Assembly (NCBI GenBank): GCA_964016885.1
Contig: OZ024741.1
Coordinates: 126,356,001 to 126,420,000, forward strand
Source: Eledone cirrhosa
Taxonomy: Eukaryota
Reading direction: 5' to 3'
Length of the DNA stretch: 64,000 nt
Position 1 is the first letter of the stretch; each line of letters starts with the position of its first letter. A program made the position numbers and the translations under genes. Shown piece after piece: positions 1-64,000 of the stretch. The notes beneath the pieces were generated by a model. The model searched no databases and was not told the origin of the DNA. It saw only the letters and a list, made by a program, of their open reading frames with translations.

Positions 1-1081
1 CGGCGGTTGATTGTACCGGGATGATGGGCTCCTCACCCTCAAAGGGTACAACCCCAGTAGTACAGACCAGGTTCGTAAACAACTAATCAACTTCTTCCGG
101 GACTGGGGATTTAAAATCACCCTAGAAACGTCCCTAACCTGAGTCAATTTCCTGGACGTTACCCTTAACCTTGAAAATGATCTGTACTACCCATACAGGA
201 AACCAAACGACAACCTGCACTACATCCACCGCCGCTCTAACCATCCTAGAAACATCACCAATAACCTGGTTAAAAACATCTCCCTCCGCATATCTCGTTT
301 GTCAGCTAATGAGCAGATATTCGACGAACACGCCCCTCATTACAACTAGGCCCTCAAGCGGAGTGGCTTCCGGGAGGAAATATCCTTTTATCCAGCTTCC
401 CTTAGCGGATCCAGCAGGCAACACCGCCGCTCACGCAACGTAACGTGGTTCAATCCTCCCCATAATGCCGAAGTGGCAACACCTATCGGAAAAATCTTCT
501 TTAGACTCCTCGAAAAACACTTCCCACTATAACACCGCTACCACAACATAATAAACAAAAACACCATCAAACTGTCCTACAGCACCACACCTAACTTCGC
601 ACAAAATATCGTCTCCTCAAACAACAAAAAACTCAACCTCTATGGAAGAAATAACCTAGACAGCAGTGGAGTGCCGACCAGGAGGTGTAACTGCCCTGAT
701 AGATCTACGTGCCCCCTCAAGAACACATGCCGAGAACGTAACGTGATCTACCAGTGCAACGTGAGGACGGACACCCCCAACAAAGCTTATATAGGATTAA
801 CTCTACCAACATACTTTCCGAAACCCGGTCCGGCGGCATGCCACAACACTTTCGGGCAACATCTGGGACCTCCAAGATAATAATATAACCTTCAATTACA
901 CTTGGAGCTTACTGTCCAGAGCTAACTCTTACACGGGAGGACGCCGTCCGTGTAACTTATGCTCGGAGGAAACATTACAAATGTTGTTTTCGAAGGACCA
1001 ACTCCTAAACAAGAAAGACGACTTGGTAACCTCATGCAAACACAGATTGCATAGGACTTACCTCGCCCTCAAACCCCATAA
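1..1081 (+). pseudogene. Penelope-like element (Naiad-type) RT C-terminus + GIY-YIG endonuclease, decayed; runs off the window start
   Basis: Frame 2 reads LYRDDGLL...VNFLDVTLNL...YRKPND...SNHP...VTWFNPP...IKLSYS, then CNCPDRSTCPLKNTC, VIYQC...AYIG and CNLCSEE...LLNKKDDLVTSCKH. Several in-frame stops and a deletion/frameshift. Confidence 0.93.
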
Positions 1082-1771
1082 CGACCCGGGTGGGTAGAGA
1101 AGGGCTGATAACCCTCCACTTGCCGAATAAGTTAGGGAAAACCCCAGCTTACATAGGTAGATTATCTCTTTTCTTTTCCTCTTTGTCTTCTTCTTCCCCT
1201 GTCTCATCCTATCACTTCCTTCCACCCCCTATTTTCTTCCTCGTCTGCCTTTCCCCTTTCGCCTACCCCGATGCAGCCCATCGGGCCTCTGTAGCATCTG
1301 TTCCTCCACCCCTGTAATTTTAAGATAGAATTGGCCGAATACGTTTTACTAACTACTTATAGCAGATGTGTTAAAACCCCTTTAATTTTGTATCAGTTTT
1401 GTTACTACTCATTCTACAAGATTTTTCTATTCTCAACTTATTAACCTGTAATTGTAAGATAGCATTATAATTTTTTTTATTCATTTCTCACTATCTAATT
1501 TTATATATTTTTTTTATTTCTTTCTGTTATCTTTTACTGTCTCCTACTCTCATTCTATTTACCTATTCTATAACCTCCCTCCTCCACTTCATACACTATC
1601 CTTAGAATCTGCTGTATACATATCACCTTCAACGCTTGACCGCTCCACTCATTCCCCTATTGTTCTACAGGCAAGTTCAGCCACCCCTCCCTCCCACCAA
1701 ATGCCATGATAGACTTATTTGATACAACAAATTTTAACCAATCCTCTTGACAACTACAATCTTCCCATATA

Positions 1772-1885
1772 AGGAAGTACTCCCTTGACAAGTTCGTCTA
1801 TTTATTCACCAGGCTAAAAATTCTAATTTAGTCCAGAAATAGCCGTTGAAACGGCTTGAGCTCTGCCGTCGGGGTCATACTTTTT

Positions 1886-1888
<3 letters not shown>
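1772..1888 (+). ncRNA. Type I hammerhead ribozyme, U3-A8 core variant, at the 3' end of the PLE
   Basis: Core TTGACAA 1785-1791; stem II cgtctattt/aaatagccg; GAAA 1848-1851; stem III cggc..gagctc..gccg; GTC 1868-1870; stem I tccc/gggg plus aggaagta/tact..ttcct. Confidence 0.7.
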
Positions 1889-1951
<63 letters not shown>

Positions 1952-1952
1952 A

Positions 1953-2160
1953 GCTTTTCTGATGATTTCTTTCGATTGCAACAGTTCTAGTCCTGTAGAA
2001 GCTATGTCTATATTATCTGTATGTGTATCCCGGGTTCAACGGGGGTAATCACAGTAAGTAAGGTAGTCAATACATAGCTGAGTATAAATGTTTAATATAG
2101 AAATGGCTTCTACAGGACTAGAACTGTTGATTTCCTTCGAATGAAAAAGTTATAGACATG
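1953..2160. mobile_element. Degenerate HHR/pLTR fragment with an internal inverted copy; a related remnant lies at 17311-17360
   Basis: CTGATGA-tttctttcgatt-GCAA (GAAA mutated)-cag...ctg-TA-gaagc. 2107-2129 is the reverse complement of 1978-2002. Confidence 0.55.
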
Positions 2161-2239
2161 TATAAGCCATATATATATATATACATATATAATTATTCAG
2201 AATAATAATAAATGAAGACATTCACATAATCAAAATACA

Positions 2240-2306
2240 TATTTTATTATATATATTTCGAAGGTACTGTGCTGTTTTTTTCAGTACGTCCTCGTCAGAT
2301 AAAATA
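2240..2306 (-). ncRNA. Type I minimal hammerhead ribozyme (inverted copy)
   Basis: Reverse complement of 2422-2488. Confidence 0.88.
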
Positions 2307-2421
2307 CATGAATTGATATATGACATACCTCAACGGTCTTGATGGTTCAATTCCAGTATTGACTGCCAATACTAGAATTGAACCATCAAGACCGTTGAGG
2401 TATGTCATACATCAATTCATG

Positions 2422-2488
2422 TATTTTATCTGACGAGGACGTACTGAAAAAAACAGCACAGTACCTTCGAAATATATATAATAAAATA
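2422..2488 (+). ncRNA. Type I minimal hammerhead ribozyme
   Basis: tattttat-CTGACGA-ggacgtactg..cagtaccttc-GAAA-tatata-TA-ataaaata; 8-bp stem I and palindromic stem III. Confidence 0.88.
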
Positions 2489-2985
2489 TGTATTTTGATT
2501 ATGTGAATGTCTTCATTTATTATTATTCTGAATAATTATAACTCCAGATTCTTGTAAAGTGCTTTTAATCTATTGTAACTCTACATTCCTTGAGTAATCA
2601 ATGAACCATATTAATCTTTGGTTATATATATATATATATATGTAGTATGTATATATTTTTTGGGACACCCTGTATATATATGTGTGTGGGTATGTATGTG
2701 TGTGTATATATGTGTATGTGTGTATGTGAACATCACTACCATCCCGACCACCACAGTACCATAATCATCGCTACATAACTCTTCCAACGACCGCCACTGT
2801 TAAATTCAGTCAAGCTTGCCTAACTCTTTCAACACACATTTACGTTTTAATAGTCTTCTTTCTTCACACAACTTTCTGTCATATATTCTTTCTTTCTCTC
2901 TTCCTTTCTTCCTTTCTTTCTTTCTTACTTTTCTCTTTTTTTTTTTTCTTTCCTTAATTTTTCTTTCTATCATTTCATCTTTCCA

Positions 2986-3191
2986 TTGCCTTTCATCCTT
3001 ACGGGGTCGATAAAATAAAGTACCAGTAATGCACTGGGATGATTGCTGGCCTTGTGCCAAATGTAGAAACAACTATTTCTCTTGGGTTGTTTGGCAGTAT
3101 CGGTAGAGCGTCAGACACCATGCTTTACAGCATAGAGTTATGGCCCTTTACCGTATGAGTTCAAATCCCACCGAGGTTAACTTTGCCTTTC
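2986..3191 (+). mobile_element. tRNA-derived SINE (family A) fragments
   Basis: A-box-like tggcagtatcggtagagcg, B-box gagttcaaatccc, and the body gcctttcatcct..gtcgataaaataaagtacc recurring across the window. Confidence 0.75.
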
Positions 3192-3501
3192 TTTCTTTTC
3201 TTTCTATTTTGTCCCAGGCACTCTTTCTTATCTTCATTCCCTTTCTCCTTTTTCTTTTCTCTTCAATCTTCACACTTTCTTTTCATCTCTTTCTTATCTT
3301 CAGTCTCTCTACACTGTCTTTCTTTCTTTCATTCTTCTTCCACCCTTCCTATCATCTCCCCCGCCCCCTCCACTGCTCATCTCTATATATACTTTTCATC
3401 TATCTTATTATTCTAAATATATTATTTCACTTTCGCATCTTTCAATTCTTTAACATCGCCACTACAACTAGAGTCACCCCATATCTGTCCTCCACCACCC
3501 A

Positions 3502-3502
<1 letters not shown>

Positions 3503-3565
<63 letters not shown>

Positions 3566-3605
3566 GTTGTTGCTACAGCTGCTGCTACTGCTGCTCCTGC
3601 TGCTG

Positions 3606-3655
<50 letters not shown>
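3503..3655. repeat. (TAC)n/(TGC)n microsatellite
   Basis: Direct reading. Confidence 0.95.
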
Positions 3656-3656
<1 letters not shown>

Positions 3657-6600
3657 CAACGCCACACCAACCATAGCCACCCCGCCACACCAACTATAGC
3701 CACCCCGCCACACCAACCATAGCCACCCCGTCACACCAACCATAGCCACCCCACCTCTCCTCCAACGCCACACCAGCCATAGCCACCCACCACACCAACT
3801 ATAGCCACCCCGCCACACCAACCATAGCCACCCCGTCACACCAACCATAGCCACCCCACCTCTCCTCCAACGCCACACCAGCCATAGCCACCCACCACAC
3901 CAGCTATAGCCACCCACCACACCAACCATAGCCACCCCGCCACATCAACCATAGCCACCCCGCCACACCAACCATAGCCCCCCCCCACCACATCAACCAT
4001 AGCCACCCCGCCACATCAACCATACCCACCCCGCCACACCAACCATAGCCCCCCCCACCACATCAACCATAGCCACCCCGCCACATCAACCATAGCCACC
4101 CCGCCACACCAACCATAGCCATCCCGCCACACCAACCATAGCCACCCTACCAACCATAGCCACCCCGCCACACCAACCATAGCCACCCCACCACACCAAC
4201 CATAGCCCCCCGTCCCCCCCCATACCACCATCCACATCAACCATAGCCACCCCGCCACACCAACCATAGCCACCCCGCCACACCAAGCATAGCCACCCCA
4301 CCTCACCTCCAACGCAACACCAAACATAGCCACCCCACCACACCAACCATAGCCACCCCGCCACATCAACCATAGCCACCCTGCCACACCATCCATAGCC
4401 ACCCCGCCACACCAACCATAGCCACCCCATCTCACCTCCAACGCAACACCAACCATAGCCACCCCACCACACCAACCATAGCCACCCCGCCACATCAACC
4501 ATAGCCACCCTGCCACACCAACCATAGCCACCCCGCCACACCAACCATAGCCACCCCACCACACCAACCATAGCCACCCCACCACACCAACCATAGCCAT
4601 CCCACCACACCAACCATAGCCACCCCACCACACCAACCATAGCCACCCCACCACACCAACCATAGCCACCCCACCACACCAACCATAGCCACCCCACCAC
4701 ACCAACCATAGCCATCCCACCACACCAACCATAGCCACCCCACCACACCAACCATAGCCACCCCACCGCACCAACCATAGCCATCCCCGCCACACCAACC
4801 ATAGCCACCCGCCACATCAACCATAGCCACCCCACCTCTCCTCCAACGCAGCACCAACCATAGCCACCCCACCACACCAACCATAGCCCGCCCGCCACAC
4901 CAACCATAGCCACCCGCCACATCAACCATAGCCACCCCACCTCTCCTCCAACGCCACACCAACCACAGCCACTCCACCACACCAACCATAGCCATCCACC
5001 ACACCAACCATAACCCCCCGCCACACCAACCATAGCCACCCGCCACATCAACCATAGCCACCCCACCTCTCCTCCAACGCCACACCAACCACAGCCACTC
5101 CACCACACCAACCATAGCCATCCACCACACCAACCATTGCCCCCCCCGCCACACCAACCATAGCCACCCGCCACATCAACCATAGCCACCCCACCTCTCT
5201 TTCAACGCCACACCAACCACAGCCACTCCACCACACCAATCATAGCCACCCCACCACACCAACCATAGCCACCCCGCCACATCAACCATAGCCACCGCAC
5301 CTCTCCCCCAACGCCACACCAACCATAGCCACCCTACCACACTAACCATAGCCACCGCACCTCTCCCCCAACGCCACACCAACCATAGCCACCCTACCAC
5401 ACTAACCATAGCCACCCCACCTCTCCTTCAACACCACACCAACCATAGCCACACCGCCACATCAACCATAGCCACCCCACCACACCAACCACAGCCACAC
5501 CACCACACCAACCATAGCCACCCCACCACACCAACCATAGCCACCCCGCCACACCAACCATAGCTGCCCCGCCACACCAACCATAGCCACCCCACCACAC
5601 CAACCATAGCCACCCCACCACACCAACCATAGCCCCCCCGCCACACCAACCATAGCCACCCGCCACATCAACCATAGCCACCCCACCTCTCTTTCAACGC
5701 CACACCAACCACAGCCACTCCACCACACCAACCATAGCCACCCCACCACACCAACCATAGCCACCCCGCAACATCAACCATAGATGCCCTACCACACCAA
5801 CCATAGCCACCCCACCAACCACAGCCACTCCACCACACCAACCATAGCCACCCCACCACACCAACCGAAGCCACCCCACCAACCATAGCCACCCCGCAAC
5901 ATCAACCATAGATGCCCTACCACACCAACCATAGCCACCCCACCAACCACAGCCACTCCACCACACCAACCATAGCTGCCCCACCACACCAACCATAGCC
6001 ACCCCACCAACCATAGCCACCCCGCCACACCAACCATAGCCACCCCACCACACCAACCATAGCCACTCCACCACACCAACCATAGCCACCCCACCACACC
6101 AACCATAGCCCCCCCGCCACACCAACCATAGCCACCCGCCACATCAACCATAGCCACCCCCACCTCTCCTCCAACGCAGCACCAACCATAGCCACCACAC
6201 CACACCAACCATAGCCACCCCACCACACCAACCATAGCCCCCCCGCCACACCAACCATAGCCACCCGCCACATCAACCATAGCCACCCCACCTCTCTTTC
6301 AACGCCACACCAACCACAGCCACTCCACCACACCAACCATAGCCACCCCACCACACCAACCACAGCCACTCCACCACACCAACCATAGCCATCCACCACA
6401 CCAACCATAGCCACCCCACCACCCCAACCACAGCCACTCCACCACACCAACCATAGCCATCCACCACACCAACCATAGCCATCCACCACACCAACCATAG
6501 CCACCCCACCACCCCAACCACAGCCACCCCACCACCCCAACCATAGCCATCCACCACACCAACCATAGCCATCCACCACACCAACCATAGCCACCCCACC

Positions 6601-9600
6601 ACCCCAACCACAGCCACCCCACCACCCCAACCACAGCCACTCCACCACACCAACCATAGCCATCCACCACACCAACCATAGCCACCCCACCACCCCAACC
6701 ACAGCCACCCCACCACCCCAACCACAGCCACTCCACCACACCAACCATAGCCATCCACCACACCAACCATAGCCATCCACCACACCAACCATAGCCACCC
6801 CACCACCCTAACCACAGCCACCCCACCACCCCAACCATAGCCATCCACCACACCAACCATAGCCATCCACCTCACCAACCATAGCCCCCCGCCACACCAA
6901 CCATAGCCACCCCGCAACATCAACCATAGCTGCCCCACCACACCAACCATAGCCACCCCACCACACCAACCATAGCCACCCCACCACACCGACCATAGCC
7001 ACCCCACCACACCAACCACAGCCACACCACCACACCAACCATAGCTACCCCACCACACCAACCATAGCCACCCCGCCACACCAACCATAGGTGCCCCGCC
7101 ACACCAACCATAGCCACCCCACCACACCAACCATAGCCACCCCACCACACCAACCATTGCCACCCCACCACACCAACCATAGCCACCCCACCACACCAAC
7201 CATAGCCACCCCACCACACCAACCATAGCCACCCCACCACACCAACCATTGCCACCCCACCACACCAACCATAGCCACCCCACCACACCAACCATAGCCC
7301 CTCCGCCACACCAACCATAGCCACCCGCCACATCAACCATAGCCACCCCGTCTCTCCTCCAACGCAGCACCAACCATAGCCACCACACCACACCAACCAT
7401 AGCCATCCACCACACCAACCATTGCCCCCCCGCCACATCAACCATAGCCACCCCACCTCTCTTTCAACGCCACACCAACCACAGCCACTCCACCACACCA
7501 ACCATAGCCACCCCACCACACCAACCATAGCCACCCCGCAACATCAACCATAGATGCCCTACCACACCAACCATAGCCACCCCGCCACATCAACCATAGC
7601 CACCGCACCTCTCCCCCAACGCCACACCAACCATAGCCACCCCACCACACTAACCATAGCCACCCCACCTCTCCTTCAACGCCACACCAACCATAGCCAC
7701 CCCGCCACATCAACCATAGCCACGCCACCACACCAACCATAGCCACCCCGCCACATCAACCATAGCCACCCCACCAACCACAGCCACACCACCACACCAA
7801 CCATAGCCACCCCACCACACCAACCATAGCCACCCCGCCACACCAACCATAGCTGCCCCACCACACCAACCATAGCTGCCCCACCACACCAACCATAGCC
7901 ACCCCGCCACATCAACCATAGCTGCCCCACCACGCCAACCATAGCCACCCCGCCACATCAACCATAGCCACCGCACCTCTCCCTCAACGCCACACCAACC
8001 ATAGCCACCCCACCACACTAACCATAGCCACCCCACCTCTCCTTCAACGCCACACCAACCATAGCCACCCCGCCACATCAACCATAGCCACCCCACCAAC
8101 CACAGCCACACCAACCATAGCCACCCCACCACACCAACCATAGCCACCCCGCCACACCAACCATAGCTGCACCGCCACACCAACCATAGCCACCCCGCCA
8201 CACCAACCATAGCCACCCCGCCACACCAACCATAGCCACCCCGCCACATCAACCATAGCCACCCCACCAACCACAGCCACACCACCACACCAACCATAGC
8301 CACCCCACCACACCAGCCATAGCCACCCCGCCACACCAACTATAGCCACCCCACCATACCAACCATAGCCACCCCGCCACACAAACCATAGCCACCCCAC
8401 CACACCAAACATACCCACCCCGCCACACCAACCATAGCTGCCCCGCCACACCAACCATAGCCACCCCGCCACACCAACCATAGCCACCCCGCCACACCAA
8501 CCATAGCTGCCCCGCCACACCAACCATAGCCACCTCACCACACCAACCATAGCCACCCCACCACACCAACCACAGCCACCCGACCACACCAACTATAGCC
8601 ACACCACCACACCAATCATAGCCACCCCGCCACACCAACCATAGCCACCCCACCCCACCAACCATAGCCAGCCCACCTCTCATTCAACGCCACACCAGCC
8701 ATAGCCACCCCGCCACACCAACCATAGCCACCCACCACACCAATCATAGCCACCCCACCTCTCCTTCAACGCCACACCAGCCACAGCCACCCACCACACC
8801 AACCATAGCTACCCCACCACACCAGCCATAGCCACCCCACCACACCAACTATAGCCACCTCACCACACCAACCATAGCCACCCCACCACACCAACTATAG
8901 CCACCTCACCACACCAACCATAGCCACCCTACCACACCAACTTTAGCCACAACACCACACCAAACATAGCCTCTGCACCACACCAACCATAGCCACCCCG
9001 CCACACCGACCATAGCCACCCCATCACACCAACTACAGCCGCCCCGCCACACCAACCACAGCCGCCCCGCCACACCAACCATAGCCACCCTGCCACACCA
9101 ACCATAGTCACCCCACCACACCAACTATAGCCACCCCACCACACCAACCATAACCACCCCACCACACCAACCACAGCCGCCCCGCCACACCAACCATAGC
9201 CACCCTGCCACACCAACCATAGCCACCCCACCACACCAACCATAGCCACCCCGCCACACCAACCATAGCCACGCCACCACACCAGCCATAGCCACCCCGC
9301 CACGCCAACTATAGCCACCCCACCACACCAACCATAGCCACCCCGCCACGAAACCATAGCCCCCCCCACCACACCAAACATACCCACCCTGCCACACCAA
9401 CCATAGCCACCCCACCACACCAACCATAGCCACCCCGCCACACCAACCATAGTCACCCCACCACACCAACCATAGCCACCCCACCACACCAACCATAGCC
9501 ACCCCACTACCCCAGCCATAGCCACCCCGCCACACCAACCATAGCCACCCCGCCACACCAACCATAGCCACCCCGCCACACCAACCATAGCCACCCCGCC

Positions 9601-10342
9601 ACACCTACCATAGCCACCCCACCACACCAACTACAGCCGCCCCGCCACACCAACCATAGCAACCCCACCACACCAACCACAGCCGCCCCGCCACACCAAC
9701 CATAGCCACCCTGCCACACCAACCATAGTCACCCCACCACACCAACCATAGCCACCCCACCACACCAATCATAGCCACCCCACCACACCAACCACAGCCA
9801 CCCCACCACACCAACCACAGCCGCCCCGCCACACCAACCATAGCCACCCCGCCACAACAGCCATAGCCACCCCACCACACCAACCATAGCCACCCCACCA
9901 CACCAGCCATAGCCACCCCGCCACACCAGCCATAGCCACCCCACCACACCAACTATAGCCACCCCACCACACCAACCATAGCCACCCCGCCACACCAGCC
10001 ATAGCCACCCCACCACACCAACTATAGCCACCCCGCCACACCAGCCATAGCCACCCCACCACACCAACTATAGCCACCCCACCACACCAACCATAGCCAC
10101 CCCGCCACACCAGCCATAGCCACCCCACCACACCAACCATAGCCACCCTACCACACCAACCATAGCCACCCTACCACACCAGCCATAGCCACCCCGCCAC
10201 GCCAACCATAGCCACCCCACCACACCAACCATAGCCACCCCGCCACACCAACCATAGCCATCCCGCCACATCAACTATAGCCACCCGCCACACCAATCAT
10301 AGCCATCCCGCCACATCAACTATAGCCACCCCGCCACCCCGC
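3656..10342. repeat. About 6.7-kb minisatellite with a 23-bp unit ACCATAGCCACCCC(G/A)CCACACCA and variant units
   Basis: Continuous tandem array; it is the source of all W/G/V-rich minus-strand ORFs in the track. Confidence 0.97.
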
Positions 10343-10649
10343 CGTTCCAGTCATACCAAACCCTACTCTTCCTCCATTGTTGTGTTACCCATATCGCCCC
10401 CTCCGCCGACTCTTATCTTACACTCCAATACCCCCGTCATCCACCCTAACCACCCAAACACCATACCATTGCATCCCTTACCACCACCCTCCACCCCTCT
10501 CTATCCCATTCACCATCCCGCTAGAAACTTTTTCACTCTAACTCTTTCTCTGTATTACTCCCATTTTCTTTTTTCTTATTTTTTTTTCTCCTCTTCACTC
10601 TCTTTCTCCCTCCCACGCTCTCTTTATCACTTTTTTCATTCTTTTTCTT

Positions 10650-10962
10650 TCTACCCCGCCTTCTCTTTATTACGCTCTCTCTCTCTTTTTCTTTTTCACT
10701 ATTACGCTCTCTCTCTCTTTCTTTTTCTCTATTACGCTCTCCTCCCACTCTCTCTCGCTTTCTTTCTCTCTATTACGCTCTCTCTCTTTCTTTCTCTTTA
10801 TTATGCTCTCTCTCTTTCTTTCTCTCTATTACGCTCACCTCCCCTTCTCTCTCGCCTTCTTTCTCTCTATTATGCCCTCTCTCTCTCTCTCGCTTTCTTC
10901 CTCTCTATTACGCTCTCTCTCTCTTTCTTTCTCTCTATTACGCTCTCTCTCTCCCTCTCTCT
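10650..10962. repeat. CT-rich degenerate tandem repeat (ctctattacgctctctct...)
   Basis: Repeated TATTACGCTCTC core within (CT)n. Confidence 0.85.
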
Positions 10963-11033
10963 ATTCACCTCCTTCCTCATAGCCACTACTAACATAACAG
11001 ATTTTTTTTTCTATTTCTGTTCTGTTGGCAGTT

Positions 11034-11550
<517 letters not shown>

Positions 11551-11670
11551 AAACCAACACTAATTTCTTTAACTAATAAACAAGCTTGGTGTTTCTTCTT
11601 CTTTTTCTTACGAATGTCCGACCGAAAACTTTGGACAACTTTTTGTCTTAATATTACATCTATCGTCGTA

Positions 11671-11730
<60 letters not shown>

Positions 11731-12011
11731 ACTTATATATTTTATAGAGATATGTATATGACACATGTGACTATGCATGTGTATGTATGTTTGTATGTTA
11801 GGTGTGGTGGTTAACTAACAAATGAGTGCATCTGCCTACATATCAAATCTATCATTTTAACTCAGCTATCTATATATCTGTTTGTCTATCCAGCGGTCTC
11901 TCAGGTTATCTTACTATCTCTCTACCAGCTAGTCTCTCATTCCCTCTCTCACCCTCTCTATTCCTCTATAAGTATATCTATCTTTGCATCTTACTGCGTG
12001 TTTCTGCCTGT

Positions 12012-12085
<74 letters not shown>

Positions 12086-12595
12086 ATGTATATGTGTATA
12101 TGTCTGTGAGTCTGTGTGACTTTCACTCTGTCTACCCAGTAACTTTTCTCTCTAATCTCACCCTTCATCTGTCTGCCTCTCTGTCTCAGTTTTGCTGTCT
12201 TTCCACACACACACACGCACACACACACACACACACACACATTCATTGATTCATACATGCATTCAACATGCGTACTTACATACAGACACACACACATGTA
12301 TAACATACATTCATACATACATTCATTCATACATTTACATATGTAGATATTCTAAAGATATAATTGAATACACGATAAGTTTAAAAAAATATATATTTAA
12401 AGAAAATATATAAATATAACAACCAACTTTAACAAGCATACGTGCCAAGAGAGGCTCAGGTTATACTTACCCCCAAAGGACCATACCAAAGAGAATACTA
12501 AAAGGATATATATATATATATATACTAATTTGAACCAACTACTACTAATGTTGGTACCAAACTAAGCAGGTAGGTTCAAACAATATTTTACTCTG

Positions 12596-12647
<52 letters not shown>

Positions 12648-12650
<3 letters not shown>

Positions 12651-12777
12651 CTTCGAAACGGCTGGAGCTCAGCCGTCGGGGTCCTGACACTTTTCCTATT
12701 ACCCACTCTACTACCCTAAGTATCGAGTACTCTGGTGCGTTATGGTTCATCCGGTTCCTTACCACACTTCCTTCGTT

Positions 12778-12779
<2 letters not shown>
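12648..12779 (+). mobile_element. Mini-PLE pLTR fragment (3' half of the 1772-1888 HHR plus tail) inserted in (TA)n
   Basis: cgaaacggctggagctcagccgtcggggtc...cttccttcgtt; homologous to 1835-1888. Confidence 0.8.
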
Positions 12780-12826
<47 letters not shown>

Positions 12827-13065
12827 CATGTTAAATTGATCTCACTCACTATTTCTTGATACACACACAAACATACACATACATACATACATACATACAT
12901 ACATACACAGACACATACATACATACATACATACATACATACATACATACATACATACATACATACATACACAGACACATACATGCATACATACATACAT
13001 ACATACATACATACATACATACATACATACATACATACATACATACATACATACATACATACAAT

Positions 13066-13265
13066 GAAGGCAAATAGACTTATGGTTAGGGGGATGGACT
13101 CGTGATTGTAAGTTCGTGGATTCGATTCTTGGACCGGGCGGAGCATTGGGTTCTTGAACGAAATATTTCACAATGCTCCTTCAGCTTGGAATGGCGACAG
13201 TCAGATAGTATCAGTAATGGAAAAACCAATGGAAACATTGTTTCCTCGGACTGATTTGACGATTT
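13066..13265 (+). mobile_element. tRNA-derived SINE (family B)
   Basis: tggttagg A-box, ttcgattc B-box; body similar to 28459-28675. Confidence 0.65.
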
Positions 13266-13349
13266 GGTCCTTCACTTTTCCACGCACACACTCATATATA
13301 TGTGTGTATGTATATATGTTTATATATTTATATGTGTGTATGTACATAT

Positions 13350-13420
<71 letters not shown>

Positions 13421-13423
<3 letters not shown>

Positions 13424-13493
13424 CGAAGGAAATGCGTCCAGAATTAGCCGTCGAAACGGCTTGAGCTCAGCCGTCGGGGTCCTACTCGTTCCT
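13421..13493. mobile_element. Mini-PLE pLTR fragment with inverted tail, in (TA)n
   Basis: taacgaaggaaatg (inverted tail) + gtccagaattagccgtcgaaacggc...ggggtc. Confidence 0.8.
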
Positions 13494-14089
13494 ATATATA
13501 TATATATAGGCATCCTTGGATCAGCCCGTTGTGTCACATTCACCTCTATCACCGACAATATACATACATCTGTTCAGAGACAGTACAAGATGTAACTGCA
13601 ACCTGCAGTAGTGTGTTAATATATTACACTTGGTATATGCAGACACGTGTCTTATTAACATTTAATACCTAACTACCTACCAACATACCTACCTACATAC
13701 CTATCTACTTACCTACCCTACATATTTATATACGCATCGATCTACGTTTAAATGTTTTTCCTACGACTGTCTCATTGTCTGCCTCCATACATACATACAC
13801 ACACATCTGCCTGTCTGCCTGCCAACACACCTGCCTCTCTGCCTACCTGCATACATACCTACTAGCCTATCTACCTAACTATCTACTTATCTATCTATCT
13901 ACCTATCTATTTATCCATCTACCTACCCATCTATCTACATATCTATCTATCTACTACCTACTCATCTATCTATCTAACTAACCCCCTATCTACCTCTCTA
14001 TCTACCTACCCACCCACTCACTAATTTTTTTCAATTTTGTTATTCGTGTTCTTTATTCGATTCGATATTGCAGAAGATGGTGCAGTAAT

Positions 14090-14575
14090 GCACCAGCTTT
14101 AGCATTCGGCAATCAGAAGAAGGGAGGTAGGTGTAAAAGCTAAGCTCGCTATCTTCAATTAAGTATTCGTGTCAAGCATTACATATGGTCATGAATTTTG
14201 GGTAAAGACCGAAAGAATATGATCGCGAATACAAACGGTCGAAATGGGGTGCCTCTGAAGGATCATTGGAGTAACATCACTCGATAGAATGCACAGCTGG
14301 GAGATTAGAGAGTCTCTCCAGGTAGAGCCGCTATCTCTCCGAATTGAGAGACCACAGTTCCGATATTATGGGCATGTAGTTAGGGTGTATTTGGAAAGAA
14401 TCGCTGGGAAAAACCAGCCGATAGAATATTCATAGGCAGATCCCGAACAAGATGTTCTCACTTGGGAATCCACCCGGATCAATTTGAGACGTTGCCTCTG
14501 ACAAGACACGATTACAGGAAAGTTTGAGGACTCTGCCCATCACGACTCTCGCGGGAATAAGTGGACGGAGAAGCA
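14090..14575 (+). pseudogene. RTE-clade LINE, 3' RT remnant
   Basis: KAKLAIF..ITYGHEFW..RIQTVEM..IRESLQVEPL..RYYGHVVR, with stops. Confidence 0.85.
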
Positions 14576-14906
14576 GTGTACTTTATTCTGTTTTCTTTGT
14601 TGACAAAGCATTCGCTTCGAATTATTGGTCTGGTACTATATTTACCGACCTGGAAAGGATGAAGGGCATTTGAACACAAAGCTCAGTGTGCCGGAACAAA
14701 TCTGAGGAATTTAATCCGGCACCCTAATGATTCTTCCAATTCGCCGCTTAATCTTGTACTTATGTTATATATTATAATATTGTTTACTAGCTGACGCCAT
14801 CGAAATTTCATGGTTTGATTAGAAACCACTACTAAATCTTCAAGATTAATATGGCAGTTTAAATGTTTTATTTATAAGTTATATATATATATATATGTGT
14901 GTGTGT

Positions 14907-15030
14907 ATAGGAAAATGTTTGACCCCGACGGCAGAGCTCAAGCCGTTTCGATGGCTATTTCCAGAAATACCCTAAGTATTGAGTACTCTGGTGCTTTATG
15001 ATCCATCAGGTTCCTTACCACTCTTCCTTC
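14907..15030. mobile_element. Mini-PLE pLTR fragment, inverted half-HHR plus tail
   Basis: gaccccgacggcagagctcaagccgtttcg (reverse complement) then ccagaaata + ccctaagtattgagtact tail. Confidence 0.8.
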
Positions 15031-15048
15031 TATATATATATATATACA

Positions 15049-15127
15049 CAGGGTGTCCCCCCAAAAATGTATACACATTTAAACAACATTGTAATAAAAG
15101 TGTGTATAGATTTTCGGGGACACCCTG
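15049..15127. mobile_element. Tc1/mariner-like MITE (79 bp); a single TIR also lies at about 2650-2672
   Basis: TIRs CAGGGTGTCCCC / GGGGACACCCTG in a TA context. Confidence 0.75.
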
Positions 15128-15348
15128 TATATAATGTCAGGGATATGAAAAAATAAATAAATTGGCCTTGCCACTAAAACCACCATCACCACTACCACAA
15201 CCACTTCGAAGTACCCCCCCCCCCCCACACACTTCTTCCATTTGCATAAAGAATTGTCACATCACAGGATTAAATGAATATTTTCGGCGTCATCGCCTCA
15301 ACCACCACCAATATCAGTCCTTCTCTTTGTCTGCCCCCGCCCTCAAAT

Positions 15349-15397
<49 letters not shown>

Positions 15398-16599
15398 CTC
15401 TAACCATTTCTTCTGTAGCCTGACCAACAATTTACACGAAATATACAACAGCTTTAATATAATAGATAGAGCAGTGTCTGGCATTTCCGATCCCTCATTT
15501 CAGTGGCCTTCTGCTTAAGTTAGAGCTTATTATTTGCAATTTCTCGTCACCGGCTTAATCATTAGATATGTTTATTTCCACATTCCGTTAAAGCTGTTTA
15601 TTCCAGATACCAGTCGAAAACTATCTAAGTTCACCTTTATTTGGGCTTTTTGGTGGTGTGGTCGTGGTGGTGGGGTATTTTGTTTCTGCTTGTCCAAGAC
15701 GTAGTTAGGTTTCCAAAGATGATTGGTTGAAGAAAAAACAAAAAACATTGTATTTCTTTTTTTTACTGATGTTAGTCATTAGCCTGTGGCAATAACTGGG
15801 GCACCGCCCTTCAAAGGATTGAATCGCATGTACACACACATACACTCTCATATATACGGCGGGCTTCCCACATAATTTCCGTGTATCATATTTACTTATA
15901 AGTATTGGCTAATCCCAGACTATTGTAGAAGGCATTTACTCAAGGTGCCGTGTCGTGGTAGGAAACTTGAAAACCATGTGTTGGGGGATCAAATCTAAAA
16001 CAAAATATTTTCTTTTTATTGCAATGACGTAGAAGTGTCAAACGTCACAGTTTAACCAATTGAATCTAGTAGTAGTAGTAGTAGTAGTAGTAGGGAGTAG
16101 TAGTGGTGGCGGTGGTGGCGGTGGTGGTTTGTGGTAGTAGTAGTAGTAGTTGTTGTTGTTATTGTTGTCTAGCCTCTGTGTAAATACATGACGCAGTTCT
16201 CCGTTCGAGTAATCTGAAATCTTTAATATTACTCCCGGGGGCGTGTACCTGTAATTGATAGGGTCAGCTTTGTCACACATTTTGTCTCACTACATTTCTT
16301 GAGAATTACGTTAGGTGGTACACGTATCTGTGGAATTCGTAATCACTTACACGCTAATTCCCTCAGCAGACAGCTCTGTTAATCAAACAGTCCTAAATAC
16401 TCATCGTCGAAACCGATGGATGTTCATTTCACCACTATCACCCCCGCATTGTTCGTATTACTTCCTGCCTTTCTCTGGTTCACCTGATAACTTATAATGC
16501 TTACGTCTAATTATAAGGTTTATTTCATTAATCATTTGAAAAAATAGTTTTTTAAACCTTACAAAAATATTGCTCAAATTCTGATTTTCTTTTTTATTA

Positions 16600-16860
16600 T
16601 GCGAGGTCTCACGGTGTGTTACCTGAATTATTTTTGATTAAAATCGCAATTTGGTCATTAATCAATGTACCCGAAGGTACACGGACTTCGAGGTCAAAAT
16701 GTTCGGCTCTATACCCAAAGAACCACTTAACAGTACTATCAGCTATGACACTATCTCCATAAAACACCACACACCCGTTTCGCTGTTTGTGCAGCATTTT
16801 CTCTTTCCGGAAATAAAAGAGCATCAAATGAAGAAAAACGCATCCTCATTTTCTCTCCAT
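16600..16860 (-). pseudogene. Mariner transposase N-terminal (HTH) remnant
   Basis: HLMLFYFRK..NAAQTAK..YGDSVIADSTVKWF..FDLE..SG..NDQIAILIKNN, with frameshifts. Confidence 0.85.
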
Positions 16861-17605
16861 TTTCAGTTTTATTGTAAAAAACAATAGAAGTAAATAATCC
16901 GCACCATCTTCAGATATACAAATGTGTAGATATCTCTTCTCTCAGGAATATATATACGTCATATGCTTCTGTCAGCTGATCAACTGAATTACATGATTAA
17001 ACACAATCAGTAGAAACATTCAGAGTTGGTATAACATCGGATAGAATGTATTGAAATAATCGTCAACTTCAGTCAACTTCGCCCTTCATCCATTCATGGT
17101 CGATAAATAAATACCAGTCTAGTACTGGGGTCGACTCTTCCTATATATCTCCTTTACTCATTCTCTATCCTTCTCTGGAAGAAAACTTTGTATTCAGACA
17201 TGGAGAGGAGATGGTCTCCGCCATTTGAAACAGATGCCCTAAGAACGCGATATGTCTAGACGGCACCCCTAAGACTCCCTTAGGAGTTACGAGGACAATA
17301 CATGCATATATATGATTTCTTCGAATGAACAGTTCTAGCCCTCTAGAGTCATTTCTATAATAAAATAAAGATGCCTATACTCTACTGTTGTGTATTTAAA
17401 CCTTATGGAGATTTTAACAAGTTGGAAATCTTCTCCGTTGCCTCTGCTTCAAACTCTGACCTGATTTCACTAAAACGTCAAGGCTAGTGTAGAAGCCTCT
17501 TGCGCAATGTGCCGTGCAGATGGATTGAACTTGGGAATACGTTGTGTGGAATCGTGCTACTTAACTATACAGCCATTTCTGCGCCTGGATCCTGCAATAT
17601 ATTCT

Positions 17606-17805
17606 NNNNNNNNNNNNNNNNNNNNNNNNNNNNNNNNNNNNNNNNNNNNNNNNNNNNNNNNNNNNNNNNNNNNNNNNNNNNNNNNNNNNNNNNNNNNNNN
17701 NNNNNNNNNNNNNNNNNNNNNNNNNNNNNNNNNNNNNNNNNNNNNNNNNNNNNNNNNNNNNNNNNNNNNNNNNNNNNNNNNNNNNNNNNNNNNNNNNNNN
17801 NNNNN
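17606..17805. other. Assembly gap (200 N)
   Basis: Run of N. Confidence 1.
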
Positions 17806-17969
17806 CCTTTCTTCAGTTTATTCGGTAATAATCTGTGGTGAAAAGGTGTGCTTCGTCTTGAACGTAAATGCTTCGAACGTGAAAATACTCTTTATTATTT
17901 TACTTGCATTTAAGGACAGCACTCTTCACGCATAGTTAAGGCCCATTAAGTTCTTATTTCAAATCTCAA

Positions 17970-18320
17970 GGTTATTAGCTTTGCTTTTCATCATTAAGGG
18001 ATCGATAAAATACACCACCACCAGTATCACACTGGGGTCGATTTAATCGAATTCCCCTTCCCCAAATTGTTGACCTTGGGCCTGAATCAGGAACTATATT
18101 TCATTGGCTTTTAAGAATTGTGGATTGGCAGTATCGTTAGAGCGTCAGACACATTTTGCGGCAGAATTAAGGCCCTTTACGTTATAAGTTTAAATCCGGC
18201 CGAGGTCAATTATGCCTTTCATCCATCAGAGGTCAATATAATAAAGTACTGTTCAAGTACTAAGGTCAATGTGATGGACTTTTACCCTCCCCAATTTGTG
18301 CTTAAGTTAGAAACCATTAA
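17970..18320 (+). mobile_element. SINE family A, two partial copies
   Basis: tggattggcagtatcgttagagcgtcagac and downstream body. Confidence 0.7.
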
Positions 18321-18531
18321 TTTACTGGTGGCAGTCATTGAACTGGTGGCTATGCTATATAAACCTTTAATGGTTTTTATTAGATTATGTCAAGTGAGTG
18401 TTTTATTTCAATGTAGTACTTATTTTATCTATTTCTATTTACTGAGCAGCTAAGTTTAATCTGTTTGGGTGGAGGCGTAAAGAGATTTACCAATATACGG
18501 ATATATACAAACTCAGATACAGACATGCGCG

Positions 18532-18568
<37 letters not shown>

Positions 18569-18769
18569 TATATATATATATATATAAACGCACATCTACA
18601 GACACTAAACAGACACCAAACAGTCATTTATTCAGACGTACAGACACAAAGAATAGATACAAGCGCTTATAAACACTCAAATATATATACACGCATACAC
18701 ACAGATATATATATATTCTATTAGAAGCAGAAGCTTCTTGGATTATTTTTGAGTTTCGCGTTGCCGATT

Positions 18770-20430
18770 ATTCAAACGGTTGAATAAGAAAGTGCCATCA
18801 CAATATCTTGGGTCTGGCCTTGTCAGGGTGAAGGGGCTTGTACGTTCCGTACGACCGGAAGAATGTTACTGTTTGGAGCTTTGCTACTGGAAGGAGGACC
18901 CTAGGTGGGCCGGTCCTCCCGGGAAGGTTCCAGACCAACGGTGATCTTTGTAGCGTCGGCTCGCCGCAAAGATGGCGGCTGCATCATCCAACTATTCTGC
19001 GGAGAGCAAACAACCTGCTCAGAAGGAACACCAACCTGTTACGAGACCGACTAGAAGAAACCAGACTGCCCAACGTCGGAATTGACCCCTCCGTGCCCCA
19101 CACCAACGAAAAATTGGCTTATGCTACAATACAAGATTCGTATTGACACATGAAACGTCCTGTAGATCCTTTGCCACGGAGCAGCCACTCTGCTCTCCCG
19201 AGAGCTATCCCACTATAACATCACACTGGTGGGACGTTGCGAGACATGCTGGCTTAGAAGTGGCAAATTCATCATGTGAGGCCACTGCCTCATCTGAAGA
19301 CCGGTTGGGCCTCTGCGACATGGCACTGGCCCTGGCCAAGCACGTCCACAAGTTACTCATCAGCTGGAACTCGGTGAGCGACCGTTTTCCGTACGCCTGT
19401 TTTTTCCACCAACACAGGAAGGTGAAATATCGTAGTCGCCTATGCTCCGAGAGACATCTCAGAGGACACTACTAAGGACTACTTACCAGCTCCAACAGGT
19501 TTTAGGACAGATCCCACCCCATGACATCGCGATCATCCTGACGGTCACCAATGTTGCCATCTCATTTTCTGCCAAGTTGCCTCCAACCGACCCATTGCAG
19601 ACTCAGCCCATTGACACAACTTTGCAGAACTACCCACCAATGACAACGTTCATCGCCTGCTGCTCCTGTGCCACTACAACAATCTCTGTATCGCTTACAC
19701 CTGGTTTCTCTGCGAATTCATCCATTACTGGACTTGGTATTGTCCGGAGGGCTACGCCCGGGAGGCTCTCGACCACATAATCTCCCGCCGCCAGACATCG
19801 TTCGTCACCAGCTGTCGGGTCTATAGAGGAGCTCAACTTGGCAATGCAACCATCAATTGCTGGCTGTGAAACAGAAGTTGAGGTTGTGGAAGGACCCTGC
19901 CACCAAGTACCAGCCCTGCCTTGACGCACCCTGTCTCCGTGATCCAACATCACCTCTACATTTGCGTGCTCCATCGTCAATCGCTTCAGCCAACTGGTCG
20001 AGGACGAGACCAACAATTGGAGATCTTTAAATCGAGTGTCAACTAGTCTGCTCGTGACGTCCTGGTAAACTCATGAACTCTTCCCAAATAGCACTGGATT
20101 TCACTTTAGACACTGGAGATAATTAACTGTCGATGCAAGGCGCACATTCCCGGTGACATGATGAGTGCCACCGGCTCAGCGGGATATGCAACAATGCCAT
20201 CAAGAATGACCAGGAGAAGTTTTGGGAGGAAGAAGCCGACTGCTGGAAGCAGCGGCAAAGAACAATGACCTCAGCCAGGTGTTCAATACTCCAAAGAGCT
20301 CGTGCCGGTACCTAGATCAAGACAGCTCTGGTGAAGGATATCAATGGAAACGTCATCACCACAGAAACCTCCTGTCTCAAATATTGGAAGGACCACTTCA
20401 TTCTATCCAACATTCTGATGACTCTACCAT
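18770..20430 (+). mobile_element. Fragmented RTE-clade LINE (leader, APE fragment, linker) with unassigned internal segments
   Basis: VVAYAP..SEDTTKD..QLQQVLGQIPPHDIAIIL at about 19430-19540; LEAAAKNND and VKDINGNVIT..YWKDHF at 20240-20400. Confidence 0.7.
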
Positions 20431-20729
20431 TTCGCTGCATAACATGAGAATATACTGTATACCATAAAATGTATGAAATAAACATAAAATAAAATATTTT
20501 GAAAAATTTCATCTTGTAACGTTGTTCAAACATTACAGCAAATCTCTGAATATATAATATATTAACAATCGCAGTATTGTCTTTCATATTTTGACCTTAA
20601 CATGTTTTTATAGTTGTCAAATTTCAATTCTTGATAACAATCAGAAATTACAGCAAACCCCGTGAAGTTGTATGTGTGTATCTATTTATGCACACACACA
20701 CATATATATATATGTGTATTGTATGTGTA

Positions 20730-22146
<1,417 letters not shown>

Positions 22147-22150
<4 letters not shown>

Positions 22151-22815
22151 GGAAAAAATGAAACGAAATTTCATTTCTCACACTTGGTACGGCTGTTACT
22201 TAAATATAAGTATGTATACGTAATACATATATGTATACAGACGTACAGTAGTATGTATATATATATACATGCACACATATATATATATATGTACGTATGG
22301 ATTCACCGAACATTATTATAATGCTCGGGTGTTTGTAAACAAACATCCCGAATTAAGCCGTACAGTGTCTAGCAACAATCGTTGCTCATTTGTTCAACCT
22401 GACAAAGGAACGCTGTACTAGTTTCAAACTTATTAGCTATCGTAAGAGTGAGAAATGAAATTTCGTTTCATTTTTTCCGTTTATCGTTTTCGGTACCCCG
22501 GCCGATTAACTCACTCGATATGCAAATTAGGCTGCTCAGCCGTTAATGTGCATAAGGAAAAGTTCATACTTTCAGACGTTCAATCATCTGGCAGGAAGGT
22601 ATACGTTGCTGACGATAGCTAATAAGCTTGAAACTAGTACAGCGTACCTTTGTCAGGGTTGAACAAATGAGCAACGATGGTTGCTAGACACTGTACGGCT
22701 TAATCGGGATGTTTGTTTATACGTACACATATATATATGTGTGCATGTATATATATATATACATACTACTGTACGCCTGTATATATATATGTATGTACGT
22801 ATACATACTTATATA
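22147..22815. mobile_element. Nested inverted-repeat pLTR element
   Basis: 22337-22443 is the reverse complement of about 22612-22719; 22147-22181 of about 22448-22482; about 22205-22277 of 22721-22812. Confidence 0.85.
22602..22646 (+). ncRNA. Type I minimal hammerhead ribozyme (45 nt)
   Basis: tacgttg-CTGACGA-tagct aata agctt-GAAA-ctag-TA-cagcgta. Confidence 0.9.
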
Positions 22816-23131
22816 AATATATATATATTAAAATAACATTAAAGTTTAAGCAAAGAATCGCTGCTTTCTTCTGAAACAAAAAAAGTCAAACTGTGAACGC
22901 AGAAGTAAATATTTCGAAAAACGTTGCAACCAAATGAAGACAAGAAGACGATACTTTGGTTCGTGGAGACGTTCCTGGCAATGAACGAAAAAAAAAACGA
23001 AGATAATACGTCATTATTTGGACCGGTGAGAACAATTACACGCACAGACAAAACCACGTTTATGGTGGAATGAAGTCGCAGACTAAAATTCTATTTAGTA
23101 AACCGAATGATTCTCGGCTTCAGAGTTAAGA

Positions 23132-23320
23132 ATAATTGTTTCTACTTTTGGCACAAGGCCAGCAATTATCCCAGTGTATTAGTGGTACTTTATTTTATCG
23201 ACCCGTAAGGTTGAAAGGCAAAGTTAACCTCGGCGGGATTTGAACTCAGACCATAAAGGGACATAACTATTTTTTGCTGCAAAGCATGGCGTCCGACCCT
23301 CTACCGATACTGCCAATCCA
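23132..23320 (-). mobile_element. SINE family A
   Basis: Near-identical to 62498-62685. Confidence 0.85.
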
Positions 23321-23680
23321 ATGTGTCCTCGTCAGCAGGGTTCTCCAAATCACAATAGAACCCTCTGTGTTCAGAGAACGTGAGGCCGCGTCTTCCTTTG
23401 AGTACATTATTGACAGGGAATAACGAGAGTCTATGGCTCTGTTAATGTATCGTGATATTTCGCTCCTTATAACAGTCTTTCCCCTCTCTCTGTATGGTTG
23501 AGCACACACTTCTTTGAGTGGTTTTTGGGCTGCCCTTTCTAGCAGCTCATCCATCAGATAACACTGGTTCACTGCCCTAAGCACGATGTGACATCTCTCT
23601 ACCGCGTGTTGCTGGACGGTCACTTTAGATTCTCTTAGAGTTGTCTGGAATGTATTGTCTTACACGCGCTGATGACCCAT
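23321..23680 (-). pseudogene. Orphan ORF antisense to the HHR at 23662 (one early stop; truncated at the SINE)
   Basis: MGHQRV*DNTFQTTLRESKVTVQQHAVERC...LKEVCAQPYRERGKTVIRSEISRYINRAIDS...VIWRTLLTR; about 110 open codons of non-repetitive sequence. Confidence 0.5.
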
Positions 23681-23744
23681 GGGTTATTCCATTTCAGTCA
23701 ACAACTTCCTGGCGAAACCGATCTCTTTGGATTTGTACGCGTGT
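23662..23744 (+). ncRNA. Type I hammerhead ribozyme
   Basis: acacgcg-CTGATGA-ccca...tggc-GAAA-ccgatc..gatttg-TA-cgcgtgt; perfect 7-bp stem I. Confidence 0.85.
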
Positions 23745-23907
23745 GTCATATAGTTATAGAGGTGCGTATATACATTTTAATTAATATTTTTAGTTATTGT
23801 GTGTCTACCCTGCCTTCCATAGATTATAGATTCCATACACTGGTCGTTTTCCTGTTTTATTGATGGCACACTATCTCTCTCTAGTGTGTTACCTTTTCAA
23901 CATATTG

Positions 23908-24007
<100 letters not shown>

Positions 24008-24290
24008 TTATATATATTTATATTTATGTATATAAATATATTAAATATGTATATACATATGTATATTCTTCTGGTTTTATAATTTCACAAAGTTTTACCA
24101 ATAGAGAGAGAGTCGGTTTCTAACATAGACACAAGACTCTCTCATTGGAATTTACACAACATCAACTAGGTAGATATGTATGTATGCATGCATGTGTAGA
24201 TATGGATGTTATTGTATGTGTGGATGTGTATGTTTTGAGTTGTATGTCTGCATGTGTATATGCTTTGTATCTGTACATGTGTATATGCAG

Positions 24291-24509
24291 TTAATAGATG
24301 CAACATTTTTGGAATTTTTTACATATTTTTACTGTTCCATTAATGGATTGTACTTGTAATTTCCTAACTAGTTGTGTTCTTTCTGTTCCTGTGAAGCCTA
24401 GCTTCTCAAGATTTGTATTGAAGCAGTTACTTACATACCCCAGTGCCCCAATTATCACAGGCATAAATCTGAAGGTGCAATCAGAGTGGAGTATCTGCAG
24501 ATTTCTCAT
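24291..24509 (-). pseudogene. C-terminus of a restriction-like-endonuclease non-LTR retrotransposon (R4/Dong/NeSL-like)
   Basis: FRFMPVIIGALGYV..LEKLGF..LQVQSINGTVKICKKF. Confidence 0.75.
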
Positions 24510-24530
24510 GTATCTATATATGTTTGTATG

Positions 24531-24607
<77 letters not shown>

Positions 24608-24704
24608 ATATGTGTGTGTATATATTTGAAAGCCATGCTTTGAATATTGAAAGAGGGACGGCCAGCGCCGTCTAGCGGATTCCTTGTGTATATATATACA
24701 TATG

Positions 24705-24768
<64 letters not shown>

Positions 24769-25304
24769 CATATGTATATATATATATATATATACATATG
24801 TATATATATATATATATATGTATATAGATATATATGTATATACATATGTATATATATATATATTTGTATATATACATTTGTATGTAATTATATATGTATG
24901 TATATGCATATGTATGTATGCATATATGCACATGTATGTATAATGTATGTATATAAATATATATATATATATATAATTTCTGTATACAATTTCTGGACAC
25001 ACTCCAGATACATATTTGTGCACAGGTATTCCAATACGGCAAGGCCTAATGGATCCCCCTTGCAGTACGTACAATCTGGACACACTCACACACACCTTGG
25101 TATTATGCTAATACTATATATCATTTCACACCTTTTATTATTAAGGTTTTTGATGTTCTATTGAGAGAATCGATTTTACTGAAAATATCGAATAATGTAC
25201 ACCATTTTAACAGAAATAAATACTGATCCACCCACCCACACACACACACATTCTCTCTCTCTCACACACACACACACGCATATACACACACATACACACG
25301 CGTA

Positions 25305-25535
25305 CATTAACATACAAAGAGACATACACACACACACACACACACACTTCTCCGTATAAGACAAGAGCTGAAAAAATATCTTTTAACATGTTAAAACATC
25401 CCCCATACACTTACAGACACACTAACATACAAAGAGACTTACACACACACACACACACACACTTCTCCGTATAAGACAAGAGCTGAAAAATACCTTTTAA
25501 CATGTTAAAATATCCCCCACACACTTACAGACACA
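25305..25535. repeat. Tandem duplication of about 115 bp
   Basis: taacatacaaagagac..cttctccgtataagacaagagctg..cacttacagacaca occurs twice. Confidence 0.9.
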
Positions 25536-25571
25536 TTCCTACTGACCATCCCTCTACCACGAATTACTCTG

Positions 25572-25648
<77 letters not shown>

Positions 25649-26208
25649 TCTTACTAGGCATTTGAACTGTCAACAGGCTGCGGTTCGCACACACATCCCT
25701 GCTGACCATTATCACAACAACGAACCTCTTTACTACTACTACACACACACACACACATATTTGTTGTGAAAGACTTATCTCTCAGTCAGCCGACACAAAC
25801 CTACATTTGGCGCAAAATCAATTTTTTACATTCACATGACCTCTACCGACCAATCAAAATTGTTTTGACCACAAGAATTTTTGCAACACGAATTGGCGCA
25901 AAACTTATTTTAATACCGCTGGAGCCACTTTTTCAACATAAAAACAGGTAGAATTCCCAAAACTAATCAGATCAGAGCAAACATCACGGACGCTCTATCT
26001 CAAAATTATTTTTGAAAAGCATTAGAAATGCGCAACCGGTAAAACTTAAAACCAAAACTTAATACTAACCAATACTATTACTAATTATCACTTATTCCTA
26101 ATTAAACTATTTTTCACTGTGAACAATTTGTCAGCATTTTCTATTCCGTTTACCAATATATATATATAAGCGAAGTAGTTTAAGATATTAAAGTCCTTTA
26201 ATGATAAT

Positions 26209-26283
26209 GCTGTGATACATATTTCAATGACGACAGTGGCCACACGCTTCGGTGCACCGAGTGCCGTGACATCATCAGAAAGC
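26209..26283 (-). ncRNA. Type I hammerhead ribozyme with branched stem II
   Basis: gcttt-CTGATGA-tgtcacggca..tcggtgcaccga..gtggccac..tgtcgtcatt-GAAA-tatgta-TC-acagc. Confidence 0.8.
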
Positions 26284-26964
26284 TCCTTACATAATAAGGT
26301 TATATTTCCGAGGCAATCCAAATTGAATCGACATGGGAACGGACAAAGCGTGTGCTCTTGAATTCTTCGCCCGTTCCCTTGTGAGTCCCAATTCACCCCC
26401 ACCGGTCTGCTCAGGCGCTAGTCCGAAGGAAGTTGACCATCAACTACCCCAAAGTTCTACGAAACTCGCCTAGGCAGGTCCCCTTCTCAACCAAACAATC
26501 ACCTCATCCAGGTCTGTAATATGACACGGTTATAGTTTACTGCTAGTCGCCCTGCCAGTGGCAGTTGGCCGAAACCTAGTGGTGGTGGGAGAGTATGAGT
26601 TTTAATAGGTCTCAATACTACCCCTAAATTAAGCATGGACAATAGAATTGACCATCACCCGCTAAGAGAATATATACTTATTTCTAGGTATTATGGTTTC
26701 ACAGTGGAAATTATGATTAATAATTAGAAATTAAAAATTAAAAATTAAAAATCAAAAATCAAAAATTAAAAAAATTATAAGTTACAATCTTGATTGAAGT
26801 AAGTAAAAAAATATGTACATATAATAACTAATAAATAGGGAGATGTTTAAATTATAGTAAGAAGTTTTGAAAGGGGGATCAATATTACAGATATATTATC
26901 CATATATTGAACGATAGTACCGTACAGTAGAACGGAGGGTAAATTACAGTATGAAACGTAGTAA

Positions 26965-27360
26965 TTAGTAGGCAAATACATAGTTAATATCTCTATCACA
27001 TGAATCAAAACAAAAAATACAAAAAATACATGGATGCAAAATGAGATAGGACATATATATGTAAAATGAGATAGGAGATATATATGAGAAACATATACGA
27101 GGAAGGTAAACTTTATGGAAATGAGGGTATAAGTGGTTAAGATGATTGTCAATTTTGTCCATGTAAAGTGCATATAAAAATTCGTTATCTGATGAAGTGA
27201 GGGGGCTTCCGTTCAAGGCCTCTGTGCAAATACAATCTGCTGCGGGAAAATAGGGGTTTATGGTTGTTTTTAGTTCCGCGTATTTATCCTGACGAAAGTT
27301 AGTTTATAATTTTATGTCCGTCCAGTAGCAGGGATTTCAGCGTGTGTAATCAATTCCCAT
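26965..27360 (-). pseudogene. Orphan 132-codon frame with 2 stops inside the non-autonomous unit
   Basis: ctaccATGg start; MGIDYTR*NPCYWTDIKL*TNFRQDKYAELKTTINPYFPAADCICTEALNGSPLTSSDNEFLYALYMDKIDNHLNHLYPHF..., in frame with track ORF 26965..27216. Confidence 0.35.
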
Positions 27361-27784
27361 GGTAGAGGGAATTTCCGGGTGTAGCTGATGGCTGGTTCCT
27401 CTCTTCGCCACTATATCGGTTATACCATAGAGCGCTCAACGCTTTGGAGCTAAATTCTTAAGGTAAATATTGATGCAATTCAATTCAAGCACTCAACGTA
27501 CTTTTTCCACATAGGAGTGACGGAGTATATATCGAATAAGAAAAAGCGAAATAATTTCAGATGTTAAAGTCCTTTAATGATAATGCTGTGATACATATTT
27601 CACAGTTGATGATACATATTTCATAGTTGATGGTCAACTTCCTTCGGACTTGCGCCTGCGCAGACCAGTGGGAGTGAATTGGGACTCACAAGGGAACGAG
27701 CGAAGAATTCAAGAGCACACGCTTTGTCCGTTCCCATGTCGATTCAATTTGGATTGCCTCGGAAACAAGCTAATTATGTAAAAA

Positions 27785-27859
27785 GCTGTCTGATGATGTC
27801 ACGGCACTGGATGCACCGTAGCGTGTGGCCACTATCGTCATTGAAATATGTATCACAGC
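27785..27859 (+). ncRNA. Type I hammerhead ribozyme
   Basis: gctgt-CTGATGA-...-GAAA-tatgta-TC-acagc; perfect stem I. Confidence 0.88.
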
Positions 27860-27986
27860 ATTATCATTAAAGGACTTTAACATCTGAAACTACTTCGCTT
27901 TTTCTTATTCGATATATACTCCGTCACTCCTATGTGGCAAAAGTAGGTTGAGTGCTTGAATTGAATTGCATCAATATTTACCTTAA

Positions 27987-28019
<33 letters not shown>

Positions 28020-28022
<3 letters not shown>

Positions 28023-28440
28023 TTTTAGTCTCATTCATTCTCAGCCCCACACTCATCGACACAGTCTCAACCTCCCGCATCAAATCCTCTGCCTCCTTCA
28101 CTGTATTTGTCACCAAAAACTATGTCGTCGGCAAATTCAGCATCCGATACCTTTTTCGCCCTAACTCTCCTGCTCTGAGCCGGTGCTACAGTCAAGCCAG
28201 AGTCCAGAGGAGACTGAGGTTAGCTGGACATGCTCACCGACATCCAGAGTTGACATTGCACTCAGTGCTCCTTTGGGAGCCCCTACATGGACACACTAGA
28301 AGAGGAAGACCAAGGTTAACGTATGTTGATGCCCTAAGGACAGACACTGGTCTGTTGGAGACGCAGGACATGGCAGCGATAATGAGGGACAGAGACCGCT
28401 AGAGAGAACTCGTCCATGGATCTCGGGAATTTTACCCGCC
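28020..28440. mobile_element. 5'-inverted RTE-clade LINE remnant
   Basis: Minus strand 28020-28160: EFADDI..EAEDLMREVE..GLRMNETKTK. Plus strand 28195-28420: RRLRLAGHAHRH..LLWEP..RRGRPRLTYVD. Confidence 0.85.
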
Positions 28441-28458
28441 TTAGATATATATATATAT

Positions 28459-28675
28459 GTGAAGGCGTGTGGATGAGTGGTTAGAGAATTGGATTCGCAA
28501 TCGTAAGGTTGTGAGTTCGATTCCTGGACCAGGCGATGCGTTATGTCCTCGAGCAAGACACTTTATTTCACGTTGCTCCTTCTACCTGGAGTTGCGACCG
28601 ATAGATAGTATTAGCAATTGGAAAGACCGACGGAAACATTGTTCCCTCGGTCCGATTTGACGAAAGTCGATCGTT
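28459..28675 (+). mobile_element. tRNA-derived SINE family B
   Basis: aggcgtgtggatgagtggttagag..gagttcgattcc..gagcaagacactttatttcacgttgc. Confidence 0.85.
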
Positions 28676-28676
28676 C

Positions 28677-28765
<89 letters not shown>

Positions 28766-28844
28766 CATATATTTGCATAAATATATCTAAGTTTATATGT
28801 GTATTTATATGTATGTATTTATGAATATATATATATATATGTAC

Positions 28845-29314
28845 GATATAAAACCTACCCAAAATAACAATATTCAATTAAACAACTGTAACTGTAGAAA
28901 TAAATCTAAATGTCCGTTAAATAACAATTGCTTAGTTAAAAATATAATATACAATTGTAATGTTAAAACTAACTTAAATTCTTTAACTATGTTGGTTCCA
29001 CCTCGACAGAATTTAAACTTCGCTACAATAATCATAAGAATTCTTTCACAGATCCAAACAAGAAATCTTCAACTTCACTATCAGGCTTACTCTGGCAACT
29101 TAAACATGATAACGTTGGGTATTCGATGTTTTGGAATATTGTCTCAAGAGGGATTCCTTTTAATTCCTCATCTGAGACATGTGACCTCTGTGTGGAGGAG
29201 ATATTCTTTATATTAAAATCTAAAAATTCCCTTCATTTAAGGAGCAATTTATTCAGTTGCTGCAGACATAGATTGAACTCAACGTTTAAATATAAATATA
29301 AATTTAAAATGTAG
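28845..29314 (+). pseudogene. 5'-truncated PLE: Zn linker + GIY-YIG endonuclease; its 3' region extends to the HHR and tail at about 31135
   Basis: CNCRNKSKCPLNNNCLVKNIIYNC..YVGST..RYNNH..CDLCVEE..RSNLFSCCRH, with a frameshift. Confidence 0.92.
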
Positions 29315-29491
29315 TATAATTAGTTAAGATATTTAATTAATGTATGAAACCTGACGATAAATCTTTCGATTCCTTCAACTTTTTCTTTTAAACCTTCTTC
29401 ATAAATATATACTAATGATGTAATTAAACTACCCTAAAATGTAGATGCTCCCAATCTATTGAATAAATTTTACGCTAGATAAACTTCTATA

Positions 29492-29795
29492 CTAAATATA
29501 AGGGCATCTGTAGAACAACAGGGTCTCCTAAATCTTTTAAATGATTTCTGCTAAATAAGTTTTGTTGAATAATTTTTGGTTTTTTGTTTGCTTTTTGATT
29601 CTGATTGCTTCTAATGAACTTGGCAATATATTGTCAGATAAATTGGAAGGGTAGATTTCTGTGGTTGATATGGGGTGCATACTGTGTTTTTTACGGCCCG
29701 AGATACTCTAGGGAGTGATGAAAATATTTTTAACGTTTTGATATCTCTGTGCTGATATATTAATATCTGGTTGTCTCTGTACAAAGGCCATATGT
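29492..29795 (-). pseudogene. Frameshifted orphan ORF antisense within the PLE 3' region, apparently homologous to 23321-23680
   Basis: VKNTVCTPYQPQKST / I*QYIAKFIRS / KI*ETLLFYRCP in successive frames. Confidence 0.4.
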
Positions 29796-30944
29796 ATTAA
29801 TATGAATATGGAATGATTACAGAGTATATTTTATTTTATCTGTTTATTTTATCTGTCCATGTACATATATGTGTGCATACATAGATATATATATATGTAT
29901 GTGTGGGTATAGTTCTGGATATGTTACAGATATGCATAATATTCTATACATGAACGATAATCATGTATGTGAAGGCAGGAGTATTAATATATATTTTTTA
30001 TGTATGTATATATATAGTAAAATCTTTTATAACACAAGGGAAAACATTTTTTCTGTGAAACAAGAAATTACAGAGTTGATCACGTAAGATCATGGGTATG
30101 TCTATAGTATCAACTAGAACTTGAGATGACCTTCTCTTTTTCTTTTTCTTTTTCTTTCCTTTTCCGGAAAGTACATATATACTTATATATTTCCGTATTT
30201 TTTGAAGTTTTATCTCAGTTTTTGGTACATCGACCTCAGAATTTTAAACTAAACATATGGTCATTATTTTTCACACATTATATATCTATGTCTCATTCAT
30301 GAATATTGATATTTACATTATAATACCCAATTCATATGAATTGATAATTCAAATTGATAGGACATAACGTAAAGATGTAAATCTATCATCCCTCTCTCTA
30401 GATATAGCTCTTTCTTCTCCTCCCTCTTTATATTTGATGAAGACTGAGTATCGGTTATTTTAAATTTGCCTCTCGAGTTTCTCTCTTGTTTTCTCTCTTA
30501 CTTCTCTCCTATTTCTCTCACCTCCCCATATATAATAATTATTATTATTTGGTCTACCTCTTTTTTCCCCCCACCTCTATCTTTCTCTCTCTCTCTGTTT
30601 TCTCTTCATTTTTTATCTCTCTCCGTCTCCTTAACACTATAACTAAATAAATACGGTACTCCCTCCCTCCTAAATCTCTCAATTTGTATGATGAATTATT
30701 ATTATTCATCTGTTGCCTCAGCTGCCTCTCTTTTTTCACCTCCTCATTATTTCTCTCTCCCCTATCTCTCTCTATTTCTCTCTGTTTTTCTTTACATACA
30801 TTTCTTCTTTTTCTCCGTCTGTCTTTTTAACTGTGCTTAACACTAAATATTTATAAACATTTCACTACCAAACCAACTTCTTACATAAAACTTGATCAAT
30901 ATTTATGGTACGTCAAAATTATTTATAAAACTGTTTATATATTG

Positions 30945-31010
30945 TATTTTATCTGAAGAAGGCATGCCATATTTTTAATATGGTATCCCCGAAATATGTA
31001 TAATAAAATA
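30945..31010 (+). ncRNA. Type I minimal hammerhead ribozyme
   Basis: tattttat-CTGAAGA-aggcatgccatatt..aatatggtatcccc-GAAA-tatgta-TA-ataaaata. Confidence 0.85.
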
Positions 31011-31349
31011 AATATGGTTTTATAAATATAGCTTCCATTTGTTTAATATCGTATATCTACTCCAAAACTTGTTGAGTGCTTTATATCAGTTATAAAATAT
31101 TTACTTGTTGTAACCCAACAATTTTAAATAAAACTTTTGCATATATATATATATGTATGTATTTATGAATATATATATATATGTATATATATGTATGTAT
31201 TGATATATATGTATGTATATATATATATATATATATGTATGCATATATATGTTTGTATGGATATATATATGTATGCATATATATGTATGTTTGTATGTGT
31301 ATCGATATATATATATTTATGTATATATATATATATACATGTATACATA

Positions 31350-31483
<134 letters not shown>

Positions 31484-31559
31484 AATATACATGTACATTC
31501 ATATGAATCTTGGTCATGATGTGTTTGAACTCTCAATTTCCCACTCAACTCTTTATTGA

Positions 31560-32700
31560 GCATGAACCAATCACCGTCGGAAGATTGGTCAGGTGTCCAC
31601 CTTCCCACCTGAAGGCAGTTCCTGGCTAGTCTTCTTGTGGGATATAAAGTATTACCATCCGCTTCTCGATCCAACACACTCGAAGACTGGATTACATTTT
31701 TAGTTACAGGAAAAGGAAAGGTGAACCTCTTAGGTGTTCCGTTTGCAAGAGATGGAACCAGGCAAAAATCACTGAAGTCATTTTGTAGGAAATTCAACGA
31801 CTCAAAATTGAGGATAGAATAATTGGTATGTCCTTCAACACCACTGCCAGTAACACTCGTATACACCAAGGAGCCAATATGAAAATTGAAGCAGCTTTGA
31901 AAAAAATCCAGCTTGTGGCTGGTTTTCCGCCATCACATCTTCAGATGGTTTTGATGAAAGTCTTTGAGATCTTTTACTCATCCCCTAGTCTCGGTTCCCC
32001 ACTGTTCAAAACAAAAAGTTCCAGGAAAGTTGGTACTTCATAAGTCTCATTATCAAATTATCCTGAACAATGATGAGCCCATGGAAGATTTTTACAAGCA
32101 AAAGAGGGAGGAGATGGAAATCATCTCCGAAAAGACTATGTCGAGTTCACATCCATTCTCTATCTTGGTGGTTAGCCATCTCCCTACTTCTCCTCGGCGC
32201 CAAAGGTTTACCAGCAGGCTCACTATATGGCTATGGCCATATATGGGATCAATATAGTTCAGTTCAAAGCTTATACCACATGAGTCGAGATATCTAAAAA
32301 TCGTCACTTACTTTGTTACTTTTGTAAGTAAAATTCTGAAAGAAGCTATGGTTTCCAGATGAACTCCAAAGAATGATCTCAATTCGAAGCTACAACCAAT
32401 GTATCCTGACCAACAGATCGAAAATGTGGCATCACCTGTAGTACTTGCCAGAAGAGCTGGTTGCGTTGGCTTTCTTTAACGAACAAATTGGACTAAATAA
32501 AAAAAAAGAATGTTCCAAAATCTATCAAAAGAAGAAAAAAATAAGGGGATGAAAAAAGTCGAAGCGAGAGGAATGGCTTTCAGCAACAAAGACTGAGTGA
32601 CTTTGTTACGAAGAAAACAAATAGCGTTCCCCATCTGTTTCACACTGTCCTAAATAGTTTGGATTTTTGCACTGACGGCGATAGCAAAGCATCTGTCGAT
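31560..32700 (+). pseudogene. hAT-superfamily (hATm-like) transposase remnant
   Basis: [24 protein letters not shown] and [14 protein letters not shown], resembling the FDTTASNTG motif; many frameshifts. Confidence 0.75.
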
Positions 32701-32987
32701 GTTCTGAAAGTTGTGAATGACACTGATGAGTGAAGTATTTATCTTATAAAAAGGTTTAATGATTCTACAAAGGATAATAATCAAAGGGAAAATGTGCTCC
32801 AGAGGACAAAGGGCGCCATTTCCTGTTATAAATTTCATTCATAAAAAGTTTTTCTCTCTTGTATAGATGCAGAGTGTGTAACTGAGATTCCACGAATGTG
32901 TATATAAAAATACGCATATTATATATATAAGCATGTAAACATGATACAAAATACGAATCTCCCTGTAAATTAAAATGAAAAATGTAA

Positions 32988-33038
32988 ACACATTTAATCG
33001 AATTTCGGACCTAATTGGGCCATCATCAGAAAATGTGT
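32988..33038 (-). ncRNA. Type I minimal hammerhead ribozyme, partly degenerate
   Basis: acacatttt-CTGATGA-tggcc caatta ggtcc-GAAA-ttcgat-TA-aatgtgt. Confidence 0.7.
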
Positions 33039-33237
33039 ATATTTTCTGTAGCCAATTTACGGTGATAGCGTCTAATTCTATTTTCGAAATTTTTAAGCGA
33101 CACAGTATCATAAATATATTTAATGAATTATCGGTGGTATTTGAAAACAATATAAACATAAATATATATTTAGTCACGCTATCTCAGAAAAATATTTTTT
33201 CTAAACGAAAAAAAATTTAATATTTCTCTATTTCCTC

Positions 33238-33305
<68 letters not shown>

Positions 33306-33782
33306 CATACATATACAAATTCCGTATCACATTTTTATAATCAGTAACGTTGCATGAAATCTATATGAAACCTTGATAAACCAACGATATGTTTATTCTC
33401 CATTTTATTTTTCAGTTTTAACGATACAAATAAATGATAAACGTTATTTCTGAATTAGTTTCTAATGTTCAGGGAATTTGACGCATAAAAAAAATAGAAT
33501 CCTGTTTTGAGGGACCATATGCACTCAGGAATGCCTAAATATAATAGTATAATCATACAGAAACACATGCATACTTGAATATACATAAATGCTTGTGCAC
33601 ACTCAGACACACCAGTACATACACGCACACACACACATATGGAATGTAGAGAAGTGACACTCTATTTGATATATATAAAAGAAATAGTAAAAAAGGAAAA
33701 AGAAATAGTAGAAAATGCTAAAAGGATTTTCTTTCATAATAACATCAACACATTTATTTATAAAATGGGGATTTCCGCATTT

Positions 33783-33821
33783 CATTGTACCGGTTTCAGA
33801 TTACACGCTTTTTCAACAACG
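33783..33821 (-). ncRNA. Candidate minimal hammerhead with U3-A8 core and weak stem II; degenerate homologue at about 60875-60922
   Basis: cgttg-TTGAAAA-ag cgtgtaat ct-GAAA-ccgg-TA-caatg. Confidence 0.55.
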
Positions 33822-33947
33822 GAAGTGTATAATGCAACTAAATTGCATATTAATAAGAATAATAAGAATATGGGGAAAAAATTTGTTTTTAGGAAGAAAG
33901 TTCACATTTTTGTCTGTAGTTTTCTTTCGGCAGAAAAAAGGGCGACA

Positions 33948-33991
33948 ATCGTCGATACATTTCGAACTCAACTGGTCCTCGTCAGGACGAT
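33948..33991 (-). ncRNA. Type I minimal hammerhead ribozyme (44 nt)
   Basis: atcgtc-CTGACGA-ggac cagttga gttc-GAAA-tgta-TC-gacgat. Confidence 0.9.
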
Positions 33992-34113
33992 CCCTCCCGG
34001 TCTTGCAACTGCCGAACACCGCTTGGTGGCGTTGACTGCCAGTGTTATTCATAGCTACGGCTTTCTAAATGTTTATTTATAAACAAACTGTATTTCTTTA
34101 GAAATAGGAAATT

Positions 34114-34259
<146 letters not shown>

Positions 34260-34541
34260 GTCATAATCTGCAGCGTCGATGAGTGCTATATGTAGACTTA
34301 ATAAAGAAGTGTTAGATTTCTAGGCAATTTTATTTCACAGATTTAACGAACTGTATTTATGAATTCATTTTTCATGTTCAGGAAATTGGCTTGCATGAAA
34401 ATATAAAGTTAAGGTTTGAGGAACCATTTCTTTTCGTTCACACACATATGCGGTAAAACACATATATGCACACGATCATGCATATTCACGTGCACACACA
34501 CACACACTCATACAAACATCTCTCTCTATTCCCCTCTCTCT

Positions 34542-34633
<92 letters not shown>

Positions 34634-34655
34634 TGGTTAAACAACAGTTAGTTCA

Positions 34656-34706
34656 CCATACCGAGAACAATTGTTTCACCTTAGCGGATCCTCAGCTCGG
34701 AATGGG
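34656..34706 (-). ncRNA. Type I minimal hammerhead ribozyme (inverted copy)
   Basis: Reverse complement of 35459-35510. Confidence 0.82.
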
Positions 34707-35458
34707 CATGGTTATAGGAACAGGAAGGACAACTGTACGAACGCGCATGCGCAGAATCCCGGTCACTTCACACAGGCAATACTAGACTGCGTGCGAGAGG
34801 TGTAAGGGAGATAACTGCGAAAGTCCGAAAAGTTTTTAGGTTGCCCACCAGGGTGCTCTTGCCGTAAGCCTGAAGCTTGCTCCCTTCAACAGCAATGCAA
34901 CACACCCGCTGTAATTTATGAAGCTGTGGTCACTTCCAACCGACCAAACGAACCACAGGAGGTCAAATCCTATGTGGGTATGGCGGAGGGCCGATTTAAG
35001 GAACGCTTCCTGAACCATCAGTCACCTTCAGGTACCCGGACAGACGTTCATCCACGAAACTCGCGAGCCACGTATGGTCCCTCAAGGACTCAAGTATAGA
35101 CTACTCCGTTCAATGGAAACCCATCACTAAGTCCAAGCCATACGCAAGGGGAAATCCGACGTGTGGCTTATGTATTGACGAACGAATAACTATTCTAAAG
35201 AGATTACGCAATAGTGATTGCCTAAACACGAGAAATGAATTTTTCACACATTGTCCATACATCGCCAAACACCTATTGCATAACTACAAGGCTCCGGACT
35301 GATTCTTTTTAATTTTATTTTCAACCTAAAAACCTTTCGAACTTTCACAGTTATCTCCCTTACACCTCTCGCACGCAGTCTAGTATTGCCTGTGTGAAGT
35401 GACCGGGTTTCTGCGCATGCGCGTTCGTACAGTTATCCTTCCTGTTCCTATAACCATG

Positions 35459-35510
35459 CCCATTCCGAGCTGAGGATCCGCTAAGGTGAAACAATTGTTC
35501 TCGGTATGGG
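35459..35510 (+). ncRNA. Type I minimal hammerhead ribozyme
   Basis: ccgag-CTGAGGA-tcc gctaa ggt-GAAA-caattg-TT-ctcgg. Confidence 0.82.
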
Positions 35511-35590
35511 GAACTAACTGTTGTGTAACGACTTCTACCTAACTCGTCTGAGTGCTCTACCAGTACGGATATTACCTTCCAGTGTTCCAC

Positions 35591-35671
<81 letters not shown>

Positions 35672-35962
35672 AGGGATGGAAGCATCTTAGCTACCATCAG
35701 AGACATATATATATATATATAAAACCAAAATTAAGATAAAATAAATTAAATGAATTTAATCTAAATCGAAATTGTGGGTGTCATCTCATAAGGCATGCAC
35801 CATATATCCTGGAAATTAAGCTCTAAGATAAATCTGAGCATATTATAATAACTAGAAATTGATTAACATATAAATATACATGAATAATCACAGGAGATAA
35901 TTTTTGCTCGCGTGTAACCACGCATAGCTAGTATAGGTAATATTTACCTTTAAGTATGATTA

Positions 35963-36062
35963 ACCTTCCTTGTATATATCCCATTAAAGAAATATATTTC
36001 ACCAATTAATCAGATGGTAAGTCACGGAAAGTGGATATTATTGGATTGTCAACAAGGAAAGT
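35963..36062 (-). ncRNA. Type I hammerhead ribozyme, U3-A8 core (inverted copy)
   Basis: Reverse complement of 36564-36663 with the same TTGACAA core. Confidence 0.85.
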
Positions 36063-36563
36063 GTAATAATTTACAGCTATCCGTACTTACAGAACGAGTT
36101 TAAATCTCCATCTAGCCGCTACCACGTGTTGTGTCTACGGTTTCGTTTCAGTGGCGTGAATAGGTATTCGACAACTAGAAATAGCAGTCAAATTTTCTTC
36201 AACAGAAATAGCTCTACAATTAAGGAGCCGTATATATATATCTAAATCCAAAATTAATTATTTATCTTAGAGCTTAATTTCCAGGATATATGGCGCATGC
36301 CTTATGACATGACACCCACAATTTCGATTTAGATTAAATTCATTTAATTTATTTTATCTTAATTTTTGATTTAGATATATATATACGGCTCCTTAATTGT
36401 AGAGCTATTTCTGTTGAAGAAAATTTGACTGCTATTTCTAGTTGTCGAATACCTATTCACGCCACTGAAACGAAACCGCTATCTTGTGTAGACACAACAC
36501 GTGGTAGCGGCTAGATGGAGATGTAAACTCGTTCTGTAAGTACGGATAGCTGTAAATTATTAC

Positions 36564-36663
36564 ACTTTCCTTGTTGACAATCCAATAATATCCACTTTGC
36601 GTGACTTATCATCTGATTAATTGGTGAAATATATTTCTTTAATGGGATATATACAAGGAAGGT
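36564..36663 (+). ncRNA. Type I hammerhead ribozyme, U3-A8 core
   Basis: actttccttg-TTGACAA-tccaat..attggt-GAAA-tatatttc..gggatata-TA-caaggaaggt; 10-bp stem I. Confidence 0.85.
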
Positions 36664-36949
36664 TAATCATACTTACTTAAAGGTAAATATTACCTATACT
36701 AGCTATGCGTGGTTACACGCGGGCAAAAATTATCTCCTGTGATTATTCATGTATATTTATATATTAATCAATTTCTAGTTATTATATATATATATATGTA
36801 TATTGTTTAGAAAATGTAAGATGACGCATGTCGAAACATCAGCGACCCACAGCAGACGGCCGAAGAGATGGAATTGTCCTTATGTTGTGTTTCTCTTATT
36901 TTTTCTAAACAATATTTATTAGTAACCACACAGCGCCTTTGTCAACTTT

Positions 36950-37089
<140 letters not shown>

Positions 37090-37140
37090 CGTCTGTGTGC
37101 GTGTATAAACAAATAAATAATATATTACTTTTCTCTTCTT

Positions 37141-37340
<200 letters not shown>

Positions 37341-37347
37341 ATATATG

Positions 37348-37393
<46 letters not shown>

Positions 37394-37394
37394 T

Positions 37395-37925
37395 AAAGTT
37401 TGAGAGGCTTCGGCCAGTATGGGCCCAGGCCATGTCTAACTTAATGGTGAAGTCTTTCAAATCTTGATTTGGACCCCTCAGCCCACTCAAGTACATAATT
37501 AATGTTTGCGGAGACATATCCGAGTGTAGGAGGTTTTTGCAGGATTTCTTGGAGGAATTTGTCCAAAGACATTTTGAATTTTATGCGGTCTGTTTCTGTT
37601 TTAATGTGTTTTGGTGTAATGTTAAAGAGAGCGGGACCAATTGAGGTGAAGTAATTGTGCCGTAATGTTGTTATGAAATGCGAGTTTCATTTTTGTTGTG
37701 AGCGGATAGCAAGGGGCAAGCCTTAGGTATACTTTAAAGATGATGCCTACATCATTTAGGCAATCCTGATCGAATATTTTCCACATTATGCAGATAATTT
37801 AGCGCCTACGGCGGCGTTGGAGAGAATAGAGTTTGAGCTTTTGTAGTCGATCCCAATAGTCAAGGCCTATCATGCTGTCTACTTTTTTTTGTGATTGATC
37901 TTTGAGGAGCTTCAATTTTCATAAT
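37395..37925 (-). pseudogene. CR1-like LINE 3' remnant
   Basis: LDYWDRLQKLKLYSLQRRR..IMWKI..GPALFN..FKMSLDKFL. Confidence 0.88.
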
Positions 37926-38042
37926 ACCTTTGTATTTTTATTTCTTTAAAATAACTTTTGAAGCTTTGCCCTAAAAAATTGTTTCTCGTTTTATTTTGTT
38001 TACGTTCGTTGTCTTGTTCCCTGTTAATTTTCTTAAGTTTTT

Positions 38043-38079
<37 letters not shown>

Positions 38080-38229
38080 TTCAACGAACGCTTTGTGATT
38101 GAGAAAGATAAATAACCAATCGATTAACTTAATTAGTCAATTATATCAATTGCACAAATATTTCTCAAATCTCATAGGAAACAGAATTATTTACGTATCT
38201 TGAATTTAGCCGCTTTCAATTATTCCTCT

Positions 38230-38351
<122 letters not shown>

Positions 38352-38734
38352 GTGTGTATTTATGGTCCCGTAACTCCTGATAGTGTCGTAGGGGTACCGT
38401 ATTGACATACGGTGTTTCTTGGGCATTTTAAGCCTGGCCGAACCGATCCCTCTCCCAGCCTGAGTACAGCAGATTTCTTCCAGAGAAAGATAGAAAGTGA
38501 GAGAGAGGAAATGAGAAAGAGATATAGAGCAAGAATCGACCCCAGTTCTACACTGGTACGTTTTTTTATCGACCTCGAAAGGATGAAAGGCAAAGTTTAC
38601 CTCGGCGGGTCAGAGAGCCGAAACGAATACCATAAAGCATTCTATCCGGTGATCTATCGACTCTGCCAATTTGCCGCCTTATACACATATACATAATATA
38701 TACATATACATGTACACGCACACGCGCGCGCGCG

Positions 38735-38768
<34 letters not shown>

Positions 38769-39078
38769 CTATCCTGGGAACCATTGAGTAGGTTACGTTT
38801 TATCTGGTTCCAAAGAAATTTCTCCCTGAAAACGGAATAAATTCTTCCAATATTGGTTATTTCAATGTATTTAAATGATAAATATTATTTCTTAATTCCA
38901 TGGTTGGGGATAGAATTATGAGTAAAACTGACTTATTTTAGTCGGTATAGCTTATAACCCTCCTAAATCGTAATTTTGGCTCAAGCTTAATATGTTTTAT
39001 TACTTCTTTGAGTTGATATTGTATTTATATATTTTATTTTTTCATCGAGATGTCTAATAGTAGGGACAAATAACTTAA

Positions 39079-39489
<411 letters not shown>

Positions 39490-39534
39490 TTATATATATA
39501 TACATATATATATATACATATATATACATATATG

Positions 39535-39609
<75 letters not shown>

Positions 39610-39967
39610 GAGTGTATGTGTGTGTGTGATTTGGTTATGTTAGGAAGTCGCTACAGTGGGGTTATAAATATTCAGACAATAAACTCGGTTGAAGAAAGGA
39701 AACGGAGAGGTTCAGTGGAGATAAAGAAACAAAAGAGACAACTAATGTTAGGTGTGAAATATGTATTGGTCCCTATAATTCGGATGTACCTTCCATTGCT
39801 CTTCCTCTTCTCCATTCAACATGTTTTTTCACTCGAGTTTCTTCACACCGTCTCTTCATTTGTGTTTGTTACCTGAATATTTACAACCCTATCTACATTC
39901 TAGCGGCTTCCTAAACAACCAATTTTCATATTTTACAATGCATAAAAAAAAATTACAAGACTCTTAT

Positions 39968-40203
39968 ACCATCATCATCATTTTTACGTCCGCTTTTCCC
40001 TGCTTACAAGGGTGGGACGGGTCCTCTTCAGCACAGCATCTCTCCACTCACCACGGTCCCCCGTCATCTCCTATGTGAGCTTCAGTGATCTGAGTTCAGC
40101 TCTCACCACCTCGACCCATGTTTTCCGTGGTCTTCTTCTACTGCGTCTTCCTTCCGCCGGGATTTCTTGGCACTTCTTCCCCCAGCGGTCATCTTGCATG
40201 CGC

Positions 40204-40205
<2 letters not shown>
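39968..40205 (-). mobile_element. RTE-clade LINE 3' end with (GAT)n tail
   Basis: VKRMQDDRW.KK..EGRRSRRRPRKTW.EVV..DRGEWR. Confidence 0.85.
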
Positions 40206-40269
<64 letters not shown>

Positions 40270-41519
40270 TATATATATATTCACAAAGCTCACATTTGTA
40301 TATATATATACAGGCCCACACAAATTTGCACAAACAAACACCATATATAAGTATATATATCTATTCCTCTCTCTCTCTTCTTTCTCTCTCCCTTCGTCTC
40401 TCTCTCCCCCCTCTCTCTCTCGTTATATATATATGTCTCTGTGTCTGTATTTAAGTTTCAACGTATAACCTTCACAGTTAGACCGATATTGCAAAAGTTA
40501 TTTCGCCCATGCAACTAATCTGAGAGTGCAAGGTATGAATGCCGAACATTCTCATATTAAACCCACTAATATATTGGGTCATTACGTCTAAAAATTATTT
40601 TAAAAAAATATCTTTCAGAAAAGATTGAGGTGTTCCTATCACTATCTATTATCAGCTTAGTGTATTTTAGTGTATTTGGTACTCCTCCAAACATCTCTGA
40701 ACAATTTTAGAGTGTTTTCTGAATAAACAAATTACTTACAATGAAATCGTCACGAGTGTTACTGTAGAAAACAACACAAGTTAATTTGTTCAGCGTCTGT
40801 ATGTTTCCATTGCATCGCATTGCTTTCATAATCTAATTTTGAAAGCTATGCTACTTAAAACTTCTTAATGTATTTATTATCACAAGCTTTAGAAGTTCGC
40901 TTCACAATAATAAGGTTCTGGGTTGGGTCCCACTGAGCTGGCTCTTGAGCAAGCATCTTTTAACACAGCTAAGGATCGATTCATATTTAATCCATAACAA
41001 TCCACGACAACTTCCATGGATTCCGCAATTATCGGCTTTTGTTTATGTACATACAGTCGTGCATATCCTTAATTATGATTGCCTTTATAATCAATGTTAA
41101 GGCGGTGAATTGGCAGAGCTGTCAGAAAGTCAGATAGAATGCTTTGCGTTATTCGTTTCGGCTTTCTCGTTTCTGAGTTCAAATCCCGCTGAAGATAACT
41201 TTGCCTTTCATTCGAGCTCGATAAAAATGTACTAGTCAAGTACTGGGATAGATCCTTCCCCTATACCACTTTCTTACTTCCATTCTGTCACTCTCTATAT
41301 CCTTCTGCTGTATTCAGACTTGGGGAGGAGATGTCCAAAGGAGAAAGAGAGAGACGAAAGACAAAACATTAATTTATAGCCGTTAAGCTAAAAAAACATA
41401 CAATTTTTTGTGACGTTAGGGAAAATGTCTGGTGTCTCTTAGGAAGCGTGAAACACGAATGAAACAAAAAGGAAAAATGTAAGAAGAAGAAAGTAAGATG
41501 TGTTAAAAAATGTAAGAAA

Positions 41520-42520
41520 CTTTTATGGAAAAGTGGTCCAATCCCGGAGTGTGCCGAGGTGGTCTCTTTTGCAAATTTAAAGAACGTCTTAGGGTTCGTC
41601 TTTATGTTTCTTATAGCCCTGGCTTCTCTTTCTATCCTCTCCTTTTCATGGGAGCGTTTGAGTTCATTTTCAGTTTGAAACAGTACCTGCTTCAAATGGG
41701 ATTCCATATTATTCTTTACTTGTGTATGTAGCCGGTTTGAGATCTTCGTTCTTATTCTCTTAAGAATTCTCGTAAATGTTGGCCTTTCTTTCCGGAGCAA
41801 ACTTAGACCACATAGCTTGTATTATTTCCATGAATTGCTCAAGTTGTAAGTTGACATCACTTGCAGAGAGACTCGGTTCAATTTTTCTTCAGGAGCTCGT
41901 CCTGAATCTTTTCCCCCTTACTTTGTGGCAGTTTAAGCTGAATAGAGACCCAGTGCTTCCCGTCGGCTCTATATCTACAGTCTTCATCGGACTATACATT
42001 CCTAGTTCTACTATGTTATGGTCCAAGAAAATCTTTGGTGTCACTTTCACGTTATGGATAAGCCCCGTGTCATTCGTGAAGCAGAGATGCAGGGTATTCT
42101 CACCTCTTGTAGGATGATGTACTATCTGATCCACGAAGAGCCTGTTTGTAAGGTCCAACAAGGATTCTGTCTGCCTTTGTTCAGGTGCCGTCATTCCTGA
42201 GAGGGGCTGGCCTTCGTGCCATTTAACTTTGGGAGGGTTAAAATCTACCAGCAGCAGGATGTTGTGACACTGATCCAACTTGGTCAGCACTTCATCAATC
42301 CTTCTGAGGCTTCTTCAAACTTGTCCTCTGGGGGCATCTGGTGGTCGATATGTGACACATATTACAATTTCTAGCGTTGGAATGTGACAACAGTACTAAG
42401 GATTCATGGATGCCCAAAGCAATTCCATCATGTCAGTGCGAAATACAACATATTTTAGTATATGTATTTTCGCATCTGCTATGCTAGCTGTCTGGTGAGT
42501 TCAATTAGTGCTATGCATAT
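41520..42520 (-). pseudogene. CR1-like LINE APE endonuclease and linker remnant
   Basis: YRPP..LLVDFN.PKVKW..QIVHHPTRGENTL.LCFTN..DHNIV; IRNIKTNPKTFFKFAK. Confidence 0.88.
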
Positions 42521-43035
42521 TACTTGATTGCTTATGGCTAAGTCTCTCAGGTAGGGGATCTTACACATGTTGGTCAGTTTTACCAGGCTTCTGGCATTTA
42601 GTCACTGGTGTGACATTTGGCGTGCCAGTGGTGATGGTGATATGGAATTTGTGGTGTTCTTTATTTATGGTGGTCGCGAGTGTTGATGTGACTGACTTTG
42701 GCTTTGTATTTGACGAAGCAAAGTCAGCTGTCTCAGAATCTTTTACACTATTTTTAAAATAGTCTGTTTTTCTACAGCTAGAGTCTGTACTGCTTCTGCA
42801 TACTGTCTCCTCTTCATCAGGGCAGTACGTGCAACCCCAGCACACAAAAGGAAAGAGAGAAAAAGAAAATAGGAAGAAAAAAAGGCAAGAAGAAAGTAGA
42901 TATTGTGTTGAATGTAAACCATGGAGATTATTGGTAAGAGAAGAGAAAACACAGATTAGTAATAATAAACTTAAGAAAATTAACAAGAGAAGACAAGACA
43001 ACAAACGAATCCATGTATGTATGCACACACACACG

Positions 43036-43069
<34 letters not shown>

Positions 43070-44827
43070 CATACACATCTTGGCTCAATGGCCGAGAGTT
43101 TTCTACTATAAACTCTGATTGGCCAATGTCCACAATCGACTGAAAGCAGACACATACGCTGTTGATATTTTCCCTCTTTCTAATCAAATCAGTCGTTTTC
43201 ATTACAATCACAATTTTATAAAATAATTTGTCTTCTTGATTCTCGTTGTAATAATCCACTGCGAATGCAATTACTAATGGCAATTACTGTTTAATTGCTT
43301 TCTATCCAATTTATTTTGGATGGTTAATAGCCGAATAATACACATATCCACTGAGGATTAAACTCGAGTAAACGTTTCAAGGTCGTGAGCCAGAATTTGT
43401 TTGGCTGCAGTATAGCGATAAATTGTTTTAGTTACAGTAAGATATAAAAAAAAAATGTAATGGATTGTTGAAAGTTTGATGGAATTGTATGAGCGCCGTC
43501 TTGACACAGGATGTGTCTTGGGCATTTTAAACCTGGCGGAGTCCATTCCTCTCAATGTTGGCACACAGATGATTTCTTTCGTTTCGGATAGAGATAGATA
43601 GATAGATAGATAGATAGAGATAGATAGAGAATAGAGAGACAGAGAGAGAGAGAGAGATCCCACTAATAGGTTGGCACTTTATTTATCGACATCGAAAGGG
43701 TGAAAGGCATAGTTGAGCTCGGTGAGAGTGGAATTCAGATCACAATGAACCGGAACAAATACAGCAAAGCATTCTATCCGACGTTCTAACAACTCTGCCA
43801 CTTCGCGTCCTCTTACAATAAGATTGCTTACGTCTTTTATAGCTTCATATTGATTTCTTACGGAAACACAAAGTCACATACGTGGGGTGAACAAACAGTC
43901 AATTCTATCGATCCAGTACTTCGTTTTGTCCACCCCTGAAGACACATGACCTTGTAGTTAGGGTATTGGACTCACGATCATTAGGTCGTAGTTCCGTTCC
44001 TGGAACGGTGAGGCGTTGCCTTCTTGAGCAAAGCATTCCATTTCACCTTGCTTTTCATGATAGAACTAAGTTTTACAATAGAGAAGAATGAAAAAAAATC
44101 GATTAGAAAATTATTATGAGAGAAGTAAACTATGATATTGGTAGCATTGTGTTGCTATATGCCACCAGTGTTTTACATCCTTCCAGTACTGTTAATTGGT
44201 ATATAGAATCAATAACGAATTCCCATCCCTAACTCTATTGACCTTGAGAGGTATAAAATTGATCCTGTTAACTTCAGCTCTGTGCCCTAAGCGTCTACAT
44301 AGTTTGCCTTAATGGTAGCGCCAAACCTGCTTTTAATCCTGTATTTTGAAATAAGCTATGATGTTGGCAAGATTGTGTCGTTATATATTTTCTTTACATT
44401 ATACCACTAGTATTTTCCATCCTACCACTGCTATTAATTGTAACACAATAGCTTTACTGCCTCCCCGACCCTGGACCTTGAGATGGTACTTTTCTCTCGA
44501 TTATCATATGGGTTTCTACTTTTTGTCCCCTCTCCAAAATATGCTTTTCCAGTATTTCTTTTAGATACAATTCCCATCTACTTTTCCCAATGGAATGGAC
44601 CTCCGTCGATTTCGACAATGAATGTTCCAGTAGTTTAATCAATGGAACAGCCTGTTCATGAAATGAACAGTGGAATTGTGTCAGTGACCTGGTCATAGAA
44701 ATGCAGCGAGAATTTGGACCGAATACAACAATTTTTATGTTTTTTAACTGTTTTATAAGTGTTTTTTTAATTGTTTTATACATGTTTTTAAAACTGTTTT
44801 ATGTGATGTTATTTTTTAACTGTTTGT

Positions 44828-45030
44828 GCAGGTGCGTGTGGCTTAGTGGTTAGAGAATTGGAATCACAATCCTGAGGCAAGTTCGATTCCCGAACCAAGC
44901 AATGTGCTGTCTTTGAGCAAGACACTTTATTTAATGTTGATCTCTCTCTGCCAGAAATTGCGATCGATAGATAGTATCACCAATGGAAAGACAAATAGAA
45001 ACATAGTTTCCTTGGTCCCATTTGACGAAG
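44828..45030 (+). mobile_element. SINE family B
   Basis: gtggcttagtggttagag..gttcgattccc. Confidence 0.8.
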
Positions 45031-45748
45031 TTCACCCCACTCGGTAACCGAATGAGGTCTGGGAACTTGCAGATCGTATTTCTTTTTAACTGTTTAAAAT
45101 AGCTCTTCCACACCAAGATTGATATAATTAGATTAACTTCAAATCTCCATTTATTTGAATAACATTATTAAGAAGCTAATTTTTAGATACGGAGTTTTTG
45201 AGTAGATTTCTTTTCGAATGCTAGCTAACAATGGAGGTATTTCATATATTAAAAATAAGTCAGGTGTCACTTTTAGATAAATTTTATTAACATCACGAGA
45301 TGCCATCGAAAAATGAGAGTTATATGGGGTCGGGCATCATTAATGATTTAATGAATGACAATAATTGGTAAAAAAAATACAACAATAATTGGTAAAAAAA
45401 AAAAAAAAATAAATAAAATAAATCGAAGTGTGCCCATAAATTTATTCTGCTCTTAATGCATTAATTCAACGATTTTGAAAATTTGTGTAAAAAATCATTA
45501 AAATCGTTTTCTGAATGTGTGAAGTCAACGGCTACAAATCACACACACAAAAAACTTTTGTTAAGTTTACGTTAAGTCTGAAACAGATAAATCTATTTTT
45601 CGAGAATTGCTAAAATTAAAACCTATTTTTTTTTTTTTTTTTTTACAATTTTACCGGTTTCAGTCATTAGGCTGCGGCCATGCTAAGGCACCAGCTTGAT
45701 TAATTTGATCATATTGACCCCACCACACACACACATGCACACACACAC

Positions 45749-45804
<56 letters not shown>

Positions 45805-45805
<1 letters not shown>

Positions 45806-45900
45806 AAGAGAGTGTGGTAAGCAACCAGGTGGACCATAACGTTCGGATCTGGGTGGCAAAACGGCCGGAGCTCAGCTGTCGGGGTCCTGAACTCCCCCCA

Positions 45901-45902
<2 letters not shown>
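45805..45902. mobile_element. Diverged mini-PLE pLTR fragment with inverted tail
   Basis: gtgtggtaagcaaccaggtggaccataacg + acggccggagctcagctgtcggggtcc. Confidence 0.75.
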
Positions 45903-45945
<43 letters not shown>

Positions 45946-46047
45946 AATGAAGTAATTCCATCGGAAAAGTCCAGGAAAAAATAGTGCTCTATGTATGCAA
46001 CAGAGCTTAATTATTATTATTATGTAATAAACAACATAAGGCAATTA

Positions 46048-46107
46048 TTCCATTTACCAGTGGTTTCTTAAAAGCAAAAGGTTTTGCTTTCAATCCTCAG
46101 AATGAAA
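46048..46107 (-). ncRNA. Type I hammerhead ribozyme (inverted copy)
   Basis: Reverse complement of 53919-53978. Confidence 0.85.
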
Positions 46108-46393
46108 AATCCTGGTTTGTTTATTGAATATGGATTCTAAAAACAAAAATGCAATCTATATGAAAGTGAGGCTGGAAAAGGGAGAAGGAAAGGAAAAATA
46201 AAATAAAACTACACATGCAAACACACACAAAAAAAAAAAAAAAAAAACCCCAAAGGCATACTTACACACACATACATATATACATATATATAAATGTACG
46301 CATACACATATACATATACACATATATATATATAAAGAGCGTACACATATACACACATACACATATATACACACATATACACATACATACATT

Positions 46394-46461
<68 letters not shown>

Positions 46462-46493
46462 CATACACACACACATATATATACATGTACATA

Positions 46494-46558
<65 letters not shown>

Positions 46559-46938
46559 GTGTGTGTACAAGCATACACATACACACACACATATATATAC
46601 ACACATACATACATTCACACAAACATACAACGTACATACATACACATACATGAATGCACTCCACTACATATTCACACACGCAAATAAATAAAAGAAAAAA
46701 ATATATAAATTATATTAACAAATTTTTGACAGCGATACATGCCCCAGCTAACAGGACAGACACGCGTGGTAAGTAATACACACAAAAGCACATATACATA
46801 CGTACGAAATAGTAAACACATACACACACTCTCACACATAAATATACATATACAAATACATAAACACGTACATACACATACATACACAAACACGTACACG
46901 TATATCATATAAACACACACATGTATATGTAATTATAT

Positions 46939-46991
<53 letters not shown>

Positions 46992-47399
46992 CAAAAATAT
47001 AAAAATATAAACGCACACACACATATAAATACGTAAACACACATATACATACATAGCTAAACGATTATACACATGCAAATACGTATATATCAAAAGCACG
47101 CACAACCAAATACAAACACACACACACACACACACCCACACACACACACCCACACATACATAAAAATAAATAAATACACACGCACACATATACATACATA
47201 CACATACATATACACATATATACATATACATATATATATATATACATATACATACATATATATATACATATATATGTAGGAGGTGAGTTTTATTGTAGTA
47301 CAATAAAGCAATGCAGATATCGGATAAGAAGCACTCTACAGTTTGTAGGACTGGAGTATACATAATATAAGATCAAAAGATGGTTAAAGGAGTTCCATG

Positions 47400-47470
47400 T
47401 ATTTTATTATGCGCATTTCAAAAACAAACATCATCATGCAATAATATTTGTGTTTTCATCAGATAAAACA
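47400..47470 (-). ncRNA. Type I hammerhead ribozyme (inverted copy)
   Basis: Reverse complement of 52633-52703. Confidence 0.9.
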
Positions 47471-49243
47471 GGAGAACATGATATGAAGGCTAAAAAACAC
47501 TTGTGGATAGTGCAGTTTTAAATCAACATATGAAAAGTGGTTTTAGATTGATGTGTGATATTGGGAAAAATATTTTATTTAGAGAGGGGGGTGTGGAAAG
47601 GATGAAAAAGGGGAGGAGATGAGAGGGAGAGATGGGTGATAGAGAGAGATAGTTTTTATAACTGAGAGGAGATATATTGTTTTACATAGAGAGGTTGAAA
47701 ACCGTTGGAAGATAATGTATAAATTAAAAAAATTTGAAAATTGACGAAAGGAGGATATGTGCGAGGAAAAAGTATTTTATTTAGGGAGGGGGGGGGGAAG
47801 GATGAAAAAAAGGGGGAGGAGATGAGAGTGAAGGTGGAGAGAGAGAGATGGGTGATAGAGAGAAAGAGATAGTTTTTATAACAGAGAGAAAGATATATTG
47901 TTTACATAGAGAGGTTGAGAACCGTTGGAAGATAATGTATAAATTAAAGGAATTTGAAAATTAACGAAGGGAATTTATGTATGAAGATAGAGAGAAGAAA
48001 TAATAATTGTGGATGAATATTCTAACGTCAAAAAAGGGTATGTTGATAAGTATTGTGGCAATTTCAAAATTAACGAAGAGAAAAATTATTAAGGTTTGTG
48101 TGTAGAAGGATTTGAGAAAAATAATGTGAAGTTAAAGTTTGTATATTGGAGAAATTGATAATATATGCGAATAAAGAGTTAATATGTATTAAGAATGAGT
48201 TCGTTGATGGGGAGAAAAAAATAATAAATTAAGGATGAAATTGAGATTAAAAAGATTTATGATAGAGAGAAAAAAATAATGATTGCGGATGAATATTCTA
48301 ACGTCAAAAAACAGATGTATATGTTATGAAGGATTTTACAAGGTGAAGATAGAATGAGGGTAATGAGTAAACAAGTATTATAGAGTGTATAATGCCCTTT
48401 AAAGTATGGTAGGAAGATGGGTATATTTTAAAGAGGTGTATGTATATGTGCCTTTGAGAAAAGATTCTAAATTGATAAAGAATTGAATATTAACTGTATA
48501 CTTTGTGAAAAGTTCTATGGAATTTATGCAGGCAGATAGAAAACAAATCTGTACGTCTATTTATTATAGAATCTAGGTTAGAGATAATGGTAAATTTTTC
48601 ATTTAGGCAGAGCTTACAGATTTTAGATAGAGAGCTGTTCAAGTATGAGGACGCAGAAGAAACCTTCTTCCAAAAGATGGTATATTTAATGTTTTTGTCT
48701 TTTAAGGACCATATGAGTTCTGAGAGAGCAGTGTTGGTTCTTTTAAGTTTGTATTTGAAAGATGAATGATGATTATAGAGACGAGCTTTAAAAGAGGTGG
48801 AAGTGGAGCCAAAATATGTGAAGGAATTGGTGCTAGTTATAATTTTACATTCATAAATTATGTTTTTATCGAGACAATGGTTGTTGAGAGGATATTTATT
48901 TTTAATGCGGCAGTTGCAATTAGAGAGATTATTAATGAGTGACCTAGTGTTATCTATAGAGGGAATTGGATTGGAGAAGTTGTTTGCGATAGGAATAATA
49001 GGAATAATAGTTTCTTGATTTAGAGTTGGATTATGAACATTTAGCGAAGTTGTGTTTGACGTTGTATTTGGGTTTACAGAAGTTAGCCTAGGGTTTACAA
49101 TGACGTCGGGAGTACTATTACTGTTATTATGAAATTCAATGTTGAAAACTCAATGAAATTCAATGTTGTAAAATCCTTAACGGTTGAGCGCTTACTCTCA
49201 TATTGGATACCTTTTGATGGTCCTTCACCTCTTCTTCTACAAC

Positions 49244-51638
49244 ATGGATTATTACAACATAACCAATTCAACTAAAGACATTCCTATACCTGGTAAATCT
49301 GAATTCACCAAACTTCTTATTGAAAAAACTGACTCCTTCGTAAGAAGACTTAGATGGACAGCCTATTTCTATGACCAGCGCCTAAAGGGAACTTCCATAC
49401 CAAAGAACATAACTTCCTTGATCATCCTTTTAATTCTAGACGAAATCCTCCTTCCAACAAAAATCTAGTACAATTCGAGGAAGAATTAACTAAAATAATA
49501 AAAAATCTTAAATTCAAGAGATACCCTTACAAAGGACAAGAGCACCTTGTAAATCTCAAGAACACAATCTCTAACCTAAATTCCTCAAAAAATGTTTTAG
49601 TCCACTCTGACAAAACCAATAACTTATATGGTATTTCCAAGGATAATTATAACAACCTTATCCTAAAGGAACTTAGGAAAAAGTATCGTAAAACCAACCA
49701 TGAACATTTAGAATACATAAACCTTGAAGCCTCTGATATTATGTCAAAACTTGGCATTGAAAAAAAGACCGAACCATTCCTCCCAAGAACTCCGAGGATA
49801 AATCTCAAGGATCACAAAAACAATTTTCGCACTGAACTACCTGTTAGATTAATTGCCCCCTCTAAATCTGATCTGGGGGTTGTTAGTAAAGCCATCTTGG
49901 ATAGAATTATCCCACAGGTTAGTTCTAATTGCTCTTCTTTGAACCTAAATTTATGGTTTGGTACTTCTGAGGTGATTGGCTGGTTCAACAAATTGGATAA
50001 TAAAAACAAACTAAAATTTATTCAATTTGATATTGCCAGCTACTATTCCTCCATTTCGCCTTCACTTCTCAATAATGCTCTATCTTTCGCACTTAAATAT
50101 TCTGACATCACCACAGATGAACTTCACATCATCCTCACCGCACGTAAAACCATCCTAGAGTTCAACAACGAATATTGGACCAGAGCCGATACCTCTAACA
50201 ACTTCGACATCACAATGGGAGCATCCGATTCATCCCAATTGACTGATTTAATTGGTATCTTCATTTTGAACTCTTTGAGTCGGAAAATTCCTCAACTTCG
50301 CGGTGGAATTTATCGTGACGATGGACTCTTTACTATCCTAAATTGCAATATAGTTAACCTTAATATTATTAAGAACAATATACGTAATCTCTTTAACCAA
50401 CATAACCTAAAAATTGAATTTGATAATAGTATCAAACTAGCTAATTTCTTGGATGTATCTCTTAATCTTGACACTGGCCTATATTACCCTTACCATAAAA
50501 ACAATGAGAACCTAAATTATGTTAACTTTAAATCTAACCATCCTAACAATATCAAGAATGCTATAGTTAGTAATATTGGAAAAAGAATATCTAACATATC
50601 CTCTAATAAAAACATCTTTGATGCTAACGCCAATTACTATAATAACGCACTTTCTAAAGCCGGCTATCCAGATAAAATCAAATATAGTAAAGAAACAAAT
50701 TCTAGAAAAACTTACAGTAGAATCATGATCATTCCAATAATTTTAATAAAAGACCTAGATACAAAAACATAATCTGGTATAATGCTCCTTTCTCCATCTC
50801 TATTAATAACAATATTCCTTAATTATTTTTTAGTGCCTTAAATAAATGCTTCCCTCCCTCACATATCTATAGTAAAATATTTAACAAACACATCATCAAA
50901 TTTTCTTATTCCACATCCTCCAATATTTCCAACATCATCTCTAAACACAACAATAAAATACTAAATACTAAATCTCTTCCTTCCAACATTGAATTTCATA
51001 ATAACAGTAATAGTACTCCCGACGTCATTGTAAACCCTAGGCTAACTTCTGTAAACCCAAATACAACATCAAACACAACTTCGCTAAATGTTCATAATCC
51101 AACTCTAAATCAAGAAACTATTATTCCTATTATTCCTATCGCAAACAACTTCTCCAATCCAATTCCTTCTATAGATAACACTAGGTCACTCATTAATAAT
51201 CTCTCTAATTGCAACTGCCGCATTAAAAATAAATGTCCTCTCAACAACCATTGTCTCGATAAAAACTTAATTTATGAATGTAAAATTATAACTAGCACCA
51301 ATTCCTTCACATATTTTGGCTCCACTTCCACCTCTTTTAAAGCTCGTCTCTATAATCATCATTCATCTTTCAAATACAAACTTAAAAGAACCAACACTGC
51401 TCTCTCAGAACTCATATGGTCCTTAAAAGACAACAACATTAAATATAGCATCTTTGGGAAGAAGATTTCTTCTGCATCCTCATACTTGAACAGCTCTCTA
51501 TCTAAAATCTGTAATCTCTGCCTAAATGAAAAATTTACCATTATCTCTAACCTAGATTCTATAATAAATAGACGTACAGATTTGTTTTCTATCTGCCTGC
51601 ATAAATTCCATAGAACTTTTCACAAAGTATACAGTTAA
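49244..51638 (+). pseudogene. Near-full-length Penelope-like (Naiad-type) RT + Zn linker + GIY-YIG ORF; 2 frameshifts and a stop at 50820
   Basis: STKDIPIP..LIEKTDSFVRRLRWTA; KDHKNNF..RLIAPSKS; QFDIASYY; FDITMGA; IYRDDGL; NFLDVSL; SNHP; IIWYNAPFS; CNCRIKNKCPLNNHC; LIY..YFG; RLYNH; CNLCLNEK..SICLH. Confidence 0.96.
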
Positions 51639-52632
51639 TATTCAATTCTTTATCAATTTAGAATCTTTTCTCAAAGGCACATATACATACACCTCTTTAA
51701 AATATACCCATCTTCCTACCATACTTTAAAGGGCATTATACACTCTATAATACTTGTTTACTCATTACCCTCATTCTATCTTCACCTTGTAAAATCCTTC
51801 ATAACATATACATCTGTTTTTTGACGTTAGAATATTCATCCGCAATCATTATTTTTTTCTCTCTATCATAAATCTTTTTAATCTCAATTTCATCCTTAAT
51901 TTATTATTTTTTTCTCCCCATCATATTAACTCTTTATTCGCATATATTATCAATTCCTCCAATATACAAACTTTAACTTCACATTATTTTTCTCAAATCC
52001 TTCTACACACAAACCTTAATAATTTTTCTCTTCGTTAATTTTGAAATTGCCACAATACTTATCAACATACCCTTTTTTGACGTTAGAATATTCATCCACA
52101 ATTATTATTTCTTCTCTCTATCTTCATACATAAATTCCCTTCGTTAATTTTCAAATTCCTTTAATTTATACATTATCTTCCAACGGTTCTCAACCTCTCT
52201 ATGTAAACAATATATCTTTCTCTCTCTTATAAAAACTATCTCTTTCTCTCTATCACCCATCTCTCTCTCTCCACCTTCACTCTCATCTCCTCCCCCTTTT
52301 TTTCATCCTTTCCACCCCCCTCCCTAAATAAAATACTTTTTCCTCGCACATATCCTCCTTTCGTTAATTTTCAATTTTTTTTAATTTATACATTATCTTC
52401 CAACGGTTTTCAACCTCTCTATGTAAAACAATATATCTCCTCTCAGTTATAAAAACTATCTCTTTCTCTCTATCACCCATCTCTCCCTCTCATCTCCTCC
52501 CCTTTTTCACCCCCCCCTCTCTAAATAAAATATTTTTCCCAATATCACACATCAATCTAAAACCATTTTTCATATGTTGATTTAAAACTGCACTATCCAC
52601 AAGTGTTTTTTAGCCTTCATATCATGTTCTCC

Positions 52633-52703
52633 TGTTTTATCTGATGAAAACACAAATATTATTGCATGATGATGTTTGTTTTTGAAATGCGCATAATAAA
52701 ATA
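52633..52703 (+). ncRNA. Type I minimal hammerhead ribozyme of the PLE pLTR
   Basis: tgttttat-CTGATGA-aaacacaaatattat..atgatgtttgttttt-GAAA-tgcgca-TA-ataaaata. Confidence 0.9.
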
Positions 52704-52899
52704 CATGGAACTCCTTTAACCATCTTTTGATCTTATATTATATATATGTATATATGTATATATGTATATATATATGTATGTATATGTATATATATATATA
52801 TGTATATGTATATATGTGTATATGTATGTGTATGTATGTATATGTGTGCGTGTGTATTTATTTATTTTTATGTATGTGTGGGTGTGTGTGTGTGTGTGG

Positions 52900-52930
<31 letters not shown>

Positions 52931-53467
52931 TATTTGGTTGTGCGTGCTTTTGATATATACGTATTTGCATGTGTATAATTGTTTAGCTATGTATGTATAT
53001 GTGTGTTTACGTATTTATATGTGTGTGTGCGTTTATATTTTTATATTTTTGTATGTATATATATATATATATATGTCTGTGTGTGTGTGTATATAATTAC
53101 ATATACATGTGTGTGTTTATATTATATACGTGTACGTGTTTGTGTATGTATGTGTATGTACGTGTTTATGTATTTGTATATGTATATTTATGTGTGAGAG
53201 TGTGTGTATGTGTTTACTATTTCGTACGTATGTATATGTGCTTTTGTGTGTATTACTTACCACGCGTGTCTGTCCTGTTAGCTGGGGCATGTATCGCTGT
53301 CAAAAATTTGTTAATATATATTTATATATTTTTTCTTATATTTATTTGCGTGTGTGAATATGTAGTGGAGTGCATTCATGTATGTGTATGTATGTACGTT
53401 GTATGTTTGTGTGAATGTATGTATGTGTGTATATATATGTGTGTGTGTATGTGTATGCTAGTACACA

Positions 53468-53545
<78 letters not shown>

Positions 53546-53580
53546 TGTACATGTATATATATGTGTGTGTGTATGTGTGC

Positions 53581-53625
<45 letters not shown>

Positions 53626-53918
53626 AATGTATGTATGTGTATATGTGTGTATATATGTGTATGTGTGTGTAGGTGTACGCTCTTTATATATATATATGTG
53701 TATATGTATATGTGTATGCGTACATTTATATATATGTATATATGTATGTGTGTGTAAGTATGCTTTTGGGTTTGTTTTTTTTAATTTTGTTTTTTATGTG
53801 TGTGTTTGCATGTGTAGTTTTATTTTATTTTTCCTTTCCTTCTCCCTTTTCCAGCCTCACTTTCATATAGATTGCATTTTTGTTTTTAGAATCCATATTC
53901 AATAAACAAACCAAGATT

Positions 53919-53978
53919 TTTCATTCTGAGGATTGAAAGCAAAACCTTTTGCTTTTAAGAAACCACTGGTAAATGGAA
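53919..53978 (+). ncRNA. Type I hammerhead ribozyme (second family)
   Basis: tttcatt-CTGAGGA-ttgaaagcaaa..tttgcttttaa-GAAA-ccactgg-TA-aatggaa. Confidence 0.85.
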
Positions 53979-54591
53979 TAATTGCCTTATGTTGTTTATT
54001 ACATAATAATAATAATATATATATATATATATAGAATGTTTTTATGGATCGATATTATATATCGCCCTCGAACTGTTCACTCAACTACTTGCTCAACAGA
54101 AACAGGGGTAATTTTGTTACAGTGGAGAAGCGACAACACCGAAATAAAACATACTCGGCTGATCAATAAAATTTACATTGAATCATTAAAAGTATTGATA
54201 TTTACCCGTACCATATCTTTTCAATTAAGACAAACTACTAATTACGCTCAGTAAAAATTGTTAATTAACAGTTAATTATGATATAATTTAGGACTGGCAG
54301 TATCTCATCTTTTAAACATTTATATTAAACTGGCTGATTTCTAAACGGAATAAGCAATATTCTGTTGCATCACAAAATTTCAACAAAGCTATGTTTGAAG
54401 GTTATCTAAATATATGTAGACGCATGGCTGGATGTGTGGTTGAGAAGTTCGCCTCGCCTCTACGTGTTTCTTAATTCAGTCCCAATGTGTGACACCGTGA
54501 TTATATCATTTCTACTATAACTTCGGGATGACCAATGACTTGTGAGTAGGGATTGATAGACAGAATCTGCAGAAGCACATCGTAAACGTGT

Positions 54592-54790
54592 GTGAAGGCG
54601 TGTAGCTTAGTGGTTAAAGAATTGGATTCACAATCGTTAGGTAACGAGTTCGATTTCCGGACCTGACGATGCGTTATATACATCCTTGGACAGACACTTT
54701 ATTTCACGTTGCGACCACAAGGCAGGTAGTATCAGCAATGGGAAGACTTGTGGAAAAACATTGTTTTCTTGGTCCGATTTGACGGGTTCC
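54592..54790 (+). mobile_element. SINE family B
   Basis: tRNA-like head and the shared body. Confidence 0.8.
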
Positions 54791-54829
54791 ACCTCACTTG
54801 AAAAGCAAGTGAGGCCTGGAATATTGTCG

Positions 54830-54864
<35 letters not shown>

Positions 54865-55576
54865 CGTGTGTGTTTATCTGTTTTTACGTTTACTTTTTTG
54901 ACATAGTACCAGACTTGTTGAAATATATATTGAGATCTATATGATAGGCTAAACCCCTTTAATGCCTTCCCACATCAAAGCCATAGTCTAATGACTAAAA
55001 CCAGTAAAATAATATATACGAGTATAAAAAAATCCAAAATATTTGAATTGATGAATGTCATGTATACCTTCAATAATAATTCATCATATCTATGAGATTT
55101 TGTAGTATTTAGTCTGACAGTGATTAATCGACCATGTTTGTTTTTGTGTGTAATGATTCGGTGATTCATTTCAAGATTGTTATGTTACTGAGGGATATGG
55201 TATTATTAAGGTCGATGAAAGTATGCAAGAAAGCTAACGTAAATATTGAACATAAACGTGTCCAGCTTGGAAATATGTTCTATATCATGTTATGTGATTC
55301 TCGTATTACTATGTTGGGTATCAATATTAAAGTGAAGCCATTGTGTGTAATACGTTTTTATATTGATAATTTTTGTGAAATTAATGTGCATGTTATGTAT
55401 TAAAGTGCCTATTGAATATTAAAAAGATGTAACATAATATATATGCGTTCAGTCCCACTGCACGGCACCTTGGACAAGTGTCTTCTACTATACCTATGGG
55501 TTTACCAATACCATGTGAATGGAATTTGGTAGATGCAAACTCAGAATCCCATTCCAGAGAGAGAAAAAGGAGGGGA

Positions 55577-55631
<55 letters not shown>

Positions 55632-56280
55632 AATAAGTACCAGACTTGATAAATAAATTCGGACGTCGATATGGTCCACTTAATCAAGGTAATGTCGCAA
55701 GTGGCCGTTGTCTAACGAATGAAACCAGTAAAATAATACAAGAAATATGTATACACTAATATAAATATTATTGGATAAGCTAAATAGCAAAGTCTCACAG
55801 ATCTTCTCAGCCTTATAATCAAGCCTTATCTAACGCAAATTGTTATATTTCTTGATAGTTTGAACGTCCATAGTTATCTTCGTCACGGAAGGTACATCGG
55901 TGATGGACTTTGTTCAGCTCTCTGACTAACACCTAATACTTGCTATTTTGATAGTAAATGAAATGATAGTCGGCTCTTTCAAAAACAGCTAACAAACGAG
56001 AGAAATTTGCCCTGGAAAGTTATTTAGGAATGTTATCATGTCCATGTTATCGCTTTCGACATATTTCGTTCAATTAATATCATTTTTAACTGGAGCCAGT
56101 TTAACTGCGTTAAATTCTTACTTTCATACTTTAATAAATTCTTTGTATATCTCCTTTGGTCTGTTATCCATCGACAAATGCTTAATTGAATAACTATTTT
56201 TTTGGCGGAGGAGTGTATTTAGTTTGACATAAGATCCGTTGTACGTGTGTGTTTGTGTTTGCTTCTAAACTTACTCTCAC

Positions 56281-56412
56281 GGCCTCGTGCTTAACTCTTC
56301 CACCCCGCCACCCTTCAGAAACGCCAAGATTGAAAAATGAACCCAACGATTCAATTTCCAATCTTTGGCAGCAGGATTGGTAACTTTTAGCAGTTCAGAA
56401 CATGCTACTAAG
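56281..56412 (-). CDS. Candidate 132-bp internal host exon (phase 2-2), product unknown
   Basis: Acceptor cattttttag, donor gtgaga (or gtaagt 6 nt further); single open frame LVACSELLKVTNPAAKDWKLNRWVHFSILAFLKGGGVEELSTR; GC higher than the flanks. Confidence 0.45.
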
Positions 56413-56432
56413 CTAAAAAATGTGTGTACATT

Positions 56433-56690
56433 ATAGAACCAACATTTTTGTAGTGTAGTGATCGGTGTAGAACTAAATACACGTTTAGTGAAGTGTAGAG
56501 ATCGGTATAGAATGAAAGTTACATTTCTGTTGTGTAGAAATTGGTATAGAACCAAATACACGTTTAATGTAGTGTAGAAAATGATATGAAACTAAAGGCA
56601 CGTTTCTGTAATGTAGAAGTGACTAGAACTTGTTTAAAGACTGATTTCTGTAGTATAGAAATTGCTATAGAACTAAAGACATGTTTTCAT
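56433..56690. repeat. Degenerate 39-40-bp tandem repeat, about 6 units
   Basis: gtgtagaaattggtatagaactaaatacacgttt repeats at 56453, 56493, 56532 and 56572. Confidence 0.85.
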
Positions 56691-58024
56691 GTACGAAAAA
56701 CAATTTCACTGCTGTTTGAAAACAGTTGGATTCACAGGAATATATGGCTTTATAAATATATTAAGTGGAAGCATTAGTTACAACTGAGTAATTCAATATG
56801 TAATTAGAATTTAACTGAAATATTAATGTCTAAGAATGGATGAATAATACAGAATCAAGGATAAAGAGAGACGCCATTTATTAAAAGCTCTTTTCATAAA
56901 TTGAGATAGAATAAAATAATTAAACAAATTATGGAGTGTGTTTATATGTATATTATTTAATAGGTAATGAACGGTAACATTCATTGATATTGTAAGCCAA
57001 GAAATTTAATTTGATAAAAATTACCCCCCCCCCCCCCCCCGTCGCCGTCTAATGGTGAGATCAATTATTCTTTTGTGAAATGATACTGGAACATTTAATC
57101 GTTGAGAAAATATTTTATATCGTGTCATGAAATATATGAAGACTCATGGTTTAGTTATTAGGATACTTGGGTCACGAGTTATGAGTTCGATTTACTGCAG
57201 CGCATTCTTTCCTTCAATAAGACCCTTTATTTTACGTTGCTCAAGTCCAATCAACTGTAAAAAATGAATTGTAATTGTTATTTAAAAGGGCCAGCTAGGT
57301 CACAGACTGCATCATACTAAATCTCCCTAAGAATTAAATGAAGGGTTTGTGGAATGTATGCACATTAATTGCCTGAGTAGGCAGTTGATAAAACAGCAAA
57401 AACACTAGTCGTCGGAACCGACAGAGTTACACTATCAACAACAGTGAAACGTACTGTGAAAAATATTTTTTCTGAAAAACTGCATATAGAAAAACTCTAT
57501 TGGCACGTGGTAAAATTACGTAATAAAAATAGCAGACTGTGCTATAGTATTACATTAGAATAACAATAGATTAAGTCTTGGTTTTTCTCGACAGTCGGAT
57601 TTCCGATATAGTAAAGTGGAAAAAAACATGTTTTAAATTAATATGTACAATTGTGGTGTATGTATGTATGTATGTATGTATGTATGTATGTATGTATGTA
57701 TGTATGTATGTATGTATGTATGTATGTATGTATGTATGTATGTAGGTATGTATGTATGTTATCTCTTTCTCTTAATTTCGAGTATATTTTTTTGACCGGC
57801 CACCTTCCTGGTGGCAAGGTTGTAAAAGAAAAGAAATTGTAATCCCTTGAATCGCAAGAATGTTTTGCAAATTTTGAAGGTGCCAGCTATCGCAGCCATT
57901 TGTAGACTATGAATTAGGGAGCTGCGCTCTTTGTCCGCAAATGTATGTATGTATGTATGTATGTATGTATGTATGTATGTATGTATGTATGTATGTATGT
58001 ATGTATGTATGTATGTATGTATTA

Positions 58025-58662
58025 TGTCAGGTCACCAGTTGGTGCTACTGGTAACATGTATCCCAGTACAACCTGTCTCATGGTCGGGTCGTTGGCGACT
58101 AAACTGGCAACCCAACCAAGGTTTCTTGGTGAGGAGGGTGACTTTGGACATCCTGCAGGACTAAAAACAAAACCTGTCAAAGGGCAAAGGAGCTCTTAAG
58201 AGTCAATGGCCATCCAAAATCACCGGGAGAGATGACCCCTTTAGCCTTAGTCAAGGCAGAATTCTAGGAGAAGGAAAACTCTGATATAACACCTGCAACC
58301 CTGATGGTATCCAATGATGTTGACTTGTTCTTCTTTTTGGTAAATAGCATCTTGGTTAAGAGAGTGGGACTGGCTTTGTGCAGTGCCTTTGCTCACTATA
58401 AAAGCTTCACGGCACAGGCATTGCTTTATATCTGGAGATCTCTCTGCACTTGTCCTCACATGGGCCCAGCACTATGTGTCAATGATTGTCCTACCATGGG
58501 CCTAGCACTATGTGTCAATAATTGTCACAGGTGTAGTGTTTGTACCAGAGGTTTCAAGTCGGTGGCTGGACTAAAAAGTCACACTCGTTCAGCGCTTCGG
58601 TAGGGGTTATCCTACATGGATGTAAAGTAGTGGCCGTACTCGAAAACGAGTTGGCAGCCACC
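58025..58662 (+). mobile_element. Internally deleted RTE-like element between (TATG)n tracts
   Basis: RTE-type leader ending ctaggagaaggaaaactctga and a 3' zinc-finger remnant CSVCTRGFKSVAGLKSHTRS. Confidence 0.6.
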
Positions 58663-58986
58663 ATGTATGTATGTATGTATGCGTGTATGTATGTGTGTGC
58701 ATGTGTGTGTATGTATGTTGTGTGTTTGATTTCCCAGCAAGACACGTTTTCAAGTTGGTGAGTTAACTCAGCTATAAATACCCTGTAATTCAATGGGCTA
58801 GCCATGTCTCACACAATTGTTTGGCGTTGAATATCCCAGAGAATTAATTTAAGGGTATACATGTCTATGGAATGCTCAGACACGTGCATGTTAACTTCAC
58901 GAGACGGCTGTCTGATTGATGAAACAACTGAAACGTCTTTACAAAATGTCTTTTTCGCGTAAATTGAAAATATATGTTCTACGCGT

Positions 58987-59118
<132 letters not shown>

Positions 59119-59186
59119 CATAATATATACATATAGATATATTATGTAATATATATATATATATATAATATATTTATATATGTATG

Positions 59187-59237
<51 letters not shown>

Positions 59238-59471
59238 TTAGAAACACACAGATACATGCGGACACACACATATATACATGAATGCATCCGCACCCAACTG
59301 TGAGTTAAGGGTGCCAACTTCACCGATGTTGCTCAATGAATGACTGGGACAGACCAATTCAGTTTGAACCAGACTGAACCAGTATCAGAGTTAAAAATAC
59401 ATTATGAAGAGAGAAGAAACATTTAGATATAATTAGTAATAAAATGTATCATACCTAAACTGTTCCTAAAT

Positions 59472-59559
59472 TCCTCGACTACGTAGTTTCGTGGCATAAA
59501 CAAAAACAATATATCAAAGATATAGAGTCCTTGCGAGGTCTGCCGACTTATCAAGAGGA
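59472..59559 (-). ncRNA. Type I hammerhead ribozyme, U3-A8 core (inverted copy)
   Basis: Reverse complement of 59942-60029. Confidence 0.85.
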
Positions 59560-59941
59560 TACCTCATTTTACTAGTCTCAAGAACGCGTCTACACGACGT
59601 GAGAAAGAATCCCAAAAGGCGGAGGGGGAGATAGTCACGCGATATAACGGTCGAGAAACAGAGCTAAGCCTCTTATAACCACGAAAAAATACCACGGAGG
59701 CGGAGGGGGTATTCATATCGAGGCCGTAGAAGAGGTAGTGAAGAAGGCGAGAAGTATGAGTAATGGAAGCTTTCCAGTTGTCCCCACACTTCAAAGATTG
59801 CTCGACCAGAGGGAGTTATTAATACATTTAGAAACACACAGATTTCTCGACCGTTATATCGCGTGACTATCTCCCCCTCCGCCTTCTGGGATTCTTTCTC
59901 ACGTCGTGTAGACGCGTTCTTGAGACTAGTAAAATGAGGTA

Positions 59942-60029
59942 TCCTCTTGATAAGTCGGCAGACCTCGCAAGGACTCTATATCTTTGATATATTGTTTTTG
60001 TTTATGCCACGAAACTACGTAGTCGAGGA
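59942..60029 (+). ncRNA. Type I hammerhead ribozyme, U3-A8 core
   Basis: tcctc-TTGATAA-gtcggca..tgccac-GAAA-ctacgtag-TC-gagga. Confidence 0.85.
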
Positions 60030-60098
60030 ATTTAGGAACAGTTTAGGTATGATACATTTTATTACTAATTATATCTAAATGTTTCTTCTCTCTTCATA

Positions 60099-60136
<38 letters not shown>

Positions 60137-60222
60137 GTGTATAATGGTAGCTATGGTGCTTCCATAGGCGGTATGCCAAAATTAGCACTCAATATTCATA
60201 CAGAGTAGAGTGTGGATAGTAT

Positions 60223-60257
<35 letters not shown>

Positions 60258-60260
<3 letters not shown>

Positions 60261-60548
60261 CGCGTGACTTTGAGGTTAGAGAATTTAGTCGTGAGTTCGA
60301 TTCCCGGCGGCGCAAGACACTTTATTTCACGTTGCTCCAGTTCACTCAGTTGACAAAAATAAGTTGTACCTGTAATTTGAAGGATCAGCCTTATCAACAT
60401 CCTGTGTTTCGCCAAATCTCCGTTAGAAGTACGTTAATGGTACACGTGTCTGTGGAATGCTCACCCACTTCCACGTTAATTTCACGAGCAGGCTGTTTCG
60501 TCGATCGGATCAACTGGAACACTCGTCGTCATAACCGACGGAGTGCCT
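60258..60548 (+). mobile_element. SINE family B variant with a long conserved core; other copies at about 16230-16420, 44600-44680(-), 57140-57425, 58805-58945(-), 61510-61830(-), 62960-63210(-)
   Basis: tRNA head + gtacacgtgtctgtggaatgctca..cacgagcaggctgtt..ctcgtcgtc. Confidence 0.8.
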
Positions 60549-60559
60549 TCCATCCATTC

Positions 60560-60712
<153 letters not shown>

Positions 60713-62497
60713 CTTTTTTTTCTTATTTTCCTAATATATATCAACTCGTGTGTCACTTCTCAACATTCTAAATATAATATTATATATATATATTTGGAAA
60801 ATAAAAAAAAAGTAGAAAATGCTAATATGATTTTCTCATAGAATAACAGAAAAACATTTTAAAAAAAATAATTTTAAGTACCGGTTTCAGCCGATAAAAA
60901 TTTCGAATTCTTCATGCTACAGGAAATATGATAAAAAGTATATAATAAAGTTAAGGTGTAGATTAATTAGAAGAGGATATTAGAGAACACATTAGAGTTT
61001 ACATATATAAATTCACATTTTCGTTTTCCTCTCTCTCTCTTCCTTAGTGGTGTGGTGGTAGTAGCGGCTAAAATAGCAGTTGGCTTGACCCCTATTACTG
61101 TCTGACTGCCATACATATACAAATACATTATATATATATATACATACACGGATATTTTGAATTGCTTTAGTTTCAATTTACGGGGAAACAAAATCAGCTA
61201 ATGATTTTTATTTTATTAATATACTGACAAGAGCAAAGGAAGTTATTGACTTGAGTGAATCAAGAATATGTTTCTGACTTGGCAGCAACTACCGAATAAT
61301 TTACGTATAGAATACTTAGAAAGTGTTCAAGAGATTACCATATCATAGTATCCAGTTACATTAATAATGATTATATGTTGGCAACCATCATAATTAAAGC
61401 CGGATTCCTATAGAGAATTAGTTTCAGTTATAATAGTAGAAACGTGCGAGAAATTCTTCAGATGATAGAATTTTAGTATCTAGAGCTTTCTCTCTCTCTC
61501 TGTTTGGATGTCTGACGATACTAGCGACGAGCTTTTCAGTTGCATGAACAACGGACCAGCCTGCTCTCGTGATTAATCAACGTATATTTGTCTGAGCATT
61601 CATCCGACACGTGCACCCTTAACGTAGTTTTCTTAAAGATTCAGCTTGACAGTATGCGTAACAGAGTTGGTTCTTTTAATTACAGGTACAAAAACTCATT
61701 TTTGCTAGCTGAGTTGCCTGACGCACGTTAATTAAAATGTGTTGCTGAAGGACGCAACATGCCGCTGTGAATCGAACATATGACCTTGCGATTGTGAGCC
61801 GAACGCCCTAATCATTATATTCCGCGCCTTCACATTAGAAGAGCTTCTAATCTACAAACTATATATAAAATCTTAACGAAATGCCGGACTATTAACTGCT
61901 AAAGTATTCGATAACGTAGGCAATGTCTTTACTTTCTACCAATCTCTATGTTCGTTTCAAACATATTTCTCCTTTAACCCCCTCCCTACTATCTACCTTT
62001 CATATATCTCAATATTGCTCTTTTCTTTCTTGTTTATCTCTTCCTGTTTTCTGTAATTCCTAAATCACAAACGATGGAATTTAATCAAGATTTATCATCT
62101 TTAAACGTCATGCATTGCGATATTTCATTCTTTTATTCTACTCTATGCCCATACAACATCACAGAGGCATGAAATAATACAATAGCAGTGATAGACAGTT
62201 TCTCCTATATCCCTCATATGTAGTAAATATTAAAAGAAATTTGTTTCGATACTATCAATACTAAATACGTTTGTCCCACTGATAATAAACACACTTGAAA
62301 TATTTACTAGATGTCGTTGAACAATGAAACACCTTTAATGTTTTATCCATGGCAATAGTTTTCTGCTGCATCGACATATTTGTAATGGCTATAAACTTCA
62401 AATACTTCTATATGATATACGATATATTCTTAGCTTTTAATAGTCATAAAACCAGCCTTTAAAATGACTTATGATATATTTTATGTAAACAAATAAT

Positions 62498-62873
62498 TGT
62501 TTCTACTTTTGGCACAAGGCCAGCAATTATCCCAGTGCATTGCTGGTACTTTATTTTATCGACCCCGTAAGGATAAAAGGCAAAGTTAACCTAGGCAGGA
62601 TTTGAACTCAGAGCGTAAAGGGACGTAACTCTATGCTACAAAGCATGGCGTCCGACCCTCTACCGATACTGCCAATCCACCGCCCTTATGTAAACAAATA
62701 ATGGTTTCTGATTTAGGTACAAGGCCAACAATTTCTTTTGGTGTGGGTAAAGTGGATTAAATACACCTCAGTATATTACGAGTGTTTTATATAATCGACC
62801 CCGTAAAGGGTCGTAACTATATGCCGCAAAGCATGTTGTCCGACGCTCTACTGATATTGCTAATCCGCCGCCC
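62498..62873 (-). mobile_element. Two tandem SINE family A copies sharing a 17-bp target-site duplication
   Basis: ttatgtaaacaaataat at 62481 and 62686; diverged copy at 62874. Confidence 0.85.
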
Positions 62874-63369
62874 TTAAGTAAACAAATGATAATATGATTT
62901 TCACAACCAATGAAAATTCAAATTTATTGGAAAAACGTGTGCTGAACCTTCGTGCATTACGACGACGAGTGTTCGATTTGGTCGAACAACGGAACAGTCT
63001 ACTTGTGAAATCAACGTGCAAATGGTTGAAAATTCCACAGACACGTGTACAATTAACGTATTTCTCACTGACAAGGCTGGCCCTTTGAACCATGGCGGTA
63101 CAACTCAGTTTTGCAGACTGAGTTGAGTGGAGCAGCGTGAAAGAAAATGTCTTGCTGAAGGACTCGAACTCACAATCGCGAACCTAACACTTTAACCACT
63201 AAGTCACGAACTGCAGTAAATTTGGCCTTTTCACGTTCATGTTTTTCATCGAACATATAATGTAGAATTATTTTAGACAAAGTACAATGCCAAGCTTTTG
63301 CAGGAGATGGCTATAGTGGATTGATTTGACAGTTTTATATTACTGGTATTAATTATAAGCCACGGAAGT

Positions 63370-63800
63370 CAGTGGATTGGCGGAATCGGTAGAGCAACGG
63401 ACAAGATGCTTTGCGGCATATAGTTACAGCCTTTTACGTTCTGAGTTCAAATCCCGTCGAGGTTAATTTTGCCTTTCATTCCTTATAGGATCAATGAAAT
63501 AAAGTACCAATAACGCACTGGTGTCGATTTAATCGACTTTCCCCTTCTCTTGAAATTGCTGGCCTTGTGCCAAAAGTGCAACCAATTAATTATATATTCA
63601 CGGAGGGTGATGGTCAAATTGCTTTGCGATATTTAGTTACGATTTTCTCTGCTCTGACTGCAAATCACGCCGAGGTCAATTTTGCCTTTCACCCTTCTGA
63701 GTCGATAAAATAAAGTACCCGTTAAGTACCGGGTTCAATATAATTGACTTTCCCTTTCGCCCGATTTGTTGATCTTATGACAATATTAGAAATAATTAAT
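63370..63800 (+). mobile_element. Two SINE family A copies
   Basis: tggcggaatcggtagagc..gagttcaaatccc and body. Confidence 0.8.
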
Positions 63801-64000
63801 ATAGCCACTGGCAAAATTTGAACTCATAATATATTTCTTTATGTTTTCAGCATTTGCTCCACACAGCCGAGCAACATTGTTTCTTCTCCACTCACTTACA
63901 TAGCATGTATTTATGATGTGTAAAGGCGTGTGATTTAGAGATTAGGGCGTACAGCTCATATTCGTATGGTTGCATATTCAATTCCCCGTGGTACGTTGTG

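Follow-up and report, generated by a model that had tools for sequence, protein, structure and literature searches.

Two hammerhead ribozymes with paired one-sided tails in an inverted Penelope-like insertion of Eledone cirrhosa

The window, a 64,000-nt stretch of Eledone cirrhosa DNA, contains a palindrome in which two pairs of 3' ends are stacked one outside the other. The inner pair belongs to a broken coding element (PLE1) with the hammerhead HHR1, and the outer pair to a second family with the hammerhead HHR2. In each pair one end is short and the other carries a tail. The locus is an unusual arrangement of known parts and not a new system, and its origin is tentatively explained by nested insertion. 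The features are as follows.

45903–45938, unstranded: left target repeat, (AT)18.
45940–46009, minus: long end of the HHR2 family, a tail present on this side only, with the tail motif at 45983–46006; many contigs and reads cover it, and elsewhere it is found joined to HHR2.
46010–46177, minus: left-arm 3' end of the HHR2 family, with the HHR2 core at 46100 and a predicted cut after 46055.
46178–47274, minus: left-arm copy of the T-rich stretch and of the degenerate TG/TA repeats.
46733–46768, plus: GC-rich island (36 nt, 58% GC) with splice-like borders, a possible host micro-exon.
47275–47365, minus: long end of PLE1, a 91-nt tail on this side only; the tail motif is at 47330–47357.
47366–49147, minus: PLE1 left arm with HHR1, 3' UTR and GIY-YIG endonuclease region; HHR1 core at 47462, cut after 47408.
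49129–49169, unstranded: head-to-head junction with a 16-nt direct duplication, from the assembly sequence.
49247–51638, plus: broken PLE1 ORF with reverse transcriptase (RT), linker with an N-rich insert, and GIY-YIG.
51639–52737, plus: PLE1 3' UTR with HHR1 (52633–52703, cut after 52695); short end 42 nt past the cut.
52738–53848, plus: right-arm copy of the degenerate TG/TA repeats, which run to about 53760, and of the T-rich stretch.
53849–54016, plus: 3' end of the HHR2 family, right arm; HHR2 at 53919–53978, cut after 53971; short end 45 nt past the cut.
54017–54033, unstranded: right target repeat, (AT)8.

Self-BLAST of the window recovered the inverted arms at 46010–49147 and 50981–54016, and their global alignment gave 2962 matches, 36 mismatches and 15 gap openings, with 1.2% of sites different. 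Both analyses bear out the original prediction of an inverted arm copying the endonuclease (EN) domain, the UTR, HHR1, repeat DNA and HHR2. The true left limit of the structure is 45940, 70–71 nt beyond the left arm end first proposed. The distances given earlier between the two cut sites, 1276 nt on the right arm and 1353 nt on the left, were exact. Their 77-nt difference reflects the left-only 91-nt block directly after HHR1, offset by a repeat start that is about 16 nt longer on the right arm. On the right arm, TA repeats begin 42 nt past the HHR1 cut and 45 nt past the HHR2 cut, whereas the left arm has 91 nt extra after HHR1 and 71 nt extra after HHR2; this two-level difference had been overlooked. 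The right-arm UTR is short of 20 and 9 nt relative to the left, showing that deletions do occur at this locus. Divergence between the arms was similar in the inner part (19 of 1747 sites) and the outer part (17 of 1251; Fisher p=0.50). Each arm contains about ten TA runs of at least 8 nt, and 125 (AT)6+ arrays are present in the window.

Judged by its motifs and by-eye comparison with published Hydra proteins, PLE1 is a broken Penelope-like element (PLE) of the Hydra clade, the C-terminal EN+ group described by Craig et al. 2021, which includes Hydra-1_Obim of Octopus bimaculoides (PMC8557442). Its ORF is interrupted by frameshifts at about 49410 and about 50720 and by a stop at 50820, and the three pieces are collinear with full-length relatives in the order RT to C-terminal GIY-YIG. 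PLE1 has YRDDG, DKT in place of DKG (HSDKTNN), and the RWK motif as RRLRWTAYF with K replaced by T. The region 50823–51638 has a CxCx5C linker (CNCRIKNKC), CxxC (CNLC) and CxH (CLH) but no CCHH. This domain order, DKT, the three cysteine motifs, the lack of CCHH, a canonical hammerhead close to the 3' end and the use of (TA)n as insertion target are all shared with the Hydra clade (PMC8557442). By eye PLE1 belongs to a family other than Hydra-1_Obim; its UTR is 1 kb long and its linker carries an N-rich insert. The GIY-YIG Pfam matches were weak and below the cut-off (E 0.016 and 0.0047), and RVT_1 was matched in only one of six scanned relatives. Of 98 pattern matches to the PLE1 protein in metagenome contigs none was confirmed as a locus, and no solved structure was found to resemble it. 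Selection on the EN arms was considered and rejected, as three of ten codon changes, read by eye from the arm alignment, are synonymous.

HHR1 (cores 52641 plus and 47462 minus) and HHR2 (cores 53926 plus and 46100 minus) match the type I descriptor, which had seven matches in the window and none in each of 100 block shuffles. Both are well-formed type I hammerheads with predicted self-cleavage. The sequence of HHR2 does differ from that of HHR1, as first noted, but the two are not unrelated, since they come from the same clade of elements; the stem III type of HHR2 is the one listed for Hydra-1_Obim (PMC8557442). HHR2 has the conserved core with stems I–III of 7, 12 and 3 bp. Stem I was not formed in the unconstrained minimum free energy (MFE) fold of an 81-nt HHR2 stretch, and the 60-nt HHR2 gave −11.1 kcal/mol in a constrained fold versus −11.7 at the MFE. 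Among the rows listed, variants of the HHR2 family lay at N7, in or beside loop 2, and in two changes from G-U to Watson-Crick pairs, with two rarer ones in stem I (46103 and 46105); the conserved core letters were free of variants among the 40 of 55 rows listed. The Rfam search returned no hammerhead at gathering score or among 96 rows at E<=10, and its below-gathering miRNA rows were matches to the TG/TA repeats. No HHR2 copy beyond one per arm was found in the window, and a pattern scan of metagenome, viral and genome contigs for HHR2 gave no locus.

HHR2 with its extension is very abundant in reads: 45926–46342 was matched by 1796, 161 and 16 contigs and by 3802 reads. Organisms C and D, which shared 0.25 and 0.21 of the sequence words, are outside these counts, and no RNA data set was among the records listed, which carries no information on expression. 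Contig depth here is not copy number, and X9 is RAD-seq; the zero depth over 46179–46342 is an artefact of repeat skipping and has no evidential value. The family ends into TA repeats at 46015–46020 (11 and 30 contigs, X1) and again near 45939–45945, the same two places at which the locus ends. Because HHR2 and its extension are multi-copy with these shared ends, we assign HHR2 to a second Hydra-type family, of which it forms the 3' end. The HHR2-family ends of the two arms differ at one position in 168 nt, whereas most family records are less than 95–99% alike, and two independent HHR2 insertions were rejected on this ground. Two 60-nt contigs of a high-depth X5 variant (records 18 and 23) also match the HHR2 end without a difference, so that HHR2 is not detectably older than the duplication.

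A tail motif follows both HHR1 and HHR2 on the left arm and recurs in published Hydra ends, with octopus-like, coral and sea-cucumber examples; by eye, the HHR2 tail resembles the 3' ends of Hydra-2_Ajap and Hydra-2_Amil. In five of the six inverted hammerhead pairs in the window, the motif was found on exactly one arm, 42–63 nt past the cut, and on the other arm TA repeats start 34–56 nt past the cut. The sixth pair is extended by 38 nt on one side, and this extension lacks the motif. The HHR1 and HHR2 pairs both follow this rule of one short and one tailed end. The 91-nt PLE1 tail is homologous to the tails at 2541–2625 (1/1000 shuffles) and 27899–27986 (8/1000), whereas the HHR2 tail had no overall similarity to other tails in the window (best 432/1000 shuffles). 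The motif pattern, drawn up post hoc from the observed tails, had 19 matches versus a shuffle mean of 4.7. Tail regions folded no better than shuffles (z −1.58 to +0.38), which leaves a conserved hairpin unsupported and only a sequence motif. Tails here are 60–95 nt long versus 30–40 in the Hydra clade (PMC8557442). No description of the motif was found in the parts of the literature searched, and it is a concrete candidate for an RNA signal of the PLE enzyme.

The degenerate TG/TA block is copied in both arms as originally described, but is about 1.0 kb (52738–53760) rather than about 1.2 kb, with 65% of it in TG/TA runs. It may be either the long low-complexity 3' UTR of the HHR2 family or transcribed host DNA from upstream of an HHR2 copy; other Hydra remnants in the window have T-rich low-complexity stretches of 1.0–1.6 kb upstream of the hammerhead. 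The GC-rich island is flanked by AG acceptor-like and GTAAGT donor-like sites, GTAAGT being present 30 times in the window. The 36-nt island failed the acceptor filter of the exon scan, and no host gene was identified among the scan candidates. The block had also been regarded as ribozyme-bounded cargo. The duplicated unit continues beyond both cut sites, by 45 and 116 nt for HHR2 and by 42 and 134 nt for HHR1, which points to uncleaved templates and leaves this idea unsupported. The suggested spread of target sites by this route lacks support as well, in a window that already has the 125 (AT)6+ arrays counted above. Since the outer ends of the locus are the usual ends of the HHR2 family, the repeat DNA was probably reverse-transcribed, together with HHR2, from an RNA running past HHR2. 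The read-through RNA proposed before is thus retained in part; its one-pass origin from a single RNA is not supported, since it leaves unexplained why the repeat block adjoins the short end of PLE1 on the right arm and the tailed end on the left.

PLE1 is bounded by its own two natural ends and was therefore probably primed separately. We tentatively prefer a nested insertion, with a probability close to but short of even, in which the HHR2-family palindrome came first and PLE1 followed. HHR2-family RNA with about 1 kb of TG/TA repeats would first have given rise to a palindrome with almost no spacer at an (AT)n site, and PLE1 would later have been primed at a TA run in its centre. In each event both broken target ends would prime reverse transcription on uncleaved RNA, with one start site just before the conserved tail motif and one beyond it, and the two cDNAs would join head to head, giving one short and one tailed end. 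The outer cDNAs may have annealed through the self-complementary TA run later used by PLE1. Nested insertion is supported by the short/tailed rule, which both pairs obey, by the match of the HHR2 family's two ends into TA repeats with the locus limits, and by in vitro work on an anole PLE, where two RT start sites delimit the tail and uncleaved RNA is used (PMC11167929). The window also has a near-spacerless PLE palindrome at 2192–2541, TA runs with stacked insertions at 1836–2625 and 34200–36800, and the T-rich stretches before other hammerheads, all of which favor it, as does the extra repeat start on the right arm, which is not expected from plain deletion. In contrast, PLE1 would have to strike the exact centre despite the many TA runs per arm, inner and outer divergence are equal as expected of a single event, the two long ends are found on one side, and the UTR losses make deletion possible. 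The long-long/short-short pattern is moreover repeated at 22148–22812 around 95 nt of hammerhead-free repeat DNA, which hints at a one-step mechanism.

Such a single event, somewhat unlikely in our estimate, would start from a composite read-through RNA (PLE1, tail, repeat block, HHR2, tail) primed at the two start sites of HHR2. The first tail would be missing from the right arm through re-priming at the short PLE1 start, loss at resolution, or later deletion between patches rich in TA; in a variant of this model, the RT would switch from HHR2 RNA to PLE1 RNA within the same event. The shared position, equal age and same polarity at both levels, also at 22148–22812, would then need no coincidence. 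The tail motif is common to families, making cross-recognition plausible, and Pen1_Av provides a precedent with 0.9–1.5 kb of captured host DNA before its 3' pLTR (PMC3846280); the exon-like island would then represent host DNA acquired by transduction. However, the skip or deletion must land on both tail boundaries and also change the repeat start by 16 nt, no described mechanism for such a skip was found in the literature searched, and no source locus was seen.

Local DNA duplication is less likely still. The left side would have come first, as an HHR2 stub within a host intron rich in repeats, and upon PLE1 insertion the right target end would copy 1.27 kb of left flank, through a template switch at AT microhomology or a nick at the tail motif, before priming on PLE1 RNA; the repeat block would never have been in RNA. 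Two other pairs do carry copied left-flank DNA at their inner junctions (38 nt at 22444–22481; ~22 nt near 59820–59842), the pair at 22336 duplicates the 95 nt of hammerhead-free repeat DNA, the island has splice-like borders, and HHR2 stubs are abundant. Yet copying would have to stop by chance within 5–10 nt of the family's short end, with about 2 nt of microhomology and after passing longer TA runs, and the age of the HHR2 end argues against an older stub. An assembly artefact (fold-back chimera or mis-joined haplotypes) is very improbable: long inverted repeats do trouble assemblers (PMC8557442), but 36 substitutions and 15 gaps separate the arms, which end at different sites matching the family's real ends, and the same architecture occurs several times in the window.

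As in other PLE inverted insertions, an inverted 5'-truncated copy lies at the 5' end, the tail is one-ended (PMC3846280; PMC8557442, Fig. 2) and the template was apparently not cut by the hammerhead (PMC11167929). Unlike them, the locus has this pattern at two nested levels, separated by 1.1 kb of repeat-rich DNA, and unlike described Hydra elements two families are stacked in one palindrome. In Pen1 and Pen3 of Adineta vaga a pLTR/HHR end is likewise preceded by about 1 kb of non-coding DNA that moves with it, but this spacer lies between the ORF and pLTR of one family, and an empty allele was shown for the NRPS case (PMC3846280), whereas two families take part here and no empty allele was seen. 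Metazoan non-LTR retrozymes are also non-coding DNA with type I hammerheads from PLE ends (PMC7761336; bioRxiv 10.64898/2026.07.22.740005), organised as tandem units of 51–972 bp with the same hammerhead. Here two different hammerheads are present, one HHR2 per arm, inverted and without a tandem; a retrozyme monomer was rejected on this basis, and stem I would not pair again in a circle cut at the two hammerheads.

For the origin of inverted copies and one-sided tails in PLEs, nested pairs of short and tailed ends would allow second insertion, re-priming on one RNA and DNA template switching to be distinguished from a single genome and a single empty allele. A broader model, which we consider unlikely, is that the Hydra-clade tail motif marks the RT start and that one family's enzyme primes on another's RNA end and re-primes in one event, yielding mixed-family mirror insertions with kilobase TA/TG blocks and possibly host exons. 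Such priming could be a real source of the elements' target repeats in an end-rich genome. Snake CR1 LINEs also carry simple repeats to new sites, where the seeding is genome-wide (PMC3157835), compared with one locus here. If the repeat block is not multi-copy, the locus is an ornate but ordinary dead insertion; if it is, PLEs would join CR1 LINEs as microsatellite seeders.

The structure at 46010–54016 is real. Self-BLAST returned a single inverted pair, 46010–49147 versus 54016–50981, and the arm-versus-arm global alignment gave 2962 matches, 36 mismatches and 15 gap openings. Each arm contains the endonuclease region, a 1-kb UTR, the 3′ hammerhead (HHR1) of the coding Penelope-like element between the arms (PLE1), a stretch of degenerate TG/TA repeats about 1.0 kb long (the repeat block) and, at the outer end, a second hammerhead (HHR2). 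The spacings noted before between the HHR1 cut and the HHR2 cut, 1276 nt on the right arm and 1353 nt on the left, were reproduced exactly. The arms are asymmetric at both hammerheads, which had been overlooked. In the right arm, TA repeats start 42 nt past the HHR1 cut, and the arm terminates in (AT)8, 45 nt past the HHR2 cut. In the left arm, 91 extra nt beyond the short HHR1 end precede the repeats, and 70–71 extra nt beyond the short HHR2 end precede (AT)18. The repeat start is about 16 nt longer on the right arm than on the left, and the two HHR2 ends share one template, because they have 1 difference in 168 sites. The two-level asymmetry fits the usual PLE pattern, an inverted copy with a tail on one end only, described in PMC8557442 and PMC3846280. 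A TA-flanked stub (45805–45902) directly adjoins the left (AT)18, and its partly palindromic family recurs at 39164–39354, 37288–37343 and 12649–12777. On the sense strand of the HHR2 unit (53754–53854), roughly 100 nt separate a GTAAGT from a downstream pyrimidine tract with CAG, a possibly intron-like arrangement.

The PLE1 ORF (49247–51638) is made up of three pieces; it has two frameshifts and a stop. Among 8000 scored candidates, 43 relatives were found at E ≤ 1e-10; a relative from Argonauta hians shows 42% identity. RW(T), DKT, CxCx5C, CxxC and CxH are present and CCHH is absent. These traits define the Hydra clade (there with RWK), a group that inserts into (TA)n (PMC8557442). The supplement of that paper includes Hydra-1_Obim of Octopus bimaculoides; compared by eye, PLE1 is another family. 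These hits suggest a cephalopod host. The PLE1 linker (50975–51210) has an N/P/T-rich insert of about 60 residues missing in aligned relatives, which recalls the N-rich inserts of Adineta PLEs. Recently active PLEs are reported in Octopus vulgaris (PMC13282606).

A type I hammerhead descriptor gave seven matches in the window and none in 100 shuffles; four of the seven are the HHR1 and HHR2 copies of both arms. The Rfam search of the window reported no hammerhead, and stem I was absent from the free fold of the 81-nt HHR2 stretch. Under constraint, the 60-nt HHR2 fold is only 0.6 kcal/mol less stable than the MFE. Low-activity hammerheads are known from PLEs (PMC4209133). In an HHR1-to-HHR2 circle, stem I is predicted not to re-form.

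The 290-nt HHR2-plus-tail stretch occurs in seven runs among those listed, from three studies and under four organism labels. Four of the 11 listed runs were mapped on 45926–46342, with 46179–46342 skipped as repeats, giving 1796, 161 and 16 contigs and 3802 RAD reads, depths that are not copy numbers. Most were less than 99% alike, except the small X4 contig set. The tail is deeply covered, and other copies join it to the hammerhead part, as in X4 record 9 and in RAD reads of X9 with gaps at 46012–46017. In the X1 set, loose ends run into TA repeats at 46015 (11 contigs) and 46020 (30 contigs), 5–10 nt from the right-arm end, in a stretch that is shorter in family members. At the left-arm end, 45939–45945, changes toward TA concentrate. 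The listed variants mostly affect N7, loop 2 or two positions that go from wobble to Watson-Crick pairing, and none hits a conserved core letter among 40 of the 55 rows. HHR2 thus forms the 3′ terminus of a second Hydra-type family of very high abundance, whose natural ends are the two outer ends seen here.

Other features of the window
5–1082: Hydra-type endonuclease remnant with RT
2192–2625: near-spacerless palindrome of a PLE1-related HHR end, tailed on one side by 85 nt and stacked among TA-flanked stubs
3650–10340: GC-richer degenerate tandem array, about 6.7 kb
17606–17805: N gap
22148–22812: small inverted HHR pair, extended on one side by 38 nt; degenerate TA/TG repeat of about 95 nt present as an inverted duplicate outside both ends; inner junction with a repeated 38-nt piece of the left boundary; another two-level case, with no outer HHR
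26169–27993: inverted HHR pair with partial tandem; on the minus strand, tail motif, then non-coding or decayed DNA (about 1 kb) up to an HHR, possibly a 1.3-kb non-autonomous unit
28896–29313: Hydra-type endonuclease remnant, then 1.64 kb of low-complexity DNA, HHR at 30953 and tail
34851–35290: Hydra-type endonuclease remnant
35720–36791: inverted pair with degenerate hammerhead-like core only; its extension, on one side, is identical to what precedes the other arm (unit of about 530 nt, tandem or circular)
59233–60104: inverted pair (262 nt, 99.6%) that lacks a canonical HHR; inner junction with a second copy of about 22 nt of the left TA boundary

The motif RCTC...RAGYRCT is on exactly one arm in five of the six inverted HHR pairs (15 cores examined), 42–63 nt after the cut, and the partner arm reaches TA repeats at +34 to +56. 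The sixth pair lacks the motif but is extended on one side by 38 nt. The pattern, written post hoc, has 19 matches against a shuffle mean of 4.7. The 91-nt PLE1 tail is similar to two other window tails (1 and 8 of 1000 shuffles), the 70-nt HHR2 tail has no overall likeness to any other there, and folding of the tail regions found no conserved hairpin. Read by eye, two of the six Hydra consensi in File S7 of PMC8557442 (Hydra-2_Ajap and Hydra-2_Amil) have the motif after the HHR, the former close to the HHR2 tail; of the others, one has a near match, one has it at the 5′ start and two end before it. In vitro work on an anole PLE showed that two RT start sites delimit the tail and that uncleaved RNA is the main template (PMC11167929). 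The motif is a candidate cis-signal for RT start. Its occurrences at 2541, 27450, 27526, 27918, 31059, 35542, 46006, 47357 and 60206 lie shortly past the short ends of Hydra-type 3′ termini.

How the nested pairs arose is tentatively best explained by two steps. The outer pair would be reverse-transcribed from HHR2-family RNA that included the repeat block, for which the HHR2-family outer ends argue, giving a near-spacerless palindrome as at 2192–2541. PLE1 would then insert at its TA centre, its cDNA freshly primed on the TA end. Two steps are favoured because PLE1's own two ends, one short and one tailed, form the inner junctions and the right arm has about 16 nt more of the repeat start, the expected trace of such priming. 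Stacked insertions at TA runs are common in the window, and two Hydra UTR-like stretches there, 1.0 and 1.6 kb long, consist of T-rich low-complexity DNA. Against two steps count the exactly central PLE1 despite about 10 TA runs per arm, the equal divergence inside and outside (p = 0.50), both long ends on the same side, and the same polarity at 22148–22812 around 95 nt of HHR-free repeat DNA. These four observations leave room for one composite RNA with re-priming or deletion, the original read-through template in amended form, which we consider rather unlikely. They also leave room for a local DNA template switch, which gains from inserts of flanking origin at two other junctions and from an exon-like island of 36 nt, but this doubtful route must hit the HHR2 short end by chance. 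An assembly artefact is very improbable, although the central junction is known from the assembly alone.

The earlier interpretation is partly right. In every version the copied unit extends past both cut sites, so a "ribozyme-bounded" cargo is not supported. The suggested spreading of target sites is hypothetical, and the window has 125 (AT)6+ arrays already. A search of the open-access literature (subscription papers and Repbase lay outside it) turned up neither nested tailed pairs of this kind, two deep, nor the Hydra tail motif. Each part is already known: Hydra PLEs, tailed inverted arms, kilobase host-DNA capture before a pLTR (Pen1_Av, PMC3846280), PLE-derived retrozymes (PMC7761336; bioRxiv 10.64898/2026.07.22.740005) and microsatellite seeding by LINEs (PMC3157835).
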